Source: a virus (taxonomy: Duplodnaviria; Caudoviricetes). Taken from it: a stretch of 64,000 bases of DNA. The DNA is taken from IMG/VR virus record IMGVR_UViG_3300024346_000006; one strand, 5' to 3'. Positions 1-64,000 of this stretch are shown piece by piece. Made by a program: the position numbers and the translations under genes. The notes below the pieces were generated by a model. The model searched no databases. It was not told where the DNA came from and saw nothing but the letters and a program-made list of their open reading frames with translations. How positions within the stretch are numbered: position 1 is the stretch's first letter; each line of letters starts with the position of its first letter.

Positions 1-645
1 TAAGAATGCATGATATTCACTATCTGGAAGTCCAAGAGTATCATTGAGCAAAGCATATGCACGTTGGTGGATTCCTTCTCTTGTTGCAAACGAACCCAAC
101 ATGTTGCGAACTTCGTTATTTTTAAATTTTGGAATAAAATGTTCAAAATAATTTTTACCAACCTCAACATCAGATTGTGTAAAAAGTCTTAAAATGTTTG
201 TAATATAATCTTTTTCAACTTCTGTAACTCTACCAGTTTTCCAATCAGTCACATCTTCAGAAAGATCAACTTCATCCTCAATCCAGTGAGCCTTTTCGTG
301 TCTAGTAGTAATCTCTACTGCCCATGGATAAAAAAATGGTTTGTACGCAATAGATGGTTTCATCAATCCACCAGACAATTTTTTCATCATCTTTTCTGCG
401 TTATTCATCAAATCATCATAACCACCAAGACGTTTTCCATCCACAAAAATTTGTGGCATAGAATTTACAGGTCTCGCAGAATGTGCAATAGTTTCCTTTA
501 CACCATTTAATCTTTGGTAAAATTGCAAACGCTGTTCTTCATCATCTAAAACAATTTCTGAAAAACTAATACCATGGTCATCAAACCAACTTTTTGCCTT
601 TACACAAAAGGGACACCCCGATTTTGAATATAACTGAACTTCCAT
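1..645 (-). CDS. nrdB: Glutaredoxin-ribonucleotide reductase class I beta subunit fusion (5' part; truncated at window edge; absent from ORF track)
   Basis: Manual translation from ATG at 645: MEVQLYSKSGCPFCVKAK...MPQIFVDGKRLGGYDDL (Grx, CPFC) runs in frame into YKPFFYPWA...HEKAHWIEDEV...FTQSDVEVG...EGIHQRAY (NrdB); no stop down to base 1. Confidence 0.93.
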   Translation of the reverse strand, partial: MEVQLYSKSGCPFCVKAKSWFDDHGISFSEIVLDDEEQRLQFYQRLNGVKETIAHSARPVNSMPQIFVDGKRLGGYDDLMNNAEKMMKKLSGGLMKPSIAYKPFFYPWAVEITTRHEKAHWIEDEVDLSEDVTDWKTGRVTEVEKDYITNILRLFTQSDVEVGKNYFEHFIPKFKNNEVRNMLGSFATREGIHQRAYALLNDTLGLPDSEYHAFL

Positions 646-656
646 AATTATCCTCT

Positions 657-2417
657 TTATCCTTGACATGCAAGACATTCATCTTGCGAATCTTCTGTTG
701 TTTGTTGTACGGCAAAATCTTTTAATGCATCTCTCTCAATTTTTTGTGCAACATTTTCTGCACGATTCGATGTTTCGGTTCTCAAATAATAAAGTCCCTT
801 ACACCCCTGTTTCCATGCCTCATAATGAATTTTATGTAGGTATGCCTTTGTTGCGCCGGCGGGGAAGAATACATTCAATGACTGTCCTTGACAGAGATAT
901 TTTTGTCTGTCTCCAGCAAGTTCAATCACTTTTAGTTGGTCTATTTCAATTGCAGTCTTAAATACATTTTTAATATGTTCATCCAAATTTAAATGTTGGA
1001 CGGAACCACCATTTGTAATAATAGAAGACCAAATCTCATCTGTATTCATACCAACTTTTTCAAGTTCTTCTTCCAAATAAGAATTTTTAATCAAATGAGA
1101 ACCAGCTCTAGTTCTATGAGTATATGCATTTGCCTTAGATGGTTCAATTGAAGGTGAAGTTCCTGCAATAATAGAACTATTCGCATTTGGTGCAATGGCG
1201 AGAAGATGAGAATTTCTCACACCATATCCCTTCATATCTGGGCATTCGCCCTTTTCAATCGCAATTTCTTTAGTAGATTCCACAGCATGTTCTTTGATTC
1301 TTTTGAACATCTCTTCATTTATAATTTTTGCATCTTCTGATTCAAAAGGAACTCTATGTTTATGTAAATATGAATGGAATCCCATTGCACCTAGTCCAAG
1401 CGATCTTTCCTGTTCTGCAGAATATTTTGCTCTACTAATTTCATCTGGTGCATTATCAATAAAATATTGAAGAACATTGTCTAAAAATTTAATTAAGTCT
1501 TTCACCAAAGACGTATCTTTCCACTCATCATATAATTCTAAATTCAGTGAAGAGAGACAACACACAGCAGTTCTGTCATCCGATGTTGGTAAATGGATTT
1601 CATTACAAAGATTTGAACCATGGATTTGTAAACCCTTATCTTTCATAGGAGATGGTAATGCACGATTTGCCGTATCGATAAAGTTTAAATAGGGTTCTCC
1701 TGTTCTATATCTAACTTCTAATATTTGTTCCCAAAGTTTACGGGCTGATGTTGTCTCTCTTACTGATTTGTCAGCAGGGTCAATAAGATCCCATTTTTCA
1801 TTATCTTTCACTGCCCTCATAAAATTATCTGTAATATTAACTGCATGATGAATATTAAAACATTTTCTATTCGCATCTCCTGTCGGCACACGAATGTTAA
1901 GAAACTCTATAATATCTGGGTGATCGATGTCAATATAAGCGGCATAAGAACCCTTACGAGTGCGACCCTGACGATATGCAGTCATATCCGCATCAACAGT
2001 CCTAAGAAAAGGAATAGGGCCTGGCGCCTTATTAGAAACCGACCTAACATGCGACCAGTGTCCTCCGACACCACCACCTTTGACTGACAACCATCTTAAT
2101 TCAGATGAATGGTCAATAAGTCCCTCTAGGGTATCTGGCACATATGCCAAGAAACACGAAATGGGCAACGCCTTAGCCTTCTCTCTGTATTTTGGAGCGT
2201 TTGACAATACTGGAGAAGAATACATGAACCACCCTCTAGACACTGCATCATAAATCGACTGGGCGAGTTTTTTATCGCCGTAACTATACGCAATTGCAGC
2301 TCTAGCAAAAGCGTCTTGTGGGGATTTTTCTTCTTCTGTGCAGTAGTAGTCTTTTAATAATTTTAGGGATTGTTCGGAAAAGTTGGCATCTCGTTCATAA
2401 TCGATTTTTATTTTCAT
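657..2417 (-). CDS. nrdA: Ribonucleotide reductase class I alpha subunit
   Basis: 586 aa; SSPVLSN, CFL, GSNLCNEI catalytic motif, LAIAPNANSS, KGLYYLRT, C-terminal CLAC. Confidence 0.96.
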   Translation of the reverse strand: MKIKIDYERDANFSEQSLKLLKDYYCTEEEKSPQDAFARAAIAYSYGDKKLAQSIYDAVSRGWFMYSSPVLSNAPKYREKAKALPISCFLAYVPDTLEGLIDHSSELRWLSVKGGGVGGHWSHVRSVSNKAPGPIPFLRTVDADMTAYRQGRTRKGSYAAYIDIDHPDIIEFLNIRVPTGDANRKCFNIHHAVNITDNFMRAVKDNEKWDLIDPADKSVRETTSARKLWEQILEVRYRTGEPYLNFIDTANRALPSPMKDKGLQIHGSNLCNEIHLPTSDDRTAVCCLSSLNLELYDEWKDTSLVKDLIKFLDNVLQYFIDNAPDEISRAKYSAEQERSLGLGAMGFHSYLHKHRVPFESEDAKIINEEMFKRIKEHAVESTKEIAIEKGECPDMKGYGVRNSHLLAIAPNANSSIIAGTSPSIEPSKANAYTHRTRAGSHLIKNSYLEEELEKVGMNTDEIWSSIITNGGSVQHLNLDEHIKNVFKTAIEIDQLKVIELAGDRQKYLCQGQSLNVFFPAGATKAYLHKIHYEAWKQGCKGLYYLRTETSNRAENVAQKIERDALKDFAVQQTTEDSQDECLACQG

Positions 2418-2433
2418 TTTTTTCCTCTTTGTC

Positions 2434-3447
2434 CTAACATTTTTTCCACTGAGAATATCTTAATTTTGCTTCAAGATCATCAACGGTATTTTTACTTATA
2501 ATGTCCATTAATTCTAAAGTGTCTATTCCAGAGAGAATAATGTCATTAATATCTTTTTCTTTAATTTTTTCTGGCCACAGTACAACCTTAAAACCATCGT
2601 TGATAATATTTAACAGTTTATCCGCAATTTGTTGATTTCTTGGTTCGTTGTCAAGGATAAAGACTACATCAGAAAAGTCACTGAAATATGATTTATCTAT
2701 ATCACTTCCTGCCATGGCAAGTGTGTTTTCTACAAATAGAGAGTCTAATGGCCCCTCTACTATATAGACTGTTTTTTCTGGGTCAACACGTTCCAACCCA
2801 TAAATTTTTGGTACTTCTTTGATTTTTATTGTTATATATCTCATCGAAGAATTTGGATTGAGACTTCTACCTTGTAAGGCAATCAACTCACATTTTTCAT
2901 TGAAGAAAGGTATAACAATTCTTTTATCAAACTTCTGAAGATTATATCCTTCTTTACTAACTTTGTCAACAATTGATTTGAAGTCATCTGTATAGTATAA
3001 TAATTCTTGATTTGGTAATTTTCTTTCATCACAATACTTTTTTGCTGGATGTGATTGGTGTAAGTCAGAAACTTTCTCTCCATAATCAAAAGAACACTTG
3101 GTTTTAAAGGTAGGAGTAAAGTCAAATTTATAGTCTACATCTTTTTCAAAGTTACCTTTAGTTTTACCACTCTGCCCGTCTTTCCATTTTTCAATCGCAT
3201 ACTCTTCATATAAAGATGGATTTACCTCTTTCATAAACTGTGCAAGGCCCATACTCGCACCACAATTGTGACACATGTATCTGAAGTTATTTTTCTTCTC
3301 GTAGAGAAATCCCCTCATCTTATAAGTTTTCTTTTTAGAGTCACCACAAATAGGACACCTAAAGTTATACAAGGTGTCTCTCTTTTTGGTAAAACCTTCT
3401 AATTGTGGGGAAAGCCTTTGGATAAAGGTTCGGTCAATGTAAAGCAT
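2434..3447 (-). CDS. gp61: DNA primase (T4 gp61-like)
   Basis: Zn finger NFRCPICGDS...CHNC, TOPRIM VEGPLDS and LDNEPRN, KDINDII. Confidence 0.95.
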   Translation of the reverse strand: MLYIDRTFIQRLSPQLEGFTKKRDTLYNFRCPICGDSKKKTYKMRGFLYEKKNNFRYMCHNCGASMGLAQFMKEVNPSLYEEYAIEKWKDGQSGKTKGNFEKDVDYKFDFTPTFKTKCSFDYGEKVSDLHQSHPAKKYCDERKLPNQELLYYTDDFKSIVDKVSKEGYNLQKFDKRIVIPFFNEKCELIALQGRSLNPNSSMRYITIKIKEVPKIYGLERVDPEKTVYIVEGPLDSLFVENTLAMAGSDIDKSYFSDFSDVVFILDNEPRNQQIADKLLNIINDGFKVVLWPEKIKEKDINDIILSGIDTLELMDIISKNTVDDLEAKLRYSQWKKC

Positions 3448-3485
3448 TAATCATTCCAAAATAAAAAAAAATAGTGTAGTTTTGT

Positions 3486-3514
3486 ATACTACACTATTCT
3501 GAGCGGTAAGTCAA
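3486..3514 (-). promoter_or_regulatory. sigma70-type (early) promoter upstream of primase
   Basis: Minus strand TTGACT-17 nt-TAGTAT in the intergenic gap. Confidence 0.7.
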
Positions 3515-3522
3515 GTAGTTTT

Positions 3523-3813
3523 TTAACCCATCATATATATGTTGGCAACGATAGATGAGACTGCTGCAGCGAAAATAACCCAAAAGGCCTTTTGAAAAAT
3601 TGCAGTTGTTCTAGAATTTTCTTCTACTTTAAGTGTCAATGTGTCTAGTTTTTCAGAAAAACGATTTAGTCTCTCATACTGATGGGAATACTTTGCTTCC
3701 ATTGCTACCAGCTTTTCTTCTGCTCTAGCAATAGAAATCATCGCTTCGGACAACTTATCAATTTTTTCTTCAATTCTATCCAGTCTGTTTGCGGCTACAG
3801 TTTCTTGTACCAT
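3523..3813 (-). CDS. Coiled-coil protein with C-terminal TM helix (XhlA/holin-like)
   Basis: RLDRIEEKIDKLSE coiled coil, then hydrophobic FWVIFAAAVSSIVANIYMM; directly downstream of spanin pair. Confidence 0.5.
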   Translation of the reverse strand: MVQETVAANRLDRIEEKIDKLSEAMISIARAEEKLVAMEAKYSHQYERLNRFSEKLDTLTLKVEENSRTTAIFQKAFWVIFAAAVSSIVANIYMMG

Positions 3814-3841
3814 TTTTATTAAACCCTAAAAATTATTACTT

Positions 3842-4195
3842 CTATTTATTATTTTCATAATATTCTTTATATTCTATAATTATTATTCTTTGTTCTCCGA
3901 TATATCTCTTCATATCGTTTACAACCAATGATAAATTCTTATAAGATTCTTCATCGACTGCGAACAAGGCAACACTTTTACCACCTTCTCTAAGTTTTTT
4001 TATTACATCTTCATAATTTTCTGGGGTCACAACTAAAAATTCAAAATCTACCCAATTTACAGGTTTTGGCATAGGAAGATTCAATGGAACCTTTTCTGTA
4101 AAAACCTGTTCTGTAACAACAACCTCTTTTGGCGTAAAGACAGAACATCCCGCCAATAAAAAAATCGAAGACATTAGTATATATTTATTCATCAT
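3842..4195 (-). CDS. Outer-membrane lipoprotein, o-spanin (Rz1-like)
   Basis: Signal peptide with lipobox LLAG-C at residue 17; Pro-rich PLNLPMPKP; overlaps upstream i-spanin-like gene by 4 nt. Confidence 0.7.
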   Translation of the reverse strand: MMNKYILMSSIFLLAGCSVFTPKEVVVTEQVFTEKVPLNLPMPKPVNWVDFEFLVVTPENYEDVIKKLREGGKSVALFAVDEESYKNLSLVVNDMKRYIGEQRIIIIEYKEYYENNK

Positions 4196-4596
4196 TCATT
4201 TTCCACTACAACGTCTGAAGTCAATTCTTCTATTCCTGCCCTTAAACTATTTTGAATGTCTTTATTAATTATTCGTTCTACTAGTCCAGGCTTGTTCTCA
4301 GCAAGATAACCAATGTCGTGTTTTGATAATTTGTTTCGTAGAACATCAACTTCATTATTTAATTTTCTACTTTCTTCCGTTACTCTATTATTTGCTTCTC
4401 TGACTTCTACAATTTCTTCATTCAATCTATTAATTTCTCGATCTTTCGAATTTACAGCTGTCTCTAACAATACATTATTTTTAGCTAGTCTGTCAACATC
4501 TTTCTGTAAGTTTTTTACATACAAGTAACCACCACCAGCAACCGATAGTAGTACTAATACAAGTGCAATCTTTGCTCCACTGAAAATGCCCATCAT
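4192..4596 (-). CDS. Inner-membrane i-spanin (Rz-like)
   Basis: N-terminal TM (IALVLVLLSVAGGGYLYV) followed by a long periplasmic-type coiled coil; paired with lipoprotein gene. Confidence 0.7.
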   Translation of the reverse strand: MMGIFSGAKIALVLVLLSVAGGGYLYVKNLQKDVDRLAKNNVLLETAVNSKDREINRLNEEIVEVREANNRVTEESRKLNNEVDVLRNKLSKHDIGYLAENKPGLVERIINKDIQNSLRAGIEELTSDVVVENE

Positions 4597-5498
4597 AAAT
4601 CTCTGTGTAAAATTATCATTGTTCCGTGTTGTTGATCTTGCAAAACTATTCTCTTATTTGGGTTTGATTTTATGTATTTTCTAATATCAACAGCATCATC
4701 TTTTTCGATGAAGTTCTCCCATCTACCATACTTCTTTTTACCTCTCATAAATTTGTTAAAAGAATCTGGTTTTACCTTGAATATTTTCATTCCAGCAAAT
4801 TGATATGGATCTTGAATAAATCCACCAATGTTGGAAGAATCACCTACTACATTTGCAATATCCTCAACAACAAATTCTTCCGCTATTTCTGGATATGTTT
4901 GTTTCATGATCTTTGCAAGAGTTCTTCCATCTACTCCAGAATATGTTTTTGCAATCTGGTCAGAATAATAATTAATACTGTGTCTTAGACCTCTTATACC
5001 ACCTTCTTTTTTCTTTCTCTGCAAAACTTTTAACAAAGTATCAAGAGCATGGTCGTATACTTTCTTTTTACCAGTTTTTGATTTAATGACATTTATTACG
5101 TCATTAGACCACATTTCATTTAGAAGTTCAGACTCTTTGTTATGGTATTCTTCTTCTAAAATATTAATATAATCTAACAATGCAACTTCCAGTAGTTGCA
5201 GGTCGTCTTCTTTTAAATTTTCTTTATTCTCTTTAAGAAGTGCCATTGCAGCTGCATAAGTTGCAATTCTAGATCTACCGCCTGGAAACTTTTCTAAAAT
5301 TCTTTTGAGGTTAAAAATAATCTTATGAAAAACTGTGAAAGATTTTTTTTCTGCGTCTGTTTTCAGTTCATTAGTTTTTTTTAACTTATTCCCTTTATCA
5401 TCAATAACACCATTCTTAAACGCCTCAGTGTCGCTCCAAGGAGTTGTTAGAATTTTAATAAACTGATATGCAAGGTAGGCATTAAATACTGATGCCAT
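4593..5498 (-). CDS. Hypothetical T4-like protein, probable head/internal protein, modular
   Basis: 301 aa ORF; internal LLNE and FVVE sites flank a central module. Confidence 0.6.
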   Translation of the reverse strand: MASVFNAYLAYQFIKILTTPWSDTEAFKNGVIDDKGNKLKKTNELKTDAEKKSFTVFHKIIFNLKRILEKFPGGRSRIATYAAAMALLKENKENLKEDDLQLLEVALLDYINILEEEYHNKESELLNEMWSNDVINVIKSKTGKKKVYDHALDTLLKVLQRKKKEGGIRGLRHSINYYSDQIAKTYSGVDGRTLAKIMKQTYPEIAEEFVVEDIANVVGDSSNIGGFIQDPYQFAGMKIFKVKPDSFNKFMRGKKKYGRWENFIEKDDAVDIRKYIKSNPNKRIVLQDQQHGTMIILHRDL

Positions 5499-5893
5499 TA
5501 TATCTCTCCTAGAATTTGTACTATGTGGCTATCTCTTCCAATCATACTACTATCAATAGTCTTACCATTAACTCCTTCAATTTTATTTGGCAATCTATTT
5601 AAAAAGTCCAAAAAAGTTGCAAGAATATAATGTTGTTCTTCATCAATTTTCAAAAACAAAACTCTATTACAAGGCAATGTATTTAATACATTTAGTAATA
5701 CTACTAAATGATTTATTATCAACCTTTCCTTCAAAACGCCTTTAGTATGATACTTATGGAAAAGTCTTTTGACATATTTTATTCTTTTCATGTCATCAAG
5801 AAACTCTTCCATATTATGACATTGAGGATTGTCATAATGTTTCATTTGATAATTGGCTACAGTTGTCTCCGTCAAATTTTCAAAATTTTCCAT
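5498..5893 (-). CDS. Conserved hypothetical protein of marine T4-like phages
   Basis: 131 aa; YDNPQC...EEFLDDMKRIKYVKRL...LKERLIINH pattern recalled from T4-like phages. Confidence 0.6.
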   Translation of the reverse strand: MENFENLTETTVANYQMKHYDNPQCHNMEEFLDDMKRIKYVKRLFHKYHTKGVLKERLIINHLVVLLNVLNTLPCNRVLFLKIDEEQHYILATFLDFLNRLPNKIEGVNGKTIDSSMIGRDSHIVQILGEI

Positions 5894-5914
5894 GTTATAT
5901 TTCTTTTTATTTTA

Positions 5915-6277
5915 TTATTGTGGTAAAACCTCTGTCAATTCAGTGATCAAATCTTCTTTCTTTTTTCTTCTGTCCAACTCAAGTCCATGGTCTCTACCAA
6001 GGGACTCTAATTCGATTTTAGTTAAATCACTTAATTCAACAGGCCGGTCTGATTCCTCAGAATCAGATTCTTCAGAACCAGATTCTGGTGTTTCAACAAC
6101 CTCTACATTTTTCTTCGCAGAAGATTTTTTCTTTGGTGGAGCAAGTTCATCAATCTTATCTTTTAATCCATTGATTTTTTTGTATACTTCACCAGTATTT
6201 TCGTTTTCCCATCCACGATTGGTTGCTACTGCATTTTTCATCCACTTCGCTGGGGTTGCCCATTTAGGTAATGACAT
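5915..6277 (-). CDS. Hypothetical protein with C-terminal Rho-N/HeH-like helical domain
   Basis: C-terminal LSDLTKIELESLGRDHGLELDRRKKKEDLITEL after an acidic/Ser linker. Confidence 0.55.
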   Translation of the reverse strand: MSLPKWATPAKWMKNAVATNRGWENENTGEVYKKINGLKDKIDELAPPKKKSSAKKNVEVVETPESGSEESDSEESDRPVELSDLTKIELESLGRDHGLELDRRKKKEDLITELTEVLPQ

Positions 6278-6289
6278 TTAAGTTCTCCT

Positions 6290-9200
6290 CTATTTTATAT
6301 AACTTGCAATTTTTTTGGCTCTGGGTTTATTACCGTATTTTTCCATCGCCATTTGTTCTACTTCTTTTTTAACTTGGTTCGTATTATATTTAGGGTTCAT
6401 TTCTCTAACGATTTCTTCCATTTCCTTTGCATCTTTTTTATCGGAATTTTCAATGATTATATTGATTTCGTTAATCTCTTCCCTTTTCATAATTTTATAT
6501 GCAAGATCAACTAACTTAGGCAATGGAAGTTTTTCCATCTTAGACTTATTAGAGTCGTTGACCTTATCGTATATTTGAACAACTGCAGATGCAGTAAACA
6601 AATCAACGATAGTCCCTTTAATTTTCTTTGCCTGTTTGTTATCAACGATATCTCTCATATCATCAATAATAGACTCTGCAAAAAGTTCGGCCTCTTCTTT
6701 TAGTCCAAGTTTTTTTGCAAGGTCTGCGGCATCTTTGCCCATTCCATAAGAGTTGTCTTTGATTCTCTGTTTAAACCAATTTTTAATTACTGGACGAGCA
6801 TCACCCTTTGGATTTTTCTTACCAGCATCCGCAAGATCGTCAAACAATTCATCGTCACCCAAAAGACTATAAAGTACCTCTGTTGCATCATCTCCCTCTT
6901 TTCCGAGAGTAATTGGTTTAGACATCAATTTCTTTAATGCAGTCACTTCGGATGACTTGTCAGCAAATGCCCAAGTACCTTCTTGCAAATCTTCATTTGT
7001 TAATTGGATTGCTTTGGAAATTGCAGGATCATCAGAAAGTCCTTTTGCAATCTTTTCAATTGTTCCGATAATCTGTGTCATATTACCACCCTTCCAACGA
7101 GGGTCATTAAGAACACCAAATGCCATCTTGTACTGTTTCGTAGAATACTTTTTCTCACTAATAGTTTCTAATTCTTCGAAAATTCTTGCTGCCTGTCCAA
7201 GAGATATAGTGTTAATCGCACCCATATCATCTAAAGTTCTAAACTTAATACTTGTTCTGTCTAGTTGTAGTTCGACATCATAAACTTTTCCGTTTTTACC
7301 ACGAATACTATAGATAATTCCATTTTTCATTTTTGGGCTACTACCCTTAATTTTTGGAGCACGTTCTGTAATTTCTTCTTTTATATCTACAGGCGAAACT
7401 GCCATATCTCCGAAAGCCATTGTAACTCCTCCATCTCTTTTGTACAAATATCTTTTAGCACTAGTAGGACTATCTTTTCTTGCCAGAGTAATTTTTTCTA
7501 CTGTGCCGTTACGAACCATGTTCTTAGACTTGACAATATACTCAATAAAATCTTTACCCTTCTCTAACGCAGAGTCATGTTTGATTTTAACAGTAGAACC
7601 CTTTTTTAGTTTATCAAAAACTCTAAGTAACTTAGGGTCGTTCATCTTCATACCTTCAACCATTTCTGCCTTTGAAGACGCCTCTTGGACTTCTTCCTGT
7701 TTATGTTTTGCTCTGATTGTTGCAAGAAGTTCTTCACCCATTCTCTTACCCTGAGATGCACTAACATTAGTTGGAAACTTATCCATATTTGATGGTAAAG
7801 GCCTTCCAATCATTTTTTCGGATTCTTTTTGGCTCTGTGGTTTTGTAAGAGTAACAATCTTTAGAGTATTCTTATTCTTGATCGACATAGGCGGCAGTTC
7901 TGCAGAAGCTCTAGACTGTTTAACACCCTTTTCGCTAGATGCCATCGCAACAACTTTGTTACCGTTTGCAGTATCAATCAGTGCATGGGTGTTTTTCATT
8001 GCTTCATTCATTTCTGGGGTTTCGTGAGAATATCCTAGTTTTTTCATGCGTTCATGATCTTCTGGTTTTTCTGCTTTGTAACCTTTACCTGTCTTTGGAT
8101 CATACATCATATGTGGTTTGAATTCGCCTTCACCAAGTTCTACTTCTTCTTTGTACATGTTCAGTTCATATCTCTTGTTGTCAAGATTTGCAACTTGAAT
8201 TTGTACACCTCTAGATTTACCCTTCTTATCAGTACCCATCAAACGATACGAATTAGTTTTTCCATTAGATGGTTTTTTAGGGCCCATAGCAACTTTATCG
8301 TCAATTTCATCTGGGTCGATTTCAATTCCAAGTTTTTTCTTTGCATGGTCATATGCATGTTTCATTGCACTAGAAAAGTCTTTGTGATATAACTCGTAAC
8401 CAGTCGCAGACTTTGCTTCATCGAACCGCATTGAGTGTTGCCCAGTACTTCGAACCTTCTCTGCATCCTTCATAGTCTTGTAAGGTTTACCTTGGTTTAC
8501 AAATTTACCCTTAGTCATAACCTGTACTTGGAAACCTTTGTTTGGGAGTTTATCAACACCCAACTCTTTACGAATTTTGTCTTGTGCTTTGTTACCCAAA
8601 TCAATGATACGAACCGTACCTTCTTTAGATGCTTCATCAAGATCTTCTCCAACAAGTCTTTTTGCATACGCATTAAACGACTTTTGATCTTCTACAGAGT
8701 CTTTACCTTTACCTAGACCTTGGAAAATTTCTCTCCATGCCTTTCCGTCATTCGTCTTTTTGAAGTATGCCTGCAGTTTAGCAGCAGTTTTTTTGTCAAC
8801 ATTTATAATTTCTTTATCATCATAAGATAGACTCCCAATTGCATGTTTACCAGCTCTAACTTCCCAACGTTCTTCTAAAATTTTATTAAAAATTTCTTCG
8901 GTGGTGATATCTTCTTTTCTATATCCAAGTTTCTTCAATTTCTCTTTAAATGCAGATTGTCTACCATCAAATTGCTTTTCGTTAGAAAGGTCTTTTTTAC
9001 CTTGATCTTTATACATCAATTTCTGGAGTTTTTCTTTAAAGGCCTTTGTTCTACCATCCAATTCTTGTTTTTTAATTTCGATAGAATCTTTTACAGCGTT
9101 TTCTAAATTTCCCCTGTCGTTACACATATCACATCCTTTACCTTCACACTTAACGCAAGGCATCTTTCCTTCTTTTACCGCCTTCGCAACTTTGTCAGAA

Positions 9201-9445
9201 ATAGTGACAGGATACTCCTTATCGCCGAATTTAAATTTTGTCTTGCCTGCTGATTTCGCAGCACTAGCAGCACCAATAAAGTCAGCAACATCTTCTTCTC
9301 TTACTTTTTTTGCAACATCCTTACTGATAGTGACAGGATACTCTTTATCGCCAAGTTTAAATTTTTTCTCACCAGCGGCCTGCGCTGCAGACGCTGCACC
9401 AATAAAGGCGGCAATGTCTTCAATTGTCATATTCTTTTTAAACAT
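6290..9445 (-). CDS. Large mosaic protein; probable internal-head polyprotein processed at [LIVMF]xE sites
   Basis: 1051 aa, K/E-rich; ~14 short modules separated by motifs such as EDLDE|A, EMNE|A, EEVQE|A, EEITE|R, EDLQE|G; late-promoter-like GATAAATA just upstream (~9468-9475). Confidence 0.7.
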   Translation of the reverse strand: MFKKNMTIEDIAAFIGAASAAQAAGEKKFKLGDKEYPVTISKDVAKKVREEDVADFIGAASAAKSAGKTKFKFGDKEYPVTISDKVAKAVKEGKMPCVKCEGKGCDMCNDRGNLENAVKDSIEIKKQELDGRTKAFKEKLQKLMYKDQGKKDLSNEKQFDGRQSAFKEKLKKLGYRKEDITTEEIFNKILEERWEVRAGKHAIGSLSYDDKEIINVDKKTAAKLQAYFKKTNDGKAWREIFQGLGKGKDSVEDQKSFNAYAKRLVGEDLDEASKEGTVRIIDLGNKAQDKIRKELGVDKLPNKGFQVQVMTKGKFVNQGKPYKTMKDAEKVRSTGQHSMRFDEAKSATGYELYHKDFSSAMKHAYDHAKKKLGIEIDPDEIDDKVAMGPKKPSNGKTNSYRLMGTDKKGKSRGVQIQVANLDNKRYELNMYKEEVELGEGEFKPHMMYDPKTGKGYKAEKPEDHERMKKLGYSHETPEMNEAMKNTHALIDTANGNKVVAMASSEKGVKQSRASAELPPMSIKNKNTLKIVTLTKPQSQKESEKMIGRPLPSNMDKFPTNVSASQGKRMGEELLATIRAKHKQEEVQEASSKAEMVEGMKMNDPKLLRVFDKLKKGSTVKIKHDSALEKGKDFIEYIVKSKNMVRNGTVEKITLARKDSPTSAKRYLYKRDGGVTMAFGDMAVSPVDIKEEITERAPKIKGSSPKMKNGIIYSIRGKNGKVYDVELQLDRTSIKFRTLDDMGAINTISLGQAARIFEELETISEKKYSTKQYKMAFGVLNDPRWKGGNMTQIIGTIEKIAKGLSDDPAISKAIQLTNEDLQEGTWAFADKSSEVTALKKLMSKPITLGKEGDDATEVLYSLLGDDELFDDLADAGKKNPKGDARPVIKNWFKQRIKDNSYGMGKDAADLAKKLGLKEEAELFAESIIDDMRDIVDNKQAKKIKGTIVDLFTASAVVQIYDKVNDSNKSKMEKLPLPKLVDLAYKIMKREEINEINIIIENSDKKDAKEMEEIVREMNPKYNTNQVKKEVEQMAMEKYGNKPRAKKIASYIK

Positions 9446-9473
9446 GAAAAATCTCCGTTTTTTTACTATTTAT

Positions 9474-11600
9474 CTATTTTTTAACCTTGGCCCACAAATC
9501 TGCATCACCAGTAGTTCTTGTTTTCCCACCTGTGATAAAAGAATTCACTCTCGCAAACGCCCATTGTTGTGGAGTAGTTCCCGGCCTGTGGCCACCCTTC
9601 CAGGCCGCCATACCTCTATCATATACCTTTTTTAGAATTTCATATGAAATACCAGATTTATCTGCCTTTTTAACTAATCCAGCAATCTTTGCTTCGTCTA
9701 ATGTCTCTGTACTATCTTCGCCAAACATCTGCTTATATTTCTTAGTATATTGTGAAGGTTTCGTTTCTGCATCTGTATCTCCAGGCGCTGGTTTATAAGA
9801 AGAATCTTTTCTATCTGGTTTAGATGCCTGTTTTTTAAAATGAGCAGCTCTTTTATCTTTAGTAGACTTGGACATCTCATCACCATCAGCATCTTTTGCA
9901 TAATACTTTTTTGGTTGAGATCCCTCTTTGTCTTTGATATCTGGGTCTTGAGTTGTCTTTCTTTCGTAAATAAATTGTGAAAAACTTTTTATATTCTCTT
10001 CTAAATCTTCCGCAGAATAACCAAGTTTCTTTTTTAGTATATTCATTGCAGTTGCCATCTTAACTTGCATCCACTCATCGCCGTATCTTTTCTTAAAATC
10101 ATCATCTGGCAAATCTTTTGCAATCTTTTCTAAATCCTTTTCTCTTTCTGGATTCATCTTAAAATCTTCTAGTTTATTTCCGTCCTTGTCGTACTTACCA
10201 GATTTCTTTTTCGCAATCGCAATCGCAGCCTGTTGAGCTCTAGATACACCTTCATCTTTTCCAGAAATCCTGTCACGGAAATCTTTTTTAATTTCTCCAT
10301 CTGTCACTTTCTCAACATCTTGAATAATCTTTGGATTTTTTAATAATTTGCGTAGGTTGTTTTTAACTTCCCCAGCACTACTTGCATCTATATAAAAAGT
10401 AGGTAATCCTTCAATATCTACTTGATAATTTGCTTCCTCAAGACTTTCATATTTTAATTCTTTACTTGATGTAGAAAAATTCTTTTTACGCATGATTGTT
10501 TTATGTACAACTTCAAACTCACCATTCTTGTAATTGATGACTACAGGCAGATTTAAATTAGTTGACATGTCTTTGAGAACTGCTTCGATATCAGGATTTG
10601 ACTTAATCTGCGAACCTTTTTTCTTTTGAATCTTTTTGAAAAACTTTTGAAGTTCTGCAACTTTAATCTCTGGGTCATTTCTTTTATCATTCATTCTGTC
10701 AACAAAATGTCTTGTAAATGTAACATCAATATCATACTTTGCAAGCATTCTATCTGCAAACTTTTCTAAATCATCAATTTGTTTTTGAGACACTTCCTCA
10801 TTATTGTATATTTTTTTATATACCGTATCATAATCATCATCAATACCAATTTTAAAATCTAACTCTTTATAAACAGATTCCATCAATATTTCATCTTCGA
10901 TATCTTCTACAATCTCTACAAATTCTGTTTCAATAAAACGTGAAAAGTCTGCATTGGTTGCTTCAAGAAACTCTAACAATTCTTCACTTATATTCATTGA
11001 CTTTCTGAGAGTATCAAATAATTTTTTTCCATTAGACTTTTCAAAGTCAGAAGGCAAACCAGATTTAAATCCGTTGAGTATTTTACCAGTTTTCGGGTCT
11101 TTCTCATCTTCATATCTATTTGCAGCTGCTGCTGCTCTCATTTTAGATGCTGACATACCAGCAACACCCTCTGCATCAGGATCTCTTTCCCCCGCAGAAA
11201 CTACTTCAATACCATCTTTAAAATCATAGAAACCATGGCTTCCTTCTTTACCATTATATTTGTTAAGTGTAGTTTTAAATTCTGTAACTCTATCTCCACC
11301 GACAACCATAATACATCTCTTATAACCCATGTCATATAACATAGGAGCAATCATAAATGCAGTCTTTGCATTTCTATTAGAGATGATATTGCGAGAATAC
11401 TTTGGAAACATCTTTTTCATAAAACCAACTTTAGTTTTATGATCTAAAGGATCTTTTTTGTCATTTTGTGAATGACTAGGAAATACCATAAAGTCGGCGC
11501 CTTCTTTTTTAGCAACCGATGCAAGTTTTTTTATTAATTTTTCGTGTCCTGTGGTTGGGGGATTAAACCTACCAAATGTAAAAATTACTGTATCTTTCAT
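9474..11600 (-). CDS. HxGH nucleotidyltransferase (cytidyltransferase-like) fused to several C-terminal modules
   Basis: TFGRFNPPTTGHEKL, VVGGDRV, VVSAGERDPD...MSASKMR; C-terminal YDRGMAAWKGGHRPG...WAFARVNSF domain. Confidence 0.8.
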   Translation of the reverse strand: MKDTVIFTFGRFNPPTTGHEKLIKKLASVAKKEGADFMVFPSHSQNDKKDPLDHKTKVGFMKKMFPKYSRNIISNRNAKTAFMIAPMLYDMGYKRCIMVVGGDRVTEFKTTLNKYNGKEGSHGFYDFKDGIEVVSAGERDPDAEGVAGMSASKMRAAAAANRYEDEKDPKTGKILNGFKSGLPSDFEKSNGKKLFDTLRKSMNISEELLEFLEATNADFSRFIETEFVEIVEDIEDEILMESVYKELDFKIGIDDDYDTVYKKIYNNEEVSQKQIDDLEKFADRMLAKYDIDVTFTRHFVDRMNDKRNDPEIKVAELQKFFKKIQKKKGSQIKSNPDIEAVLKDMSTNLNLPVVINYKNGEFEVVHKTIMRKKNFSTSSKELKYESLEEANYQVDIEGLPTFYIDASSAGEVKNNLRKLLKNPKIIQDVEKVTDGEIKKDFRDRISGKDEGVSRAQQAAIAIAKKKSGKYDKDGNKLEDFKMNPEREKDLEKIAKDLPDDDFKKRYGDEWMQVKMATAMNILKKKLGYSAEDLEENIKSFSQFIYERKTTQDPDIKDKEGSQPKKYYAKDADGDEMSKSTKDKRAAHFKKQASKPDRKDSSYKPAPGDTDAETKPSQYTKKYKQMFGEDSTETLDEAKIAGLVKKADKSGISYEILKKVYDRGMAAWKGGHRPGTTPQQWAFARVNSFITGGKTRTTGDADLWAKVKK

Positions 11601-11983
11601 GACCCTGCTCTTGTGATTTTAGTGATTCTTTCAATCTGTTGATTGATAATAGCCTCTCTATTGGGCCAGTAAATATACTCTTTTTCTTTATTCTTCATTA
11701 GATTATTTAGAAGAGGCATTATCAAGTTCTCCACCTCTTGTAATTTATTTGATACAATAACTTTCTCATTTTCATAGTAATCTTTTACTATAGAAACTTC
11801 ATCCAACATACTTCCAAGGCGGTCTGCAAGATTGTCCATTTTATATTCTAAAAGTTTTACGCTCTCGCCTGTAGTCTCCAACTGAGAAGACATCTCTTGA
11901 GTATGGGTAGATGTACCAGTTAATCCTTTAAGATCATCTTCATCTACTGCTGTAAAACCAAAATCTATATCGTCTTGTGTCAT
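11597..11983 (-). CDS. Hypothetical protein
   Basis: 128 aa; DFGFTAVDED N-terminus, PLLNNLMKNKEKEYIYWPNR C-terminus; 4-nt overlaps with neighbours. Confidence 0.6.
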   Translation of the reverse strand: MTQDDIDFGFTAVDEDDLKGLTGTSTHTQEMSSQLETTGESVKLLEYKMDNLADRLGSMLDEVSIVKDYYENEKVIVSNKLQEVENLIMPLLNNLMKNKEKEYIYWPNREAIINQQIERITKITRAGS

Positions 11984-12261
11984 GTGTCAAACCTATGAAT
12001 TTTTATTTCTAATTTTCCACAGTCATATCCTTTTATGACTCTGTGAAAAACTCCTTTTTTTATTTTCAACATCATTCCTTCCAAAAGGAGAAAAGGAAAT
12101 TCGTCATCATACTGAAAGTGCCATCCATCGGAGTATAATATTTCAACCAATCTAGTTTCATTGTCTCTGTGCCACACTAAATCATTTACATCAGAATCGC
12201 CAGAAAATGTTCTCTTTACTGTTCTTTCATTAATTACTGTTTCAATATATGGAACCATCAT
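11980..12261 (-). CDS. Small cupin-like hypothetical protein
   Basis: LVWHRDNE motif 1 and IKKGVFHRV motif 2. Confidence 0.5.
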   Translation of the reverse strand: MMVPYIETVINERTVKRTFSGDSDVNDLVWHRDNETRLVEILYSDGWHFQYDDEFPFLLLEGMMLKIKKGVFHRVIKGYDCGKLEIKIHRFDT

Positions 12262-12271
12262 AAATCACCTA

Positions 12272-12814
12272 TTACCAGAAAAAATTACCACCACCACTTA
12301 ATCCAAGTTGTTTTGCATACTTTGGAAGTCTACATGCCCAATAGCCTGGTTTTGTCTTATCGTTTTTCTGATCGCAATTATGTCTTGCAACAAAACTCTT
12401 TCTTGCCTCTGGGTCATTAATTTTTGCAGTCAATCCTGTTGTATCCCCAAATGAAATCTTAATTACATTTCCTTTATCATTTTTAACATATACATAATAC
12501 TTTTTCTTACCACCCCTCTTTGGGGAATTCAATTCTACATCTTCTTCCATCAAGGGGCAGTCTAAAGGAACATATACGGCATCAAATTCTTGTTTCTCAA
12601 ACATCGCCCACTCACCAATATCTGTTTGTAACATTTCAATGTCGTAAAGGTCAAACTCGAGCTTACCTTCTTCATATAATTTTCTCGCCACTCTAAAGGT
12701 TTTGTAAAAATTATTTGAACCTAGACGAAAGACATTATCAATTAGTGGTATTTCATTCTGTCTATGATACAACACCATTTCTTCTATATTTTGAAACTGT
12801 TTATAAGTTTTCAT
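12272..12814 (-). CDS. Hypothetical two-module protein with capsid-targeting-like N-terminus
   Basis: Start re-assigned to 12814 (MKTYKQFQNIEE; ATGA overlap with upstream stop); C-terminal KKYYVYVKN...SFGD...RKSFVARHNC...GYWACR domain. Confidence 0.65.
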   Translation of the reverse strand: MKTYKQFQNIEEMVLYHRQNEIPLIDNVFRLGSNNFYKTFRVARKLYEEGKLEFDLYDIEMLQTDIGEWAMFEKQEFDAVYVPLDCPLMEEDVELNSPKRGGKKKYYVYVKNDKGNVIKISFGDTTGLTAKINDPEARKSFVARHNCDQKNDKTKPGYWACRLPKYAKQLGLSGGGNFFW

Positions 12815-13314
12815 CTCAATAACTTCTCCAATTCTCTCATAGTCTTCGCTGGATTGATATGACGAATACCAATACCACCTTTCGCTTCCCATTCTTTTAT
12901 ATTCTTAGGATAATCATCAATTAGAATATTTGGTTTATCATTTGTTGTAGCAAATTTCTGTTTATCTTCTCGTTGGACTAAATGTATTTTTCCATTCAAT
13001 CTCAAATTTTTTGAAATCCAAGCTCTTTTACCTTTTTGCGAATTCGAATCTCTTTTGGAATATGCAGATAAAATGTTTGCATTGTACTTGTTTAACATTT
13101 TCCACATCTTTTCCGAGCCTGACATCCATGGTAGGGTGTGCCAAAAATCTTTCTTGGATTTAATATCTTCCCATCTTTCTTCTTTGTCGGTTGATGCAAA
13201 GTCTTTATTAAATGCGGTTGTATAACCGCCTGTGAAATTACAAAGAACTTCGTCCATATCACAATAAATTTCTGGCATTTCTTTTTCAAAAATATATTGA
13301 TTGAAAGTTTTCAT
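12811..13314 (-). CDS. HAD-family 5'(3')-deoxyribonucleotidase-like phosphatase
   Basis: IYCDMDEVL (DxD), ILSA, ILIDDYPKN; N-terminus MKTFNQYIFE. Confidence 0.85.
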   Translation of the reverse strand: MKTFNQYIFEKEMPEIYCDMDEVLCNFTGGYTTAFNKDFASTDKEERWEDIKSKKDFWHTLPWMSGSEKMWKMLNKYNANILSAYSKRDSNSQKGKRAWISKNLRLNGKIHLVQREDKQKFATTNDKPNILIDDYPKNIKEWEAKGGIGIRHINPAKTMRELEKLLR

Positions 13315-13604
13315 TTCATTAAACCTTTTATTACTTTTAGTGCCATCTTACCATCTGGGTGATGCGGATTAATACTGACTTCATCCCCATTAACAAAATC
13401 AGAAATACTAGCTGACTTGCCAAGAGCAGTAATTGCTTTGTGTAGTGGATCTTTTGGATCGTATCTTCGTTCAAAATTGGGTTTTCCTCTTAGTTCGACC
13501 CAGCTCTTTTCTTTAGTATCCCACATCTTAAGTACATCTTGATCTTTACCACGAACCAATTTGAGCTTAATACCTTCAGAAAGATATTGAGTAAAACCTA
13601 ACAT
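13311..13604 (-). CDS. Hypothetical protein with capsid-targeting-like N-terminus
   Basis: 97 aa; MLGFTQYLSE leader. Confidence 0.6.
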   Translation of the reverse strand: MLGFTQYLSEGIKLKLVRGKDQDVLKMWDTKEKSWVELRGKPNFERRYDPKDPLHKAITALGKSASISDFVNGDEVSINPHHPDGKMALKVIKGLMK

Positions 13605-14548
13605 CAGTCATCGTCCATTTCGTCCATGATACTGTAATCATAAACAGCGTCGATGTAATCCTTTGCCTTCGTCACTTTAGAAACTACCCACGCCTCCATT
13701 TCATATTCATTATTTTGTGGATTATCGACTTCTTCCATAAGTGCCTCTGCAAGTTCTGTGGACTTATTAGAAAGAATGATGAGTTGTCTCAACATCATCT
13801 CCAAACTATCCTGTGCAAACTCTGCGTCTTCTATAAATAGTTCTTCTTTAATTCCTCTTGCGGCCTTTTCTGCAGAAATCCACTTTTTAGCGACAGTTTT
13901 AGTTGGTGATTTCTTTGTCCACGCTCCAATAGTTCTATATGCCCTCATAACATCTCTTTCAAAGTCTGCGCCGTCAGAGTTATCAATTACAAACATTTTT
14001 TCCTTAAATGCAGACTGAAATTTACCAATGTTTCCTTGAACACCTTTCCACATAGATTCAACTTCATTGTCTGGAAGACTTCTCGCTCTTAATCTATTTC
14101 GGTTTAATGCGGTGTCTAAATCGGTATTGACAAAAATCATTGCGGTTTCGTAACCCATCGCCTCTAACTTGTCTTTTTGTTTTTTAATTTTATCATAATC
14201 TTTTCCAGTACCATCGACAACAAGTCCAAGTCTACCCCTCATATATCCCGCCTGTTGCGCCGCAGTAAGTGCTTTTGCTTTACCTCTTACTTGTTGTCCA
14301 AGGTCAGAGAAAATATCATCTGGATTTCCTTTGTCCAGTCCCGACTTATCCAACGCCCTTTCAAATGCAGGGTCGGAGTTTACAACTCTCAATCCAAAAG
14401 AAGTAAGTGCAGTTCTACCTACAATAAAAGATTTACCAGAACCTGGCCCACCGGCGAGGAACACCGCCTTAAAGATGCCTGGGTCATTGATACCTTCTTC
14501 TAAAGTTTCTTCATTTCTAAGATTTTCGATTATATTTCTTATATCCAT
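13604..14548 (-). CDS. P-loop kinase (AAA_33/zeta-toxin/PNK-like) with extra C-terminal helical module
   Basis: LAGGPGSGKS Walker A, LVVDGTG, ALNRNRLR lid; start re-assigned to 14548 (MDIRNIIE), just after upstream stop. Confidence 0.8.
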   Translation of the reverse strand: MDIRNIIENLRNEETLEEGINDPGIFKAVFLAGGPGSGKSFIVGRTALTSFGLRVVNSDPAFERALDKSGLDKGNPDDIFSDLGQQVRGKAKALTAAQQAGYMRGRLGLVVDGTGKDYDKIKKQKDKLEAMGYETAMIFVNTDLDTALNRNRLRARSLPDNEVESMWKGVQGNIGKFQSAFKEKMFVIDNSDGADFERDVMRAYRTIGAWTKKSPTKTVAKKWISAEKAARGIKEELFIEDAEFAQDSLEMMLRQLIILSNKSTELAEALMEEVDNPQNNEYEMEAWVVSKVTKAKDYIDAVYDYSIMDEMDDD

Positions 14549-14549
14549 T

Positions 14550-15803
14550 TTACTTGTCCCATGCCTTTGCTGCAGTAAAGTTATTATAACTAAATTCCAT
14601 TCGATCAACAATTTTCACGGCATTACCCTTTGTATCAATTGCAACATAACCTTCTGGATTTGTCACTTCATAACCGTTTTCTGTACGAACAAAAATCTGC
14701 GTTAACTGTTTAACACTATTTAGTTTATTTATAATAAGAGATTTAGCACCAATTAATTCTTCCATAAAATCAACAATTGAATATGCAACACTGTCTAATT
14801 TAATTAATTGTTTTACTGCATCATCTCTAATTCTTTCTTTATCTTTTCTTGCACCTTCTGTTTTTAACTTTGCAATAACTTTTTCGTCAAAAAACTTTTT
14901 AACATACATCGAATAGTCTAAATTTTTCATGTTCTTTGTAGAAATATTCTGTCCTTCACGAATATATGTGTTGAGATAGGTTTTGAAACTTGCACCAGCA
15001 AGTCCTTTAATAAAAATTTTGTTTTGGAGTTGCATAAATGTTTTAAAATCGTTTGATCTGATTTTCTTAAATTTTCTACCAACTTGAGACATTTGCCCAT
15101 CGAGTGTTTTTAGTTCGGACGAAGTAAATTTTGCAGAACCAGAAACATCTTTATATGTTGCATCATCCATCCACACAGATGATGTTTTCTTTAATCCAGA
15201 TATATTCACACCAAAAGAGGCCGTCATCGATGGTAAATCTTTTCCAGAATATGTTGTATGCCAAACAACACCAATCTTTGCAGCGTTGATTGCCTTTCCT
15301 AAATCAGAATCTTTCTGAACTGCATACATCAATGTGTTTTGTTGGAATGTTAGATATGTCTCGCCATCAAGTGTTTTTTCTGACACATCATCAGTAAACA
15401 TTAAGTCTCCTTGAATAACACCCTTAATTCCCAATTTAGAAAATTCTCGATATGCAACAGTAAATTTTGATTTTAATGCGGGACTTAGTTTTATATCTGC
15501 ATCGATCTCTGCAGTACTTTTATATAATAGTGGAGTCTCATTAAATACAGATTTTTTTGCGATAAAGAATTTTCCATCACTTGGATCTATTCCAGCGAAT
15601 ATAGCAGGAGCACCGTCCCACTTAACTGTCATGTTTACTTTAGAATCTGAATTTCCTGCCAACATGTCTCTTAAAGATAAAAGAAATTGTACAGCGGCAC
15701 GGCCACCATCGATTCCAAAGTTGAGAATTTCATCTTCAAGGTGTTCTAAGTGTAGATTTTTTCCACCTTTTGATTCAGTAAGATATTTTTTAAATGATTG
15801 CAT
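14550..15803 (-). CDS. DUF6267-like protein with ATP-dependent ligase (Rnl1-like) motifs
   Basis: VKWDGAP (KxDG), IQGDLMF, PEGYVAI, AVKIVD; N-terminus MQSFKKYLTE. Confidence 0.65.
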   Translation of the reverse strand: MQSFKKYLTESKGGKNLHLEHLEDEILNFGIDGGRAAVQFLLSLRDMLAGNSDSKVNMTVKWDGAPAIFAGIDPSDGKFFIAKKSVFNETPLLYKSTAEIDADIKLSPALKSKFTVAYREFSKLGIKGVIQGDLMFTDDVSEKTLDGETYLTFQQNTLMYAVQKDSDLGKAINAAKIGVVWHTTYSGKDLPSMTASFGVNISGLKKTSSVWMDDATYKDVSGSAKFTSSELKTLDGQMSQVGRKFKKIRSNDFKTFMQLQNKIFIKGLAGASFKTYLNTYIREGQNISTKNMKNLDYSMYVKKFFDEKVIAKLKTEGARKDKERIRDDAVKQLIKLDSVAYSIVDFMEELIGAKSLIINKLNSVKQLTQIFVRTENGYEVTNPEGYVAIDTKGNAVKIVDRMEFSYNNFTAAKAWDK

Positions 15804-17164
15804 TAGTAAAGTTTCCCGAATGGCCCAAATATTTTCCCCTTCTTTTGGGCAAGATATGTTAAAGTTGTTAGTAAATCATCTCTTTTTTCATCATTTGTGA
15901 TGGAGACAATTTCACACACCAAATGGAGTTGCATCAATTTACTATGAGCATAATCTGGTCTTGATGTGTTAAATGCCGATACCATATTTTTTTGAAACTG
16001 GTTTTCGGTTATTCCTGTATATTGTTTTACTTTGTTGAATTTATATAAGAATTTATTATAATCGTTCATGAATTCTTCTTCAGATGTAGGATAGTTTGTA
16101 TTATCATTATCCCAATTAAGGCCTTCGTCTGTAAAAATTTTTCTGGCCATGTCTAAAGGAACTTTACCAAGTCTTGCGGAAGTTGCGCCCAAGTCTGTTC
16201 CTTCAATTTTTAAATTATTAAAACCAGCACTATTTTGTCTGATTTGAAATTTAATTCTTCCCTTTTTACCTGATACAACAATTTTGGTATCTGAGTTAAC
16301 AAACTCTCCATTTCCCTTTGTCTTAAGATTGATATCGATGTCTTGTAATTTAAAGTTATATTCTTTATCATCAAAGATGTCCATGTTTTCTAGATTTACA
16401 AGTTCCCATCTTGCAGTTGTACCTGACATCTTTTTTAGGGAAATACCAACTATTCTTCTTTCATGGAACATATCTCTTAGAATGGCGTTAAATTCTTCTA
16501 GGGAAGTTACATCATCTAATACTTTTTCTTTTAAGGTGTTTTTTACTTTATTAAGGTCAGATACCAACCATATGTCTGCAGGGTTCCAAGTATCTTTTTT
16601 TGCAATACCATATTTTTGTTTACAAATTCCAGTAATGTAATCCATAAATCCACGGTCTCTGGAATAGTGTTTATAACTACTGTTTCCGACTTTATTATAT
16701 GTTGTTAATTGTTGCTGAAAGAATGTATTTTCCCATTCTTCATTCATAGCTGGATAAATCTTTTTTAGATCATCACGGTATAGTTTCATAAACTTGCCTT
16801 GATCTGTGTATCCATTATTTTCAATACCCATTTTTATCGCAAAAAGGGAGGCGAGTTCTTGCATCTGGGTAGTTTTCCCATCAGAACCGCCTCCCATTCC
16901 ACTAAAGGGTGCTTTATCTATTTGTGTCCACTTGTATCCATTAAAAATTGGAAGGTATTTACCACTTTTTGTCAAAGAACTCATAACTCTAGGTTGCGAC
17001 TTGTCCTTCACTGCCCCAAGAAACTTCTTTACTTCTGGAGTCAATTGAACCATAGCCTTTGATCTATCCGCAAACTTTAGTTCTTTTTTACTATTAATCA
17101 CATCTGCAACCATATTCAAGTATGGTTTTTCAAACTTTGTTTCTTTTGCTCCAAGGTTTGCCAA
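15803..17164 (-). CDS. Hypothetical protein, possible PD-(D/E)xK nuclease fold
   Basis: 453 aa, TTG start with AAGGGA SD; QELAS, WNPADIWLV, GISLKK motifs. Confidence 0.5.
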   Translation of the reverse strand: MANLGAKETKFEKPYLNMVADVINSKKELKFADRSKAMVQLTPEVKKFLGAVKDKSQPRVMSSLTKSGKYLPIFNGYKWTQIDKAPFSGMGGGSDGKTTQMQELASLFAIKMGIENNGYTDQGKFMKLYRDDLKKIYPAMNEEWENTFFQQQLTTYNKVGNSSYKHYSRDRGFMDYITGICKQKYGIAKKDTWNPADIWLVSDLNKVKNTLKEKVLDDVTSLEEFNAILRDMFHERRIVGISLKKMSGTTARWELVNLENMDIFDDKEYNFKLQDIDINLKTKGNGEFVNSDTKIVVSGKKGRIKFQIRQNSAGFNNLKIEGTDLGATSARLGKVPLDMARKIFTDEGLNWDNDNTNYPTSEEEFMNDYNKFLYKFNKVKQYTGITENQFQKNMVSAFNTSRPDYAHSKLMQLHLVCEIVSITNDEKRDDLLTTLTYLAQKKGKIFGPFGKLY

Positions 17165-17195
17165 TGGAATTCCCTTTTTGTTGAGTTAATACCAT

Positions 17196-17203
17196 TATTT
17201 ATA
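17196..17203 (-). promoter_or_regulatory. T4-type late promoter TATAAATA heading the 17.2-3.5 kb locus
   Basis: Exact TATAAATA on minus strand 32 nt upstream of start at 17164. Confidence 0.8.
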
Positions 17204-17206
17204 ATT

Positions 17207-17857
17207 TTACATATAATGTAGATAAGTGCCGACTACATACTTATCATCAGACTTTGCAGACATACACTGATGTGGATGTGTCCAGAAAGGTGGCCAGATT
17301 GCGAGCCTCCCCCTAACTGGATTCACACTTAGGTTATAATCTGGAAAGACTGTTTCGCCACCCTCTTCAACATCATTCAAATAGAAAAAACATGCAACAA
17401 ATCTTTTTGCAGATAAGTGGTCTCCAACATCCGCATGATATTTAAAATCATCATCAGAACCCTTAGTGTATTTTTTCATCTTAATTTCTTCATTGACACA
17501 CTGGCCAGGAAAAAACATAATATTATTATGTCTCCGATACATTTCAGTATACTCAGAAATAATACCTAAAAGTTTCATAGACCATTCTTCAAATTCTGGG
17601 AACTTTTCACATAGTTCTGGGTCAAAGAAATTTACCTCAGTATATGTTCTTGCTTCGGTATTTAATTTTCTCTGATGGTCAGTTGCCGATTCGAATAACT
17701 CGATCATCTTATTACAATCTTCATCTGATAAAACATTATCCCAAACCGAAATGAATGCTCGTTGACCATCGGGTGGTCGCATATCAAATTGTTCTTCATC
17801 TACTTCAAAATGAATTGTTGTTTCTGCAGTAGTAGCAGTATTTGTTTCTTGTGTCAT
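17207..17857 (-). CDS. 2OG-Fe(II) oxygenase (prolyl-4-hydroxylase-like)
   Basis: YHAD (HxD), YLNDVEEGGETVF, THPH, DKYVV. Confidence 0.88.
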   Translation of the reverse strand: MTQETNTATTAETTIHFEVDEEQFDMRPPDGQRAFISVWDNVLSDEDCNKMIELFESATDHQRKLNTEARTYTEVNFFDPELCEKFPEFEEWSMKLLGIISEYTEMYRRHNNIMFFPGQCVNEEIKMKKYTKGSDDDFKYHADVGDHLSAKRFVACFFYLNDVEEGGETVFPDYNLSVNPVRGRLAIWPPFWTHPHQCMSAKSDDKYVVGTYLHYM

Positions 17858-19230
17858 ATTTTTATCTCCACACTTCCGATTTTTTTCTTTCCTTCGTTTT
17901 GAAAATTCTTATAGGATGATGTACTCACTTCTGATACAATATCATTTTGTGCAGAATTTTCTGCATCGTAAAGACGCATCTTTGGCCTATCGATTCCAAC
18001 AACAAAGCGTTTATTATTGTTAATATCATTATATCTATTCTTCAACTGTTTAACCAAAATCTGATTCATGTCTTCCAACTCTTCAGTAGATATTAACGCA
18101 AACATCAAGTCTGCAGTCGCAGGAAGTCCAAATGACTCTGAAGTATCTGTTAATTCAACATCTGTATTTGAGTAACCAGAACGAGTAGTCTGTGTTGCGG
18201 TGATGATAGGTACATCATTCTCAACAGCAAGTCCTCTCAGTTCTTCTGCGATTGATTTTACAAGTGTATAAGAGTTTATACCAGCACCATAACGTATTCT
18301 TGCAGAACTACAAATATTCAAATAGTCAATGAATATAACATCTGGTGTAAAGTTCTTTTTGATTTGTAATTCATTCAACAAATGTCTAAAGTGATTTGCA
18401 TTAGCAACTGCAGTTGGATACTCTTTAATAATCAACTTACCAGTAGTTTTATTTTTAATCTTTTCTATTTTCTTTTCGAATGCAGATTTGGAAATACTTG
18501 AAACATCTGCGATAGAAATGTTAAGTAAGTTGGCATCAATTCTTTCTGCAATTTTTTCTTCAGACATTTCTAATGTAATGTATAAAACGTTTTTCCCCAT
18601 CATATAATGGTTTGCAGCGAGATCACACATAAACAAAGATTTACCAACACCAGTACCAGCAAGAGCAACATTTAATGTTTTGTTTGATAGTCCACCTTTG
18701 GTAATTTCGTTGAACAAGTCCAAATGAAAAGGTATCTTCTCTTCTACTCTATTGTAAAACTCAAATCTATCTTCAAAGTTATCGACAAAATCATGGCCAA
18801 TATGTGTATCAAACGATACCGCAAGTGCATCTTGTAATATTTTTGGTAAGTCACCTTTTTGGTCTTGATGGTCGTTCAATATACCAATCGATTTCATGAC
18901 TGCATTATATAATGCACGTTCTTGACACCACTTTTCGGTATGATCTACTTGCCAGTCAGTTTCTTTCTCATCTGTTTCTTTTAATTTCTCAATGAGGATA
19001 AGTGACTCTTTAAAATTATTTTCACTTAAACTAACATCATCTAATGATATCATCAAAGAGTCTTTGGTTGGCGTAGTATTGTATTTTTCGACATGACTAC
19101 GAATCAACTCAAATATAACTTTATTTGACTCACTAGTAAAATAGTCTTTTTCTAGGTATGGTAATGTTCTTCGCACATAATCTTCATTAGAATATAATGC
19201 ACTTAGAATTACACTTTCACTTAATTCCAT
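17854..19230 (-). CDS. gp41: Replicative DNA helicase (T4 gp41-like)
   Basis: ALAGTGVGKS, YITLEMSEE, FIDYLNI, TATQTTRSG, ESFGLPATAD, QLKNRY. Confidence 0.97.
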   Translation of the reverse strand: MELSESVILSALYSNEDYVRRTLPYLEKDYFTSESNKVIFELIRSHVEKYNTTPTKDSLMISLDDVSLSENNFKESLILIEKLKETDEKETDWQVDHTEKWCQERALYNAVMKSIGILNDHQDQKGDLPKILQDALAVSFDTHIGHDFVDNFEDRFEFYNRVEEKIPFHLDLFNEITKGGLSNKTLNVALAGTGVGKSLFMCDLAANHYMMGKNVLYITLEMSEEKIAERIDANLLNISIADVSSISKSAFEKKIEKIKNKTTGKLIIKEYPTAVANANHFRHLLNELQIKKNFTPDVIFIDYLNICSSARIRYGAGINSYTLVKSIAEELRGLAVENDVPIITATQTTRSGYSNTDVELTDTSESFGLPATADLMFALISTEELEDMNQILVKQLKNRYNDINNNKRFVVGIDRPKMRLYDAENSAQNDIVSEVSTSSYKNFQNEGKKKIGSVEIKI

Positions 19231-19549
19231 TCAATTTATCCGCTTCATTATAAAGTTTTTTTGCTTCGGACTCTAAGGTCTTCGCTCTATTATGTAGTTC
19301 TAAAATCTTTTCTTCTTTAGTTAAAGTTTTTTTTTGATCGATCAAAGTAATTGTTTCTGGTTCTTTATCTTCAGTACCATAAACTTCTTTCCACTTATCT
19401 GCAGGACATCTTAGATTTGCAATCTTTGCTTTTGCAGGCATAAAACATCCACACTTTTTACATACGAGGGCCAAACCTTGAAAGTGTTCGCACCCTCTAC
19501 AAGTATTGAGTCTTTGTTTATACACATGTTTAGAAGCAAAGATTTTCAT
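19217..19549 (-). CDS. Cys-rich small hypothetical protein with C-terminal coiled coil
   Basis: RLNTCRGCEHF...CKKCGCFM...CPADKW. Confidence 0.6.
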   Translation of the reverse strand: MKIFASKHVYKQRLNTCRGCEHFQGLALVCKKCGCFMPAKAKIANLRCPADKWKEVYGTEDKEPETITLIDQKKTLTKEEKILELHNRAKTLESEAKKLYNEADKLNGIK

Positions 19550-20565
19550 CTAATACCAACTCTATATTTCTTTTTCAAGAAGTCATTGAACTTAGAGTCC
19601 GCCAGTAGGGTTTCCCAAAACTCCATGGAATGAGTTTCTTTTTCACGAAACTTCTTATCATCAACCGCACCAGTTTCTGGATCAACCATTTGATACCATC
19701 CACCAGATCTAGATATTACACCATAATCTAGTGCCATGTCAAGAAGACCTGATGAATTATCTACACCATTTTCCCAAGAAACTGAAATGGGGATTTTAGA
19801 CTTCTCTCTGACAAACCTAGACTTCTCCACATTGATTACAAAATGATAACCTTGGATTTCGGCACCAACTTTATCCTGCTGTCTACCTACAATCCAAATT
19901 GTATCTGCACTATAGTACATACCTGTTCCACCAGAAACTACCTTCGTTGGATACAGACCCTGTGAGTCATATGTATGATTAATTGCAACCATTGGAATAT
20001 CTTTCATTGTTAGATGTGGAGTTATCATTCTAAACAAAGATTTAAATTGTTTTGCTCTTGTCATATCAGCGGCAGACTTTTGATTCTCTGCATCGTCTAC
20101 TTCTTTTTTGGATGCAAGGTTTCCTACAGAATCAACCATGATGAAAAGTTTATCTTCTGTTTGAATTTCTTTTAATTGCGAAACCATATCAAATTTTAAT
20201 TCTTCCAGATCAGTAACTGGAATGTGAACTACTCTTGAAGTGTCAATTTCAAACACATCAAAATAATTCTGCGGCGTGCCAAACTCACTATCATAAAAAA
20301 GTGCAACACCTTCTGGATACTTGTCAAGATATGCCTTCATCATAATCAATCCAAACGCAGTCTTGAAGTGTTTACTTGGGCCTGCAACCATAGTCAACCC
20401 AGATGTGTATCCTTTATCTAACGAACCAGAAAACGCAACATTCATTGCAGGAATGTTTGTAGGAATATTATCCTTTTCGTGTAGAAATGGAGACTCAGAA
20501 AGAGTGTTTACTCTTCCATCTTTGAAAGAACTATTCTTTCTCAATTTACTCATTAATCCCGACAT
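19546..20565 (-). CDS. uvsX: RecA-like recombinase UvsX
   Basis: AGPSKHFKT, FYDSEFG, DSVGNLASKKE, ADMTRAK, VSGGTG, VEKSRFVREK. Confidence 0.96.
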   Translation of the reverse strand: MSGLMSKLRKNSSFKDGRVNTLSESPFLHEKDNIPTNIPAMNVAFSGSLDKGYTSGLTMVAGPSKHFKTAFGLIMMKAYLDKYPEGVALFYDSEFGTPQNYFDVFEIDTSRVVHIPVTDLEELKFDMVSQLKEIQTEDKLFIMVDSVGNLASKKEVDDAENQKSAADMTRAKQFKSLFRMITPHLTMKDIPMVAINHTYDSQGLYPTKVVSGGTGMYYSADTIWIVGRQQDKVGAEIQGYHFVINVEKSRFVREKSKIPISVSWENGVDNSSGLLDMALDYGVISRSGGWYQMVDPETGAVDDKKFREKETHSMEFWETLLADSKFNDFLKKKYRVGIR

Positions 20566-20577
20566 ATTATTCTCCTA

Positions 20578-23106
20578 TTAAAAAAAATCGTCTATTGTGA
20601 ATATTTTTTCAACCTTCCATCCAATCGCATCGGTGATGGTTTTAATTGGATCAAGGAAGGCCTTTTCGAATTGTTTTGTATAATCAATGTAATCATTTAA
20701 TCCAAACTCATCTGGAATAATTGATGCCATTGCAATGGTATTATTACCGATTGGATTTGGTTCTTTAAGGTAAACAAACTTAATCTTTTCGCCCTCCTTA
20801 ATAATTGGATAAGTCATATCCAATTTATGTTTCTTAACCAAATTATTGAAATGAATAACTCCTTTTACATGGATGGGCGTTCCCTTCTTGAATAGTGATA
20901 CAGAATCGAAATACTTTCGTAATCCGTTAACACTTCTAGGAAATGCAACTTCGTCTACAGGAAAAGTTTTAAAGTCTTCTCTAAAAGTGTCGATAAACTC
21001 AATAAGTTCATCATTATCACCACCCATAATAACCTTAAAGGATTCTTTTAACTTGTCCCGACATGCGGCCGGAGTAGATGATCGAACCGCCTCAATACCC
21101 ATGATTTTTAGGTCTGGTTTTTTGAATCGAACACCTTCACTATCATGAACATTTAGAATATATCTTTTCTTTGCAGTCCACAATCCTTTTGATGCAATCA
21201 CTTCTCTTTTCATGAACATCTTCTGTTCATATGCATTCATATACGAAGCAAGTTCTTGATAACTGCGATCAATAAAAGGTTCAAATTTCTCCTGAGCGAC
21301 TCTATCAAGAAAGTTAACAATTCGTTCCGTTTGTACACCACCCTCAATCGTCTCTCCTGCAGTTCCTTGGTCAAACACTTTATGTACCAAGTCACCAAGA
21401 GTGACGTATATCGAATCCGTATCGCTTGCAATAACATAATTCTTTTCTTGTTCATTTTGTAGAATTTTGTTAACATATTGATTTACCTTTTTTTCAATCC
21501 ATCTGATAGATAACTGTCCAGATAGAGTGATAGACTCCGCCTGTCTAATGTCGAAATACCTAAAGTACTGATTCCCCAACGCACCATAGGCGGAGTTGAG
21601 AAGAATCTTTGCGGCCATCTGTTTGTTGTTAAGTGCGGCAATTTTTTGATCTAGTTCTTTGAGGTCGCCGATACCATCAATTTTCTTTTGTTTTGTCTTC
21701 AACATTTCCTTCTTGTACAAAACTCTGTCATCATACATCTTTTGCATAAGTTTTGGGAGGAAACCTTTCTTGTCATTATTATATAGAACACCATTGGGGG
21801 TAAGTGACAAGTTACTCTTAGAAATAATTTCTGTATTTGTTTTCATTTCTAATAGATCATCAACGGACGTATCTACTCTATCAGTTTCAACCAAAGTTTC
21901 AGGCGAAATGTTGTACTGCATAATAAGGTGCGGATATAGACTGTTCAAGTCAAACGAAAGAATCCAGTCATGCATTCCGACAGTTGGTTCCTTTACATAT
22001 GCACCGGCGTATGCAGCAGTTTTACTGTTATGTCTTTTTGGGGGGATTACAATATTATCTTTTTTAAGATGATTAAATGCAATCGAGTCCCAAGTTTTGA
22101 TGGGGGAAAATACCTCATCATAGTTTACTCTCGCCTCGTATGCAATTGTAATCAACAGTTCCAAAAGTTTAAGTTTATCGTCAAGTTTATCGACAAGTTC
22201 AACGTCTTTGATATTATAGTCAATATACTTTTGATAATCCTCTTTGTAGAACAAGTGCATGTGTGAGAACTCTGAGTGATCTAACTTTCTTTCACCCAAC
22301 TCGACAAAGGCAATATGATCGAGGCGATAACTTTCTCTTGTCACATAGGTAAACTTTCGATATAAGTCAAGATAATCGACAATAGTAATACCAAGCACAT
22401 TAACTTGTTCTTGCAATTGTCCACGAATATTTTTTTGCATTCTATCTACAATGCCCCAAGGAGAAAGTCTTTTAGTGTTACTTTCTCCAAGAATTTTTGT
22501 GATACGATTTACAAGATAACTCATATCAAACTGATTAACATTCCAACCAGTCACAACATCAATATCTGCGGCCTCCCACAAATTTAAGAAAGACTTAAGA
22601 AGTTCAATCTCACTGGTACATTTGTAATACTTAATATTAAGATGGGACAATGACTCATTAGTGTTTTCCCAATCACCCAAACCAAGAACAGTGTACATAT
22701 CATCATACTTAAGAGTAATGGCGTTAACACGTTCTATTGCCTCTAGAGGATTGGGGAAACCGTTTTCACACTCAACTTCAATGTCAAGTGTTGCAATTCG
22801 AATCTTCTCCAAGTCAAATTCTAAATCTGAATAGTTATCTGCAATGTATGGATAAACAAACTGAGTCATTCCATAGAATGAAAGAATACCATCATTTTCT
22901 TTTATCTTTGCTCTTGCGGAAGATATATCTGGGAACTTTACCTTCCTCAAATACTTACCGTCAAGAGAACGATGTGATGTTTTTTCTTTTACTTCATAAA
23001 AAAGAGATGGCGAGTAAGAAGTGCGATACCTCTTACGCTCACCATCAACAGTTTCTTTGACAAGAATTTTATTTCCAAGATTTTGGATATTAGTATAAAA
23101 TCGCAT
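20578..23106 (-). CDS. gp43: Family B DNA polymerase (T4 gp43-like)
   Basis: Exo LDIEVE, GWNVNQFD, YNIKDVEL; pol SFDLNSLYPHL, KILLNSAYGALGN, ASDTDS, KKRY. Confidence 0.98.
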   Translation of the reverse strand: MRFYTNIQNLGNKILVKETVDGERKRYRTSYSPSLFYEVKEKTSHRSLDGKYLRKVKFPDISSARAKIKENDGILSFYGMTQFVYPYIADNYSDLEFDLEKIRIATLDIEVECENGFPNPLEAIERVNAITLKYDDMYTVLGLGDWENTNESLSHLNIKYYKCTSEIELLKSFLNLWEAADIDVVTGWNVNQFDMSYLVNRITKILGESNTKRLSPWGIVDRMQKNIRGQLQEQVNVLGITIVDYLDLYRKFTYVTRESYRLDHIAFVELGERKLDHSEFSHMHLFYKEDYQKYIDYNIKDVELVDKLDDKLKLLELLITIAYEARVNYDEVFSPIKTWDSIAFNHLKKDNIVIPPKRHNSKTAAYAGAYVKEPTVGMHDWILSFDLNSLYPHLIMQYNISPETLVETDRVDTSVDDLLEMKTNTEIISKSNLSLTPNGVLYNNDKKGFLPKLMQKMYDDRVLYKKEMLKTKQKKIDGIGDLKELDQKIAALNNKQMAAKILLNSAYGALGNQYFRYFDIRQAESITLSGQLSIRWIEKKVNQYVNKILQNEQEKNYVIASDTDSIYVTLGDLVHKVFDQGTAGETIEGGVQTERIVNFLDRVAQEKFEPFIDRSYQELASYMNAYEQKMFMKREVIASKGLWTAKKRYILNVHDSEGVRFKKPDLKIMGIEAVRSSTPAACRDKLKESFKVIMGGDNDELIEFIDTFREDFKTFPVDEVAFPRSVNGLRKYFDSVSLFKKGTPIHVKGVIHFNNLVKKHKLDMTYPIIKEGEKIKFVYLKEPNPIGNNTIAMASIIPDEFGLNDYIDYTKQFEKAFLDPIKTITDAIGWKVEKIFTIDDFF

Positions 23107-23135
23107 GATTCCTCATTATGTAAATTACTAGGTGT

Positions 23136-23164
23136 ATTATATCACACAACGCACAATAAGTCAA
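23136..23164 (-). promoter_or_regulatory. sigma70-type promoter upstream of gp43
   Basis: TTGACT-17 nt-TATAAT with TG extension. Confidence 0.8.
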
Positions 23165-23167
23165 TCA

Positions 23168-23512
23168 CTAAACTTTAACAAATCCGTGATTTCCGCCTTT
23201 TGGTGTTTTGAGTGTTGGCGTGCTTGGTGGAAGAACCAATCCACTTCCAAATATTTTATTGTATTCATTAGTCAACTCATTTACAGGGTCGACAATAAAT
23301 CCAACATATGATTTGGCAACTGTAATTCCATCTGAAGATTTTGTATATGGCATAAAGGGTGCCAGTCCTACTCTTGCAGTAGCGGTTGTTGTATCAGCAT
23401 AAGAAGTGGCAATCTGACATACATCTTTTATGTAGATAGTGCCATCTTCTTTTTCTGATACATCACCCATAATCTCTTCACCAGAAATTAGCCGAAGAAC
23501 CTTAACTGCCAT
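23168..23512 (-). CDS. Conserved T4-like hypothetical protein (Sm-like fold plausible)
   Basis: VKVLRLISGEEIMG...GLAPFMPY...YNKIFGSGLVLP. Confidence 0.6.
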   Translation of the reverse strand: MAVKVLRLISGEEIMGDVSEKEDGTIYIKDVCQIATSYADTTTATARVGLAPFMPYTKSSDGITVAKSYVGFIVDPVNELTNEYNKIFGSGLVLPPSTPTLKTPKGGNHGFVKV

Positions 23513-23804
23513 CAGTTGTTTCTGTAGGTTCAGTTGTTTCTACAGGTTCTGGGGTTTCCACTGTTTGTGGGACTGGTTGCTGTTGAATATTTGCAAAATA
23601 CTGAATTACAGTTTTCAATTTGTCTTCTGCCATTGCAAGGCGACAAAGCTGTTCATCCATTGCTTCAATCAAATCACTATGTTCACCAACACCTACAGAA
23701 TTTTCAAAATATGTTTGAAGATTTGCAATTGCCATATCTCTTTCATATTCATATTTTCTAATAAGTGCTCTCAGTTTCATACTATTGGAATAATCGAACT
23801 TCAT
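23502..23804 (-). CDS. Hypothetical protein
   Basis: 100 aa; VGVGEHSDL motif, P/E/T-rich tail. Confidence 0.55.
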   Translation of the reverse strand: MKFDYSNSMKLRALIRKYEYERDMAIANLQTYFENSVGVGEHSDLIEAMDEQLCRLAMAEDKLKTVIQYFANIQQQPVPQTVETPEPVETTEPTETTDGS

Positions 23805-24129
23805 CCGCTTTCGCTCCTTTTTTTATCCATTTTTTTTCATTTTTAATGTGTGTTCTTAAACGTTTTTGTAACTCTCTACTTTCTTGAGTGTCACCTAACC
23901 ATTTAATAACTCTTCTTTCGAACCATGCCCATTCCATGTTTAATATTTTCTGTACAACAGCGGGATGGGCAACTACGATTTTTTTGTTATTCAATAAGTC
24001 TTGAATTAAAAGGTCATTTGGCAATCCTGGCGAGAATTCAATATCTCCCATTTCTCCAGAATTTTTAGAAACCTTATAAACCTTATCATCACTCATCTCA
24101 ATTTCGGTTTCTTGTTTTGTTAATTTCAT
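23782..24129 (-). CDS. Hypothetical protein
   Basis: 115 aa ORF, TAATG coupling with upstream gene. Confidence 0.5.
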   Translation of the reverse strand: MKLTKQETEIEMSDDKVYKVSKNSGEMGDIEFSPGLPNDLLIQDLLNNKKIVVAHPAVVQKILNMEWAWFERRVIKWLGDTQESRELQKRLRTHIKNEKKWIKKGAKADEVRLFQ

Positions 24130-24317
24130 TAACTATCGCCTTTAACAATCCATTCTTTTTCGTCTTGAATTTCTGCACGGCGTGTTTTGCACAACTTCAT
24201 CAATTCATTAAGGTGTTTTCTTGCACGAATTCCTGCAGACTTATTACCTTTCAGAAATTTTTCATTTTCTAATTTATATTGTTCTAACTCAATTGTTAGT
24301 TGGTCATGTGTTTCCAT
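24129..24317 (-). CDS. Small basic histone-like (Hc1-like) DNA-binding protein
   Basis: EKFLKGNKSAGIRARKHLNELMKLCKTRRAEIQ. Confidence 0.6.
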   Translation of the reverse strand: METHDQLTIELEQYKLENEKFLKGNKSAGIRARKHLNELMKLCKTRRAEIQDEKEWIVKGDS

Positions 24318-24338
24318 TTTTAATCCTCATCAAATGAT

Positions 24339-24366
24339 GGGGGGAATGGTTCCCCCCCAATTTTTT
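24339..24366. terminator. GC hairpin after hsp20, intrinsic-terminator-like
   Basis: GGGGGGAA-TGG-TTCCCCCC stem; T-run on plus side, weak U-tail on minus side. Confidence 0.55.
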
Positions 24367-24832
24367 ACTCTACCAAAAATTTTTTCTTTTTATTTGGCAG
24401 TGTTTTAGAACCACCGATATCAATTCGGCGAGGTTTCTTTTCCTCTGGGATTACATGTTCTAATTCAATAACAAGCAATCCATTAACTAATTCAGCACCC
24501 ACTACAATAATATCGGCATTTAGTGTAAAGGTTCTTTCAAAGTCCTTTCCAGAAATACCTCTATGTAGGAATGCAGAATCATTTTGTTTTTCTTGGACAG
24601 AACCTTTTACTAGTAGAATACTTTCTTTTACTTCTACTTCAAGTTCGTCTTCCGAAAATCCAGAAACTGCGAGTTCGATACGATATTTCGAATCTGTTTC
24701 TTTAATTACATTGTATGGGGGATAGTTTTGCGTTGTTGCTTGAGTCATTGCCTCAAGTTCATTAAACAATCTATCAAACCCGACACTGTAACGCATAAAT
24801 GGGTCTAAACTTCTTAATCTTGTACTAACCAT
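24365..24832 (-). CDS. hsp20: Small heat shock protein Hsp20 (IbpA-like)
   Basis: Start 24832 with AGGAGG SD; SVGFDRLF, NYPPYNV, ELAVSGF, HRGIS...FERTFTL, NGLLVIEL. Confidence 0.95.
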   Translation of the reverse strand: MVSTRLRSLDPFMRYSVGFDRLFNELEAMTQATTQNYPPYNVIKETDSKYRIELAVSGFSEDELEVEVKESILLVKGSVQEKQNDSAFLHRGISGKDFERTFTLNADIIVVGAELVNGLLVIELEHVIPEEKKPRRIDIGGSKTLPNKKKKFLVE

Positions 24833-24925
24833 GTTTTTCCTCCTATATTTAGCAAGGTTTATGTACTGTCCCTTTCGGTAACATATGGATTTTACTGCGA
24901 TTGCACGATGGAATCCATGATCCAT
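24833..24925 (-). promoter_or_regulatory. Structured 5' UTR of hsp20 with ROSE-like SD-sequestering hairpin
   Basis: CCUUGCU-AAAUAU-AGGAGG hairpin (24839-24857) plus upstream AUGGAUU/AAUCCAU and CC-GAAA-GG stems. Confidence 0.65.
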
Positions 24926-24938
24926 ATACTATATATAA

Positions 24939-25325
24939 TCAATATATAATATTATTCAAGTCTGGTTGAAAAAAATTTGGGCCTTTTAGAACTTTTCCAT
25001 CATCTCTATAGATAGGTTTGCCGTCAAGTCCTAATTTAGACATATTAGAACGATGAACTTCATCGAAACATTTATCTAAGTCTATACCGTAGGCATGTCC
25101 AGCGCCATAGACAACATACAACAGATCAGTTAATGCATCTGCTACTTCTACTAAATCGTTGTCTAGGATTGATGCTGCCTTAAGTTCTTGCAACTCTTCT
25201 TCAATCAATTCATTTCTCAAATTAACAATTTCTTTACTTGGAAATTTTGCCTCTTTTACAACTTCTTGTTCAAAAGTTTCCATAAATTGTTTTACTTTTT
25301 CAAAATTAGTCATCAAGTAATTCAC
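24939..25325 (-). CDS. MazG-like NTP pyrophosphohydrolase
   Basis: LIEEELQEL...EVADALTDLLYVVYG...EVHRSNMSK...GKVLKGP. Confidence 0.88.
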   Translation of the reverse strand: MNYLMTNFEKVKQFMETFEQEVVKEAKFPSKEIVNLRNELIEEELQELKAASILDNDLVEVADALTDLLYVVYGAGHAYGIDLDKCFDEVHRSNMSKLGLDGKPIYRDDGKVLKGPNFFQPDLNNIIY

Positions 25326-25334
25326 CCTTTCAAA

Positions 25335-25724
25335 TTATTTTTTTCTACCAATATTATACTTTGGTACTAACTCCCAATTATCTTTTTCTTTATGAGAAAT
25401 GATTTTAATTTGAGAGATCGGGGCACTTTCAAATTCGTCTGTTTTAACAACATCGATTAATCCCCACTCTTTTAATAAATTTACAATTGTATTTCTTCTT
25501 GCCCTATCATTTTCAGAAAAGTCAGATGTTTTTCCATCAAGTTTAAACAACTCTTTGAAATGAACGATGTAATATTTTCCTTGTTTATGAAGAATATGGC
25601 AAGACTGAAAAAGTTTTCTATCTTTTTTTGATGCAACACCAATTCTAGTTAGTGTCTCTCTTATTTTTAAGAAGTCTTCTTGATCACCAAGTGCAACTTC
25701 CACTAAAGTTTCTAGTACTGACAT
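25335..25724 (-). CDS. regA: Translational repressor RegA
   Basis: DFLKIRETLTRIGVAS, QSCHILHKQGKYYIVHFKELF, NWELVPKY. Confidence 0.97.
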   Translation of the reverse strand: MSVLETLVEVALGDQEDFLKIRETLTRIGVASKKDRKLFQSCHILHKQGKYYIVHFKELFKLDGKTSDFSENDRARRNTIVNLLKEWGLIDVVKTDEFESAPISQIKIISHKEKDNWELVPKYNIGRKK

Positions 25725-25726
25725 AA

Positions 25727-26113
25727 TTATCCGCCTTTATTCAGCAGACTCTTTATATCCTCTATTTGTTCTTTTGTTAGGATATTAAGAACCTGTTCTG
25801 TTTTTTTATTATTATATCCATAATATTCTTTTACATAATCAAAGTCATTATGAATAGTCTTCTTATGCCAAGGAGAAAACCTTTTCCTTGGACGTATACT
25901 ATTTAGTAAATAATCGAATTGTAACTTATTATCAAGATTATGATATTTGTTCATTTCGTTGGCGTATAATATAGTGTCTTGGAAATTGGAATAGTTCTTG
26001 TTTACAAGATATGACTGATAGTTTTTCTCCCATTGTTCATCATTACTATCCATTAATCTCTTTTTTGTATGAGAGATTGCAGGAATGTAATCTTTAAATA
26101 AATCGTAACTCAT
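25727..26113 (-). CDS. gp62: Clamp loader small subunit
   Basis: ANEMN...LQFDYLLNSIRPRKRFSPW...KEYYGY; position between gp44 and regA. Confidence 0.92.
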   Translation of the reverse strand: MSYDLFKDYIPAISHTKKRLMDSNDEQWEKNYQSYLVNKNYSNFQDTILYANEMNKYHNLDNKLQFDYLLNSIRPRKRFSPWHKKTIHNDFDYVKEYYGYNNKKTEQVLNILTKEQIEDIKSLLNKGG

Positions 26114-27066
26114 TTCCAGTCACACTCTACCATTAGTTCAGTAAGACATGCAACTAGATTGATTTCCTGATCTGCAACAAAGGCAGACTTATACGAATAC
26201 TCTGCAATCGTTACAACTGCCTGAGGTATGGAAGATGGTTCCATATGATCGTATAATCCATCGTAGATACTTCTAAACAAAGTATTAGGGTCATTATCTA
26301 AATTTTGATTTACCCATCCACGCATATCAGTAAACTTTTTATCTTTTAGAGCGGATACCAATTTACCAAGATTGATTTCGCCAACACTAGTCAGAAGGCC
26401 TTCATCAATCTCTCCACCTATAGAGTAACGTTGTAACTCATTTAAAACTCTTCGCCAATCTGGGAAGTGTTTCATTACAAGTTGTTGGATAACTTTTTCT
26501 TTATACTTGATATTCTCGTTATCAAGAATCTTAAGAACCCTGTTATAAAAACCAGAAGCAAGTTTTGGTTTATCTTTTTTTGCAATCTTAAACTCTACTA
26601 GAGAACACCTACTATGAAGTGGTTCGATGATGCGATTTTTAAAATTACAAGTGAGAATAAATCTGCAATTGCCTGAGAATTCTTCGATAAACCCACGCAA
26701 AGCAGGCTGAGTCGATTGCGGATTGAGATAGTCTGCCTCATCTAAAATAATAACCTTTCCAAATTCTGCATCATCACTGGCGCTAAAACTTACAGTCGAT
26801 GCATAGTTTCTAATCTTAGTTCTAAGAGTGTCGATGTTTCCATCTTCAGAACCATTCACTAATATGTAGTCAACATTAAGTTCTTCACACAACGCCCTTG
26901 CAACAGTCGTTTTACCGATGCCAGGCCCTCCTGCAAGGAGTAGGTTAGGAAGACTACCGTTTTCTATAAACTCTTTGAAGGACGCCTTTAGGTCGTCCGG
27001 CAAGATACATTCGTCAATGGTTTTAGGGCGATATGACTCTACCCATAGATAATTCTCAGAACCCAT
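26110..27066 (-). CDS. gp44: Clamp loader large subunit
   Basis: LWVESYRPKTI, GGPGIGKTT, ILDEAD, PLHSRC, FPDWRR. Confidence 0.96.
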   Translation of the reverse strand: MGSENYLWVESYRPKTIDECILPDDLKASFKEFIENGSLPNLLLAGGPGIGKTTVARALCEELNVDYILVNGSEDGNIDTLRTKIRNYASTVSFSASDDAEFGKVIILDEADYLNPQSTQPALRGFIEEFSGNCRFILTCNFKNRIIEPLHSRCSLVEFKIAKKDKPKLASGFYNRVLKILDNENIKYKEKVIQQLVMKHFPDWRRVLNELQRYSIGGEIDEGLLTSVGEINLGKLVSALKDKKFTDMRGWVNQNLDNDPNTLFRSIYDGLYDHMEPSSIPQAVVTIAEYSYKSAFVADQEINLVACLTELMVECDWK

Positions 27067-27068
27067 TA

Positions 27069-27767
27069 TCACTCTCCGTAAACAGAATCTTGTTCAAGTG
27101 TAATCCAATACTGAATGGGAAGTTTCTGATGACGGAAAGTAGAGATTTTATTCTTAGAAATACTTACAGAATAATCACCTTCGATAAGTTTCAAGTTCTC
27201 AGACTTGAAAAACATTCTAAAGTTTTTATCGCTCACACCAACTGGTTCTTTTGCAACATTAGAGGTGTCATCTTTCTTGTCTAATGCACACAAGAATACC
27301 TTTTCATCATCACCAGTTTCCAAAGAAAAATCTGGAAGTCCACTTATAGATGCAACTTTATTGATTGTAGAAAGTGTTGCACTAGGAATACTAACATCAA
27401 TATCCCATGTTGGAGATGGTTTAGAGCCTGATGGATTGTTTTCTGACCCATCTAGTTCAAATGTATTTTCTGTATATACAATAATAGACGGTTCTGCAGC
27501 ATAGAACTTATAACTCTTTTCGCCATTATACATCATCACTTGCTTTTCTTGAAATTCAATTTCTGGGTATACTGACAACAGATTTAAAAACTTCGTCAAA
27601 TCATAGATACAAAAATCTACTGGAAATTCTTCAGTCACATCTGCAGCTGCAAGGATATTTCGCATCACGGAAATAGTCGAAATTCGATTACCTTTTTTAA
27701 GATAAACCGACTGATTAATAGTAGAATAATTTTTTAGAATATTCTGGGTTGTTTCACTCAATCTCAT
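27069..27767 (-). CDS. gp45: Sliding clamp
   Basis: MRLSETTQNILKNYSTINQS, IYDLTKFL, WITLEQDS; position upstream of gp44. Confidence 0.93.
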   Translation of the reverse strand: MRLSETTQNILKNYSTINQSVYLKKGNRISTISVMRNILAAADVTEEFPVDFCIYDLTKFLNLLSVYPEIEFQEKQVMMYNGEKSYKFYAAEPSIIVYTENTFELDGSENNPSGSKPSPTWDIDVSIPSATLSTINKVASISGLPDFSLETGDDEKVFLCALDKKDDTSNVAKEPVGVSDKNFRMFFKSENLKLIEGDYSVSISKNKISTFRHQKLPIQYWITLEQDSVYGE

Positions 27768-28053
27768 TTTTAGTTTCTCCATATGTTTTATCATGATTAA
27801 ATAAAGCTAGTATACCATAATGAATGATTTTCATCAAGTCTTTTCTGTAATCTTCTGGCGTTTCGCCTTTTTTTCCATATCGATTGGAATATTTGTCAAT
27901 ATTTCCCATACAGAATCCTTCACCATGACCACGGGCCATGATTACTTCTGTAGACTGGAAAGTATTTTCAGAATAATGTCCTTCATATGTTTTGTCAATG
28001 TATGCCCGAATTTCTTCGAGCAATACATCTTCGTTGAATTTATAATCTATCAA
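27754..28053 (-). CDS. DUF3310-like hypothetical protein
   Basis: HYS...GEGFCMGNIDKYSNRYGKKG...DLMKIIHY. Confidence 0.65.
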   Translation of the reverse strand: MIDYKFNEDVLLEEIRAYIDKTYEGHYSENTFQSTEVIMARGHGEGFCMGNIDKYSNRYGKKGETPEDYRKDLMKIIHYGILALFNHDKTYGETKNEIE

Positions 28054-29192
28054 AATGGTTCCTCATTGAATAGTTCATCATCATTAGTTCCCATGTTTGC
28101 GACATCTTCACCACCGTTAATCTTGGTGAATAGGTCAACAAAGGATGACTTTGTATCTTCATCAAAACGATTTGTACAAAGTTCTACTGCCTTGAACACA
28201 TCACCAAAGATTGAATATGTCTCGACAATGTGGACTAGACGGCGAGTAGAAATAATTTCATCGATACCACCTTCTTCAAAGGTTCGGCGAATTGCAGAAG
28301 CCCAAGTAGTAAGGTCTTCGATAATTTTTGTTTCTTCAGAACCTACCTTACCAAAGGAAGTAAGATGGTTTGTAAGAATTTTCTTCTCTACTGGTTGAGT
28401 AGGATACTCCTGTTCAAAGGTCACTTTGAATCGTTCCAAGAACGCCTCATTCAGAACGTTAGTACCGATAAACCGACCATCATCAGAACCTTTACCTTTT
28501 GTGTTTGCAGTTGCGATAACTGTAAACCCAGGCGCAGGGCGAACCATGCGGTTATCTTTCTTTAGGTAAACTCCCTTACCATCAATGATAGATTGTAGAC
28601 ACATAATCTTGTTTGATGCAAGGTCAATTTCATCAAGAATAAGAACAGCACCACGTTCCATTGCATCAACAACAGGGCCTTGCGAAAAGACTACATTACC
28701 ATCAACAAGGGTTTTATCCCCCAACAAATCTGATTCATCAGTTTCGATAGTAATTGGAACAGTAATACATTCACGTTTCAGTTGGGCGCAAAGTTGTTGA
28801 GAACCGTAGGTTTTACCATTTCCAGAAAGTCCAGTAATGAAAACAGGATAAAAGATTTGTGATGAAAGAATCTTTTTCATATCATTGTAGAACCCAAACT
28901 TAACAAAGTTTGGATCTTTTTCTGGAACCAATGATTCTGTATGACGTTCTGGCATCGATACTGCCGACTTTTTTGTTTTTGTAATAGGGACAACGTTGCC
29001 TGTAATCATGTTGAACACATTACTTACATTATAGGAACCATGTCCTTGACGGTTTTGTGTTTTGCATAGCCATTGGGGAGTTGCCTCACCAAAACCTTCT
29101 GCTTCTGCAAGGATGTCTTTTTTACGGACAACACTACCATACTTGGTTTGGAGTTTTGAAAGGAACTCTACCTTTTTGTCTTTATTCCACAT
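28050..29192 (-). CDS. MoxR/CobS-like AAA+ ATPase
   Basis: TGLSGNGKT, LILDEID, ATANTKGKG, NEAFLERF, ISTRRLVHI. Confidence 0.9.
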   Translation of the reverse strand: MWNKDKKVEFLSKLQTKYGSVVRKKDILAEAEGFGEATPQWLCKTQNRQGHGSYNVSNVFNMITGNVVPITKTKKSAVSMPERHTESLVPEKDPNFVKFGFYNDMKKILSSQIFYPVFITGLSGNGKTYGSQQLCAQLKRECITVPITIETDESDLLGDKTLVDGNVVFSQGPVVDAMERGAVLILDEIDLASNKIMCLQSIIDGKGVYLKKDNRMVRPAPGFTVIATANTKGKGSDDGRFIGTNVLNEAFLERFKVTFEQEYPTQPVEKKILTNHLTSFGKVGSEETKIIEDLTTWASAIRRTFEEGGIDEIISTRRLVHIVETYSIFGDVFKAVELCTNRFDEDTKSSFVDLFTKINGGEDVANMGTNDDELFNEEPF

Positions 29193-29239
29193 TATATATT
29201 CTCCACAGGGAAGGTTTCACAAATCATCATTTCAAGTAT

Positions 29240-29268
29240 ATAATACCAAAAACTACTAGGGTTGTCAA
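29240..29268 (-). promoter_or_regulatory. sigma70-type promoter upstream of AAA ATPase gene
   Basis: TTGACA-17 nt-TATTAT. Confidence 0.75.
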
Positions 29269-29281
29269 TAGTTTTTGGCAT

Positions 29282-31531
29282 TTATTTCACCAAATCAACA
29301 AATTTATTTAAAAGTTGGCGACTGGTTTTTTTCTTGGATTGGAATTTTGCAAACTGTTTTGCAATTTTTGCGTTAGTCATATCATCACGAACTTCCAATT
29401 CATCTTCACTGCCTTGATTACGCATATCAAGAATGTAATACTCATCATATCCGCACTTAGTAGCTGTCAAGAAACCCTTGGTACGAGACTCTTTTAAGTA
29501 TGATGAAACAGCAGTCCAATCATTTTGTTTATCCATATAGTTATAGATAGCGCTTTTCAAATCTCGAATATTGTTCACAACATAAAACCCAATAGAAGCG
29601 GCACTATGTTTCTTTTTCATATAATCCAAATATGCATCAGTCTGACTATGTTTTTTTGTATCATAAGAAAAGAATGTTCCTGTATTCTTATCCTTTACAA
29701 AAACTAAGGTGGATTTGTGAGTGCGGCGCCAGCTGAATATATTATGAGAGATATATCTATGTCCGTCAGAAGATTCGGCGACTTGTTCAAAATGATCTCC
29801 TGCCTCACCATCTGTCAAAACTACAAAACTCATTTTTTGCACCGAGTTTTCTTTACGAAACCGTTCTACTACTCTATCCAGAATAATTAAAGAATCGTTA
29901 AGAGGAGTTCCCCCCATACGGTATTGTTCCAGTTCATAAGTCACGCCGTATATACAGTATACATTCGCATATGCAAGATTGATATATTGGCGACATGCCT
30001 CATAGAAATCTGATTTTTTCATTTTATGAGACAACATGCAGTGAAGTTTTACATTTTGGGATAAAACATGATCTCCTACTTCTAGAGAATCCAAGATTGC
30101 ATGTTTATCACCTCTAGAACGATTTTGATCACTGAAGTTGTAAACCTCAAAAGGAATTCCAACTCGGCGACAGAATGTTGCAAGAATAATTGTCTGTTCT
30201 ACTGTTTTAACCAATTGACGATGCATAGAACCTGACCAGTCAACAAGCATAACCATACCATGGTTTTTACCTTCTGGAATGACACTTTTCTTTTTAAAGA
30301 TATCGTCATTCAGTTGGAAACTCCAGAGTTTGTTAGAGTTGATATTACCAGACTTTGCAATATAACTTTTCGCATACTCATCAGCAGATTTCTTCATTTC
30401 AAATTCTTTTACAAGATAAGAAATTGTTTTATTATGTTTTGCAAGAAGATTAGTGTACGAGTTTGTCCAATGGTTCTTCATTTTTTCAGTTGCAATCAAA
30501 CTCATATCTAACTTCTTTGCAAGATCATCACGAACTTCAGTCCACTGAATAATATAATCATTTACATTGAATTTTGGAATATCAAGATATGTGATAGTTG
30601 CTTCATGATCTATCAATTCTTTAAGTGCATCTGCAAGGTCGGTTGCTGTCTTAGAAACAAACTCACTATCATTAAGTCCAGAACCACCTTCCTTACCACC
30701 AATAGATGTTTTGGAAGTTTTTTCACTGGCTGATGGAGAACCACTGTTTGCAGAAACTTTCTCTTCTGAAGAAGAGTCAGAACCCTCATCATCACTTTCA
30801 TTTTCTGAATTTTTTTCTTGACTAGCATCACCACTACCGTCAGTATCTTCAATCTCTTCAGAACTATCAGAAGAAGTATCAATACTTTGTTCATCTGGAT
30901 TTTCTTCTGCATCAGATGGTGCAAAAGAACTTTGCATCTGATTTTCTTTTTCTTTTTTTACTTTTTCAGAAATGAAATTAAAGATTTCTTCTGAAACATC
31001 AGCAACTTCCGCAAATGTTTCGGTTTCGGCAACCATCTTTACATATGAGAGTTCTTCTGCAGTAAAGTAACCTTTTAGGTCATACTGGTTCGAAGGATAC
31101 TTAAAGAACACATTGATTTTATCGATAAATGACATATTACCGAAATCAGTGATTCCGAAAAAGTCTTTATCATGAAGTTCATCATAACCTTTAAAGAAAG
31201 ATGAACGCAAGCCGGGAAACTTTCGTTTCATTAATTTTTCAATTCGAGCATCTTCTACAACATTAACAAACGCTTTATTAGAACGTTTAATTGCATTTTC
31301 TAAAACACCTTCATCTGCGGGGGTATATAAAGCATGTCCCACCTCATGTCCTACCAGTAGGTCATAAAGTGTACCAGACATATCTTTCCAAAGAGGGAGG
31401 GCAAGAACACGATTTCTTACATCAAAGTAAGCAGTCTCAATATTCTTGTGTTGAACCGAAATGTTTTCTTCTGCCATTAGTTTGGCAAGAAGACTTTTCG
31501 AATTCTTTGTAAACATCACAACATCATTCAT
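29282..31531 (-). CDS. CobT-like protein: N-terminal HExxH metallopeptidase-like domain, acidic linker, C-terminal VWA domain
   Basis: GHEVGHAL, NVVEDARIE, Ser/Glu linker, MIDAS LVDWSGSM, GGTPL, VLTDGE. Confidence 0.85.
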   Translation of the reverse strand: MNDVVMFTKNSKSLLAKLMAEENISVQHKNIETAYFDVRNRVLALPLWKDMSGTLYDLLVGHEVGHALYTPADEGVLENAIKRSNKAFVNVVEDARIEKLMKRKFPGLRSSFFKGYDELHDKDFFGITDFGNMSFIDKINVFFKYPSNQYDLKGYFTAEELSYVKMVAETETFAEVADVSEEIFNFISEKVKKEKENQMQSSFAPSDAEENPDEQSIDTSSDSSEEIEDTDGSGDASQEKNSENESDDEGSDSSSEEKVSANSGSPSASEKTSKTSIGGKEGGSGLNDSEFVSKTATDLADALKELIDHEATITYLDIPKFNVNDYIIQWTEVRDDLAKKLDMSLIATEKMKNHWTNSYTNLLAKHNKTISYLVKEFEMKKSADEYAKSYIAKSGNINSNKLWSFQLNDDIFKKKSVIPEGKNHGMVMLVDWSGSMHRQLVKTVEQTIILATFCRRVGIPFEVYNFSDQNRSRGDKHAILDSLEVGDHVLSQNVKLHCMLSHKMKKSDFYEACRQYINLAYANVYCIYGVTYELEQYRMGGTPLNDSLIILDRVVERFRKENSVQKMSFVVLTDGEAGDHFEQVAESSDGHRYISHNIFSWRRTHKSTLVFVKDKNTGTFFSYDTKKHSQTDAYLDYMKKKHSAASIGFYVVNNIRDLKSAIYNYMDKQNDWTAVSSYLKESRTKGFLTATKCGYDEYYILDMRNQGSEDELEVRDDMTNAKIAKQFAKFQSKKKTSRQLLNKFVDLVK

Positions 31532-31574
31532 ATCAAAAATCCCATATAGAGAACCAAATCACTATATGATGATC

Positions 31575-31597
31575 TCATATTATAGGGGGTTTGTCAA
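31575..31597 (-). promoter_or_regulatory. Possible sigma70-type promoter upstream of VWA gene
   Basis: TTGACA present; -10 at 17-nt spacing (GATCAT, ~31569-31574) is weak. Confidence 0.4.
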
Positions 31598-31604
31598 GCA
31601 CTTT

Positions 31605-32939
31605 TTAGAAAAAATTATCTAAACTTATCACTCTTTTGTGTCGAAACATGTCAAAATCGTCTTTATCCTTTTGAAAACACCAGACATTTTCCATATAAAT
31701 TTTATTCATAAAAGTATTCATTTTTTCTTTATCAAAATTACCATCTTCATCAGAAAATACCGCCTTTCCTTGGGGTCGTTGCATAATTCGCATACCAACC
31801 TGGCCAGTAAACGAATCACTCAACATATCGACAAGTTCATCACCAGAACGATATCTTTTACCTTTAATCTTGGGATCCATGATGTTTATCATCATATGTC
31901 CACCACTTCTAAGAGAATCGAATGTGTTTTGAGATACTGGTAAATAAAAATCATCTCTCCACGATTCATATTCATTAAACTTTGCCCAAGATTGATCTTC
32001 AGAGTGTTCACCACCTTCATTATACCTTTCTGTTGAAAAATATGGAGGCGAAGTAAATGCACAATCAATATCCCCAATATCATGCCATGGCAAATTTTCT
32101 GCACCGCAGCGATAAAATATACAAGTCTTCTTGTCACCATAAAGTGCAAAATAATCTTCCTTGTCTACAATTTCATAGGAGTTACCTATTAACTTAGAGT
32201 ATTCTTGTGCCTGTATTTTATAATTCTTGAATGTGTTTGGATTTGGGTCACAACCAATATAAAGTGTTGCATTCGAACAAAAGAATCCTGCAAGTCTATC
32301 ACCCCAACCCATCGAAGTATCCAAAACTCTCTTTGCGGCAGTCATTTCATATATACACTTTGCAACTAACGGTTTAAACTGCGTGGCGATGTATGTACCA
32401 AGTCTAAACGCCATCATGTACTGTTTGTTGGTTAATTCCCAACTATCGTTCACACCTCGCCAGATGGGGCCTAGCACCCCCCAAATGTTATCACCCTCAT
32501 TCCATCTATCTACTGGCGACTTGTATCCATAAGAACCACAGGACATTCTCTGTTTATTTTGAAAATAATCACTCACTTCATTGAAAACAGATGGGGCATC
32601 AATCAATCCAATACCATATTCTTTAAAGGAATATTTGTAATCATCGTATTTTTCAATAACCTCTTTTTGTATATTTTCTACTGGAGAGATATAGTCTGAA
32701 TAATCTACAGACTTTAATTTTCTAAATTTAGAAACAAGTTCATCATATGAAAAATCTTTATATGGAAATAGAGGTTTCTCGTTTGTTATGTACTCTGCAA
32801 CCGTTGATCTAAAAACATCACGACCATATTTTTCTGTTGCAATCTGAAACATTGTACTATCCATAACGGGCAATCTATTTTCATTTGTAATCTTAAATAA
32901 AAAATTATAAAGTTCTTTGTCACTATCTGTTTTCATCAA
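31605..32939 (-). CDS. SAM-dependent DNA amino-methyltransferase-like protein
   Basis: VLDTSMGWGDRL (motif I), IGCDPN, FTSPPYF (motif IV). Confidence 0.8.
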   Translation of the reverse strand: MMKTDSDKELYNFLFKITNENRLPVMDSTMFQIATEKYGRDVFRSTVAEYITNEKPLFPYKDFSYDELVSKFRKLKSVDYSDYISPVENIQKEVIEKYDDYKYSFKEYGIGLIDAPSVFNEVSDYFQNKQRMSCGSYGYKSPVDRWNEGDNIWGVLGPIWRGVNDSWELTNKQYMMAFRLGTYIATQFKPLVAKCIYEMTAAKRVLDTSMGWGDRLAGFFCSNATLYIGCDPNPNTFKNYKIQAQEYSKLIGNSYEIVDKEDYFALYGDKKTCIFYRCGAENLPWHDIGDIDCAFTSPPYFSTERYNEGGEHSEDQSWAKFNEYESWRDDFYLPVSQNTFDSLRSGGHMMINIMDPKIKGKRYRSGDELVDMLSDSFTGQVGMRIMQRPQGKAVFSDEDGNFDKEKMNTFMNKIYMENVWCFQKDKDDFDMFRHKRVISLDNFF

Positions 32940-33589
32940 AAATGTCCAATCAATGTGTTGTTTTCGTCTGCAATTCTTTCAAGAGATAAAAGATATGTCT
33001 CTCGTAAAAGTTCCGAACCATAATATTGTCTATTACTTCTAATACAAGCAACTGCAGTTGTGCCACTACCCATAAAAGGATCATAAACTATATCATTCTC
33101 TTTAGTATAATTCAAAATGCATCTTTTTGCAATAGATATTGGCATCCCATATGAATATTTTTTATATTTCTCGCCATATCCATCGAACCATACATCTGGT
33201 TTAAATTCTTTTGACATGTACTGTTTTACTTTACCTTTACCAAAAGTCATTACATTGCCATACGTTAATCTATATAAATCGACTTTATCGGTTTTAACCC
33301 ATATCTTATGAGTCAATAAGTTATATCCTAAACAACTCATCGAATGTTTCAGAATACTAGATTTTGGGACGATAGTACCATTGTATTTTCTGTCGGTAAA
33401 GGCAATGGTAAATGCACTACTTTTTGGCCTTGCTGCACGAAAAACCTCAATTAAAAAATCTTGATAAAGTTCTGGTTTGGATGGGTCTATACCTATTTCT
33501 TCAAAGTCTGGTGGACTTGTAAAAAGATAATCATATTCCAATTCACTAATACAGTCCTTATAATCACCCAATATTAATTTACTTTTCAT
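32936..33589 (-). CDS. N4/N6 DNA methyltransferase (beta-type motif order)
   Basis: FTSPPD near N-terminus, VYDPFMGSGTT and YGSEL near C-terminus. Confidence 0.82.
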   Translation of the reverse strand: MKSKLILGDYKDCISELEYDYLFTSPPDFEEIGIDPSKPELYQDFLIEVFRAARPKSSAFTIAFTDRKYNGTIVPKSSILKHSMSCLGYNLLTHKIWVKTDKVDLYRLTYGNVMTFGKGKVKQYMSKEFKPDVWFDGYGEKYKKYSYGMPISIAKRCILNYTKENDIVYDPFMGSGTTAVACIRSNRQYYGSELLRETYLLSLERIADENNTLIGHF

Positions 33590-35307
33590 TATGTATTTTG
33601 TCCAATCCTACTAAATCCTTTTACCTTTTCGAATCTAACAACACTATGAAACTTGTCATATAGTATATCACCCTTATGACTGATAACAAAAACGTTATTA
33701 CCACCTAAAGTATTTAGCAGTTTTAAAAACTCATCTGTTCCAGTTGCATCCAAAGAACTATCAAACACCTCATCAAGAATAAGTAAGTTGGTATTAACAC
33801 TATTCTTCATCCGAGCGATTTCTCTCCAAGTAAAAAGAAGTGCAAGGTCGATACGCATTTTTTCACCTTCAGAGAAAGAAGGATATGTGAAGTTTTCCCT
33901 TGCTCTAGACTTAATATTCTCAGAGAATTTTTCATCTAAGGTAAAATTAATATAAAAATCCATCTCTTGCAAATGCTTGTTTATCAACTTATTCATAATT
34001 GGTAAGTAGTATTTTACAATAGAAGTTTTTACTCCAGTATCCTTTAGGAACTGAGATGCAACGTTATAATAATTTCTAGTATCTACGAATTCTCTTCTCT
34101 TAGAATCTAAATCCTTTGCCAGTTTTCTAAGTTCTTTTAGTTCCTCTTCTAAAGAATTCATATTGTCATTATTGTTTTCTGCATCCTCAATTTCTTTTTC
34201 AATTTCATCGATACTATCTTGGATAAACGAAAAGGTGTTCATGTTAGAACTCTTCTTATTGTTTAACTCTAGTATTTCCTTTTTAATAGTCTCAATTTCT
34301 TGTATTCTTTCTTGTGTTGTATCTAACTCTTTTTTAAGATCCAACAAGGCACTTTCGATTTCTTCTTTCTTAGTATTTTTAGAAGAGATTATTTCGTGTT
34401 TATGTTCATCTTCAATATCTTGTTGACATGAAGGACAAACATCTTTACTCTCAAACCAATTAATATCCCCATCTATTTTGGAAATATTATTATGCAGTTG
34501 AGTATCTAACTTTTCTAATTTTTTATTTTTTGTTACTGACTTTACTTCATCTCCAATAGAAAGGGCCAGTGCAGATACTTTACTATCATACTCTTCATTT
34601 TCAGATAATATTTTTTTCTGTTGAAGTTTCTTATCTTTAATTTTTGTTTTGTTTTGTTTGATGGAGGCAGACTTATCTTCATTTAACTGTTGAATATTTC
34701 TTTCCTGCAAATCAATCTTATAATCTTGCAATTCTCTTTCTTTTTCATTCTCAAACAATTCGTCTTTCAGTACTGTAGATCTTGTTTTAAGAATTTCATT
34801 CATTGCCGAAAATATTTTGATGTCAAGAATATCTTCAATAATATCTCTTCGATCATTGGCATTTAATTGCATGAAAGGAACAAAGGTTGCACTACCTAAA
34901 ATAACTGTTTGAGTAAAAGATTTGAAATTGAGTTTAAGAATGTTTTCTTCTAGATAGATTTGACTGTCCCTAATCTTAGAGTCTTGATCTAACATCTTAC
35001 CATCGATATAAACTTCGAATATATTTGGTTTGATCGCTCGTCTTACCAAATACTCTCGTTTACCTATCGAAAACTCAATTTCGATTACACAATCTTTTTC
35101 ATTTACAGTATTAACAAGTTGGGGTTTGTTAATTTTACGGAAAGGTTTGCCGAATAGTCCAAATGTGAGTGCATCCAGTATGGTAGATTTTCCTGCACCA
35201 TTCTCTCCAACAATTAAAGTTGATGCAGTCCTGTTTAGTTGTATCTCTGTAAAATTGTCACCTGTTGATAAAAAGTTTTTCCATCTAATCTTTTTAAATT
35301 CAATCAT
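33589..35307 (-). CDS. gp46: Recombination exonuclease ATPase subunit (Rad50/SbcC-like)
   Basis: GENGAGKST, CPSC hook, FSEGEKMRIDL, ILDEVFDSSLD. Confidence 0.97.
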   Translation of the reverse strand: MIEFKKIRWKNFLSTGDNFTEIQLNRTASTLIVGENGAGKSTILDALTFGLFGKPFRKINKPQLVNTVNEKDCVIEIEFSIGKREYLVRRAIKPNIFEVYIDGKMLDQDSKIRDSQIYLEENILKLNFKSFTQTVILGSATFVPFMQLNANDRRDIIEDILDIKIFSAMNEILKTRSTVLKDELFENEKERELQDYKIDLQERNIQQLNEDKSASIKQNKTKIKDKKLQQKKILSENEEYDSKVSALALSIGDEVKSVTKNKKLEKLDTQLHNNISKIDGDINWFESKDVCPSCQQDIEDEHKHEIISSKNTKKEEIESALLDLKKELDTTQERIQEIETIKKEILELNNKKSSNMNTFSFIQDSIDEIEKEIEDAENNNDNMNSLEEELKELRKLAKDLDSKRREFVDTRNYYNVASQFLKDTGVKTSIVKYYLPIMNKLINKHLQEMDFYINFTLDEKFSENIKSRARENFTYPSFSEGEKMRIDLALLFTWREIARMKNSVNTNLLILDEVFDSSLDATGTDEFLKLLNTLGGNNVFVISHKGDILYDKFHSVVRFEKVKGFSRIGQNT

Positions 35308-36333
35308 CTACACACCTCTCAATGCAGAAACATACAAGTCTTGCATGATACCTTTTAACTTGTTTTTATCTACATCGATTTCGTAATTATCAATATAATT
35401 TGTCAATAGTGACATTGTATCTTCGGTTGCATCAATATCAGAGGCCTCTTCAAAATCCCATTCAGTCGAATCATCAACAATGGATAAATCAGCAACTTCA
35501 TTCTTATAAAGTTCATCCACAAAAACATCAAACTTATAAGAGTCTGTTCTGTTTTTTACGATTAACTTAACATATTTGTCTTTGTATTTACTTGCAGAAA
35601 CTTTTTTATCTTCATCATAATAAACTTTATGAAACATTTTATATGGGTTTATAATATGTTCTAGTTCTGTTGTTTCAGTGTCAAAAATATGAAAACCTCT
35701 TTTGTCATTACAATCAACCCATGTAATTTCATATGGATTTCCTAAGTAATGAATGTTTCCGTTATGGGATTTATGATGGAAGTGGCCAGACATCACAATA
35801 TCAAAATTATTGAACAATTTCTTATCCATTCCGTCATGACACATCAATCCAGCACCCATTTCAAATCCTGCGATTTCAAGATGACCCATTGCAATCTTTG
35901 CTTTGGTTTTCTTTAAATGAGATATTGTGTTATCATAATTTTCTGAATTAATCCAAGGAATAAAACATACATCTGTTCCGTCAAAATTTAGAGTTGTAGT
36001 TTCGGTGTAAATTTTTAATTCGTCACCAAATAATTGTTCCATTGAGTTGATTCGATTTGTATTCTTATAATACACATCATGATTACCAATGATGAAATAG
36101 GTATCGTATTCCTTTAAACGCTCAATAAATCTACTCTTAAACCCATCTAAAATATTATAGTTGATAAACTTTCTTCTGTCGGTTACATCACCTAAATGAA
36201 TAACCGTGTCAATTCCATTCTTTTCAAGATAGGGGAAAAAGACATTATCATAAAATTCCAAAAAATAATTATGAAATAGGATAGAGTCACCTCGGGCTCC
36301 AAAATGAGTGTCAGTAATCAATGCAATTTTCAT
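35308..36333 (-). CDS. gp47: Recombination exonuclease nuclease subunit (Mre11/SbcD-like)
   Basis: ITDTHFG, HLGDVTD, GNHD, GHLE, SGHFH. Confidence 0.96.
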   Translation of the reverse strand: MKIALITDTHFGARGDSILFHNYFLEFYDNVFFPYLEKNGIDTVIHLGDVTDRRKFINYNILDGFKSRFIERLKEYDTYFIIGNHDVYYKNTNRINSMEQLFGDELKIYTETTTLNFDGTDVCFIPWINSENYDNTISHLKKTKAKIAMGHLEIAGFEMGAGLMCHDGMDKKLFNNFDIVMSGHFHHKSHNGNIHYLGNPYEITWVDCNDKRGFHIFDTETTELEHIINPYKMFHKVYYDEDKKVSASKYKDKYVKLIVKNRTDSYKFDVFVDELYKNEVADLSIVDDSTEWDFEEASDIDATEDTMSLLTNYIDNYEIDVDKNKLKGIMQDLYVSALRGV

Positions 36334-36339
36334 TATAAA

Positions 36340-36888
36340 TTATGCTTCCTTTTTCTGTCTTTTCTCTTTTGCCTTCTCTTTCTTTTTCCTCTGAGTTTCT
36401 TCAAATTCTGCAAGAAATTCATCCATGTTGCTGTGTATGAAATCCATGACGCCTCTTTTTATCGGGCCAGCTGGGCCGGACATTACCTCATCAAGAAGTT
36501 CTTGATTCTCCATAGACTTATACTTAACATAAGATTGTTTCTTTTCCTTCTGAATTCTTCGAATAAACGCATAGTAAATAATTTGAGTAAAATACGCAAA
36601 AGGATTTGATGATTTTGCTGGATCGAAGTTATCAATATACAACAAACAATTTTCTATCCCATCAGAGATCATTTCATCTTTGTATGTGTAGTTGATAAAG
36701 TTTGGTTTATAGGACAAATGTTGTGCAATTTTCATAATGCACTCGCCTATATAGTTGGGGACTCTTGGACGTTCTGACCCGTCTTCCTTCGATTGTTTGA
36801 CCGCATCCTTATACTTTCGCATCTCTTGAAGAAGGAGCTTGTTGTCAACATAATGATTTCTCTTAGTTTTATCTTTAGTTTTTGGCAT
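36340..36888 (-). CDS. gp55: Late transcription sigma factor
   Basis: HYVDNK, YIGECIMKIA, PNFINYTYKDEMISDGIENC, NPFAYFTQI. Confidence 0.96.
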   Translation of the reverse strand: MPKTKDKTKRNHYVDNKLLLQEMRKYKDAVKQSKEDGSERPRVPNYIGECIMKIAQHLSYKPNFINYTYKDEMISDGIENCLLYIDNFDPAKSSNPFAYFTQIIYYAFIRRIQKEKKQSYVKYKSMENQELLDEVMSGPAGPIKRGVMDFIHSNMDEFLAEFEETQRKKKEKAKEKRQKKEA

Positions 36889-36915
36889 AATATTTTTCCT
36901 AATAAAGTTATGTTC

Positions 36916-36944
36916 ATACTAACACAAAATAATTGGAGTGTCAA
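36916..36944 (-). promoter_or_regulatory. sigma70-type promoter upstream of gp55
   Basis: TTGACA-17 nt-TAGTAT. Confidence 0.75.
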
Positions 36945-36967
36945 TCAATTTTTTTTTTATTTTTCTC

Positions 36968-36996
36968 TTGACAACCTCTTGAAAAACGTGTATTAT
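36968..36996 (+). promoter_or_regulatory. Plus-strand sigma70-type promoter with no sense ORF downstream
   Basis: TTGACA-17 nt-TATTAT, back to back with gp55 promoter across a T/A tract. Confidence 0.6.
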
Positions 36997-37029
36997 CCAC
37001 TATGTGGATGCTTAAGGATATTAATGTAT

Positions 37030-37470
37030 TTAATGTATTGTCTTATTAGAGTGATTTACTAACATCTCTAAGAAGTCATCTTGAGAGTGTTCTTCTGTTT
37101 CATCTAGACTTACACTGTCCTCATCGGAAGCAGTTTCAACATTTTCATCAATCTGTTCATTGAATCTTTTATTGTCTAAAATCATTTGGTAATGGTCAAC
37201 TAAATCTTTATTGGGTTCATTGACAGTAATTATATCATTAACTGATATCTTTGTAAAGGTTTCCGTTGAAAAATTTAACCAATCAACGAGTGTAGTGCTG
37301 AACTGTCCATTCTGGGGGTTAAGAAACGACTTTATCTCGTATGGATCGTGAATTGTTATATAACCTCTACTCCCAGAATCTTGAGGATTGATTTGAGTGA
37401 TTATATTTTCTTTTGTTACGAGTTTAATTAGTTTATACTCAATATTCATTTCAGAAATAATCCTTTTCAA
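37030..37470 (-). CDS. Conserved hypothetical protein between uvsW and gp55
   Basis: KLIKLVTKENII N-terminus, acidic tail ending KTIH; position conserved in T4-like phages as recalled. Confidence 0.6.
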   Translation of the reverse strand: MKRIISEMNIEYKLIKLVTKENIITQINPQDSGSRGYITIHDPYEIKSFLNPQNGQFSTTLVDWLNFSTETFTKISVNDIITVNEPNKDLVDHYQMILDNKRFNEQIDENVETASDEDSVSLDETEEHSQDDFLEMLVNHSNKTIH

Positions 37471-38961
37471 CTACTCAGAAATCTTAACTTCATGAATTTT
37501 GAAGTCAAATTTTTCTTCGTTATAAATATTTAGTCTTTCATAAAAGTGCCTCAGCGCAAAATTCATATGAGATTTGTATTTCATATCATCAGCGATATCA
37601 TATAAAACTGCACTTTCTTTATTGTTTCCTTTTCTTAACCCTCTTCCTATTGACTGAAGATTTCGAACACGACTTTTCGATGGGGATGTAAAAATTACGT
37701 TATGTAGATTACGAATATTGACACCAGTAGAAAATGTACCATAAGAAGCAACGATAATTGCGTTTTTCTCTTTTTCTGTAATTCTTCGTATTTCTTCTCT
37801 AATTTCTGCGTTAACTCCTCCATGTACGAAAAAGACTCTTCTGTTTTCATCTGCACTATCCTTCAACAAATTATGTAGTGGGATTCCATGTTTTTCCACA
37901 AAATTAAATAAGACAAGTGTATTGCCATTTAGATCTAGAACCAGATTCTTGATGAATTCATTTCTGCGATTATTTGTGACAATCCACTCCACTTCATCTG
38001 CGTATTTGACTCCCTTCATTTCCTTGCATATGTTCTCTGGATATTTTAGTACGATACACTTAATACTGAAGTCTGCAAGGGTTTTACTGTCGATTAGTTT
38101 TCTTGTGGTGGTAACTTGTTTTACATCACCAAACAATCCAGTCAGAACTAATTTATGCGTCTTACTTCCATCCAAAGTTCCAGTAGTTCCAAATCTATAT
38201 TTACAATCAGTGAGCCTGTCCATAATTTTGTTTAAAGAATTCGCCTTAAATAAGTGACACTCATCACCTATTACAACATTAAACTGATCCCAATAATCCC
38301 TAGGCATTTTGTAAATAGATTGCCATGTAGATATTACAACTTTCTTGTCGGTTTCTTTACTTTGTCCTTGGAATATTTTGTGGCAATATTTTTCTGCATT
38401 CCACCCATAGTCTGCAAAGTCAGAATACATCTGGGAAACCAGAGATGTTGTTGGCACAATTATCAATATTTTCTTTCCTTTTACATTAGGATGCATATTA
38501 TAAAATCTTACTAATGTGTATATAATCAGAGATTTTCCTGATGCAGTAGGAGAAAGAAGTAGTGCTCGATTGTAATCGATTGCATGTTTTATAGCATCAA
38601 GTTGATAGTCCCTATATTCAATCTTTTTCCCTTGACTATATGGGTCGATGTACTTACACAACTCTTGTAAATTGTTATCCGTAAAATTTGTGTCTGTTAA
38701 GTCATTTTCAAAAGAAAGTTCATATCCATTTTTATCACAGAAAAATTTCAACTGATTTAATAACCCAACATACAACTTACAATTAGTTGGATTAAACAAC
38801 CTGATTTTACCGTCCCAATACTTATTTTTGTATGCAGGCATAAATTCAGCGCCAGGAACTTTAAATGTGAAATATTCCACAAGTTCCTTTAACATGTGAA
38901 GTTCATCTGCGTCTACTTGTAAGTAAACTTCATTCAATTTGGCAGCATAAAATTTAGACAT
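37471..38961 (-). CDS. uvsW: SF2 DNA helicase UvsW
   Basis: WDGKIRLF, RDYQ, SPTASGKS, GDECH, GTTGT, QSIGRGLR; start re-assigned to 38961 (TAATG coupling). Confidence 0.96.
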   Translation of the reverse strand: MSKFYAAKLNEVYLQVDADELHMLKELVEYFTFKVPGAEFMPAYKNKYWDGKIRLFNPTNCKLYVGLLNQLKFFCDKNGYELSFENDLTDTNFTDNNLQELCKYIDPYSQGKKIEYRDYQLDAIKHAIDYNRALLLSPTASGKSLIIYTLVRFYNMHPNVKGKKILIIVPTTSLVSQMYSDFADYGWNAEKYCHKIFQGQSKETDKKVVISTWQSIYKMPRDYWDQFNVVIGDECHLFKANSLNKIMDRLTDCKYRFGTTGTLDGSKTHKLVLTGLFGDVKQVTTTRKLIDSKTLADFSIKCIVLKYPENICKEMKGVKYADEVEWIVTNNRRNEFIKNLVLDLNGNTLVLFNFVEKHGIPLHNLLKDSADENRRVFFVHGGVNAEIREEIRRITEKEKNAIIVASYGTFSTGVNIRNLHNVIFTSPSKSRVRNLQSIGRGLRKGNNKESAVLYDIADDMKYKSHMNFALRHFYERLNIYNEEKFDFKIHEVKISE

Positions 38962-39422
38962 TAATTGCCTTCTAACCACTTCTTCCAGTCGATATAATTT
39001 TTTATAGTCCACTTTTTCTGGTCTATTAATATGTCTAGTGTCTTACTAATTAAGTCTAAAATCTGATTTTGAAGTAAGACATTCTTTTTTAATTTTAAAA
39101 CGTCTGGATCACTATCCATCCAAGAACCTACATCAGATTTAAGGATTTTTGTTCCCTCTATCTGCCATCCTTTGGATATAATTTCGTCTTCAGACAGTTT
39201 ACCTGTATAGTACTTCATTTTATCTCCGACTAATTTTTTATAGTCGAGCTCGATAAACTGAAGTTTTGTCTGATTTACTTGTTGATAGGTCATCCACTTA
39301 CCGATTAGATTTTGATTGTGAACTAATTCATCTTCTAGTTTTAAAAAATCAATTTTAACGTCCTTTTCGGACTCTTTGGTAAGTTCTGCTATTTTTGATA
39401 ATAAGTTAGAGTATTCACTCAT
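38961..39422 (-). CDS. uvsY: Recombination mediator UvsY
   Basis: KYYTGK, KSDVGSWMDSD, WTIKNYIDWKK; adjacent to uvsW. Confidence 0.85.
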   Translation of the reverse strand: MSEYSNLLSKIAELTKESEKDVKIDFLKLEDELVHNQNLIGKWMTYQQVNQTKLQFIELDYKKLVGDKMKYYTGKLSEDEIISKGWQIEGTKILKSDVGSWMDSDPDVLKLKKNVLLQNQILDLISKTLDILIDQKKWTIKNYIDWKKWLEGN

Positions 39423-39447
39423 AATAAAAATCCATTCAATTAATAGT

Positions 39448-39455
39448 TATTTATA
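39448..39455 (-). promoter_or_regulatory. T4 late promoter (uvsY)
   Basis: TATAAATA overlapping the gp3 stop. Confidence 0.65.
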
Positions 39456-39963
39456 ATCGTTCCACCACATAGTTTCTGTATTGAAAATCTGCCTGAGCGA
39501 CTGGTGGGGCAGCTTCTGTTGCAGATGTTGTTAATGGTATGTCACCAATAGAAATTGGAAATGCGTCTTTGAATGTAACCTTAATGATTGGACGTTCTTG
39601 ATTATTGTTTACAAGAATTGTAAGGTCATCAAATACAGATTTCAAGTTGATTCTTTTTGCATTTTGGAAACTTCCATATTGTTGAAAATTTTCTGGGAAA
39701 CCAAGTGCAGTAATCCAATCGTAAACTTCTAACCAGTTTTTCATATCTTCGTCTACTGTAAATGAAATACCCAATGGAGAAAATATCAACTTATCTCCGG
39801 GCTCTTTTCTTGCAACGAATGGAGTTTCAGCAATCGCCTCACCCAACTGTATGCCTGGCAAAGTTAATTCTTGTACATATGGGCCTAATGATGGACACAT
39901 ATTACTATTAAATGTAAAGTTTTGTGTATTTAAAAAATTTACAGAATTTGTTACAAGATCCAT
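39451..39963 (-). CDS. gp3: Tail tube terminator/completion protein
   Basis: NFLNTQNF, LPGIQLG, FTVDEDMKNWLEVYDW, FKDAFPISI. Confidence 0.88.
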   Translation of the reverse strand: MDLVTNSVNFLNTQNFTFNSNMCPSLGPYVQELTLPGIQLGEAIAETPFVARKEPGDKLIFSPLGISFTVDEDMKNWLEVYDWITALGFPENFQQYGSFQNAKRINLKSVFDDLTILVNNNQERPIIKVTFKDAFPISIGDIPLTTSATEAAPPVAQADFQYRNYVVERL

Positions 39964-39994
39964 TATAATCTCCTCTTTACATAATATTTATGCC

Positions 39995-40023
39995 AAAAAA
40001 AAGGGGGAGTTAAACTCCCCCTA
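39995..40023 (-). terminator. Rho-independent terminator after major capsid gene
   Basis: AGGGGGAGT-TTA-ACTCCCCCT followed by T-run on minus strand. Confidence 0.88.
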
Positions 40024-40052
40024 AGTTCTATCAATCTAGTTTATAATTATTA

Positions 40053-41432
40053 TTATACAGAATTGATATTGTCTACACGGAAGATTCTGTAGTAGGTATT
40101 TGAACGAGCTGTAAGAGCACCGTTACCAACTGTTGTACCTTCTGCATATGGGTTAGCAACCAATCCATAACGAGTCTTGAACCCGATTTTTGGTTGGAAA
40201 CTGTTCTCACCAACTGCACGAACCATCTGCAATGGAACGTATGGGCAATAGAAGAATCCAGCATCATATGGAGATGTACCTCTGAATCCAACCATTACGA
40301 AGTCGGTATTGTTGGCAGACGAGAAGTATGGGTCAATGTATACTTTGAAACGTCCGTTAAGTATTCCAGCAAATGTCGAACCAGTGTCATCAACATTCAA
40401 ACCTGTTGACATTTGTGGGTTGTACTCAAGAAGACCTGCCATTGCAAGTGCGGAAGCAACGTCTGAAGAACAAACGATTACGTTACCCTTACCACGGCGA
40501 GTTTCTTTAGCAATTGTGTTTGCTTCTCTCTCAATGTGGAACATAAGTCCTTTGAACTTCTCAACACTCCAACGTCCGTCAGCGTCTGTTGCAAGGTCAT
40601 ATACACCTGTGTTAGTTACTTGAGTTTGAGCACCAAGTTTTGCGATACCGTACATTGTGCGAAGAACTTCACGGTTAATTTCTGCAGTAATTTCTGTAGA
40701 AAGAATTGTTGAAAGTTCTGCTTCTGCGTCAAGTCCATGAACCGCTTTCAAGTCTTGTGAAAGTTCAGTTGTGTACTCAGCTTTCAATGCTCTTGTTTTT
40801 GCGGTTACTGATACTCTCTCAATTGAGAATGCCATTTGGTTGAAGTGACCGTCTGCAGTCATTGTAGAACCGTTACCTAACAATTCACCCTGTGCAGTTG
40901 AGCCAGGAATACCAGTTGTTACTGTTGAACCAGTTTCATCCAATGAACCAGTAGCAATAACAGCACCAGCGAATGGATCTGTACCTGAGTGATTTGGTCC
41001 TGCAACATCACCAGAAAACTCTGTGTTTGCTTCATTGAATGATGCTTCTGCACCAGCCTGATTGGTATAACGTGAACGCATCGCAAAGATAAGTCCAGTT
41101 GGTCCTGTCATTGGTTGTACACCACAAAGGTCATATGCCATTAGGTTTGGCACGGTTCTACGAAGCATAGAAATGATGACTGGGTCTGCATACTGGATAT
41201 TACCAGCAGAAGAACCTGTTGGTGCAACACTTGTTGGTGATTCGTTAAGTTGATCCAAAGAAGAACGTCCTAAGGCGTTTTCTTTGATTGTGGCTTGTTC
41301 TGTATTCTCAAGAAGAATAGCAGTTACTGCCTTTCTGTATGGGTCTGTGATCTCGGCATGTTCACCATGGTCAAGAACGGGTGCCCACTTTTCTTTTAAT
41401 TGTTGAACAAAGTTCTCGTTATAGTCGTGCAT
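40053..41432 (-). CDS. gp23: Major capsid protein
   Basis: KWAPVLD, GVQPMTGPTGLIFAMR, RALKAEYTTELSQDLKAVHGLDAE, FYCPYVPL, FKTRYG. Confidence 0.99.
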   Translation of the reverse strand: MHDYNENFVQQLKEKWAPVLDHGEHAEITDPYRKAVTAILLENTEQATIKENALGRSSLDQLNESPTSVAPTGSSAGNIQYADPVIISMLRRTVPNLMAYDLCGVQPMTGPTGLIFAMRSRYTNQAGAEASFNEANTEFSGDVAGPNHSGTDPFAGAVIATGSLDETGSTVTTGIPGSTAQGELLGNGSTMTADGHFNQMAFSIERVSVTAKTRALKAEYTTELSQDLKAVHGLDAEAELSTILSTEITAEINREVLRTMYGIAKLGAQTQVTNTGVYDLATDADGRWSVEKFKGLMFHIEREANTIAKETRRGKGNVIVCSSDVASALAMAGLLEYNPQMSTGLNVDDTGSTFAGILNGRFKVYIDPYFSSANNTDFVMVGFRGTSPYDAGFFYCPYVPLQMVRAVGENSFQPKIGFKTRYGLVANPYAEGTTVGNGALTARSNTYYRIFRVDNINSV

Positions 41433-41471
41433 TTTTTTCTCCTTAAATAGATAATGTTGTTTCTATAATAT

Positions 41472-41479
41472 TATTTATA
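41472..41479 (-). promoter_or_regulatory. T4 late promoter (gp23)
   Basis: TATAAATA. Confidence 0.8.
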
Positions 41480-41484
41480 AAATT

Positions 41485-42606
41485 TTAATCTTTAGGTTTA
41501 TTTAGTGCTTTCGCATAAATATCCATAACCGATTGAAATTTATTTTCCTCTTTAACCACTGGCGAATCCTCTACAGAAGTTTCTAATGCACTCTCAGCGA
41601 GAATACTTTCGCTTTCCACACTTGTTCCAGATGGAAAATAATTATCTCTGATCAATGTAATCTTATTTCTCATATCGCCGGCGTCCACGAAATCGACACT
41701 TTCAGTAAGTGTTCTTACTTTTTCAGATTGTGAAACTGTAAGTCCTTCTGTCACTTCCTTTAGAATGATTTCGGTCTCTAGAGATTCAATTTTCTGTACC
41801 AATTCAATATTCCTTTGAATTGACTCATCCAATTTTGTCTCTTTTTCGTCAAGAGAAGATAATGCATCCCCATAAAGGTCAATTTTATCTTCTGGTACAT
41901 CAACATAGTTTTCCTCAAACAGAGTTTTGAGTCCTGACATGAAGTTTTCCATAACTTCTAATTTCAGTTTGTTTTCAACGGCGAGTTTATTTTCTTCAAC
42001 CCACTCTTTAGCGACATAAGTAAGATACTCATTCACTTTTTCAGAAATATCTTCACGGATATGAGAAACTTCTTCATGAAGTTCTTTTTCATAATCTTCA
42101 TACATTTTTTCCAACTGTTCGTTTACTTTAGCAACTACAGCTGCTTCGAAAATGGTTTTAACTTGTGACTGGAATTCTTCAGTTAGTTCTTGTCCAGCAA
42201 GCATAGCATCAACATCTTCTTTGACATCGATATCTTCTTTAGCAACCTTATAAGAAGCATTCATTTTTTTCTTAGGAGATTCTTTGACTTCTTCTTCGTC
42301 ATCTTCCTCTTCATCACCATGCATATCTTCTTTCTTAGATGACTCGGATTTTTCATCTTCTTCGTCATCTTCGTCATCTGCCATTTCTTTCTTAGAAGAT
42401 TTGGACTCTTTCTTTACTGATTCTTCAGCTTCGTCCTCTTCTTCTTCGTCTTCATGGGCATCTTCCTTTTTAGAAGCTTTTGCCTCAACGACAGTTTCTT
42501 GATCTTCTTGAAGTTCGTTAATTACTTCTTCTACCTGAGAATCAATCTCTTCGGTTTCTGAAGCAACAACTTCTTCAATCATATCTTCGTTTTTTAAATC
42601 TTCCAT
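41485..42606 (-). CDS. gp22: Prohead core scaffold protein
   Basis: Acidic; IFEAAV, YLTYVAKEWVEENKLA, NKITLIRDNYF. Confidence 0.93.
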   Translation of the reverse strand: MEDLKNEDMIEEVVASETEEIDSQVEEVINELQEDQETVVEAKASKKEDAHEDEEEEDEAEESVKKESKSSKKEMADDEDDEEDEKSESSKKEDMHGDEEEDDEEEVKESPKKKMNASYKVAKEDIDVKEDVDAMLAGQELTEEFQSQVKTIFEAAVVAKVNEQLEKMYEDYEKELHEEVSHIREDISEKVNEYLTYVAKEWVEENKLAVENKLKLEVMENFMSGLKTLFEENYVDVPEDKIDLYGDALSSLDEKETKLDESIQRNIELVQKIESLETEIILKEVTEGLTVSQSEKVRTLTESVDFVDAGDMRNKITLIRDNYFPSGTSVESESILAESALETSVEDSPVVKEENKFQSVMDIYAKALNKPKD

Positions 42607-42637
42607 TTTATTTCTCCTTAGAGTTTTAATTTATATT

Positions 42638-42645
42638 TATTTATA
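42638..42645 (-). promoter_or_regulatory. T4 late promoter (gp22)
   Basis: TATAAATA. Confidence 0.75.
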
Positions 42646-42649
42646 ATAT

Positions 42650-43285
42650 TTAAAGTTTTGACACAAAATTTTTGAAAACTCTCAGTTTTGTTTCTTCTAA
42701 TTGTTGCCTTTTGGCCTTTTTAAGAGAGTCTTGGTATTCTGCAATTTGAGCTTCTTTAATAATACCGTTGTCCCAAACCCACTCTCTACCTTCCATAATA
42801 CCTTCTACAAATGCATTGGGTGCGGAAGGGTCTGCAACAATGTCAGCAGCAGTTGCAAGATAAAAGTCATCTTGAACAACATTTGCACCACCTGACTGTT
42901 TTACACTACCCATACCTCTAGAAGAAACACCTAAAGATGCACCTTCTTTGATGAGGTTGCTAACGATAGCACCATAAGGAGTATCAGTCATAATTTTTGC
43001 TTTACCAACAAAGTTATCACCATCTCTCTTAAGTTCTTTAATCATATGGGAAACTCTTTCCAGATTGATAGTTGGGCCTTCTGGGTGTCCAAGTTCTCCA
43101 AATGCTCTATTTTTTTGAATGTAGTTTTCATTATATCTTTGAACTTCTCTTTCGAGAACTTCTGTAGGATACACTCTACCATTTCTATTTTTGACATTTG
43201 ATTGTAAGAAAATGCCTTCAATGAAAAGGTCTTTTCCTTTGGATTCTACCAGAATGTCTTCAACTACTTCCGTAATTAGTTTCAT
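42650..43285 (-). CDS. gp21: Prohead protease
   Basis: MKLITE, NRNGRVYP, GELGHP, GVSSRGMGS, DIVADPSAPNA. Confidence 0.97.
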   Translation of the reverse strand: MKLITEVVEDILVESKGKDLFIEGIFLQSNVKNRNGRVYPTEVLEREVQRYNENYIQKNRAFGELGHPEGPTINLERVSHMIKELKRDGDNFVGKAKIMTDTPYGAIVSNLIKEGASLGVSSRGMGSVKQSGGANVVQDDFYLATAADIVADPSAPNAFVEGIMEGREWVWDNGIIKEAQIAEYQDSLKKAKRQQLEETKLRVFKNFVSKL

Positions 43286-43548
43286 ATTCCTGTCCTTCTT
43301 TGAAGTGATCTTCTTCTACGGAGATTTGCAATATTAACCTTGCCTTTTCTTTTCCTTGCGGAACGAGTGTTTCTAATACTCATTTTTCGCAGAGCGCCTG
43401 GATTAATCTTGACCTCTCTCTTGTTAATTACTTTATAACCGGCCTTATCAGACACATATTTAATTTTTCTTTTACCTTTTCTGATGACTATTTTTCTTTT
43501 GACTGCTTCGTCAAGGTCATCTTCCAAGAATTCTAAAAAAGAATGCAT
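43282..43548 (-). CDS. gp68: Prohead core protein gp68-like
   Basis: Basic, position before gp21; leader MHSFLEFLEDDLDE|A. Confidence 0.7.
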   Translation of the reverse strand: MHSFLEFLEDDLDEAVKRKIVIRKGKRKIKYVSDKAGYKVINKREVKINPGALRKMSIRNTRSARKRKGKVNIANLRRRRSLQRRTGI

Positions 43549-43567
43549 CTTTTAAACCCTTTAATAT

Positions 43568-43771
43568 TTATTCTTCACCATCAACATCACTATATGCAGG
43601 ATTGTTAAACATTGTTTTTGCAAAATCCTGCTTATAACTATTGATTGCTTCCTGTCTCTTTACGTTAAGTACTGATTTAATATCATCAGTAACAACGGAC
43701 GCTTTTCCTAAAACAGAATTATCTACAATGTCTATTGTTATATTATTTATATTATCTTCATTCTCTGTCAT
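43568..43771 (-). CDS. gp67: Prohead core protein gp67-like
   Basis: Small acidic ORF directly after portal gene. Confidence 0.6.
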   Translation of the reverse strand: MTENEDNINNITIDIVDNSVLGKASVVTDDIKSVLNVKRQEAINSYKQDFAKTMFNNPAYSDVDGEE

Positions 43772-45274
43772 TTAAAAACCCTCATCTTCTTTTGGTTTAC
43801 TGTAAAACGGATCATCCGCCTCTTTCGTAATTTCATCTTTCATATTTTTAATTTCTTCGTCACTGAGTTTTAAAACATTTCTTTGTACCCAAGTGTTAGA
43901 ATAGTATTTACCAATTTGATCTGCCATCTCACCAGCAAGTGCAATTCTATCTCTAATCATTTCAGAATTTTTAATTTCTGAATAATACGAATCTTGTGTA
44001 AAATCAAAAATCAATTCTTGTGATATTGATTTCCACTCTTCTGATGTAATAACACCCTTCAAAATCAATTGTGTCTTAAGTAAATCGAAAAATAAATTAC
44101 TAAACTGATTTCTAATTCTAACAATAAATCTATTAAATTTATATTCATCTCTAGAAATTTCTGTCGCTCTTCCCAATGCAAGAGACTGATCTGATTCTAA
44201 TCTAGATGCAGGAACATTTAAAGATTTATATAACTTTTTCTGGAAGTATAGTACATCTTCCATTTCCCCCAGATTTGTTCCGCCAGGCAGAGTCTCAATT
44301 TCTGTCCCTCTACCACCTTCTCTTCTAGGGAACCAAAAATCTTCTAACATAGACATATGTTTGCGTTCATCTTTGATTTCACCAGTAGATGAATCATATG
44401 CAACTTTATTTTTATATCTATTCATAATGTCGGAGATATATTGTTCTGCCTTCAATTTAGGAAGATTACCTACATCAATATAGAAAACTCTTCTTTCTGG
44501 CGCTCTTGTCCATCTATATATTACTACGGAATCTTCCACCATTTTCAGTTGATTCAATGCCTTGATTGCTTTATGTAGATATCCAATTGTATAATTTCTT
44601 TTGGCATCTTTTAGTCCAGAACTCACATATGCAATCGCATCAGGAGAAATGGGAATACCTGAAGTTTTATCTGCACCATTAATGATACCCTTATCATTAT
44701 ACAAATAAAATTCTTTTACTGATTTGATTAATGTTGGCCCACCAGGCTTTTCGTCTTTTTCTATTTCTTTGACTTTTTTGATAGTGCGTGGGTCTATTTT
44801 TCTGAGTTCTTTAATACCTTCTTTTGGTTTATTCTCATCAATAATAATGTGAAAATAAAGTCTTCCATCTACATACCAAGAACGAAAGATATCGTATCCT
44901 TGATTTTTAAAATCAAGAATATTTAGAATGTTAGTGAATTCTTCTGTGATTTTGGTTTTTACAGTTTCTGATTGCTTAAGATTTTTAGTTAATAATTTGA
45001 CTGGATAATCATCCGTTTCATTAACTATTGCTTCAGAAACAATATCGTCAATTGCAACCTCAACTTCTGGATAGATTGACATATCTCTATATCTATCAAT
45101 AAGTTCTTGATCGCTTCTTGCGGTATTTTCTAAATTTAAAAATGTACTGTAAAAATTTGAAGAAACCTCTAGGGCGTCTTCATCATTCGTCCCACTTGGT
45201 GGGACGAATGATTTAAGATTTTTGTTTTCATCTCCTGTTTTTAGAAGAGTGAAGCCAAATAATTTAATTTCCAT
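43772..45274 (-). CDS. gp20: Portal protein
   Basis: WYVDGRLY, RAPERRVFYIDVGNLPK, EDFWFPRREGGRGTEI, LNVPASRL. Confidence 0.98.
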   Translation of the reverse strand: MEIKLFGFTLLKTGDENKNLKSFVPPSGTNDEDALEVSSNFYSTFLNLENTARSDQELIDRYRDMSIYPEVEVAIDDIVSEAIVNETDDYPVKLLTKNLKQSETVKTKITEEFTNILNILDFKNQGYDIFRSWYVDGRLYFHIIIDENKPKEGIKELRKIDPRTIKKVKEIEKDEKPGGPTLIKSVKEFYLYNDKGIINGADKTSGIPISPDAIAYVSSGLKDAKRNYTIGYLHKAIKALNQLKMVEDSVVIYRWTRAPERRVFYIDVGNLPKLKAEQYISDIMNRYKNKVAYDSSTGEIKDERKHMSMLEDFWFPRREGGRGTEIETLPGGTNLGEMEDVLYFQKKLYKSLNVPASRLESDQSLALGRATEISRDEYKFNRFIVRIRNQFSNLFFDLLKTQLILKGVITSEEWKSISQELIFDFTQDSYYSEIKNSEMIRDRIALAGEMADQIGKYYSNTWVQRNVLKLSDEEIKNMKDEITKEADDPFYSKPKEDEGF

Positions 45275-45302
45275 ACTATATCCAACTCTTTAATTATTTA
45301 AA

Positions 45303-45851
45303 TTAAGAAGTTACAACGTTATCGTGCTGCCAATAGTCATATGCGAATGTTGCTGTAAATTCTTCCAACTGATCGTTTGCGTCCCAAGAAAGTTCTACTG
45401 CACCAAGTTCGGTTGGGAATAACCCTCTAAACTCGTAACGAGCAATAATGCTTCCTTGTCCATCTTTACCGTAGTGTTCTACAAATGCGTTTGATTTGTA
45501 TGCGGCAAGAGAATTTGATGCAAACTGTTGTGTATTCAAGTTATGTTGATTGATTGCGTTCATCCACTGTTCCAGAGAATTTCTTACACCAAACTCTTCA
45601 GTATTGATGACAGTAACAGTCCATGGTTCAAATGTTCTATTACCAGCAACCCTTACCTGTCTACCAAAGTAAGGAACATCAATCTGAGCGATTGTTGAAG
45701 AAGGAATCTGAGCAGCTCTTACAACGAATGCAAGTTCTGTTGGGGCGGCAGCGCCTACCCCAGCAGGAAAATTCATTCTAACTCTAAATAAGTTAGGACG
45801 AGCGCCACCATCTGCAAAGTTTGACTTAAATTGTTCTATGTTGAATGCCAT
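45303..45851 (-). CDS. gp19: Tail tube protein
   Basis: GGARPNLF, AAQIPSS, AGNRTFEPWTVTV, EEFTATFAYDYW. Confidence 0.96.
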   Translation of the reverse strand: MAFNIEQFKSNFADGGARPNLFRVRMNFPAGVGAAAPTELAFVVRAAQIPSSTIAQIDVPYFGRQVRVAGNRTFEPWTVTVINTEEFGVRNSLEQWMNAINQHNLNTQQFASNSLAAYKSNAFVEHYGKDGQGSIIARYEFRGLFPTELGAVELSWDANDQLEEFTATFAYDYWQHDNVVTS

Positions 45852-45877
45852 TGTTTATTTTCTCCTGTTTTCTGATC

Positions 45878-45885
45878 TATTTATA
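45878..45885 (-). promoter_or_regulatory. T4 late promoter (gp19)
   Basis: TATAAATA. Confidence 0.75.
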
Positions 45886-48800
45886 TTAAACTGCACCAAC
45901 AATTTCATCAAAATCAACACCAGTTCTAACTGCAACAAAGTTGAGTTGAATGAAGTTGATCGATCTTGCAGGTTTGATGTAGATATCACCCACGAATTGA
46001 TTCTGATCAATCACTTCGGCAGTGTTGTTTGTTTCATCACAAACTACTCTGAAGTCGTAAATACCTCTTCTTCCTTGCACTTCACGCAAGAATGGTTCAA
46101 TAAGAGAAGTAAACTGTGATCTAGTGAACTCATCATTGAACTCAAACAGAGTGAACTTGGCAGCGGCAGCAATAGACTTTTCAAGTACAATAAACAATCT
46201 TCTAACATTGATTCTACTAAATGCAGAACTCTTGGTAGTGAATGTCTTATCACCAAATAATACTGTTCCCTGTCCAGAGAAGTTAACGACTGGATTAATT
46301 GCATTTTTATACAATGAATCTCTGTCTGCTTTGTCTTGTGTTTGAAGTGTTTTAACAACATTCTTGATATTACCACGGTTAAATCCAGCAGGAGAATACC
46401 ATGCATCTCTTTCTTGTTCACTTCTAACCATCAAACCAGCAACATCCCCGTTGAATGGAACCCAACGGAACTTGTCGGCGTACTTATCATACTGATATTT
46501 ATAGTTCGAATCTACAAATGCATAATTGTTTGAACCAACACTTCTCCAGAATGCGATTTGTGCCTCTGAACTTCTTGCATTTGCATCAGTAACTACATCT
46601 GAATACCTTGGAGACAGACATGCAACTGTGTCTTTTCTGTCAGAAGCGACTTGAATAAGTTTTGCAGCTGCAGCTCTTGCAGCATCTACACTAGATGCGA
46701 TTTCAAGTGCTTCACCAGCAAGTAGGAATGCGATATCAACATTTTCTGAATCAGAGAATAAATCTGTTCCATTAGAGAAACCGCCAGTAGTAGGTGCGAT
46801 TCCATTTCTACCGTTTCCAAACTCTCTATCAACATATTGTTCTGCACCACTTGCGGAACCTGTTGTGTTAAGTCTTGCAAAACTTTTCTTTGATAGTGTA
46901 ATATCTTGACCCCAATCGGTAGTACCTGTTGGGTGGTTAAGAACATAAACATACTTAGACAAATTGTTAATACGGTCAACATAATAGATGTTTGTACCAT
47001 CTTCAGTCTTACCGTTACTTGCCTTTGACATGTTTTCTAAAACTTCTACTACTGTTTCACCAGCAGGAGACAACTCAGTAACAACAATAGAAACACCCTG
47101 TGCATCGTTGGTTACTGGGTCAACAGTATTATCAGAAGCAGTTGGAGCGCCACTAAGAACTGCAGCGACTGATGGTTCGTTGAGTACAAAATTATCATAC
47201 GAAGATTCGTCTACAAGATAAACTTTGTATCTGTTACCAACAGCACCAGAATCTTTAAATGCAAATTCGTGTCCACTGAATGCAGCGTTACCAAATCCAA
47301 GTGCATCAAATGCATTTTTATTTGGAAGATATACTGTTGTGTTAAATGTATATGTTGTTTCTTCTGGTAAGTTTGTTCTTACAACGATGGCATCACCACC
47401 AGCAGGAGCAGTCGCAAACAAGATTCTTGTTCTACTTCCAACTAAACTATATCCATTAGTTGCAGCACCTTCTGCGTATGGAACACCATTAACAGTAACT
47501 TCTACAGTTTGTGCTGCAGTAACCGCTTGTCCAAGTGTAAATGAACGTCTTGCAGGGACAGTAATAGTTACTGATTCACCTGTAAGTGGAGCATTTGAAA
47601 TGAAAGTGAAATCTGCACTGTTTGCAGCAATTGTAAAGTCTGTAGATGCGTACACACCGTCAACATCATTTGTTGCAGCAATAGATTGATTTTCTACTGC
47701 ATATGTACCCGGCGCATTTGTCAATGTAAACACAGTTTGTTGTGCAACATTGATTACAATTACATCGTTTGCATCTGCGAACAATTTAATTGCAGTATTT
47801 GCAGGAGCAGCTGCAGTTGCAGTATTTTCAAACTCATCTGGCATATACCAAACTTTGTAGATGTCACCACCAGCAGTACTTGGTGAAATTGTATCTACCG
47901 AAATATCAACAGCAGCACCAGCGGTATTTGCTTGGAAGTCGAAAGTTGCAGCAAGTCCGATTGTTGCGGAATTAACAGATGCAACATAATAAATTGTTCC
48001 GCCAGTAAGACCTACTGCAGCACCACCATTTTCAATGTAGATGACTGCATCACCAACTTGGAAACCATGATCTGCGTTATCTAAAGTAACAGTATCGTTT
48101 GTGTCTGAAGTTAATGTAATACCACCACCATATTTTTGGAAGTAGTACCCCACACCAACTCCGTCACCATTATATGTACCAGCATCGGCGATTTCTGCGT
48201 CAGAAACTCTGTCGTATACTGGATAGTAAAAACCAGAACCAAGATTTGTTGTTGTAGCACTAACTGCGGCACCATCCGATGAATGGATGTAATATGGCCC
48301 AGAGTTTGCTGTCTGTCCAACTGCCGTTTCAAATGTAATTGACTGTCCAGATAGAGAGTAACGTGCTGTTGGAACAAGTCCACCAGAAGTTTCGTTTATA
48401 CCTCTTACAGAAACTTGCACATCTGTTCCAGAAAGAACACGAACTGGAGTATCAGTTCCAGTTGCAGAACCAGAACTAGTAACTAATGCATTGCCAACAT
48501 CCTGTCTTGGTAAAAGATAGTTTCCTGCACTATCTGCAGTTGTGTGCATATCAATACTTGCAGTTGGTGCAGTGGTGTCAACTGTATGGCTGAAAGCCTG
48601 TGCAGATGAACCAAATACTGTATCAGTTGTTGAAGACTGTCCAGTAAAATTATCTGTTCTTGCAGTTGCAATAGTTGCAGCAGCAATACCAGATATTGCG
48701 TTTTTAATTCTATTTGCGTCATTTGAATCATCATCATTCGCAACTCTAACAACTTTCAATGAATTTGAATATGAAAGGAAGTTAGCCGCCGTGAACCATG

Positions 48801-48993
48801 ATCTGTAGTTATCTTCAGCTGGGTCGCCAAAGTGATGTCTTAATTCTTCAACGCTACTTACGGTTACAATTTCGTCAATTGGGCCTTTACTAAATCTACC
48901 AACTAAACCACCAGTTTGAGTGGCTAACGCTGGAACACTAGTAGAAGCATCAATCTCTGAAATGTTAACGCCAGGACTTACTTGGAATGCCAT
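45886..48993 (-). CDS. gp18: Tail sheath protein with large internal insertion
   Basis: FQVSPGVNISEID, GPIDE, YDKYADKFRWVPFNGD, WYSPAGFNRG, RINVRRLF, KPARSINFI; 1035 aa. Confidence 0.97.
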   Translation of the reverse strand: MAFQVSPGVNISEIDASTSVPALATQTGGLVGRFSKGPIDEIVTVSSVEELRHHFGDPAEDNYRSWFTAANFLSYSNSLKVVRVANDDDSNDANRIKNAISGIAAATIATARTDNFTGQSSTTDTVFGSSAQAFSHTVDTTAPTASIDMHTTADSAGNYLLPRQDVGNALVTSSGSATGTDTPVRVLSGTDVQVSVRGINETSGGLVPTARYSLSGQSITFETAVGQTANSGPYYIHSSDGAAVSATTTNLGSGFYYPVYDRVSDAEIADAGTYNGDGVGVGYYFQKYGGGITLTSDTNDTVTLDNADHGFQVGDAVIYIENGGAAVGLTGGTIYYVASVNSATIGLAATFDFQANTAGAAVDISVDTISPSTAGGDIYKVWYMPDEFENTATAAAPANTAIKLFADANDVIVINVAQQTVFTLTNAPGTYAVENQSIAATNDVDGVYASTDFTIAANSADFTFISNAPLTGESVTITVPARRSFTLGQAVTAAQTVEVTVNGVPYAEGAATNGYSLVGSRTRILFATAPAGGDAIVVRTNLPEETTYTFNTTVYLPNKNAFDALGFGNAAFSGHEFAFKDSGAVGNRYKVYLVDESSYDNFVLNEPSVAAVLSGAPTASDNTVDPVTNDAQGVSIVVTELSPAGETVVEVLENMSKASNGKTEDGTNIYYVDRINNLSKYVYVLNHPTGTTDWGQDITLSKKSFARLNTTGSASGAEQYVDREFGNGRNGIAPTTGGFSNGTDLFSDSENVDIAFLLAGEALEIASSVDAARAAAAKLIQVASDRKDTVACLSPRYSDVVTDANARSSEAQIAFWRSVGSNNYAFVDSNYKYQYDKYADKFRWVPFNGDVAGLMVRSEQERDAWYSPAGFNRGNIKNVVKTLQTQDKADRDSLYKNAINPVVNFSGQGTVLFGDKTFTTKSSAFSRINVRRLFIVLEKSIAAAAKFTLFEFNDEFTRSQFTSLIEPFLREVQGRRGIYDFRVVCDETNNTAEVIDQNQFVGDIYIKPARSINFIQLNFVAVRTGVDFDEIVGAV

Positions 48994-49034
48994 TTTTTAT
49001 CTCCTTTAAATTATTTTATAGTGTATTTTCTATT

Positions 49035-49042
49035 TATTTATA
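49035..49042 (-). promoter_or_regulatory. T4 late promoter (gp18)
   Basis: TATAAATA. Confidence 0.78.
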
Positions 49043-49066
49043 AAAACAACAAATTCAGCCAATTAC

Positions 49067-50692
49067 CTAATTGGTGTTTTCTGTAGTCCATCTGTCTCCA
49101 TCAGCATCAACAAAAGATTCGAAATCGTAAATGGTTGAAACAAATCCAAATGGTAACATATTTTCCTCAATATTTCTTAACCTCTCCTCATAAATTTCGT
49201 TTCTTGTGTCGATGTCAGATAATTCTTTAAAATAATCATCAGTTGTCATCCAAGAGAACAAAATTAATGTGTCCACCAAATCATCGTTTTTACCAACATC
49301 TGCTTGATATTTATGACCTTTCGAAATAAAACTTGTCAATTCATTTATTGTATCAAAATCTTGTATAAAAATTTTATCTTCCTCAACTAAACTCTTAAGA
49401 TTTAAACATCCTATTTTTTTAGTTGCCTTTGTTGTTCTAATTCCTAGTGTAGTTCCACCTCTTCCACCAAAGCCTCCACTAACACTTTGACCTTTTCTTG
49501 TGTCGTTATGAATACTTATTATATTTTCATATTCTAACTCATGATATAATATGTCCGAAACTTGTTGACCAATATCATTCACTTCTATCAAAACATAAGA
49601 GTCATTATATATCTGACACATTTTTTTAATTACAGTAGGATATACCATCGGAGGAATTAAATTCGACCTAAAAACTGCAACTTGTTTATACGGTATTTCA
49701 GATGCATCAAATATAGAAAATGCAGAATAATCTAAACCTCGGCCTCTAGATACATCTACTGTAGTAAAATATACTCTATCTTCTCTGGGTTTCTCATATA
49801 TTCTTAAACTTCCATTTTCTAATTTTTCAATTGGATTTCTATATGCCAGAGTTTTTAATTTTGCTGGACTAATTAAAGTATTCGAACTTCCTAAAAATTC
49901 AGTATCAAATTCTTGTCTGAATTGTTCCTCAGATGTATTTTTTATTGTTGTTTTTTTCCACTCCTCATCTCTGCCAGGAACTTCACTCCAATGAACAGAA
50001 ATTGGATTATATGTATTTCTTCCTTCTTCTGCATCCACCCACAATTTGTAGAAATGATTCATTCCCTGTGGAGTAGATACAATAAGAACTTTAGTTGATT
50101 CACCAGATGAAATTGTAGGATACACAGAATTAAAAAATTCCTCTGCAATTTCATTTGGAACGAATGCAAATTCGTCTAAGAAAAGAATGTTAAAAGAACC
50201 ACCACGAATTGCACTTGATGAAGTTGCAGCTGCAAGTACTTTTGCACCATTCTCTAGTTCAATAGAGCCTTTGTTCCAAACCATAACACCTTGTTGCAAC
50301 CATTTTGGAAGATTTTCATATGCTCTTTGTAGTCTACTTAATAGTTCTCTTGCGGTTGCAAGTTTGTTTGCAAGTAATGCAACAGAAACATCTTTATTGA
50401 AAAGAATATAATGAAGAAAGAATGCAATACATGTAATAGATTTACCAGACTGTCTTCCAATTTTACAAATAGTAAATCTTTCATCATGGAATGATTTAAT
50501 CATCTTTTCTTGAAATGGGTATAATTCGAAGTTCACCAATCCTTTATCAACATTAACAATCTTCATATATGTCTTGATAAAGTGTATAGGATCTTCCATA
50601 CACTTGACATATTCTGCGGCCTGTTCTTCAGTCCATTCAATCTCAACCCCTGCTGCTTTTAGATTTGGGTTGTTATGATATACTTCACTCAT
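49067..50692 (-). CDS. gp17: Terminase large subunit
   Basis: RQSGKS, LDEFAFVP, STPQGMNHFY, DVSRGRGLDYS, NDDLVD. Confidence 0.98.
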   Translation of the reverse strand: MSEVYHNNPNLKAAGVEIEWTEEQAAEYVKCMEDPIHFIKTYMKIVNVDKGLVNFELYPFQEKMIKSFHDERFTICKIGRQSGKSITCIAFFLHYILFNKDVSVALLANKLATARELLSRLQRAYENLPKWLQQGVMVWNKGSIELENGAKVLAAATSSSAIRGGSFNILFLDEFAFVPNEIAEEFFNSVYPTISSGESTKVLIVSTPQGMNHFYKLWVDAEEGRNTYNPISVHWSEVPGRDEEWKKTTIKNTSEEQFRQEFDTEFLGSSNTLISPAKLKTLAYRNPIEKLENGSLRIYEKPREDRVYFTTVDVSRGRGLDYSAFSIFDASEIPYKQVAVFRSNLIPPMVYPTVIKKMCQIYNDSYVLIEVNDIGQQVSDILYHELEYENIISIHNDTRKGQSVSGGFGGRGGTTLGIRTTKATKKIGCLNLKSLVEEDKIFIQDFDTINELTSFISKGHKYQADVGKNDDLVDTLILFSWMTTDDYFKELSDIDTRNEIYEERLRNIEENMLPFGFVSTIYDFESFVDADGDRWTTENTN

Positions 50693-51143
50693 CAATATCT
50701 TCCTCTCTGTTTTTACCTCTTAGTCTTTCTAAGAGTTCATTGGTACTTCCAACCAATATTGCATTGTTCACTACTTTTTGGGGAACACCCCCATCTTTGG
50801 TGTTTTCTATTTTATTCATTGTTAATTGAAGTTCTATTAAATCTTTTGCTAAATCACCAGTAGTTTTTAGAAGTCCTGCAGTCACTTCGTATGCTCTGGG
50901 ATGTTCACTTTCCTTTGCAATCATCATCAAATTTTGTAAAGATTCTTGACCCATAGAAACTAAATCCTTTAAAAGTTCTCTATGATATTGATAGTCTTCT
51001 TCAATATCATTATTTCTAGTTTCTTTATCTTTATAGATTTCTACATTACTTTTTTGACGTTCTATTATTTCTTGTGATTTCTTTTCTATTTTGTTATCGA
51101 TTTCAAGAAACTTACTCAGTTGCTCATCATCTAGTTTCTTCAT
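50685..51143 (-). CDS. gp16: Terminase small subunit
   Basis: DYQYHR, SEHPRAYEV, NNAILVGST. Confidence 0.9.
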   Translation of the reverse strand: MKKLDDEQLSKFLEIDNKIEKKSQEIIERQKSNVEIYKDKETRNNDIEEDYQYHRELLKDLVSMGQESLQNLMMIAKESEHPRAYEVTAGLLKTTGDLAKDLIELQLTMNKIENTKDGGVPQKVVNNAILVGSTNELLERLRGKNREEDIDE

Positions 51144-51145
51144 TG

Positions 51146-51913
51146 TTATTCTCCAAAGTCTTCATTAAATGTAGTTAAAAATTCATAGTTATCTGTTTGA
51201 AGTGCATCACTAGGATTAGTTGTTACTATTGCTTCCGCATATGTAACTTCTGAACTATCTAAGTCGCCCACTGTCGCAGTACTTGTTCTAATAATTTTTT
51301 GTTCTCTTGGAACACCATAGAAAAATCCATTTAATGTAAATTCTAATGTCCATAGAAGGGCCCTTCTAGATAAAAAGTCTCCTTCATAATCATCTTCGTA
51401 TGATACAGAGTTTAATGTCAATCCTGTATCACGAATTACACTTAACTCATTTGCTTCTTTTATTGGTATATTAAAGGTAGGAGTAAAGTATGGTAATATC
51501 TGTTCTACTATTTGAGTTGCGTCATCCGCATTTTTTGCAATGACTGTTAGAGTAAATCCAATATCATAAGGCACTGGATTATACACATAATTTTTAGTAT
51601 TTGGGTCTGTAGAATTTTGTCTAGACATTTTTTGTGTCTTAGAAAATTTTCTTTCTGGTGCGTATGTAAATCCAGAAATTTCAAAACTCATTCTAGGTAA
51701 AGTGATTGCAACAGAATCTCCAAGACTCCCTGCTGGTTGATTTATTCTTGCCAGATATTTTTGTGAAGGCCCATATGCAAGAGGAACTTTAACTGTTTCT
51801 AATACATCGCCGTTGGCATTTCTTCTGTCGATAGTAATGTCATCGAATATAGAGCCAAATGCAATTACATAGCTTCTAATTGTACTTCTATAATATGGAC
51901 TATTACCTAACAT
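51146..51913 (-). CDS. gp15: Tail sheath stabiliser/terminator
   Basis: KVPLAYGP, LPRMSFE, VPYDIGF, EQILPYFTP. Confidence 0.95.
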   Translation of the reverse strand: MLGNSPYYRSTIRSYVIAFGSIFDDITIDRRNANGDVLETVKVPLAYGPSQKYLARINQPAGSLGDSVAITLPRMSFEISGFTYAPERKFSKTQKMSRQNSTDPNTKNYVYNPVPYDIGFTLTVIAKNADDATQIVEQILPYFTPTFNIPIKEANELSVIRDTGLTLNSVSYEDDYEGDFLSRRALLWTLEFTLNGFFYGVPREQKIIRTSTATVGDLDSSEVTYAEAIVTTNPSDALQTDNYEFLTTFNEDFGE

Positions 51914-52794
51914 TAGTAATCCTCACTAAATGGGTTTCCAACAGTAAAGTCGATAACTTTTTCTACATTTGTACTTGAACCAGTGAATACTGTGTCTTGG
52001 CCAGAAGTTCCATCCGTGGTATCTGTTGTCTTGTTTTCCGTATATACAATTTGTTGTGTTGCACCCAAAAGATAATTTGCACCACTGTCTCTACCAATAG
52101 TATTTGTGTTTTGTGCAAAACTCCCTGTGAGATTTGAAAGTTTCAAAACTTTAGTTCCAGAATTCCAAGTTTCTACTGTACCTGTCGCCGTTGCAGAATC
52201 AAAGTTTGCACCTTGATACACTATCTCACCTACAGTAAATTCACCAGTTCCAGTACCTAAAGTTAAATCAACAGTAACAAATGTATGTTGTTGAATGTCA
52301 TCAATCTCATCAATTCCTGTATTAAATTTCTCACTTGAGAATTCAAATGATTCTGTTGATAATCTATAGACATATCTTTTACCTAGTTGCCAGAATGCAA
52401 CTTCGTCTTCTACAAATTTAATTTCATAAGTTTTATCTTGTAGGGGCCAGTATACTAAGTCACCTTCCTGTGGGTATACTATAGTGGATTCTTCTTCCCA
52501 CCTTTTAATAGATACAATAAGATTTAATTGATCTCTGATCTCCAAACCAAACTTCGATAAGAAGTCACCTTCTCCTTGAAAACCATCAGCATCTTCAATA
52601 TACATTTCAATAGAAAATGCATCGTTAAACTCAGTTATAGTTGACTCATTAAAAACAGTATCTTCATTCACATCAGTTCTTTTTAGATAATACATATCCT
52701 GCCCGTGAATCTGAATTGATTCAGCGACAAGATTTTCTGTCAATAATTGCTCTGGTGCAAATGATGTGGTGTTAAAATACTGATTTGTAGCCAT
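51913..52794 (-). CDS. gp14: Neck protein
   Basis: ESIQIHGQDMYYL, SKFGL, PQEGDLVY, FWQLGK, NPFSE. Confidence 0.95.
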   Translation of the reverse strand: MATNQYFNTTSFAPEQLLTENLVAESIQIHGQDMYYLKRTDVNEDTVFNESTITEFNDAFSIEMYIEDADGFQGEGDFLSKFGLEIRDQLNLIVSIKRWEEESTIVYPQEGDLVYWPLQDKTYEIKFVEDEVAFWQLGKRYVYRLSTESFEFSSEKFNTGIDEIDDIQQHTFVTVDLTLGTGTGEFTVGEIVYQGANFDSATATGTVETWNSGTKVLKLSNLTGSFAQNTNTIGRDSGANYLLGATQQIVYTENKTTDTTDGTSGQDTVFTGSSTNVEKVIDFTVGNPFSEDY

Positions 52795-52798
52795 ATGA

Positions 52799-53545
52799 CT
52801 ATCCCACCATAATGTCTACAGGAAGTTCATAACTTAAAGACATTTCTTGTTCCAGTTGTTCTATTTCTTGATTTGCTTCATCAAGAATTCTGGAGCCGTT
52901 GAAGGTCACACCCCCAGGCATCGCAATGCCTTCGTACTTCGATAAATTCTCTCCCCATTGTTTTTTAATCTGTGCGGTTGCATATCTTTTTAACCATCTG
53001 TCATTCCAAACATCTGTATAAACATCAGGGTCAAGAACCCTTATTGCTTCTACAATAATAAACTCACCAACAACTAATGCTTCATCCCAATCAATATCAA
53101 GATGAAGTTGGTTTTGGTGTCTATTAAATCTGATAGGAACTTGTCCAGTAATCATATCATTGACTAATTGAATATGACTCTGAGTCAATTCATATGATAA
53201 CATCTCTGTACTTCTTAAATTATAAACATCATTTAAGAACATTTGATATCTGACATCAAACATATTTGTACTGTGACTTAATTTTTCGTAAAGAGGAATT
53301 ACTCTTTTAATTCCAATTACTAAGTCATTAATAGGAATATATCGATTTGTAATATCGTCTTCAGTTATTTGGTGCTTGAGAAAAACATCCTCTGCCGCAT
53401 CAAAATGATAATCACGATAAAACTCTAGTGCATCGTCTACACGATCTTCTACTTGTTCATCTGCGACATTTATTTGAATAACTGGAGAACCTAGTTTTCT
53501 AAGACAATATTCTTTAAATTCAGCTCTAGATGTAACTACGGCCAT
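52799..53545 (-). CDS. gp13: Neck protein
   Basis: YCLRKLGSPVIQINV, WLKRYATAQIKKQWGENL, PGGVTFNG. Confidence 0.96.
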   Translation of the reverse strand: MAVVTSRAEFKEYCLRKLGSPVIQINVADEQVEDRVDDALEFYRDYHFDAAEDVFLKHQITEDDITNRYIPINDLVIGIKRVIPLYEKLSHSTNMFDVRYQMFLNDVYNLRSTEMLSYELTQSHIQLVNDMITGQVPIRFNRHQNQLHLDIDWDEALVVGEFIIVEAIRVLDPDVYTDVWNDRWLKRYATAQIKKQWGENLSKYEGIAMPGGVTFNGSRILDEANQEIEQLEQEMSLSYELPVDIMVG

Positions 53546-53569
53546 ATCATACCTCTCTTTTGATATGAC

Positions 53570-53577
53570 TATTTATA
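53570..53577 (-). promoter_or_regulatory. T4 late promoter (gp13)
   Basis: TATAAATA. Confidence 0.75.
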
Positions 53578-53588
53578 TGTTTTTTAAC

Positions 53589-56162
53589 TTATCCTTTTAA
53601 TGGTGCCGTTGGTGGTGTAAAGTTTGCGGTATATCTTGCGAGTCCTTTAGTGATACGGAAATCTTGAACATAGCCATGAAGTGTATTAGTACTGCTATTT
53701 AAATTATTTAACGAAATATAATAGTCTCCTAAAACAGGCCTTCCTTGAACATATGTCTGTGCAGATGTCCAAGTACTTCCAACCTGAGTGCCATCAACAA
53801 AAATTTTATGGTCATTACCGTTTCTAGTAAGAGTAATATGGTGCCATGTATTAAGTGTAAGAACATTTGTAGATGAGATTACATCTGTACCATTAACATA
53901 ATATCTTAGGTCAGTGTTTGAAGTATAAAAGTGAGGTACTGTTTCAGTGGTGCCTGCTCTTAAAAATGAAAATAAATTTCTACCACCACTTAAAGTCTGA
54001 ATATAAGCCCATAATTCTATTGTCCAATCACCCGTTCCAAAGTTAAATGATGGATCATCATAGCCTGGAGTGAATGAAACAGCGTTTACACTACTATCCA
54101 AGTATATAGATTTTGTATCCGCAAACTTAACCTGAGTAGTTGAGCCAGTAGTGTTTCCAACTAGTGTTAGATTACTCCCTTGTGACTTATCTATAATAGA
54201 GGCATCTGTACCTTTGATATGCAATTCTGATCCTGATGAAGTAATTGGTGTAGTTCTAGGAGTAAATATCTTAGTTCCAGTTGTTGTACTAGATGTTTGG
54301 TATTCAGTTACTACAGATCCTTTAGTTAGTCTTAGATCATCTACGTTACCTTTGAACCACCCATTTCCGCCATCCCAAGTTTTTCCTCCAACCTGTAAAT
54401 TGTGACCTCCAACACAAATATCATATGGAGTACTATTGGTTGCAACATCTTCTAAGATGCCATTAATAAACATTCTCCAAGTGTTACCACCTGTTCTAGT
54501 AACAACAAAGTGATACCATTGATCGTGCAGATATGTAGACTGAGTTTCTAAAAATGGATCGCCTGGGCCATACCAAGACATTTGAAATTTACTATCTCCA
54601 AGATTATCAAAACGCATACCTGAAGCCGCAACACTACCCCATCCCGCCGTAGTTCCTAAAAAACCAGGATAATTATTTCCAGTTACTTCTGGATATACCC
54701 AACATTCAATTGTTAAATCGCCCGTACCGAAATCAAAATCATCATTGTCTGCAATTTCTATAGCATCACCATTTCCATCAAAATACAAAGATCCACCGTG
54801 TGCTATTGCAGAGTATTCTGAGTAGTCGTAGGGCGATAATGGCTTTGTAGAAACATTGCCGCCTGCGGTAATAGCGTGAGCATTAGTAGAACCATCTGCG
54901 ATATATGGTAAGTGACAGGTAAGTAGGGTGGTATTCGTAATTGCCGTTAAAGGTTCGGTTGGCGGTGTAAAGTTGGAAGTGTAGACTGCGGTGCCGTTTA
55001 CAACACGCATGTCTCGGATGTAACCAGTAAAAGGATAATTTGAAACTTCTCCTGTATTGCCACCTATATTAATAGGGGCTGCCGCCTCAGAAATATCATC
55101 ACTGTTAGAAGTAGATACTTTTGATACACCATCCACATAAATTTGCAGGGTGCCAGAATTCCTAACAACTGCAATATGGTGCCATACATTATTAGTTAAT
55201 CCTGCACCAGACGTTGTTGCTCTTACGGAGATCCCACCAGAATAAAACGCTAACTCTGATGTACTATCCTTTTTGTATAATCTAAAACCATCTGAATTAT
55301 TATAATCTCTCGAAACTAAAGACTGCCAAGTGCTAGTCACATTAGGACTATTCATCCAGAACTCTATTGTATAATCCTGCGTTCCGATTGCCGCTGGTGT
55401 AGCCGCAGATATTAAACTAGACCCACCAAAGTAAGTTGAATAACCACCACTACGATACGGACTAAACGTACCAGCGTGAGCATCTCCGTTAACAGTTATC
55501 GTGTGACTATTAGTCGAAGCATCAGTTATATTATTATTGTCAGATGTGCCCGTTGCTGTTGCTAATAAAGTTGTATACTTACTGTTAGAAGTATTAAATA
55601 TCAGTGATAATGATGTACCTGTATTGACTGCACCATTAACACCATCAGTTGCGTTTATGGTTAATGTGAATGTTCCAATGTTAGCTTCATCAGTACTTGG
55701 CGTAACAGTAAATACATTGTCTGCTTGACTCACTGTAGCAATACTACCAAGTCCACTAGTCGAATAAGTCCATGTGAGAGGAAATCCTTCTGGGTCTGTA
55801 GAAACCGCTGTAATAACTGTAGGTGTTCCATCTCTGGCAAGTTCATAAGTGCCAGAGACACCAGTGATTGCTGATGGCGAGTCATTCTGTACTGTTGCGA
55901 TTTTATACCAACCAGTGCCAGAATAGATATAAAGATTATTGTTTCCTGTTACAAATGCCTGATCTCCATTAGACATTCCTGTTTTTGCAATTAACGCAGT
56001 TATATCTGCAAGAACATCTATAGATGTAGTTGCTGGAGTAAGAGTTGGGCCTACGGCGCTGTTGGAATTCCACACTCCAACTGTTGCATCATATGTATAA
56101 ATGATTGTTCCGATTTGAACCGTTTGTCCATCAGTCGGATTGTCTGGTAATGAAATAGGCAT
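53589..56162 (-). CDS. Tail fibre/adhesin-like structural protein with cadherin/Ig-like module and three LamG (concanavalin-like) domains
   Basis: TIEFW/TIECW/TIELW, WHHIAVVR, FTPPT repeats; STDPEGFPLTW Ig-like module. Confidence 0.8.
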   Translation of the reverse strand: MPISLPDNPTDGQTVQIGTIIYTYDATVGVWNSNSAVGPTLTPATTSIDVLADITALIAKTGMSNGDQAFVTGNNNLYIYSGTGWYKIATVQNDSPSAITGVSGTYELARDGTPTVITAVSTDPEGFPLTWTYSTSGLGSIATVSQADNVFTVTPSTDEANIGTFTLTINATDGVNGAVNTGTSLSLIFNTSNSKYTTLLATATGTSDNNNITDASTNSHTITVNGDAHAGTFSPYRSGGYSTYFGGSSLISAATPAAIGTQDYTIEFWMNSPNVTSTWQSLVSRDYNNSDGFRLYKKDSTSELAFYSGGISVRATTSGAGLTNNVWHHIAVVRNSGTLQIYVDGVSKVSTSNSDDISEAAAPINIGGNTGEVSNYPFTGYIRDMRVVNGTAVYTSNFTPPTEPLTAITNTTLLTCHLPYIADGSTNAHAITAGGNVSTKPLSPYDYSEYSAIAHGGSLYFDGNGDAIEIADNDDFDFGTGDLTIECWVYPEVTGNNYPGFLGTTAGWGSVAASGMRFDNLGDSKFQMSWYGPGDPFLETQSTYLHDQWYHFVVTRTGGNTWRMFINGILEDVATNSTPYDICVGGHNLQVGGKTWDGGNGWFKGNVDDLRLTKGSVVTEYQTSSTTTGTKIFTPRTTPITSSGSELHIKGTDASIIDKSQGSNLTLVGNTTGSTTQVKFADTKSIYLDSSVNAVSFTPGYDDPSFNFGTGDWTIELWAYIQTLSGGRNLFSFLRAGTTETVPHFYTSNTDLRYYVNGTDVISSTNVLTLNTWHHITLTRNGNDHKIFVDGTQVGSTWTSAQTYVQGRPVLGDYYISLNNLNSSTNTLHGYVQDFRITKGLARYTANFTPPTAPLKG

Positions 56163-56165
56163 TTA

Positions 56166-58091
56166 TCAAGAACTCCATGATTGAATCGGCCCTGATCCAG
56201 TTCCGCCAGTGCCACCTGTACCACCTGTGTCTGTACCACCTGTGTCTGTACCACTTGTAAGTCTTGGGTCGTTTTCGTCTGTTAGTTGTTGGAAAGACTT
56301 TGCACCATCTTTATCAAAATAACCAACATCTGCAAAGTTATATGTTATAAAGTTAATTTGTTTTGCTTCGGCCTTCAATGGACTTATTCCAGATTTATCG
56401 GTTTCTGTTTTTAATTTTAATTCTGGGTATTTAAATTCAACAAGATTTCTATTTTCTTTTACAATTAATGAAGTAGAAGAAGGAATATGACTGGACACAG
56501 AATAATAAAGACTATTTCTATTAGTCATAATTATTTTTTCATTTTCTACAGTTTCAAAAGAATTTCTATCAGCCTCAGTCAATATTACAACTGACTTTGC
56601 TGCAGCACAAGAAGGAGAAGAATATTCTTTTTCTGTTTTTATTCTTAGGTTAGATACAGAATCAATAATAGCATCCATACTAGTTAATGGGCCAGAAAAA
56701 GTATGTTGAGTACCAGAAAGACTAGTTAAGTTCCAACCAGCAGTTGGGATTTTTCCTACATTTGTACTAGGAAATGAAACACTCGTTCCCCAAACAATTC
56801 GGACTGCACCAGTTCCGCCTGGGCCCCCACCGGCAGATGTTCCAGAGCCGCCTCCGCCGCCACCATAATTACCACCTACAATATCACCACTTGATATTGA
56901 ACCATTCGTTTGAGGTTCGCCAGGGTGTCCATTTTGTCCTCCAGAACCGCCACGGCCACCTTCTCCAGTTGTACCACTGGTTTGTCCACCAGAAGTTCCC
57001 TCGCCATATATTCCAACACCACCACCGCCGGGCGTTCCCCAAGTTGAAGAGTACCATCCACCAGCGCCACCGCCGCCACCTAGACCCGCTTGGCCATAAG
57101 TGGAGTCCACACCACCATCACCACCTTTACCAGAGTAACCGCCTGCGCCGCCACCAGCATAGTTCCATGAGCCGTTATAGCCTCCATTACCTCCTCGGCC
57201 TCCACCATCTCCTGTGTACCCGCCACCATAACCACCATTTCCATTCCCTGTGGAGTCAGTACCACCTCTTCCTGCACCAAACCCACAAACAGTATTTACA
57301 TCTATAAAGTATGAGTTGTTGCCCATAGCTGCGGCATTGGTTGCGTTTGGTGTTAGTGCGGTTCCATGATCTCCAACTACAACAGTATAAGATTGGCCAG
57401 CAGTTACAGAAATATTATTTTTCCATGCAAGACCACCACCACCGCCACCTCCAGAAGACCACTGATATCCACCAGTTCCTCCTGCACCAACACAAACAAC
57501 ATATACTGAAGAAACTCCAGTAGGACATGTCCAAGAATATGTGCCTGGTGTAGTAAATTCGGCATTACCAGAGGTATTACCAGAAGTACCATCCTCTACA
57601 TATTGTTCCAAATAAGAAATTGGATAATTTACATCTACACTGGGCCCCAAGAAATCAAATTGACTTTCATCTTTGATTTCTATGTGATTTAAGTTTGTTG
57701 GAATTTCTACAGTTCTGGTCTGAGAAGTATCGTCAATTACAATACCAAGTTCACTTCCATTAATATCTGGCAACGCATATACATTATTTTTTTCTGTTTT
57801 AATATTAAGTTTTTTAGAAAATAATGATTCAAATGTATTTATTGTTGCATCTGAAAATATCTTTATACTATTAGATAAAAACCTTGGTGCAGAATTATAA
57901 TCGCCATCTTCAATTTTTATATTGATTTTTGCAATTATATCTTCATTAGCATTTTCTCTAACTGAAGATTTAACAAAGAATGAAATCGGACTCCCAGCCA
58001 AAATATTTGCTGGGAAATCCGATGCACTCTTTTCTGCTACTTTGGCTTCAATTCCTAGTGTGACGGAAACCGTATCTACAGAGACAGTCAT
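56166..58091 (-). CDS. Tail-associated structural protein with central glycine-rich domain
   Basis: FTTPGTYSWTCPTG...VVCVGAGG...GAVRIVW glycine-rich domain. Confidence 0.7.
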   Translation of the reverse strand: MTVSVDTVSVTLGIEAKVAEKSASDFPANILAGSPISFFVKSSVRENANEDIIAKINIKIEDGDYNSAPRFLSNSIKIFSDATINTFESLFSKKLNIKTEKNNVYALPDINGSELGIVIDDTSQTRTVEIPTNLNHIEIKDESQFDFLGPSVDVNYPISYLEQYVEDGTSGNTSGNAEFTTPGTYSWTCPTGVSSVYVVCVGAGGTGGYQWSSGGGGGGGLAWKNNISVTAGQSYTVVVGDHGTALTPNATNAAAMGNNSYFIDVNTVCGFGAGRGGTDSTGNGNGGYGGGYTGDGGGRGGNGGYNGSWNYAGGGAGGYSGKGGDGGVDSTYGQAGLGGGGGAGGWYSSTWGTPGGGGVGIYGEGTSGGQTSGTTGEGGRGGSGGQNGHPGEPQTNGSISSGDIVGGNYGGGGGGSGTSAGGGPGGTGAVRIVWGTSVSFPSTNVGKIPTAGWNLTSLSGTQHTFSGPLTSMDAIIDSVSNLRIKTEKEYSSPSCAAAKSVVILTEADRNSFETVENEKIIMTNRNSLYYSVSSHIPSSTSLIVKENRNLVEFKYPELKLKTETDKSGISPLKAEAKQINFITYNFADVGYFDKDGAKSFQQLTDENDPRLTSGTDTGGTDTGGTGGTGGTGSGPIQSWSS

Positions 58092-58105
58092 TCAACTATC
58101 TCCTT

Positions 58106-59932
58106 TTAGATTTCGATACTTGCCGTCACATTTGTAAACCCAGCACCAGTGATAATTGTATCTACCTGTAGTTCGCCAGTTGTAAGTGTTGTTACAGTTT
58201 TTGTAGTTGTACTATCACTGAAAGTCATCGAACTACCTTCAATAACTAGTTTAACACTTGTTGCAATTCTTGCACCAGAGGCGTTAATTGCACTCACATT
58301 CACATATGTGCTAATGTTTGAACCAGCATATGAGTATGATGTATTTTCTGGGGTAATAGAAACTGTAACTGGCAATGTTGGAGTTAACAAATGAAGTTCT
58401 GGATAATTTGAACCAACTTCTCCGTCTTCTTGACAATACCAAATTCTATCTAATGAATCTCTACCACAAGCAGTAACAATTGAATCTACAGTTGCTGTTT
58501 CTCCCCAACCAGTAGAATCATTCCAAACATAAATTTTAAAGTTTGATTTAAACCAAACGCCCATCATAGTTCTTGAATCGTTCAACCAGATCATATTTCT
58601 TGCAACTTGTCCATAATCTAACTTAGAATGATAAGTAAGAGCTTTGGGGTTAGCTGCGTCAACGGAGTAAACAATTGCTGTTTTCTTTGCTGGGTCGGAT
58701 TCGGATGCAGTGTTAATTCTTCCATCCATTGGAAAATATGCAACATATCTTTGGTTATTACTAACCCAAGTCTCTGTATGCAATAAATCACACCTAAAAT
58801 TTGATGAATCGAATGTAGAAGAAATCAAAGCGACATGTGCAGAACTTTTATCTCCAGTGATTGAAATATCAGTTTCAATTGCAAAAGTGTCATCCGCAAG
58901 ATTCCAAGTGACAACCATTGGATGGAAGTCTCCATACGAATCCCAATATCCTTTATAGAATGCTTTCTTACCAGCATCTCTTGGATCAGTAAAGGTTTTA
59001 GAATATGTATGCCAAAATGCGTCGTTATTTAAGTTATATCCACCTTGGTGTGTTCCTGCAGAAGTAGTTTCAACATTTTCAAGATGTGCCATCTGTGTCC
59101 AAGTTGGGTTATAGGACGATCCCAAAGTAGCTTTAACTATCTTTACACTATTACCCAGCGTACCAGCTGATGCGTATGTTCCACACAGAAGTGGTTGTCC
59201 ATCTACTTGTGAAGTACCAAGAACTTGTACACTCCAATTTGACCCAAATCCCGAAGGGTCATACATATTGCCGCTACCATAGCTATTTGGCCAACCAGTC
59301 CCAGCTGCCAACCACTTGTAATTTGGATAGAAATACGTGCTAGACCCATCGAATTGCGCCATTGCATATATGAATCCACCAGATGTCCAAGAAGGGTGCG
59401 CCATAGGATTTTTTAAAGCGTTAAAAGTTGGGTCGGCATCAGGCGATAGTCTTACTTCATCTAAATATTGACTGTCTGAAAGATTTTGTGTATATCCATC
59501 TAGATAAACCGTCTGCGTATGTGGTGCATTCCACATTGCCAATCTTTTGTTTCCATTTCCATCATCATGTTCAGTCCAAGTAGAAAATGAAACTTCCGAC
59601 TCTTCTGTTTCGTCCATCCATCTCCATGCACTATCATTTGGAACATTGTAAGATGTCGCTGAGGTCGTATTCCATTCATTCTGATGAGTGGTCATCTTTC
59701 TTAAAAGTAATTGTGCCTGTGAGGTTTCGGTATTAGCACCTGTGTTGTTCGAACCATGCCAGTTTGTCCACCCAGAACCAATTGACCAATTCATTTTTTT
59801 ATCGAATTGTGGAGTAAGACTTGTTTTATCGTGTCTAACACCAAATATCCACCAACCATCATTGCCCGATCTAGGGTCTTCCATTACAACTGGTTGATCT
59901 GTTTCTCCAGAAAATCTATGTACTTTTGCCAT
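58106..59932 (-). CDS. Probable structural protein (beta-rich, C-terminal Ig-like domain)
   Basis: 608 aa, W/Y/T/S-rich, located in tail cassette. Confidence 0.5.
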   Translation of the reverse strand: MAKVHRFSGETDQPVVMEDPRSGNDGWWIFGVRHDKTSLTPQFDKKMNWSIGSGWTNWHGSNNTGANTETSQAQLLLRKMTTHQNEWNTTSATSYNVPNDSAWRWMDETEESEVSFSTWTEHDDGNGNKRLAMWNAPHTQTVYLDGYTQNLSDSQYLDEVRLSPDADPTFNALKNPMAHPSWTSGGFIYAMAQFDGSSTYFYPNYKWLAAGTGWPNSYGSGNMYDPSGFGSNWSVQVLGTSQVDGQPLLCGTYASAGTLGNSVKIVKATLGSSYNPTWTQMAHLENVETTSAGTHQGGYNLNNDAFWHTYSKTFTDPRDAGKKAFYKGYWDSYGDFHPMVVTWNLADDTFAIETDISITGDKSSAHVALISSTFDSSNFRCDLLHTETWVSNNQRYVAYFPMDGRINTASESDPAKKTAIVYSVDAANPKALTYHSKLDYGQVARNMIWLNDSRTMMGVWFKSNFKIYVWNDSTGWGETATVDSIVTACGRDSLDRIWYCQEDGEVGSNYPELHLLTPTLPVTVSITPENTSYSYAGSNISTYVNVSAINASGARIATSVKLVIEGSSMTFSDSTTTKTVTTLTTGELQVDTIITGAGFTNVTASIEI

Positions 59933-59935
59933 TTC

Positions 59936-60193
59936 TTATGCTCCTTGATGTTGATTGTCTGATTTAAACCACGCAACACCTTCATCTAAATCTGTCCATG
60001 CACTTCTTGAACCATCATTTTCATTTTTCCATGGTTGAGTTAGGATTAATGCCTCGTCTGCGCCGTTAATTACCCATACTTTTAAAGTTCCGTCCTCTAG
60101 AGCGGCTCTATGTGGCGCTGATTCTGTAGATGCTTCCATCTCACTTGTCTCTTCGTTCAAAACATGAACTGCTTTGATTAAATCAAAATTCAT
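59936..60193 (-). CDS. Small hypothetical protein
   Basis: 85 aa with AGGAG SD and TATAAATA upstream (60234-60241). Confidence 0.55.
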   Translation of the reverse strand: MNFDLIKAVHVLNEETSEMEASTESAPHRAALEDGTLKVWVINGADEALILTQPWKNENDGSRSAWTDLDEGVAWFKSDNQHQGA

Positions 60194-60233
60194 TTCTATC
60201 TCCTAGTTTTAATATTTTAATAAATTTTTCTAC

Positions 60234-60241
60234 TATTTATA
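60234..60241 (-). promoter_or_regulatory. T4 late promoter
   Basis: TATAAATA. Confidence 0.7.
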
Positions 60242-60247
60242 AATTGT

Positions 60248-62326
60248 TTATGTTTGTCTATACTTGAATTGAACAACTAAATCTTCACCCTTATTTGTTG
60301 TTCCAATAGATGTTACATCTACTGTTATATAATCTCCTTCCACCATAGAAAACTCTGGTGCAGAAACAATACTTGAAAACTGTCCCGCCAAGATTGAACT
60401 AGATTTTACAGTAGAACCGTTTTTCTTAATTGCAATTGATATATTGGAATCTGCAGACGAAGATACTTTTGTATTAATACCAGTTACTTGTAAGTCAAAT
60501 GGTGCATACCATCTTGCGGTTCCAGTTACTAACTGTAACTCTCCCTGTTGATTGAGGTTAGTAGTAAAGGTAGTTTGTTCTTTTACTTTTGTAAGATTTG
60601 TGACAGTGTTATCATTTACTTTTTCTATAATTTTATCTACTGCAAGTTCTCCAATTCTTTCTTGAATTACTGGAGTTTTTGTGATATAGTCTCCCATATC
60701 TTGTGGAACAAATTCAGATAGAGAAGAATCGTAAACTAAACACGACTGTCCTGCAATTGAAGGTCTTTGTCTAATTTCTACTGGAACAACATGTTCTTCT
60801 TGGTCGTGTTGGAAATATACAATATAATTACCAGAACCATTAGTTTCTACTTCAAGATTCTTGATAGTCAACATGCCTCTCATAGAACTATGGTTTCCAC
60901 ACTGATAATATAATGTATCTGGTGCATCATTTGGAACAGTAAACACTAGAGTTCCACTTTCATTTCTAGAACCTGTCACTCCGTTGGTATATTCATCGAC
61001 ATATTGTCCTTGTGACCAATTTGTTCCATCATCTTGCGTTAAATAAAATGGATGTCCAGAAAGTGATGCATCTAAATTAAATGTGTATGTACCACCTCTA
61101 TAAAGAGGGCCGATATCTGGATTATCTCCCATTGCAATTCCACTGAAAGTATATGCACCAGCAGTTGCAAAGGAAACATCATAAGCTAAGTTTGGTGCAA
61201 CCAATGTTGGTAATGTAATTGTAGAAGGAACACTAATATTTAATCTTTGAACTTCTGTTGCATTGTCTCCATTCACACCTTTGAATGTAATATTTTGAAC
61301 ATTTAAAGTTGATGTTGCCCATGGAACTAGATTATCAGTTCCTGCACCTTCTATCCATTTTAGATATATTTTATGGGTCTGTGTCATTGCACCATGCAGT
61401 TCGTGTGCTGCAAAGTTAAATAAAGTATAGGTGCCGTCTATATAAATTGGAAAACCAGATTGAGATTGATTTGAAATGGTTGACCTTGCATATGGCAATG
61501 CACCAGATTTCCATGACCATAACCAAGGAGTTGTATGTCCTGCAGTTGGCGAATCAACCGCCATTTCTAATACTTCTGGATTTGGTTCCAATCTAACATT
61601 TGTCATTTCTCCTATTTCACTAGGAATGACTTGTCCATCAATTAAAGAACCAGAAGGCAGTTGTAAAACTCCTTCGTTGTTTATAGAAATTTCTACATCA
61701 CCAATATAAAGAGTATTACCACTCAAATATAAATCACGAAATCTATTTGTTAAAGAACCCAGATCATATGCAATATCAGCGTTTGGAATTAGGTGTCCTG
61801 CCAATGTTGTTGCAGCGAGAGTTTTATTCGAAAGAGTCTCTGTACCAGTTTGTGTTACATATCCTGCAAGGTCTGACGCTTCTAATTTATTTGCAAGTGA
61901 TGCGGTGATATTTGTTGCAAAATTTGCATCATCACCAATCGCAGCTGCAAGTTCGTTAAGAGTATCTAAAGTCCCTGGCGCAGTGTCCACCAAACTAGAA
62001 ATCGCACTATTAATATCTGCCTGAGTTGCAAATGAAACTGCAGAACCACCTGATGGTGTTATTTCAAAAACTCCATTATTATCGGAAATAACAAGATCAC
62101 CAATTGTAATAGAGTTTCCACTTAGATATAAATCACGAAATCTTTGTGTGGTCGAACCTAAATCGTATGTCTCGTTTGCATCTGGTATAACATGTCCAGT
62201 AACAACTGGTGGTACGGATGTATAAGATTTTTGCCATGCAGTAGTGCCGGAATTATAAACGTATACAATTCCATTGGAAGTAAAACTATCGCCATTCGAT
62301 GGGCTGTTTGGAAAATTTACTGCCAT
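60248..62326 (-). CDS. Tail fibre-like protein with cupredoxin-like domain
   Basis: MAVNFPNSP start, two GH(V/L)IP...YDLGS...RFRDLYLSGN repeats, DTLNELAAAIGDDANFA fibre motif, GHPF...YQCGNHSSMRG. Confidence 0.75.
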   Translation of the reverse strand: MAVNFPNSPSNGDSFTSNGIVYVYNSGTTAWQKSYTSVPPVVTGHVIPDANETYDLGSTTQRFRDLYLSGNSITIGDLVISDNNGVFEITPSGGSAVSFATQADINSAISSLVDTAPGTLDTLNELAAAIGDDANFATNITASLANKLEASDLAGYVTQTGTETLSNKTLAATTLAGHLIPNADIAYDLGSLTNRFRDLYLSGNTLYIGDVEISINNEGVLQLPSGSLIDGQVIPSEIGEMTNVRLEPNPEVLEMAVDSPTAGHTTPWLWSWKSGALPYARSTISNQSQSGFPIYIDGTYTLFNFAAHELHGAMTQTHKIYLKWIEGAGTDNLVPWATSTLNVQNITFKGVNGDNATEVQRLNISVPSTITLPTLVAPNLAYDVSFATAGAYTFSGIAMGDNPDIGPLYRGGTYTFNLDASLSGHPFYLTQDDGTNWSQGQYVDEYTNGVTGSRNESGTLVFTVPNDAPDTLYYQCGNHSSMRGMLTIKNLEVETNGSGNYIVYFQHDQEEHVVPVEIRQRPSIAGQSCLVYDSSLSEFVPQDMGDYITKTPVIQERIGELAVDKIIEKVNDNTVTNLTKVKEQTTFTTNLNQQGELQLVTGTARWYAPFDLQVTGINTKVSSSADSNISIAIKKNGSTVKSSSILAGQFSSIVSAPEFSMVEGDYITVDVTSIGTTNKGEDLVVQFKYRQT

Positions 62327-62366
62327 TTTATTCCTCTTTTATGGACTATTTATAATCCGTTATTAA
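62316..62366 (-). repeat. Intergenic cassette copy 1 (stop, late promoter, SD, MA(V/I)NFP start)
   Basis: ttcctcttttatgNactatttataatccgttatta also at 63891-63925; TATAAATA at 62347-62354. Confidence 0.85.
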
Positions 62367-62383
62367 TCTTCTGGTGAGTATAA

Positions 62384-63886
62384 TTAACCAAATGCCGTCG
62401 GCTCAGTATAACTTGATGACGTTCCATCTAAGAACAAATGACCTTTGTCGGTATATGTGTTGGTATCATATGTACCATAGAATCCATTAATAGTCACAGA
62501 TACACCTGTTGCTATGTTACTGGTATTCAATTCAGTTGTAACAAAACTAGATGCACTGGACGCCAGGCTATCAGTAAATGTTTTATTTACTTTACTCGGC
62601 GGATCAGGGGGGTGGTTGGCATACCATGCAGCAGTGTTAAATATAGTGCAGCGCTCAAGTTTTACAGTTCCTTCATCCTTATTGTTGTCATACAACCAAG
62701 AAACGTTGCTGCCATATCTGTTCAATGCGACATTGCGTAAAGTAATATAATCGAGTGAGTTACCTAGACCGTGGAATACTGGAACTTGATAGGTTATCGT
62801 GCCACCAAATGTCTGTTGAATCAGAGTAACAAAACCGACATTTATTTGTAATGTCCCATACGTTGCAGGCGCTGCACCGTATTCGTCCCACGAAAAGAAT
62901 GCTTCCCCTCTTGGAGGCGGATTGAGTGGAGAGCCTCCGTTGTAATCAACAAAAATACTGGTATTTTGAGGATCTGCACCTACGACCGAGTAATGACCCC
63001 GAGGGAAAATTGACGCTGAGTATGTAGTCTTCCAAGAAGTTGTAGTGTAATCTCCAGGCAACAAATACAACACATCACCATTACTCAAAGCAGGTAACGG
63101 AGGTGATGCTGGAGATCCGCCATTATAATCACCCAATACATAGGTCAAATCTGTACCACTTACTGCTGGGTCATGAACAATAACTTGTCCACCAGTAGCT
63201 GCTACAATATTATTTGCATAAGCTTGCGAAGCTAATTCCATAGGAGTTCCAAATTTGAAAGAACTTGTAGTACTAACCGCCCCATTCACACCATCAGTTG
63301 CATTAATTGTAAGAGTGAATGTTCCAGTGAATGATCCAGTATCAGCATCATCAGTACTTGGTGTGATTGTAAATACATTATCTGATTGACTCACTGTAGC
63401 ATTAGAGCCCAACCCACTCGTAGAATAACTCCATGTCAGAGGGAATCCTTCTGGGTCTGTAGAAACTGCTGTAATTGTAGTTACTGTACCATCTGAAGCG
63501 AGTGTATAATTTCCATCCACTCCAGTGATTGCTGATGGGGAATCATTCTGCACAGTTGCTATTTTGTACCAACCAGAACCGGCATACACATAGATGTTGT
63601 TATTTGATTGTACAAACGCCTGAGCTCCGTCAGTTCCTGTTTTTGCAATCAGTGCAGCCATATCTGCAAGAACATCTACGCCGGCAGCCGCTGCAATTCT
63701 TGCATCAACTCTAGCATCTGTATAGTAAAGATTTGTTCCTTCGGAAAGATCAGTTGTGGATTTTGTTGCAAGTGAAGAAACTTCGGAACTTTCCCAATAT
63801 CCTTTTGTGGCATTGTAAACATATGTTACATTACCTTCAGTTACTTCTTGTGCATTAGATGGATTGTCTGGAAAATTAATTGCCAT
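62384..63886 (-). CDS. Tail fibre/adhesin-like structural protein (shared Ig-like module plus beta-helix-like C-terminus)
   Basis: MAINFPDNP start; ~130-aa block homologous to the 857-aa protein; VLYLLPGDY beta-helix-like start. Confidence 0.7.
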   Translation of the reverse strand: MAINFPDNPSNAQEVTEGNVTYVYNATKGYWESSEVSSLATKSTTDLSEGTNLYYTDARVDARIAAAAGVDVLADMAALIAKTGTDGAQAFVQSNNNIYVYAGSGWYKIATVQNDSPSAITGVDGNYTLASDGTVTTITAVSTDPEGFPLTWSYSTSGLGSNATVSQSDNVFTITPSTDDADTGSFTGTFTLTINATDGVNGAVSTTSSFKFGTPMELASQAYANNIVAATGGQVIVHDPAVSGTDLTYVLGDYNGGSPASPPLPALSNGDVLYLLPGDYTTTSWKTTYSASIFPRGHYSVVGADPQNTSIFVDYNGGSPLNPPPRGEAFFSWDEYGAAPATYGTLQINVGFVTLIQQTFGGTITYQVPVFHGLGNSLDYITLRNVALNRYGSNVSWLYDNNKDEGTVKLERCTIFNTAAWYANHPPDPPSKVNKTFTDSLASSASSFVTTELNTSNIATGVSVTINGFYGTYDTNTYTDKGHLFLDGTSSSYTEPTAFG

Positions 63887-63926
63887 GTTGTTCCTCTTTT
63901 ATGAACTATTTATAATCCGTTATTAA
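63876..63926 (-). repeat. Intergenic cassette copy 2
   Basis: Near-identical to 62316-62366; TATAAATA at 63907-63914. Confidence 0.85.
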
Positions 63927-64000
63927 CCTTCTAATGAAGATGTTGGTGGTGTGAAGTTTGCGGTATATCGAGCTAAACCGTTAGATATTCTTACATCTTG
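63923..64000 (-). CDS. C-terminal fragment of another LamG-type tail protein (truncated at window edge)
   Basis: QDVRISNGLARYTANFTPPTSSLEG*, paralogous to the end of the 857-aa protein (QDFRITKGLARYTANFTPPTAPLKG). Confidence 0.8.
   Translation of the reverse strand, partial: QDVRISNGLARYTANFTPPTSSLEG

Follow-up and report, generated by a model that had tools for sequence, protein, structure and literature searches.

To determine why several genes in one stretch of an uncultured marine T4-like myophage genome begin with nearly the same short, Glu-ending peptide, we analyzed a window of 64,000 nucleotides (the whole stretch of DNA under study) together with 80 related contigs. Among isolates, Melnitz (a phage of OM43) and HTVC008M (a pelagimyophage) are nearest to the source phage. 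With a probability of roughly 75%, we favor the reading that a capsid-targeting and propeptide system of the T4 type here carries enzymes.

The late unit and its leader peptides

The locus forms a late transcription unit of 13.7 kb between gp41/2OG-Fe oxygenase and gp61, with all genes on the minus strand. Its features, followed by those of the late sigma factor and the head genes, are listed below.

17207-17857, minus: 2OG-Fe(II) oxygenase gene, directly upstream of the late unit
17203-17196, minus: T4-type late promoter (consensus TATAAATA) at the head of the unit, 31 nt 5' of the TTG start at 17164
15803-17164, minus: first gene, 453 aa, leaderless; PHROG match only (phrog_1462)
14550-15803, minus: DUF6267 protein, 417 aa, predicted RNA-ligase-like nucleotidyltransferase (PF19782, 5.5e-98); leader MQSFKKYLTE (15774-15803)
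14726-14733, minus: second TATAAATA, within the DUF6267 gene, 178 nt 5' of the kinase start
13604-14548, minus: P-loop kinase (Zeta_toxin/AAA_33, polynucleotide-kinase-like), 314 aa; Pfam and PHROG matches
13311-13604, minus: 97-aa basic protein, mature pI 9.7; leader MLGFTQYLSE (13575-13604)
12811-13314, minus: HAD-type 5'-nucleotidase-like phosphatase (NT5C), 167 aa; leader MKTFNQYIFE (13285-13314)
12272-12814, minus: 180-aa protein (phrog_7595); 12-residue leader MKTYKQFQNIEE (12779-12814)
11597-12261, minus: two small acidic proteins, 93 and 128 aa, leaderless
9474-11600, minus: 708-aa three-module protein (Pfam and PHROG matches); internal leader copy IKSFSQFIYE (9992-9963)
4593-9445, minus: four further genes without a canonical leader, 1051 aa (mosaic, basic), 120 aa, 131 aa (DUF7207) and 301 aa
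4192-4596, minus: i-spanin (PHROG spanin match)
3842-4195, minus: o-spanin lipoprotein (PHROG spanin match)
3523-3813, minus: holin-like protein
3500-3468, minus: intrinsic terminator, 13-bp stem and T run
36340-36888, minus: gp55-type late sigma factor (phrog_234, 5.6e-63)
40053-41432, minus: gp23 major capsid protein
41485-42606, minus: gp22 scaffold (phrog_237)
42650-43285, minus: gp21 prohead protease (phrog_207, 2e-79; 35% identity to T4 gp21)
43282-43548, minus: protein of 88 aa, very basic (mature pI 11.9), immediately upstream of gp21; leader MHSFLEFLE (43522-43548)

The late promoter and the "~13 tightly coupled genes" of the initial annotation were both confirmed, the latter for the interval 17164-4593; the unit most likely continues past 4593 through the two spanin genes and the holin-like gene to the terminator. 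Gaps between its genes are 28 nt or less, and ATGA-type overlaps couple them tightly. The copy of TATAAATA that heads the unit is the sole intergenic one in the non-structural half of the window, 10 of the 13 coding-strand copies are placed 21-42 nt 5' of structural genes, and in relatives the element occurs 110 times on the coding strand and twice on the opposite strand, with 89 intergenic copies.

The leaders share a pattern of Met, an aromatic residue at position 4, an aromatic or hydrophobic residue at 7, Ile or Leu at 8, and Glu at 10, of which the window holds three exact matches and two variants (a tag of about 10 residues of the T4-type pattern). All leaders and the internal copy noted in the initial annotation were found in place and are far beyond chance: a six-frame scan with the strict pattern returned only the coding-frame sites listed above and one non-coding match, the top four of 567 Met starts in a profile ranking were three locus leaders and the open reading frame at 43548, and the leaders are enriched in the locus over the remainder of the window (Fisher p = 0.005). 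The mature forms of all leader-bearing proteins are basic, with pI 8.3-11.9. Among the 13 genes of 17164-4593, seven (the first, the largest, which encodes the 1051-aa protein, and five smaller ones) encode neither a leader nor an L-x-E boundary of the kinase type described below. A limited test gave no support to the 1051-aa protein as a junction-cut polyprotein: the N-termini of stand-alone relatives map to its positions 38-39, 318, and 748-751, and neither a leader nor L-x-E stands before any of these.

Specificity, conservation, and portability of the leader

In the 80 related contigs, 120 coding-strand and five opposite-strand copies of the core motif are followed by an open reading frame of 50 aa or more, and 70 of the 120 coding-strand sites have Met at -3. 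When a profile was built solely from 36 marine DUF6267 leaders of these contigs, 67 N-termini from other families in the locus, out of 1041 scored for other proteins, lay above the 99.9th percentile of the null, where about one was expected, and none was picked in the replication genes. The proposed enrichment of the leaders in this locus over replication genes, here and in relatives, is borne out by these counts. By family, the leader was found in 42 of 55 distinct relatives for DUF6267, 7 of 9 for the 97-aa protein, 7 of 7 for the 180-aa protein (all with the same variant), and 18 of 34 for the nucleotidyltransferase, and was absent from gp41 (0/38), UvsX (0/23), the oxygenase (0/22), and gp43 (0/11).

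Because the profile was trained within the clade, only its performance on T4 and on cyanophage S-SM1 is independent. The T4 record gives MKTYQEFIAE for both ipII and ipIII, as the initial annotation had quoted, and MKTFKEFTS...ITE for ipI. Within the 121 of 169 kb of T4 that were scanned, the marine DUF6267 profile ranked ipI, ipIII, and ipII in places 3-5 of 1005 Met starts. Place 1 went to gene 61.1, in the syntenic 41-61 region; we know of no account of it as a packaged protein. In the T4 tag, targeting relies on positions 4 and 7, and processing on positions 8 and 10 (review, PMC9026906).

The leader is conserved at the protein level. Codons vary at its conserved positions, with 11 codons for Leu, Ile, Met, or Val at position 8 and both codons of Phe and of Glu in use, and the nucleotides upstream show no conservation. 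It is also portable, being found in at least nine families, all of which include both tagged and untagged proteins. Of 150 DUF6267 representatives, 56 bear the canonical leader and about 24 lack any extension, and the cyanophage orthologues begin right at the conserved core. Since many orthologues lack the leader, the enzymes can work untagged. A literature search outside subscription journals found no paper on tags of this kind in pelagimyophages or cyanophages.

Predicted cargo and the head-maturation machinery

The ligase-like enzyme of the initial annotation is the DUF6267 protein, whose homologues number in thousands and which we predict to adopt the adenylyltransferase fold of the ATP-dependent RNA/DNA ligase (covalent nucleotidyltransferase) superfamily. 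It contains motif I (K-x-D-G, with an invariant lysine) as well as motifs IV and V, and across 95 sequences K61, D63, G64, E384, G385, and K397 never vary. In a model with a mean pLDDT of 91.6, in which residues 1-11 fall below 50, an exhaustive structural aligner found 5cot (Z 9.3), 1xdn (8.7), T4 Rnl2 (8.1), Trl1 (8.0), and T4 Rnl1 (7.9), with more than 20 ligases within the top 50 matches, at moderate Z values; Foldseek against the PDB gave zero matches for the model, and a sequence search of the PDB gave none. The product of the first gene, taken for nuclease-like by the initial annotation, was not accepted as such: the sole lead was a weak feature similarity to restriction endonucleases (score 0.84), Pfam and PDB sequence searches gave no match, and the leader is present in 0 of 10 distinct relatives.

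The kinase has an N-terminal extension of 18 residues that ends in LEE and is followed by the conserved GINDP core (14495-14548), and [LIVM]-x-E immediately precedes the conserved kinase core in 11 of 11 distinct homologues. In place of a canonical leader it has a longer, divergent putative propeptide that ends L-x-E and resembles that of T4 IPI. The phosphatase assignment agrees with matches to PF06941 and phrog_2643. No homologues of the 97-aa protein were found among isolated phages. In Melnitz, the nucleotidyltransferase protein carries the 180-aa protein as a C-terminal fusion.

The 708-aa protein consists of a cytidylyltransferase-like nucleotidyltransferase (~1-220), a predicted RegB/RelE-fold module (residues 255-395, positions 10416-10838), the internal leader (9963-9992), and a basic DUF5824 module. 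Its nucleotidyltransferase lacks an N-terminal leader in the window, and the internal copy is a candidate targeting signal. Where homologues of the middle and C-terminal modules occur as separate proteins, they begin with leaders, such that modules internal here are leader-bearing genes elsewhere. A sequence search of the PDB with the 708-aa protein was empty. The model of the RegB-like domain has a pLDDT of 86.8, and its best match among 48,161 chains is T4 RegB (Z 7.5 over 116 residues), with RelE-family toxins next; the exhaustive aligner alone found this fold, as Foldseek against the PDB gave no match. An invariant H298-x-x-D-R302 aligns with H48-x-x-D-R52 of RegB, at a BLAST similarity to T4 RegB that is not significant (E 1.2).

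An orthologue of the nucleotidyltransferase is present in virions. The proteome of purified S-SM1 virions includes six proteins encoded in the syntenic gp41-gp61 locus, among them the cytidylyltransferase GC190 (T4-GC190) with 25 peptide counts (Sullivan 2010, Table S8; PMC3037559). GC190 starts MKKFSAFLNE, is 38% identical to the nucleotidyltransferase of the window, is likewise encoded between gp41 and gp61, and ranks first by profile among 284 starts; gene identities were taken from the GenBank record. These data establish virion presence only, not cleavage or a location inside the head, and GC190 comes from a cyanophage, unlike the window phage. It was undetected in the S-PM2 and Syn9 proteomes (PMC3037559), and as no word starting with "cytid" occurs in the main text of that paper, Table S8 is the only place where the enzyme appears. 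A literature search found no virion proteome or N-terminal data for this phage, any pelagimyophage, or a Melnitz relative.

The window also encodes gp21, gp22, and gp23. The capsid protein of these marine relatives is only 36% identical to that of T4. The L-N-E64/S site of gp23 aligns with T4 L-T-E65/A; this and the motif at the core boundary of the kinase homologues would be compatible with an L/I-x-E specificity of the protease. A complex prediction for the tagged 97-aa protein with residues 120-373 of gp22 scored 0.02, which speaks neither for nor against docking. The 88-aa protein, annotated initially as gp68-like, agrees with gp68 only in being basic and in lying beside gp21, but has no sequence similarity to T4 gp68 (BLAST E 3.9; no PHROG or Pfam matches), and homology with gp68 was rejected. 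In closer relatives its leaders differ (for example, MKSFSEYLDE and MQSFGEYLDE).

Proposed capsid targeting, its alternatives, and known systems

Late-gene enzymes that bear a 10-residue label close to that of T4 are probably packed in the capsid and delivered with the DNA. The idea of an enlarged, enzymatic T4 internal-protein locus, put forward in the initial annotation, gains from the specificity, conservation, and portability of the motif, the recognition of the T4 leaders by the marine profile, the presence of gp21, gp22, and gp55, and the S-SM1 virion orthologue. Several modules of the late unit would start with a short propeptide, the counterpart of the T4 capsid-targeting sequence. Cargo proteins would be produced late; the tag would dock them on the gp22 scaffolding core during prohead assembly; the gp21 prohead protease would cleave after Glu of the L/I-x-E site; and the mature, mostly basic proteins would remain in the head with the DNA and exit with it at infection. 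We infer docking, cleavage, retention, injection, and the enzyme roles from these features, and by analogy with T4 the proteins may act before phage gene expression. The probable cargo comprises the DUF6267 protein, the phosphatase, the kinase, and the nucleotidyltransferase/RegB-like/DUF5824 protein, as well as two small basic proteins and the very basic 88-aa protein encoded beside gp21. Our guess is that these form a kit for the repair and cleavage of RNA.

Other explanations of the leader were weighed against this. It is unlikely that the leader targets the prohead and is cut by gp21 and yet the proteins are core or scaffold accessories, acting in assembly or degraded or expelled like gp22 and most of gp67/gp68, and not effectors for the next host. 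The same leader on a small basic head-module protein would fit such a role, and T4 core proteins are likewise gp21 substrates (PMC9026906), but the six proteins of the syntenic locus were detected in mature S-SM1 virions, the cargo appears from models to consist of folded enzymes and not of scaffold-like proteins, and in T4 the tag-bearing proteins, foreign fusions included, are retained and delivered (PMC9026906). Slightly less probable still is an N-terminus that serves as a recognition tag for a partner unrelated to the capsid, such as the 2OG-Fe(II) oxygenase or a chaperone, or as a signal for timed proteolytic activation or degradation. While the oxygenase gene borders the unit, it is just as adjacent in cyanophages with leaderless orthologues and is separated from the locus in Melnitz; further, the tag agrees with the T4 signal at the four positions whose function has been mapped and has the protease motif at its end, and a tagged S-SM1 protein is found in virions.

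A similarity at the nucleotide level, as a translational coupling or initiation signal or a recombination linker, with no peptide function, is highly improbable. The overlaps and tight coupling of the genes are in its favor, as is recombination at the leader-coding sequence, which Repoila et al. in 1994 reportedly proposed for the T-even internal-protein locus. Against it stand the free codon variation at conserved residues, the unconserved upstream nucleotides, and the retention of the pattern when internal to a protein.

If capsid targeting is correct, the T4 signal is not peculiar to T-even internal proteins but is an ancient, portable address label shared with very distant marine relatives, and the proteins that a phage carries into its host would be readable from sequence alone. 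The enzymatic, seemingly RNA-directed cargo points to host takeover or counter-defense before transcription in phages of very abundant ocean bacteria. Tentatively, and with the odds somewhat against it, abundant T4-like marine phages of SAR11 and OM43-type hosts might inject, along with their DNA, a ready-made kit (RegB-like RNase, RNA-ligase-like enzyme, kinase, phosphatase, and nucleotidyltransferase) that cuts host messages and repairs defense-inflicted RNA damage before phage expression. On that reading, the label could serve to predict what thousands of uncultured T4-like phages inject as their proteome, and T4 gene 61.1 would be flagged as an overlooked internal protein. Culturable relatives exist in Melnitz, HTVC008M, and S-SM1.

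Among known systems, T4 IPI, IPII, and IPIII have at the N-terminus a tag (10 residues; 19 for IPI) that, like the marine leaders, follows the same pattern, ends L/I-x-E, is portable, and heads proteins with basic mature forms; gp21 removes it, as is predicted here. Their mature parts are unrelated to those here, and T4 internal proteins are small and DNA-associated, whereas many of the cargo proteins here are predicted enzymes of 18-80 kDa or multi-module proteins; unlike the T4 genes, the marine ones, known from sequence, lie in a single late unit between gp41 and gp61. T4 Alt, an ADP-ribosyltransferase with a short propeptide ending in Glu (MELITELFDE), is packaged in the head, processed by gp21, and delivered with the DNA, as is proposed here, but is one enzyme of another activity, whereas several here apparently act on RNA or nucleotides. 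The giant phages phiKZ and SPN3US package many proteins in the head, enzymes included, which a protease related to gp21 cuts at a motif ending in Glu; their propeptides are long and diverse, with no shared T4-type 10-mer, and their lineage and cargo differ. Finally, T4 Pnk (kinase and HAD phosphatase), Rnl1, and RegB have the same kinds of activity that folds and families predict here, but are early, cytoplasmic, and untagged, whereas their counterparts in this locus are tagged and lie behind a late promoter.

Predicted transcription unit of the locus

Every gene in the window (GC content 35%) lies on the minus strand, and these include T4-type replication genes (gp43, UvsX, gp41, gp61, and NrdA), a T4-type structural module (gp20 portal, gp21 protease, gp22 scaffold, gp23 capsid protein, and sheath and tube proteins), and the gene for the gp55 late sigma factor. 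The OM43 phage Melnitz was the sole nucleotide match in a search among isolated phages. At the protein level, the relatives are Melnitz, pelagimyophage HTVC008M, and the T4-like cyanophages; the major capsid protein shares 36% identity with T4 gp23, and gp21 shares 35% with its T4 namesake. The locus examined here, between the gp41/2OG-Fe oxygenase genes and gp61, has the following features:

17203-17196, minus strand: copy of the promoter box TATAAATA
14550-15803, minus strand: 417-aa RNA-ligase-like protein (DUF6267)
9474-11600, minus strand: 708-aa protein (nucleotidyltransferase, predicted RegB/RelE-fold domain, internal leader, and DUF5824 module)
10416-10838, minus strand: RegB-like domain, residues 255-395 of the 708-aa protein
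9150-9445, minus strand: N-terminus of a 1051-aa protein
3523-4596, minus strand: i-spanin, o-spanin lipoprotein, and holin-like protein
3500-3468: strong terminator

The window has 13 copies of the box on its coding strand and two on the other; 10 of the 13 coding-strand copies are intergenic, 21-42 nt upstream of structural genes, and the copy heading the locus is the only intergenic one within the non-structural half. A TTG start, with a ribosome-binding site ahead of it, lies 31 nt downstream of that copy, and the gaps between the ensuing genes are at most 28 nt up to the terminator, located after the two spanin genes and the holin-like one. Related contigs (823 kb) carry 110 copies on the coding strand versus 2 on the opposite strand; 89 copies are intergenic, many of them immediately upstream of tagged genes. 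Across the window and its relatives, the box shows an extreme strand bias and is mainly intergenic, 20-40 nt ahead of starts. Because this pattern occurs together with gp55, the natural reading of the locus is a predicted T4-type late unit, of which the spanin and holin-like genes form the end. Late-promoter prediction has been reported as unsuccessful in pelagimyophage genomes (PMC7029224).

Specificity and portability of the leader

The initial annotation placed six peptide motifs and the promoter box; each lies exactly at its stated position, and the T4 leader that it cites for IPII and IPIII agrees with the T4 record, in which ipII and ipIII start with MKTYQEFIAE, ipI with MKTFKEFTS...ITE, and Alt with MELITELFDE. 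A six-frame scan of the window with a strict pattern for the leader (a ~10-residue N-terminal peptide, or tag, ending in Glu) returned five coding-frame sites, all in the locus, and one non-coding-frame match; leaders are enriched in the locus relative to the rest of the window (p = 0.005). In a comparison set of 80 related contigs, the core motif with an ORF of 50 aa or more after it was found 120 times on the coding strand versus 5 times on the opposite strand, with Met at -3 in 70 of the 120. We also built a marine profile from 36 DUF6267-family leaders only, with internal Met residues as the null and a cut-off at the 99.9th percentile; 67 of 1041 N-termini of non-DUF6267 proteins exceeded it, versus ~1 expected. 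By family, the tag was present in DUF6267 (42/55), the 97-aa (7/9) and 180-aa (7/7) proteins, the nucleotidyltransferase (18/34, mostly as a 9-mer, MKKFSEIIE|A), and the NT5C phosphatase (2/10), as well as in three families that are not in the window. The proposed comparison with replication genes, here and in relatives, bore out the enrichment, with the tag in none of 38 gp41, 23 UvsX, and 11 gp43 sequences; it was likewise found in 0 of 22 oxygenase sequences.

The leader also behaves as an appendage. Cyanophage DUF6267 orthologues begin directly at the conserved core, and among 150 family representatives (50% clustering), 56 carry a canonical tag and some 24 lack any extension; in the DUF6267 model (pLDDT 91.6), residues 1-11 are the sole disordered stretch. 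In the window, the N-terminal tag of the nucleotidyltransferase has been lost. The internal IKSFSQFIYE of the 708-aa protein is the counterpart of the N-terminal leader MKDYKEIFLRE found where other contigs encode this module as a gene of its own; separate genes, some with a leader and some without, likewise exist for the middle domain of the protein. At the sequence level, the leader is specific, portable, and conserved as a peptide. In Melnitz (16951-18903), a single 650-aa fusion joins the nucleotidyltransferase, the DUF5824 module, and the domain of the window's separate 180-aa tagged gene, and one of its junctions, NIVSFKEHLD, has Asp in place of the tag Glu. In T4, Asp at this position prevents cutting, not targeting.

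The 314-aa P-loop kinase has no 10-mer, and [LIVM]-x-E stands exactly ahead of the conserved GxNDP core in 11 of 11 distinct homologues, some of which start M-x-K-[TF]-F-x-D-F, recalling the longer propeptide of T4 IPI. Among the 13 genes between 17164 and 4593, seven lack both a leader and a boundary of the kinase type.

Encoded enzymes

DUF6267 has the invariant residues K-x-D-G, E-G, and K, and structural comparison ranks RNA ligases highest, namely Naegleria Rnl (Z 9.3), REL1 (8.7), T4 Rnl2 (8.1), Trl1 (8.0), and T4 Rnl1 (7.9). Residues 255-395 of the 708-aa protein are predicted to adopt a T4 RegB-like fold (Z 7.5 over 116 residues, the top of 48,161 chains), followed among the matches by RelE-type toxins, and their H-x-x-D-R motif, which is invariant, lines up with H48..R52 of RegB; BLAST alone gave no support for the RegB relationship of this segment. 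Hundreds of stand-alone homologues of the domain (~126 aa) occur in metagenomes. The remaining enzymes are the P-loop kinase, a HAD NT5C-like phosphatase, and a cytidylyltransferase-like enzyme. DUF6267 is fused to the nucleotidyltransferase (phrog_455) or to the kinase (P0163) in other phages, which suggests that the enzymes of the locus may act together. A reasonable guess is that the cargo would be a kit for healing and sealing RNA ends, together with an RNase.

The mature tagged proteins are all basic, whereas the small ones that lack a tag (93, 128, and 120 aa) are acidic; so is the kinase (pI 4.9), which carries a divergent propeptide only. The 1051-aa protein begins with two ~45-residue tandem modules (..FIGAASAA..KFK.GDKEYPVTIS..VAK.V.E); this module also heads large proteins in related contigs.

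Virion proteins and comparison with T4

Purified virions of cyanophage S-SM1 were analysed by Sullivan et al. 2010 (PMC3037559), whose Table S8 lists as detected the T4-GC190 'cytidylyltransferase' (25 peptide counts), as well as GC1453, GC1454, GC1455, GC425, and GC426; words beginning 'cytid' are absent from the main text. The S-SM1 record places the genes for all six between gp41 and gp61. This one block (14447-21354), set apart from the structural module, accounts for 6 of the 41 virion proteins detected. GC190 (SSM1_190) and the nucleotidyltransferase of the window share 38% identity, and the start of GC190, MKKFSAFLNE, is the best marine-profile match among 284 starts in a 28-kb S-SM1 region; the second best, SSM1_192 (MLSFKELQE), was likewise detected in virions. 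These data show that a tagged orthologue is present in S-SM1 virions, presence being distinct from cleavage or internal location.

The initial annotation had proposed a late-expressed locus of capsid-targeted, protease-processed cargo, and this is partly supported: the specificity, conservation, portability, and T4 match of the motif speak for it, as does the tagged orthologue in S-SM1 virions, and the genes bearing neither leader nor kinase-type boundary speak against its extending to the whole locus. Injection of the cargo, and its action before phage gene expression, are postulated purely by analogy with T4; that the proteins serve in assembly only is, in our estimate, unlikely. Slightly less probable still is a leader that matches the T4 signal and yet tags its proteins for another partner. 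Codons vary at the conserved leader positions, so the constraint acts on the peptide, and it is very improbable that the similarity reflects a nucleotide-level signal.

The head module of the window was also compared with that of T4. The gp23 cleavage site of T4, L-T-E65|A, aligns with L-N-E64|S of the window's gp23. Directly upstream of gp21 is encoded a very basic 88-aa protein starting MHSFLEFLE, which closer relatives retain with varying leaders (for example MKSFSEYLDE, MQSFGEYLDE, and MLSFAEFHDE); its earlier label, 'gp68-like', is dropped, as it has no sequence similarity to T4 gp68. The gp21 protein itself (42650-43285, minus strand) starts with MKLITEVVEDILVE, similar to the T4 Alt propeptide MELITELFDE, and this N-terminus may be a self-processing or targeting site.

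Applied to T4 (121 kb, 1005 Met starts, six frames), the marine profile placed ipI, ipIII, and ipII at ranks 3-5 and gene 61.1 (54 aa, T4 record 18966-19130), with the start MKTFKEFIKE, at rank 1. This gene lies between genes 61 and 41, a position syntenic with the window locus, and its N-terminus is a near-perfect capsid targeting sequence; we know of no report that its product is packaged. Our literature search found no paper on such tags in marine T4-like phages. A review speculates that the tag may serve T4-like phages generally as a way of loading diverse proteins, and attributes targeting mainly to residues 4 and 7 and processing to residues 8 and 10 (PMC9026906). These four functional positions of the T4 tag are the conserved positions of the window leaders. 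The T4 spanin genes pseT.3 and pseT.2 adjoin pseT and rnlA, much as the window's spanin genes end the predicted late unit.

Follow-up and report, generated by a model that had tools for sequence, protein, structure and literature searches.

The open reading frame at 6290-9445 on the minus strand of the window (the whole stretch of 64,000 nucleotides analyzed, from an uncultured marine T4-like phage) raises the question whether one phage gene can encode a string of small proteins that are cut apart in the prohead and delivered together, as the initial annotation had suggested. Translation established that the frame is real and encodes a protein of 1051 amino acids, with its stop codon within these coordinates. 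This protein, P0001, has a net charge of +37 and contains 15.8 % Lys. Searches with the whole protein returned no Pfam match (E up to 1) and no PHROG match. Literature searches for such polyproteins, and likewise for DUF5824, yielded no description. The gene is located ~31 kb from the head gene cluster, between genes for replication and nucleotide metabolism. The N-terminus of P0001, MFKKNMTIEDIAAF (MFKKNMTIED...), has no hydrophobic-x-Glu within the first 25 residues and is not a canonical capsid-targeting sequence.

The explanation that we favour, and consider probable with some reserve, is that P0001 is a late polyprotein of ~13 independently folding, Lys-rich modules of 40-100 amino acids, joined by short acidic hydrophobic-x-Glu↓Ala/Gly/Ser linkers (the arrow marks the predicted cut) and processed by gp21 into capsid cargo. 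The chain would enter the prohead core, where gp21 (Peptidase_S77) would cut behind the Glu of each linker. The set of small basic internal proteins released would remain with the packaged DNA and would probably be ejected alongside it. We infer prohead entry, cutting, retention, ejection and a role in the host only from the motif and its context. Some points run counter to the cutting model: each freed bead would retain an acidic tail without an explained purpose, the leaderless N-terminus leaves the route to the prohead unexplained, and a conserved linker could serve other ends, for example as a spacer or a recombination joint.

Module organization of P0001

All modules are encoded on the minus strand and are numbered from the N-terminus. 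Module 1 (9170..9445, aa 1-92) is a 42-aa unit in duplicate, with VRE↓E at 50 and VKE↓G at 92; in the lineage of P0001 it forms an N-terminal 'bookend'. Module 2 (8870..9169, aa 93-192) combines a CxxC...CxxC knuckle with a repeated helical unit and ends in ILEE↓R. Module 3 (8633..8869, aa 193-271) ends in VGE↓DLDE↓A and module 4 (8417..8632, aa 272-343) in RFDE↓A; the latter is missing from L007 and found at another place in L008. Module 5 (8129..8416, aa 344-439), a small alpha/beta fold ending in EEVELGE↓G, is the bead of widest spread. Module 6 (8003..8128, aa 440-481), ending in EMNE↓A, is a 42-aa unit that occurs in four tandem copies in homologs of the P0084 type. It is followed by module 7 and its spacer peptides (7655..8002; aa 482-571, 572-588 and 589-597), with sites MGE↓E, VQE↓A and MVE↓G. 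P0001 contains double sites enclosing short spacer peptides. Module 8 (7364..7654, aa 598-694) is an all-beta fold ending in IKE↓EITE↓R, and module 9 (7154..7363, aa 695-764) ends in TISE↓K. Modules 10 (6980..7153, aa 765-822) and 11 (6674..6979, aa 823-924) are helical and end in EDLQE↓G and LKE↓EAELFAE↓S, respectively. Modules 12 and 13 (6293..6673, aa 925-1051) are linked through one confident long helix; module 13 is a conserved C-terminal 'bookend' (...KKIASYIK). The segments between the sites had been described as mutually unrelated, which does not hold for residues 9-50 and 51-92, two copies of one unit, nor for module 2 with its internal repeat.

The joint motif

Each of the 14 site strings quoted in the initial annotation is present once in the translation, with the P1 Glu at aa 50/51, 92, 192, 271, 343, 439, 481, 588, 597, 694, 764, 822, 924 and 993. 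As a list of joints it needs amendment at two positions: site 993, situated in a confident helix, is probably not a joint, and the unlisted site 571 probably is one. Within P0001 the bare motif count is near chance, [LIVMF]-x-E occurring 27 times against ~21 expected from composition. With a small residue at P1' ([LIVMF]-x-E[AGS]) 9 occurrences stand against 4.4 expected (z = 2.4), which is only about twice chance for P0001 taken alone. The signal emerges only on comparison with relatives. Across the family E[LIVMF]xE[AGS] reached 8.6 and 10.2 times the shuffled expectation in two protein sets, while neither control was enriched (Asp at P1, 1.0 times; reversed motif, 0.9 times). The joint consensus is K-E-E-V-E-L-D-E↓A/G. 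For 11 modules, 526 distinct foreign contexts on the upstream side were compared, and [LIVMF]-x-E stood at the module edge in 84 % of them, against a background of 17 %; the joint motif is kept regardless of the adjoining module.

Gp21 has been reported to cleave after L/I-X-E, with Asp preventing processing (PMC9026906). The enrichment of Glu but not Asp at P1 agrees with this reported specificity. By sequence the joint motif fits the specificity of T4 gp21 as well as candidate sites in two other proteins of the same phage. One of these is the site in gp23 that had been put forward as its match, DQLNE↓S (41241..41255, minus strand; aa 60-64), which was located with its P1 Glu at aa 64. The other lies in a gp68-like small core protein (43282..43548, minus strand), which starts with MHSFLEFLEDDLDE↓A, a leader then being followed by the joint motif (DLDE↓A). 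The proposed cutting enzyme is encoded at 42650..43285 on the minus strand (Peptidase_S77, E 4.8e-37). The phage encodes gp21, along with gp22 (T4_CASP, E 1e-60), gp23 (Gp23) and gp20 (Portal_T4). The three highest motif enrichments within the window were those of gp21, the P0001 frame and gp22, and gp21 showed the strongest LxE[AGS] enrichment.

An extended joint element, K/R-L-G-Y upstream of the sites, was dropped because it was not clearly enriched (23 % versus 17 %). Long DNA repeats at the joints as drivers of shuffling were ruled out within the gene. The junction codons have at most 9-10 identical bases in common, indicating that conservation acts at the protein level.

Exchange of modules among related phages

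Modules in different orders and combinations had been predicted for other phages, and these were seen by BLAST, phmmer and genome comparison alike. In a BLAST comparison with 120 homologs the modules of P0001 recurred in other orders and sets. With phmmer 3,721 homolog clusters (50 % identity) of 122-1184 aa were found, with modules at any position. Full-length colinear homologs with a single fold, which would have spoken against a string, were not seen. Breakpoints fell within 4 aa of the 14 sites in 54 % of 548 and 55.5 % of 681 cases in the two protein sets, while the breakpoint windows at these sites span 12 % of the length (p<5e-5 in both sets). Comparison of two phages with flanks 90-93 % identical revealed losses and gains of whole modules and one reordering, the edges of the DNA blocks mapping to sites 92, 192, 271, 343, 439, 597, 694, 822 and 924. 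The protein is built of modules, and whole modules are exchanged at the joints. A domain scan of ten homologs recognized only a zeta-toxin/AAA_33 kinase and DUF5824.

Predicted structure

AlphaFold was run on two colinear regions, because most module fragments were placed wrongly when aligned with MAFFT to the complete protein; residues 1-331 and sites 50, 92, 192 and 271 lie outside the models. Independent domains had been expected, and the models indeed contain small separate folds with low-confidence linkers at most of the modelled sites. The pLDDT was below 50 at 8 of the 11 (343, 439, 481, 571, 588, 597, 694 and 822). Counting only the ten modelled sites that the initial annotation had listed, seven lie in such linkers between small folds. 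Sites 764 and 924 are in coil. The pTM of the models was 0.32-0.36. The exception is site 993, inside the confident helix joining modules 12 and 13, which judging from the model is probably not cut.

In none of the modules was a fold or function recognized. Foldseek found no match in the PDB at E<=0.001. Assignment of the model of residues 332-600 to a PAS/cystatin-like family was not accepted, the best PDB Z score in VIA-align being 4.8, to generic two-layer folds. Searches of BFVD, AFDB and the Atlas returned unnamed homologs and standalone beads only, apart from one weak LPD-named match, and an Atlas feature search with residues 1-271 gave no usable match.

Beads as separate genes and the proposed late operon

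Standalone frames led by capsid-targeting-like sequences, also predicted at the outset, were found in related phages at the same locus, which is probably a late one. Module 5 occurs as standalone genes of 94-95 aa, one of which starts with MKSFKHMMYE and ends exactly at the module end. The fold of module 8 recurs in a 95-aa viral protein cluster in the Atlas, which is the sole basis for a standalone module 8; small frames matching this module were rejected as standalone genes, being mostly fragments. Some phages have DUF5824 and the kinase as beads, others as separate genes. Many homologs carry T4-like N-terminal leaders, e.g. MTRYSKTMSE↓A and MDSFKKYINE. In these and in neighbouring genes of P0001 the leader is ~10 aa long; position 4 is aromatic, position 8 hydrophobic and position 10 Glu. 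Beads are equivalent to separate leader-tagged genes at the same locus. The Methylophilales phage Melnitz has strings of 462 and 251 aa at the syntenic locus.

The neighbourhood of P0001, like the gene itself, is on the minus strand. A second string of 708 aa is encoded directly upstream (9474..11600); it comprises a nucleotidyltransferase and other parts, with the internal targeting-like NIKSFSQFIYE↓R and TLDE↓A. Behind TLDE↓A follows a DUF5824 bead (9477-9692), with which beads of P0095 and P0104 share 80 % identity. Further upstream lie an NT5C-like gene (12811..13314) with the T4-like capsid-targeting leader MKTFNQYIFE, a gene with leader MLGFTQYLSE↓G (13311..13604), a separate gene for a P-loop kinase of the zeta-toxin/AAA_33 type with leader MDIRNIIENLRNEETLEE↓G (13604..14548), and a DUF6267 gene with leader MQSFKKYLTE↓S (14550..15803). 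A bead contained in the homologs P0047, P0050 and P0064 shares 67 % identity with the kinase. A candidate late-promoter box, GATAAATA (9467..9474), matches the T4 late-promoter box at 7/8 positions; it lies ~20 nt upstream of the start codon of P0001, overlaps the stop codon of the upstream gene and may function as a promoter. Another candidate box, TATAAATA (17196..17203), heads the proposed cargo operon running down to the bead-string gene. As a part of the explanation favoured above, and held with the same reserved confidence, the bead-string gene would be part of a late operon that is hypervariable and encodes capsid cargo.

Alternative explanations

P0001 could also act as an uncut multidomain protein, in which the acidic linkers are flexible spacers kept as harmless recombination points and the likeness to gp21 sites is incidental. 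The near-chance count of the bare motif in P0001 and the missing N-terminal targeting leader agree with this, breakpoints in linkers are expected under any domain shuffling, and N4-type virion polyvalent proteins are packaged without processing (PMC5512222). We nevertheless regard it as rather unlikely. A plain spacer does not explain the strict Glu (not Asp) at P1, the hydrophobic P3 and the Ala/Gly/Ser at P1', and the limited identity of the junction codons argues for conservation of the protein sequence. Also left unexplained are the double sites around short spacer peptides and the recurrence of the same motif at the end of the leaders of separate genes, as is its match to the gp23 and gp68-like sites.

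Cutting by gp21 might, on the other hand, act on a mere filler of the core or scaffold that is disposable and, as T4 gp22, gp67 and gp68 do, helps to build or size the prohead; its pieces would mostly leave the head or stay only as counter-ions of the DNA, with no host effectors among them. Its motif density places P0001 with gp22 and gp21, the beads are basic and Lys-rich, and no enzyme signature was found in them with Pfam. Furthermore, contacts of internal proteins with DNA phosphates in T4 heads are made by lysines only (PMC3012670), and IPIII influences head assembly (PMC9026906). However, folded modules with a very fast turnover between near-identical phages are characteristic of conflict genes and seldom seen among assembly parts. 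The homolog beads and locus genes include enzymes (the zeta-like kinase, the nucleotidyltransferase and the NT5C phosphatase), and a Pfam search detected no T4_CASP scaffold domain in P0001, whose gene lies outside the head gene cluster. Such a filler role appears quite improbable. Processing elsewhere than in the prohead, whether by a protease of the host, by a different phage protease or only once the chain has been ejected into the next host, would suit the leaderless P0001, and processing of polyvalent proteins has been proposed to follow their delivery (PMC5512222). We consider it highly improbable here: no peptidase domain was found with Pfam in P0001 or the homologs scanned, and the motif suits the resident Peptidase_S77 as well as the proteins of this genome that are presumed to be its substrates.

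Relation to known systems and significance

We read the bead-string gene, cut by gp21 in the favoured explanation, as a novel form of T4 internal-protein cargo. T4 IPI, IPII, IPIII and Alt, from which gp21 removes a targeting sequence, are products of late genes outside the head cluster of a phage with a Peptidase_S77; the bead-string gene too lies outside the head cluster of such a phage, and the candidate boxes suggest late timing. The T4 internal proteins are small and basic, P0001 is likewise basic overall, and leaders of ~10 aa are found here on the neighbouring genes and many homologs. As in the polymorphic ip locus of T-even phages, the cargo varies strongly between related phages (PMC3012670). 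The differences are that a single frame unites many cargo units and uses the protease-type site again as the joint between them, that P0001 has no N-terminal leader, that its modules have no detectable homology to T4 internal proteins, and that its cutting and packaging are predictions.

Polyvalent proteins of phages and conjugative elements contain up to 15 unrelated domains in variable architectures and are predicted to be delivered with the DNA and then processed into units (Iyer, Burroughs, Anand, de Souza, Aravind 2017; PMC5512222); delivery with the DNA and processing into units are proposed for P0001 as well. P0001 similarly unites several domains in one polypeptide of variable architecture, ~13 modules that are shuffled in its homologs. 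A zeta-toxin-like kinase is listed among the polyvalent domains (PMC5512222) and carried by homologs of P0001, which itself weakly matches the fold of a protein whose name refers to a 'large polyvalent protein-associated domain'. Polyvalent proteins, however, consist of large known enzyme domains with an embedded metallopeptidase thought to cut them (PMC5512222), whereas P0001 has beads of 40-100 aa of unrecognized fold, no embedded peptidase (MPTase) and a uniform site for a separate head protease. Head and ejection proteins of the giant phages phiKZ, 201phi2-1 and SPN3US, which have gp21-like proteases, are also cleaved after Glu at a short motif, at several sites per protein, and many proteins are packaged and ejected (PMC5694885; PMC9026906). 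There the extra sites lie in long discarded propeptides and one mature product results, whereas in P0001 every segment is a folded exchangeable module. RNA-virus polyproteins, with one translation product, uniform short sites between domains and a virus-encoded protease, are alike by analogy only. They have no evolutionary relation to P0001, whose units follow no set order or content and would be accessory cargo, not replication machinery.

Should cutting and packaging take place, a single gene would bring a dozen small proteins in with the DNA, and module swaps at a standard joint would offer phages of abundant ocean bacteria a simple route to altered injected cargo. The T4 concept of capsid targeting and internal proteins would be extended from single genes to a combinatorial polyprotein. 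The joint motif and the leader would together provide a rule by which metagenomes can be searched for injected proteins, and small families annotated without function, in their thousands, would become counter-defence candidates. The cultured relative Melnitz, with its OM43 host, makes the idea open to direct testing. More tentatively, the prohead-protease site may serve marine T4-like phages as a universal joint for stringing, moving and dropping any small capsid-loaded protein that it flanks, such proteins having a leader when they stand alone. If this wider reading is true, the thousands of bead clusters would form an extensive, rapidly evolving and uncharted reservoir of proteins that are injected together, for anti-defence, host takeover and nucleic-acid repair, in some of the most abundant myophages of the ocean.

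The string gene and its joint sites

The string ORF (P0001; 6290-9445, minus strand) encodes 1051 amino acids. Each of the 14 site strings quoted in the initial annotation was found in it in one copy, confirming that sequence observation; the Glu residues preceding the proposed cuts (P1; cuts are marked ↓ below) are located at aa 50/51, 92, 192, 271, 343, 439, 481, 588, 597, 694, 764, 822, 924 and 993. The motif [LIVMF]-x-E occurs 27 times in P0001 versus ~21 predicted from composition, and [LIVMF]-x-E[AGS] 9 times versus 4.4 expected; taken alone, this motif count is weak evidence. The chain is basic (net charge +37, 15.8% Lys). Pfam and PHROG searches with P0001 gave zero family matches, and fold and feature searches revealed no recognised fold or function for any of its modules.

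Module shuffling and exchange

A word-index search retrieved 519 string homologs of 578-1154 aa. BLAST mapping showed that pieces of P0001 reappear in homologs in changed orders and combinations: P0055 carries aa 599-693, 502-571, 820-918, 760-823 and 268-437 in that order, and P0084 harbours module 6 four times in tandem. An exhaustive phmmer search matched 3,721 clusters at 50% identity (1,485 at E<=1e-10), with proteins of 122-1184 aa and modules placed anywhere along them. Module reordering in other phages had been predicted and was seen. In a first set (89 architectures), 54% of 548 homology breakpoints were no more than 4 aa away from one of the 14 sites, and in an independent set (143 representatives) 55.5% of 681; 12% of the length of P0001 is covered by these sites. 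This clustering was reached by none of 20,000 random placements, and p = 0.0009 was obtained against random Glu residues.

The termini of the homologs P0003-P0121 are paired by type. A start with module 1 goes with the end ...KKIASYIK, and a start MTRYSKTMSE↓A with ...TRIAQLQLQIAK... or ...TDTGKEVTPV...NKV; between these conserved, matched bookends the interior is free to vary. In the P0001 lineage module 1 occupies the N-terminus in place of a leader and module 13 is always C-terminal. It may be speculated that the capsid address resides in one of these modules; either could serve.

Recent exchange of cassettes was also observed at the DNA level. In two phages with flanking genes 90-93% identical over several kb, the string gene differs by whole modules: the first is without modules 4, 6 and 7, and in the second the order of modules 2 and 4 is reversed and several others are missing. 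The DNA block edges, at aa 100, 129/196, 269-272, 340-344, 435, 596, 690, 819 and 922-925, are sites 92, 192, 271, 343, 439, 597, 694, 822 and 924. Since junction codons within the string gene share at most 9-10 identical bases, what is conserved at the joint is the protein sequence rather than a DNA repeat.

Predicted structure and the joint motif

Two regions of P0001 were folded using alignments of colinear homologs. The model of aa 332-600 (mean pLDDT 67, pTM 0.36) has pLDDT<50 at 332-349, 433-440, 480-482 and 558-573, stretches which lie between three small folds and contain sites 343, 439 and 481 and the unlisted 571. In the model of aa 585-1051 (mean pLDDT 72, pTM 0.32) the low stretches 585-600, 691-694 and 815-824 contain sites 588, 597, 694 and 822, sites 764 and 924 are in coil (pLDDT ~58-62), and unlisted hydrophobic-x-Glu motifs at 635, 999, 1011 and 1015 are within confident strands or helices. 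The expected linkers, seen as low-confidence stretches, are present at sites 343, 439, 481, 588, 597, 694 and 822 but not at site 993, which is probably not a joint, since it was modelled inside a confident long helix linking modules 12 and 13.

A module flank beside a foreign neighbour in other proteins still resembles K-E-E-V-E-L-D-E↓A/G. Among 526 distinct upstream contexts of 11 modules (-6 to +2 aa around the module start), [LIVMF]-x-E was present in 84% versus 17% background and [LIVMF]-x-E[AGS] in 48% versus 6.5%; on the C-terminal side these values were 77% (background 17%) and 39% (background 6.5%). Family-wide, [LIVMF]xE[AGS] was enriched 2.1 and 2.4 times over shuffles (Asp-at-P1 control 1.0) and E[LIVMF]xE[AGS] 8.6 and 10.2 times (reversed-motif control 0.9). 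In the T4 leader, positions 4 and 7 are involved in targeting and positions 8 and 10 in processing; gp21 cleaves after L/I-X-E, and cleavage fails when position 10 is Asp (PMC9026906). Judged from the sequences, the joint motif has the specificity reported for gp21, down to the Glu-Ala bond and the intolerance of Asp.

Head genes and the putative late locus

The window derives from an uncultured marine T4-like myophage; among isolates, Pelagibacter phage Mosig and Methylophilales phage Melnitz are nearest to it. The window harbours gp20, gp21 (Peptidase_S77, E 4.8e-37), gp22 (T4_CASP) and gp23, and the candidate maturation site LNE↓S is indeed present at aa 64 of gp23. An 88-aa gp68-like ORF between gp21 and gp20 (43282-43548, minus) opens with MHSFLEFLEDDLDE↓A, in which a leader runs straight into a string-type joint motif. 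Among 62 minus-strand ORFs, gp21, the string ORF and gp22 rank top three in [LIVMF]xE[AGS] enrichment. The value for gp21 itself (42650-43285, minus; 6 versus 1.2 expected), the highest in the window, suggests that this protease processes itself, something already reported for related proteases. For the string, the best explanation, held as somewhat more likely than not, is processing by gp21 in the prohead.

Structural genes on the minus strand have TATAAATA boxes in front of them. A box at 17196-17203 (minus) heads the gene chain running down to the string ORF, and GATAAATA, a 7/8 box, lies ~20 nt upstream of the string start codon. TATAAATA has 13 copies on the minus strand and 2 on the plus strand, most of them directly upstream of head or tail genes (minus strand, 39448-63914; for example 41479 for gp23 and 43751 for gp20). 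This distribution fits T4-type late promoters.

Leaders of 10 aa, on the pattern of the T4 capsid-targeting sequence, open 3-4 genes of the chain (MKTFNQYIFE, MLGFTQYLSE, MQSFKKYLTE and the internal-start MKTYKQFQNIEE). Those at 12272-15803 (minus) encode an NT5C-like phosphatase, a 97-aa protein and a DUF6267 protein; the leader of a zeta/AAA_33-type kinase in this run is MDIRNIIENLRNEETLEE↓G. As a group, these leader-tagged genes look like a locus of putative capsid cargo enzymes. The upstream 708-aa ORF (9474-11600, minus) is a second string, composed of an N-terminal cytidylyltransferase-like domain, an unknown middle, the internal capsid-targeting-like sequence NIKSFSQFIYE↓R, and a DUF5824 bead preceded by TLDE↓A. 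The transferase and DUF5824 are encoded apart, each behind its own leader, in other phages.

Relation to known systems

Among known systems, the T4 cargo of internal proteins and Alt comes nearest; it has a capsid-targeting sequence and a polymorphic ip locus (PMC3012670, PMC9026906). The string gene differs in fusing many putative cargo units in one frame, with a protease-type site as the joint. Basic character is common to the string chain and T4 internal proteins (PMC9026906); it fits DNA-bound cargo, and equally a counter-ion or assembly role. Polyvalent proteins (PMC5512222) likewise hold many domains within one chain, but depend on an embedded peptidase and large known domains, neither of which was found in the string protein. 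Giant-phage head proteins have several Glu cut sites, mostly inside discarded propeptides (PMC5694885). Full-text literature searches found no description of the string gene family or DUF5824.

Beads as separate genes

Standalone, leader-bearing module ORFs had been predicted and were found. Complete genes of 94-95 aa encoding module 5 were found on 65 and 26 contigs (up to 148 kb), all stopping exactly at the module end, short of the linker. One starts with MKSFKHMMYE; in the syntenic, putatively late locus of that type of phage the genes are separate and leader-bearing, with MKSFKGFYLTE↓A, MNFTDFITE (DUF6267), IKNFKSYLVEE↓A (nucleotidyltransferase), MNLYE↓A (DUF5824, 72 aa), MKKLTQITE↓A (a 395-aa mini-string) and MKSFKHMMYE (module 5). 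The kinase bead of P0047, P0050 and P0064 shares 67% identity with the separate kinase gene of the window (leader end ETLEE↓G), and the DUF5824 bead of P0095 and P0104 shares 80% with the last bead of the 708-aa ORF. In fold searches, standalone viral proteins of 81-95 aa matched modules 8 and 12. Support is strong both for the beads-on-a-string architecture and for the way it evolves, which in our view are nearly certain.

Several P0001 modules open with a Met 1-2 residues past the joint (A-M-K-N, G-M-K-M, G-K-M); such starts lie at aa 482-485, 598-601 and 93-96 (window 7991-8002, 7643-7654 and 9158-9169), and some homologs or fragments begin at this Met (MKMNDPK...). The post-joint Met may be a relic of earlier start codons after gene fusion.

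A matching locus layout was found in Melnitz, with strings of 462 aa (opening MTRYNKTMSE↓A) and 251 aa. Both are short members of the string family annotated 'hypothetical protein' (MZ577097.1, 5683-7827), and modules 8, 6, 5 and 10 are present. Being a cultured phage, Melnitz is suited to testing bead-strings.

Follow-up and report, generated by a model that had tools for sequence, protein, structure and literature searches.

The question raised by this locus is whether a ligase-like protein, a P-loop kinase and a HAD phosphatase, encoded side by side, are carried inside the phage head and whether they repair broken RNA once delivered. We analysed a stretch of 64,000 nt (hereafter the window), whose source is best explained as an uncultured marine T4-like phage (a myovirus) in which these genes form part of a late-transcribed cargo operon. 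The initial annotation reported near-adjacent KxDG ligase-like, P-loop kinase and DxD HAD genes, and all three are present where it had placed them, on the minus strand. The features of the region are as follows.

17196..17203, minus strand: T4-type late promoter box TATAAATA, 32 nt 5′ of the first gene of the operon (p453)
15803..17164, minus strand: p453, 453 aa, phrog_1462, first gene of the operon, function unassigned, without leader
14550..15803, minus strand: DUF6267 protein, 417 aa, RNA-ligase-like (Pfam DUF6267, E 5.5e-98)
14726..14733, minus strand: second TATAAATA box, within the ligase gene, ~175 nt 5′ of the kinase start codon
13604..14548, minus strand: P-loop kinase of the PNK/PSTK/zeta clade, 314 aa counted from the ATG used by homologues (Pfam Zeta_toxin 1e-9, AAA_33 1.9e-6)
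13311..13604, minus strand: p97, 97 aa, leader MLGFTQYLSE and then G, between kinase and HAD, present in 19/80 related loci
12811..13314, minus strand: NT5C-type HAD phosphatase, 167 aa (Pfam NT5C, 36 bits vs a cut-off of 24.8)
12272..12814, minus strand: p180, 180 aa, leader MKTYKQFQNIEE, C-terminal phrog_7595 domain, present in 37/80 related loci
9474..11600, minus strand: 708-aa multi-module protein with a cytidylyltransferase/NMNAT-like HxGH N-terminus, three unassigned modules and a DUF5824 C-terminus

Downstream of the late promoter, four minus-strand genes overlap one another, and we considered neighbouring genes as one operon because starts overlap or abut the preceding stop codons. 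The first box heads the p453-ligase-kinase operon; the one within the ligase gene is a possible internal late promoter. T4-type late promoter sites were observed 15 times in the window vs 6.9 expected, 13 of them on the minus strand; most of these 13 lie directly 5′ of structural genes (gp23, gp22, gp19, gp18 and others).

We considered as a leader any ORF start that matches the pattern M..[FYW]..[FYW][LIVMFQ].{0,3}E. The pattern heads five ORFs in the window (the ligase-like protein, the HAD, p97, p180 and an 88-aa basic ORF), whereas codon shuffles (n = 200) averaged 0.15 and never exceeded 2; applied to the T4 genome as a control, it recovered IPII and IPIII. In T4, mutagenesis linked CTS residues 4 and 7 to targeting and residues 8 and 10 to processing, and gp21 cleaves after L/I-x-E (PMC9026906). 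The leaders found here, among them MQSFKKYLTE in the ligase-like protein (residues 1-10, 15774-15803) and MKTFNQYIFE, with a predicted cut point before K (MKTFNQYIFE|K), in the HAD, match the T4 CTS with an aromatic residue at 4 and 7, L/I at 8 and E at 10. Most operon proteins thus bear an N-terminal decapeptide equivalent to the CTS of the T4 internal proteins, and the leaders that had been described as CTS-like are non-random and T4-like at the four positions important in T4. The kinase has a variant propeptide of 18 residues that ends in LEE|G, and the conserved domain starts immediately afterwards. This site, too, had been pointed out, and it is borne out by 120 kinase homologues: the strict decapeptide starts 62 of them, [LIVM]x[EQ]|G stands at the domain start in 114, and in most the canonical leader ends exactly at E|G. 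In related loci the leader occurs on at least 14 unrelated protein clusters, and also at internal module junctions of fused proteins.

The machinery for such a tag is encoded in the same window, where homologues of the gp22 scaffold, gp23 capsid protein and gp20 portal adjoin the first of these two features.

42650..43285, minus strand: gp21-type prohead core serine protease (Peptidase_S77, E 4.8e-37)
43282..43548, minus strand: 88-aa very basic ORF starting MHSFLEFLED, the fifth leader ORF, between the portal and protease genes

This protease is the enzyme expected to remove the leaders; with the late promoter, it supports the late expression and head loading that had been proposed. The 88-aa ORF occupies the position of the T4 prohead core genes. 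For cyanophages, the passages of PMC10665884 on virion proteins report the S-CREM2 cytidylyltransferase gp154 as detected in purified virions by mass spectrometry and, citing Dreher et al., the S-CRM01 Ser/Thr kinase g130 as identified in virions. Their N-termini read MKNFSSFLTE and MISFDQFLSE, respectively. The DUF6267 proteins of S-CRM01 and S-CREM2 have no leader, so that packaging of this family would be lineage-specific, and the virion-list passages of the same source do not include the S-CREM2 one. We consider head packaging of the leader-tagged proteins likely and, because the tag is of the T4 head-loading type, the enzymes are probably injected with the DNA. As for T4 IPI, IPII and IPIII, there are a CTS decapeptide, a gp21-type protease and diverse, fast-changing cargo sharing only the leader. 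Unlike the T4 proteins, the cargo extends beyond small proteins to enzymes of some size (ligase-like, kinase, phosphatase, nucleotidyltransferase), it is also strung as polyproteins with cut sites at the joints, and the hosts are marine bacteria.

The 417-aa cargo carries motif I as KWDG (residues 61-64, 15612-15623), EG of motif IV (residues 384-385) and the motif V Lys (K397); K61/D63/G64, E384/G385 and K397 are all invariant in 67 homologues (34-64% identity). When its AF2 model (pLDDT 91) was compared with solved structures using VIA-align, eight of the ten best were RNA ligases. Z was 8.2 for NgrRnl (186 residues, rmsd 3.9), 7.9 for TbREL1, 7.8 for Trl1, 7.4 for T4 Rnl2 and 7.0 for T4 Rnl1, with DNA ligases below at 5.2-6.4; these scores are moderate (≤8.2). 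The best matches to the core, i.e. Rnl5 (Naegleria gruberi NgrRnl), the Rnl2 family (T4 Rnl2, T. brucei REL1) and Trl1, align over 177-202 residues (Z 7.4-8.2). They differ from DUF6267 in that sequence identity is just 10-14%, an extra helical domain of ~135 residues separates motif IIIa from motif IV (about residues 227-362) and an invariant D400-R401 takes the place of the second Lys of motif V. In BFVD, RNA ligases matched at prob 0.96-0.97; Foldseek against PDB gave no significant match. A local hhalign to T4 Rnl1 places residues 380-398 on Rnl1 223-241 (E384 on E227, K397 on K240), a match spanning only 19 columns with P 0.058. Pfam RNA_lig_T4_1 is touched by 2/67 members (best E 6e-4), and no Pfam RNA ligase family scored above its cut-off. 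The protein lacks an OB domain or motif VI region, its C-terminus lying 20 residues past motif V, and H18 and H21, near the predicted mature N-terminus, are also invariant. From motifs and model, we assign it to the RNA-ligase kind of covalent nucleotidyltransferases, as a divergent member with the Lys of KWDG as predicted nucleophile; the ligase fold is very probable, and the earlier reading of a KxDG ligase-like protein holds, with RNA ligases as closest solved structures. In the literature searched, no paper mentions DUF6267, which appears to be a previously unrecognised RNA-ligase-like protein.

The kinase has its Walker A motif GGPGSGKS at 14429-14452, lid residues R151/R155 and an acidic, helical C-terminal extension. 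Its AF2 model (pLDDT 85) matched PSTK with Z 15.0, CthPnk 14.0, zeta 12.8, T4 Pnk 12.1, Pnkp1 12.1 and AvrRxo1 11.6; nucleic-acid kinases (PSTK, CthPnk, T4 Pnk, Pnkp1, Kti12) ranked above NMP kinases, and the best Foldseek match was the zeta/PezT-type 3q8x (E 5.5e-7). By hhalign it aligns with the T4 Pnkp kinase domain (92%, E 6e-7, 145 columns), pairing K40 with K15, S41 with S16, D60 with D35, R151 with R122 and R155 with R126, so that the catalytic Asp and RxxxR lid are retained, and an invariant Phe stands at the position of Arg38. The proposal of a Pnkp-type enzyme is supported by clade and alignment and weakened by the lack of Arg38. Sequence and model predict that the 314-aa cargo is a P-loop kinase that phosphorylates hydroxyl groups, its closest kin being PSTK, the polynucleotide kinases of bacteria and T4, and the zeta toxins.

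The phosphatase had tentatively been given the activity of the Pnkp 3′ phosphatase, and this is not supported. It shows motif I DMDEV (residues 19-23, 13246-13260) and motif IV LIDD, matches phrog_2643 (5′-3′ deoxyribonucleotidase) at 7e-34 and aligns motif by motif with the mitochondrial 5′(3′)-nucleotidase 4mum; no similarity to the Pnkp phosphatase was found. Motif I and motif II are about 60 residues apart, a spacing which suggests a putative cap domain, and cap domains are typical of small-molecule HADs. Its motifs mark it as a putative phosphomonoesterase of the NT5C mononucleotidase family, and an RNA healing or sealing role is doubtful.

Conservation of the neighbourhood, which had been proposed as a check, was then assessed on 80 DUF6267 loci. 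The kinase was present in 26, the HAD in 9 and a cytidylyltransferase-like gene, the commonest neighbour, in 60; reciprocally, DUF6267 was found in only 33/80 kinase loci. The trio is not a conserved module. The kinase and HAD queries had no match in ~450 cyanophage isolate records with DUF6267. In HTVC008M, DUF6267, kinase, cytidylyltransferase and NT5C HAD all lie inside 7 kb. Two further lineages (L022/L023 and L040) combine ligase and kinase with a leader-tagged subfamily III HAD, unrelated to the NT5C HAD, which matches phrog_415 'polynucleotide kinase' at 8e-8 and in L040 occupies the slot between p97 and p180. Co-occurrence is confounded, because every leader-tagged gene tends to gather in one locus, and fusions, such as those of the cytidylyltransferase-like gene to DUF6267, are unusable as functional links, because their junctions keep polyprotein-like [LIVM]xE cut sites. 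The case for a three-enzyme module is weak.

Taken together, we infer for the present phage that the tag would bring each protein inside the prohead's scaffolding core, that the gp21-type protease would cleave after [LI]-x-E at the tag end, and that the mature enzymes would remain in the head and enter the cell along with the DNA. As their most likely function, the kinase would then phosphorylate 5′-OH ends and the ligase would rejoin broken strands, of RNA or of some other nucleic acid, as soon as infection begins; the HAD may take off 3′ or 2′ phosphates, action on free nucleotides being equally likely. We give an even chance to this composite reading of packaged nucleic-acid-end enzymes. 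The healing-and-sealing idea survives as plausible for ligase and kinase, whose pairing on RNA we hold only tentatively, and membership of all three enzymes in one pathway is unlikely. If RNA repair is true, the preloaded kinase and ligase would pre-empt host ribonuclease defences, and the enzymes are possibly a ready-made RNA repair kit delivered with the DNA. T4 Pnkp (pseT) and Rnl1 (rnlA), which repair tRNA against the PrrC anticodon nuclease, represent the same three chemistries as those apparently encoded here, with a DxD HAD phosphatase, an alignable kinase and a KxDG nucleotidyltransferase that has an EGYVA...K motif IV/V block in common with Rnl1. T4 makes Pnkp and Rnl1 after infection, whereas the genes here are late and leader-tagged, the polypeptides are three instead of including a bifunctional Pnkp, the HAD is of the NT5C subfamily, the kinase has no Arg38 equivalent, the ligase is of a distinct family with its helical insert, and the host has no known anticodon nuclease. 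Bacterial Pnkp/Hen1 and Pnkp1-Rnl-Hen1 likewise have a kinase, phosphatase and ligase set, with kinases matched by our model (CthPnk, Pnkp1); their Pnkp phosphatase is a metallophosphoesterase instead of a HAD, and no Hen1 methyltransferase was noticed at the locus.

A different account takes the three enzymes as independent capsid cargo with small-molecule nucleotide substrates and no common pathway, co-located only through shared late expression and packaging: the zeta-like kinase would phosphorylate an NAD-like molecule or a nucleotide sugar (to shut off the host or destroy a signal), the NT5C enzyme would dephosphorylate mononucleotides such as dNMPs, and the neighbouring NMNAT-like transferase would produce a dinucleotide. 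We consider it somewhat improbable. Characterised Zeta_toxin members phosphorylate small nucleotide sugars, and Zeta_toxin and NT5C are the best Pfam families here, in line with the phrog_2643 match, the Phe at Arg38 and the structural likeness of the kinase to AvrRxo1 and zeta/PezT, small-molecule nucleotide kinases. The kinase is often found among replication genes, remote from DUF6267 (52 kb apart in Melnitz), 68 phage records contain NT5C homologues, most of them lacking DUF6267, and the locus also holds cargo that is clearly unrelated (RimK-like ATP-grasp, EF-hand protein, Ser/Thr kinase). However, this account leaves unexplained the ligase-like protein, which belongs to a superfamily active on polynucleotide 5′ ends, the nucleic-acid relatives of the kinase outrank NMP kinases, and two unrelated HADs adjoin ligase and kinase in different lineages. 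Compared with the zeta/PezT toxins, the kinase has no antitoxin partner, and it scores lower with zeta than with PSTK and CthPnk.

It is less probable still that DUF6267 is a phage DNA ligase for Okazaki fragments or nicks of the injected genome, with kinase and phosphatase cleaning DNA ends like T4 Pnkp. Searches of Melnitz and HTVC008M found neither Rnl1 nor Rnl2, nor any canonical DNA ligase domain of the ATP- or NAD-dependent type, which leaves DUF6267 as their only ligase-like gene; it adjoins helicase and UvsX replication genes, and DNA ligases are among its structural matches. Nevertheless, RNA ligases stand above DNA ligases in both fold libraries (VIA-align, BFVD), the OB domain and motif VI region are lacking, S-CRM01 carries DUF6267 plus an ATP-dependent DNA ligase, and a targeting leader with a late promoter is ill-suited to a replication enzyme. 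Least probable is that the shared N-terminus is a translation-initiation or folding feature spread by local recombination, the enzymes being late and cytoplasmic. The leaderless DUF6267 members fit this view, as does the caution, in the part of PMC10665884 on virions, that abundant proteins may co-purify with S-CREM2 virions. Against it, the conserved positions are exactly those important in the T4 CTS, with IPII and IPIII recovered, the pattern recurs at internal junctions of fusions, where translation initiation is irrelevant, its fifth copy heads the basic ORF between portal and protease genes, and two leader-bearing cyanophage proteins are reported in virions in that same part.

As for the remaining cargo ORFs, p97, with no family match in Pfam and PHROG searches, is probably a small head-internal protein, and the p453 homologue in locus L080 begins MINFKTYISE. 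The longest p180 ORF begins upstream at 12892; the Met that opens the leader, at 12814, directly adjoins the HAD stop codon, and we considered 12814 as the true start. The 708-aa protein has an internal leader-like junction, KSFSQFIYE|R, near residue 550.

The window carries genes for gp23, gp22, the gp21 prohead protease, gp20, gp18, gp19, UvsW, gp46/47-like proteins, UvsX and a gp41-type helicase, almost all of them on the minus strand, and its source is an uncultured marine T4-like myovirus. The closest isolates were the OM43 phage Melnitz (~59-71% identity, for parts of the region) and the Pelagibacter phage HTVC008M, both Kyanoviridae. The initial annotation had described, at 12811-15803, a ligase-like protein, a P-loop kinase and a HAD phosphatase, proposed to form a head-packaged module for RNA end healing and sealing, and all these genes and motifs were found as described. 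They are part of the following series, which we considered as a single operon because the stop and start codons abut or overlap:

15803-17164, minus strand, first gene of the operon, 453 aa
14550-15803, minus strand, ligase-like protein, 417 aa, KWDG at residues 61-64
13604-14548, minus strand, kinase, 314 aa counted from the ATG used by homologues, GGPGSGKS, R151..R155 lid
13311-13604, minus strand, p97, 97 aa, canonical leader
12811-13314, minus strand, HAD, 167 aa, DMDEV at residues 19-23
12272-12814, minus strand, p180, 180 aa, leader-bearing

A T4 late-promoter box, TATAAATA, is located 32 nt upstream of the start codon of the 453-aa gene. Such boxes were enriched in the window (15 observed versus 6.9 expected), and most of the 13 boxes on the minus strand were directly upstream of structural genes. 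In the same window, Pfam matched the prohead protease to Peptidase_S77 (4.8e-37) and the gp22 scaffold to T4_CASP (1e-60). We also observed LNE|S at residues 62-64 of the gp23 homologue (40053-41432, minus strand), near the position of the T4 gp23 maturation cut, which fits a T4-like gp21 specificity (here and below, the bar marks the predicted cut).

Among all parts of the finding, the leaders have the strongest support. In T4, ten N-terminal residues of IPIII are enough for head targeting; precisely, residues 4 and 7 of the T4 capsid targeting sequence (CTS) govern targeting and residues 8 and 10 processing, with gp21 cutting after L/I-x-E (PMC9026906). Aromatic residues occupied positions 4 and 7 in the leaders of the ligase-like protein, p97, HAD and p180, and L/I at position 8 with E at position 10 was present in the first three, the p180 leader being a slightly longer variant that ends in IEE. 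The CTS-like leaders claimed for the ligase-like and HAD proteins therefore carry the T4 determinants at all four positions. The leader pattern was found at five ORF starts in 64 kb, versus 0.15 expected, and in the whole T4 genome, used as a positive control, it returned IPII, IPIII and two other ORFs, with 0.2 expected. Beside IPII and IPIII, this control scan contained a 54-aa ORF starting with MKTFKEFIKE (NC_000866, 18966-19130, minus strand). The fifth leader-bearing ORF of the window (43282-43548, minus strand) encodes 88 aa, is very basic, starts with MHSFLEFLED and lies between the portal (gp20) and protease (gp21) genes. In T4, the portal-protease interval encodes prohead core proteins. 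We considered this ORF as a candidate internal or core protein having the same leader as the enzyme cargo.

As regards the kinase, the LEE|G site previously noted was confirmed at the start of the domain, but the leader is in this case a variant, an 18-residue propeptide. In 62 of the 120 kinase homologues, the strict decapeptide came first and ran straight into the conserved G-[VI]-NDP start, and [LIVM]-x-[EQ]|G occurred at the domain start in 114 of them. In longer homologues of both the kinase and DUF6267 (the Pfam family of the ligase-like protein), additional modules stand ahead of the domain, joined to it at a copy of this cut-site motif; therefore, these fusions look like polyproteins. 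Fusions of DUF6267 with a cytidylyltransferase had been taken as a possible Rosetta-stone link, a reading dropped since [LIVM]xE cut sites persist where the parts are joined, which is the arrangement of polyproteins.

Across 80 related loci, the leader was found on at least 14 unrelated protein clusters, including a RimK-like ATP-grasp enzyme and an EF-hand protein. Leader-tagged cargo at the related loci L058 (3768-4841), L015 (11242-12111) and L072 (11726-12058) comprised RimK-like ATP-grasp, EF-hand/dockerin-like and DUF6321 proteins. According to the S-CREM2 virion study (PMC10665884), the cytidylyltransferase gp154 of this phage was detected in purified virions, and S-CRM01 virions contained Ser/Thr kinases of the g130 kind, the latter on the authority of Dreher et al. 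The N-terminus of gp154 is MKNFSSFLTE; the S-CRM01 Ser/Thr kinase g130 starts with MISFDQFLSE and is encoded two genes downstream of the S-CRM01 DUF6267 gene. The DUF6267 homologues of the two cyanophages are instead leaderless, and that of S-CREM2 did not appear in the excerpts of the virion protein list (PMC10665884). Packaging thus seems to follow the leader and to be lineage-specific for DUF6267, which carries the leader in the lineage of the window. In the loci of these freshwater/estuarine cyanophages (L083 of S-CRM01, 5019-10826; L193 of S-CREM2, 7609-9726), leaders were observed on the Ser/Thr kinase, small proteins and the cytidylyltransferase (MISFDQFLSE, MKKLDQFLTE, MKLFNQFFKE and MKNFSSFLTE). 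A literature search on the capsid targeting sequence or the cytidylyltransferase in cyanophages returned nothing relevant.

The ligase-like protein is a full-length member of DUF6267 (E 5.5e-98) and of phrog_455, both families without an assigned function, and a literature search found no mention of DUF6267. The family comprises 2,567 clusters at 50% identity in a representative library and at least 8,000 matches in a 90% collection, and it was found in 460 isolate phage records, almost all of cyanomyoviruses, and in thousands of marine metagenome proteins. Among 67 homologues (34-64% identity), the invariant residues included H18, H21, K61, D63, G64, Q131, D133, H182, T183, E384, G385 and K397; their intervals are those that motifs I, III, IV and V would have in a covalent nucleotidyltransferase. 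Precisely, K61, D63 and G64 belong to motif I (KWDG, residues 61-64), and E384, G385 and K397 to motifs IV and V, the second lysine of motif V not being conserved. Single-sequence and profile searches of the sequence against solved structures found nothing, nor did a Foldseek search of the AlphaFold2 (AF2) model (pLDDT 91, pTM 0.88) against the PDB give any significant match; hence the ligase assignment rests on an exhaustive VIA-align search, on BFVD and on the motifs. RNA ligases took eight of the first ten places in the VIA-align search, with scores of moderate height: the best was NgrRnl 5cot (Z 8.2, 186 residues, rmsd 3.9), followed by TbREL1 (7.9), Trl1 (7.8, 7.6 and 6.8), T4 Rnl2 (7.4), T4 Rnl1 (7.0) and archaeal Rnl3 (6.6), and DNA ligases ranked below them (Z 5.2-6.4). 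In BFVD, the first named matches outside DUF6267 were RNA ligases (probability 0.96-0.97). A local hhalign alignment with T4 Rnl1 placed residues 380-398 on Rnl1 223-241 at 47% identity, over 19 columns only (P 0.058), with E384, G385 and K397 on Rnl1 E227, G228 and K240; the DUF6267 alignment gave no meaningful alignment with T4 Rnl2. Pfam RNA_lig_T4_1 was touched by 2 of the 67 members, and DNA_ligase_A_M was not matched by the ligase-like protein. In the AF2 model, a helical insert (about residues 227-362) interrupts the core, and the C-terminus extends 20 residues beyond motif V with one short helix (401-410), so there is no OB domain with motif VI. The KxDG ligase-like protein of the initial annotation is thus borne out by invariant motifs I, IV and V and by a predicted nucleotidyltransferase fold, and we conclude that DUF6267 is probably a divergent ligase-type nucleotidyltransferase, nearer to RNA than to DNA ligases.

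The kinase matched Pfam Zeta_toxin (1e-9) and AAA_33 (1.9e-6), and its profile search against PDB sequences was ambiguous, with PSTK, adenylate kinase 1 and zeta toxin all near E 1e-3. The structural neighbours of its AF2 model (pLDDT 85) were PSTK (Z 15.0), the putative kinase 2rhm (14.0), Clostridium thermocellum polynucleotide kinase (CthPnk, 14.0), zeta toxin (12.8), T4 Pnk (12.1) and Pnkp1 of the Pnkp1-Rnl-Hen1 complex (12.1), with NMP kinases lower; Foldseek ranked zeta first and CthPnk second. The hhalign comparison of the kinase alignment with T4 Pnkp (92% probability, E 6e-7, 145 columns) placed K40, S41, D60, R151 and R155 on K15, S16, D35, R122 and R126. The P-loop Lys/Ser, the catalytic Asp 20 residues downstream and the RxxxR lid were invariant in 48 homologues, in agreement with the P-loop kinase and lid previously described. 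Arg38 of T4 Pnkp, which binds the phosphate 3′ of the terminal nucleoside, has no equivalent, the aligned residue being an invariant Phe (F63). On these models, the kinase is predicted to be a hydroxyl-directed member of the PNK/PSTK/zeta clade, for which a polynucleotide would be a plausible substrate. The RsoM2USA publication held no information on the kinase homologue.

The third protein is a DxD HAD phosphatase, as claimed, but a member of NT5C with no sequence kinship to the Pnkp phosphatase. It scored above the Pfam NT5C threshold (36 versus 24.8 bits) and matched phrog_2643 (5′-3′ deoxyribonucleotidase, 7e-34), and mitochondrial 5′(3′)-nucleotidase could be aligned with it at all four HAD motifs (DMDxV, Ser, Lys and LIDD); BLASTP against T4 Pnkp reached no better than E 1.2, and phrog_415 gave only 0.006. 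The spacing between motifs I and II is ~60 residues, from which a cap domain is predicted, and in the HAD classification a cap domain points to small substrates. NT5C enzymes hydrolyse 3′- and 2′-monophosphates of nucleosides, hence the chemistry would be compatible with 3′-end healing. On sequence grounds, the family assignment favours mononucleotide substrates.

We also considered whether the three genes occur together, in 80 DUF6267-centred IMG/VR loci, in the 25 of them with at least 5 kb downstream and in 80 kinase-centred loci.

Number of loci with each gene, by set of loci
80 DUF6267-centred loci: kinase 26; NT5C HAD 6; other HAD 3; cytidylyltransferase-like domain 60; DUF6267 80
25 DUF6267 loci with at least 5 kb downstream: kinase 14; NT5C HAD 4; other HAD 1; cytidylyltransferase-like domain 22; DUF6267 25
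80 kinase-centred loci: kinase 80; NT5C HAD 1; other HAD 0; cytidylyltransferase-like domain 31; DUF6267 33

Conservation of the gene neighbourhood was therefore partial: the trio was found in HTVC008M, where DUF6267, kinase, cytidylyltransferase and NT5C HAD lie within 7 kb, and in 6 of the 80 DUF6267 loci (three lineages, two unrelated HAD types), but a HAD of any type occurred in only 9 of the 80 loci, and no cyanophage isolate record was matched by either the kinase or the HAD query. The isolates matching the kinase query were only Melnitz (52 kb from DUF6267), HTVC008M and two jumbo phages, and several other T4-like contigs have the kinase among replication genes; the NT5C HAD query matched 68 isolate records, mostly of rhizobiophages without DUF6267. 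In three related loci of two other lineages (L022 and L023, 61% ligase identity; L040, 75%), ligase and kinase are accompanied by an unrelated leader-tagged HAD (Acid_phosphat_B 1.6e-5; phrog_415 'polynucleotide kinase' 8e-8), which in L040 fills the slot between p97 and p180 and which, from the sequences, looks like a non-orthologous replacement. As leader-tagged genes of every kind gather at this locus, however, being neighbours says little by itself about a common pathway.

As to the trio as a whole, packaging by a T4-type targeting tag and the ligase-like and PNK-like identities are well supported by inference, but the role of the HAD in a three-enzyme RNA healing-and-sealing kit is doubtful. 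A leader with no role in packaging would be difficult to reconcile with its T4-like determinants, with the copies found inside proteins where modules are joined and with the two leader-bearing proteins reported from virions, S-CREM2 gp154 and S-CRM01 g130. Kinase and HAD could instead act on small molecules, as zeta-like and NT5C-like enzymes, a reading that fits and agrees with their best family matches, but it leaves the ligase unexplained.

DUF6267 itself could conceivably, but with low probability, be a DNA ligase. It is the only ligase-like gene of Melnitz and HTVC008M: in their whole records (MZ577097 and NC_020484), with T4 as positive control, no canonical DNA ligase domain of the ATP- or NAD-dependent type and no Rnl1- or Rnl2-type RNA ligase was found. 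S-CRM01, however, encodes DUF6267 alongside an ATP-dependent DNA ligase, and several features speak against a replicative role: RNA ligases rank higher by fold, there is no OB domain, and the gene has a leader and a late promoter. We regard RNA healing and sealing by the ligase and the kinase as plausible, though less likely than not.

According to the proposed mechanism, marine T4-like phages would preload their heads with working enzymes through the T4 capsid-targeting tag, either as single proteins or as protease-cut polyproteins; in the lineage of the window, a complete kit for RNA end healing and sealing would be part of this load, with DUF6267 as a new RNA ligase family at its centre, and the kit would counter the ribonuclease defences of the host ahead of all phage gene expression. 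This full scheme, with head-preloaded enzymes including a DUF6267-based kit as the first virion-delivered RNA repair system, we hold to be unlikely. If the ligase and kinase did repair RNA on arrival, the timing of this countermeasure would be a new strategy in the contest between phage and host. With DUF6267 placed in the RNA ligase branch of the covalent nucleotidyltransferases, a gene common among ocean phages acquires a function that can be put forward in biochemical terms. To our knowledge, work on the T4 targeting tag has been confined almost entirely to T-even coliphages; the same determinants on enzymes of SAR11, OM43 and cyanobacterial phages (kinases, phosphatases, nucleotidyltransferases and ligase-like proteins) would explain the recurrent 'non-structural' enzymes in cyanophage virion proteomes, and with the leader as a simple rule, injected proteins could be predicted from sequence.

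Two further neighbours were observed on the minus strand. The 708-aa protein (9474-11600) comprises an NMNAT-like HxGH transferase, an FTRHFVDR module, another module, the internal, leader-like KSFSQFIYE|R, a KDKEGSQPKKYY module and DUF5824; a RegB-like endoribonuclease, as proposed for the FTRHFVDR module, had no support at residues ~255-395 in Pfam (E up to 10), PDB sequences or the ESM Atlas. Modules of this protein were found fused to the kinase in other phages. The 1051-aa charged protein (6290-9445) contains numerous [LI]xE sites and, at its N-terminus, a duplicated repeat, and pieces of it recur in differing order across related loci.
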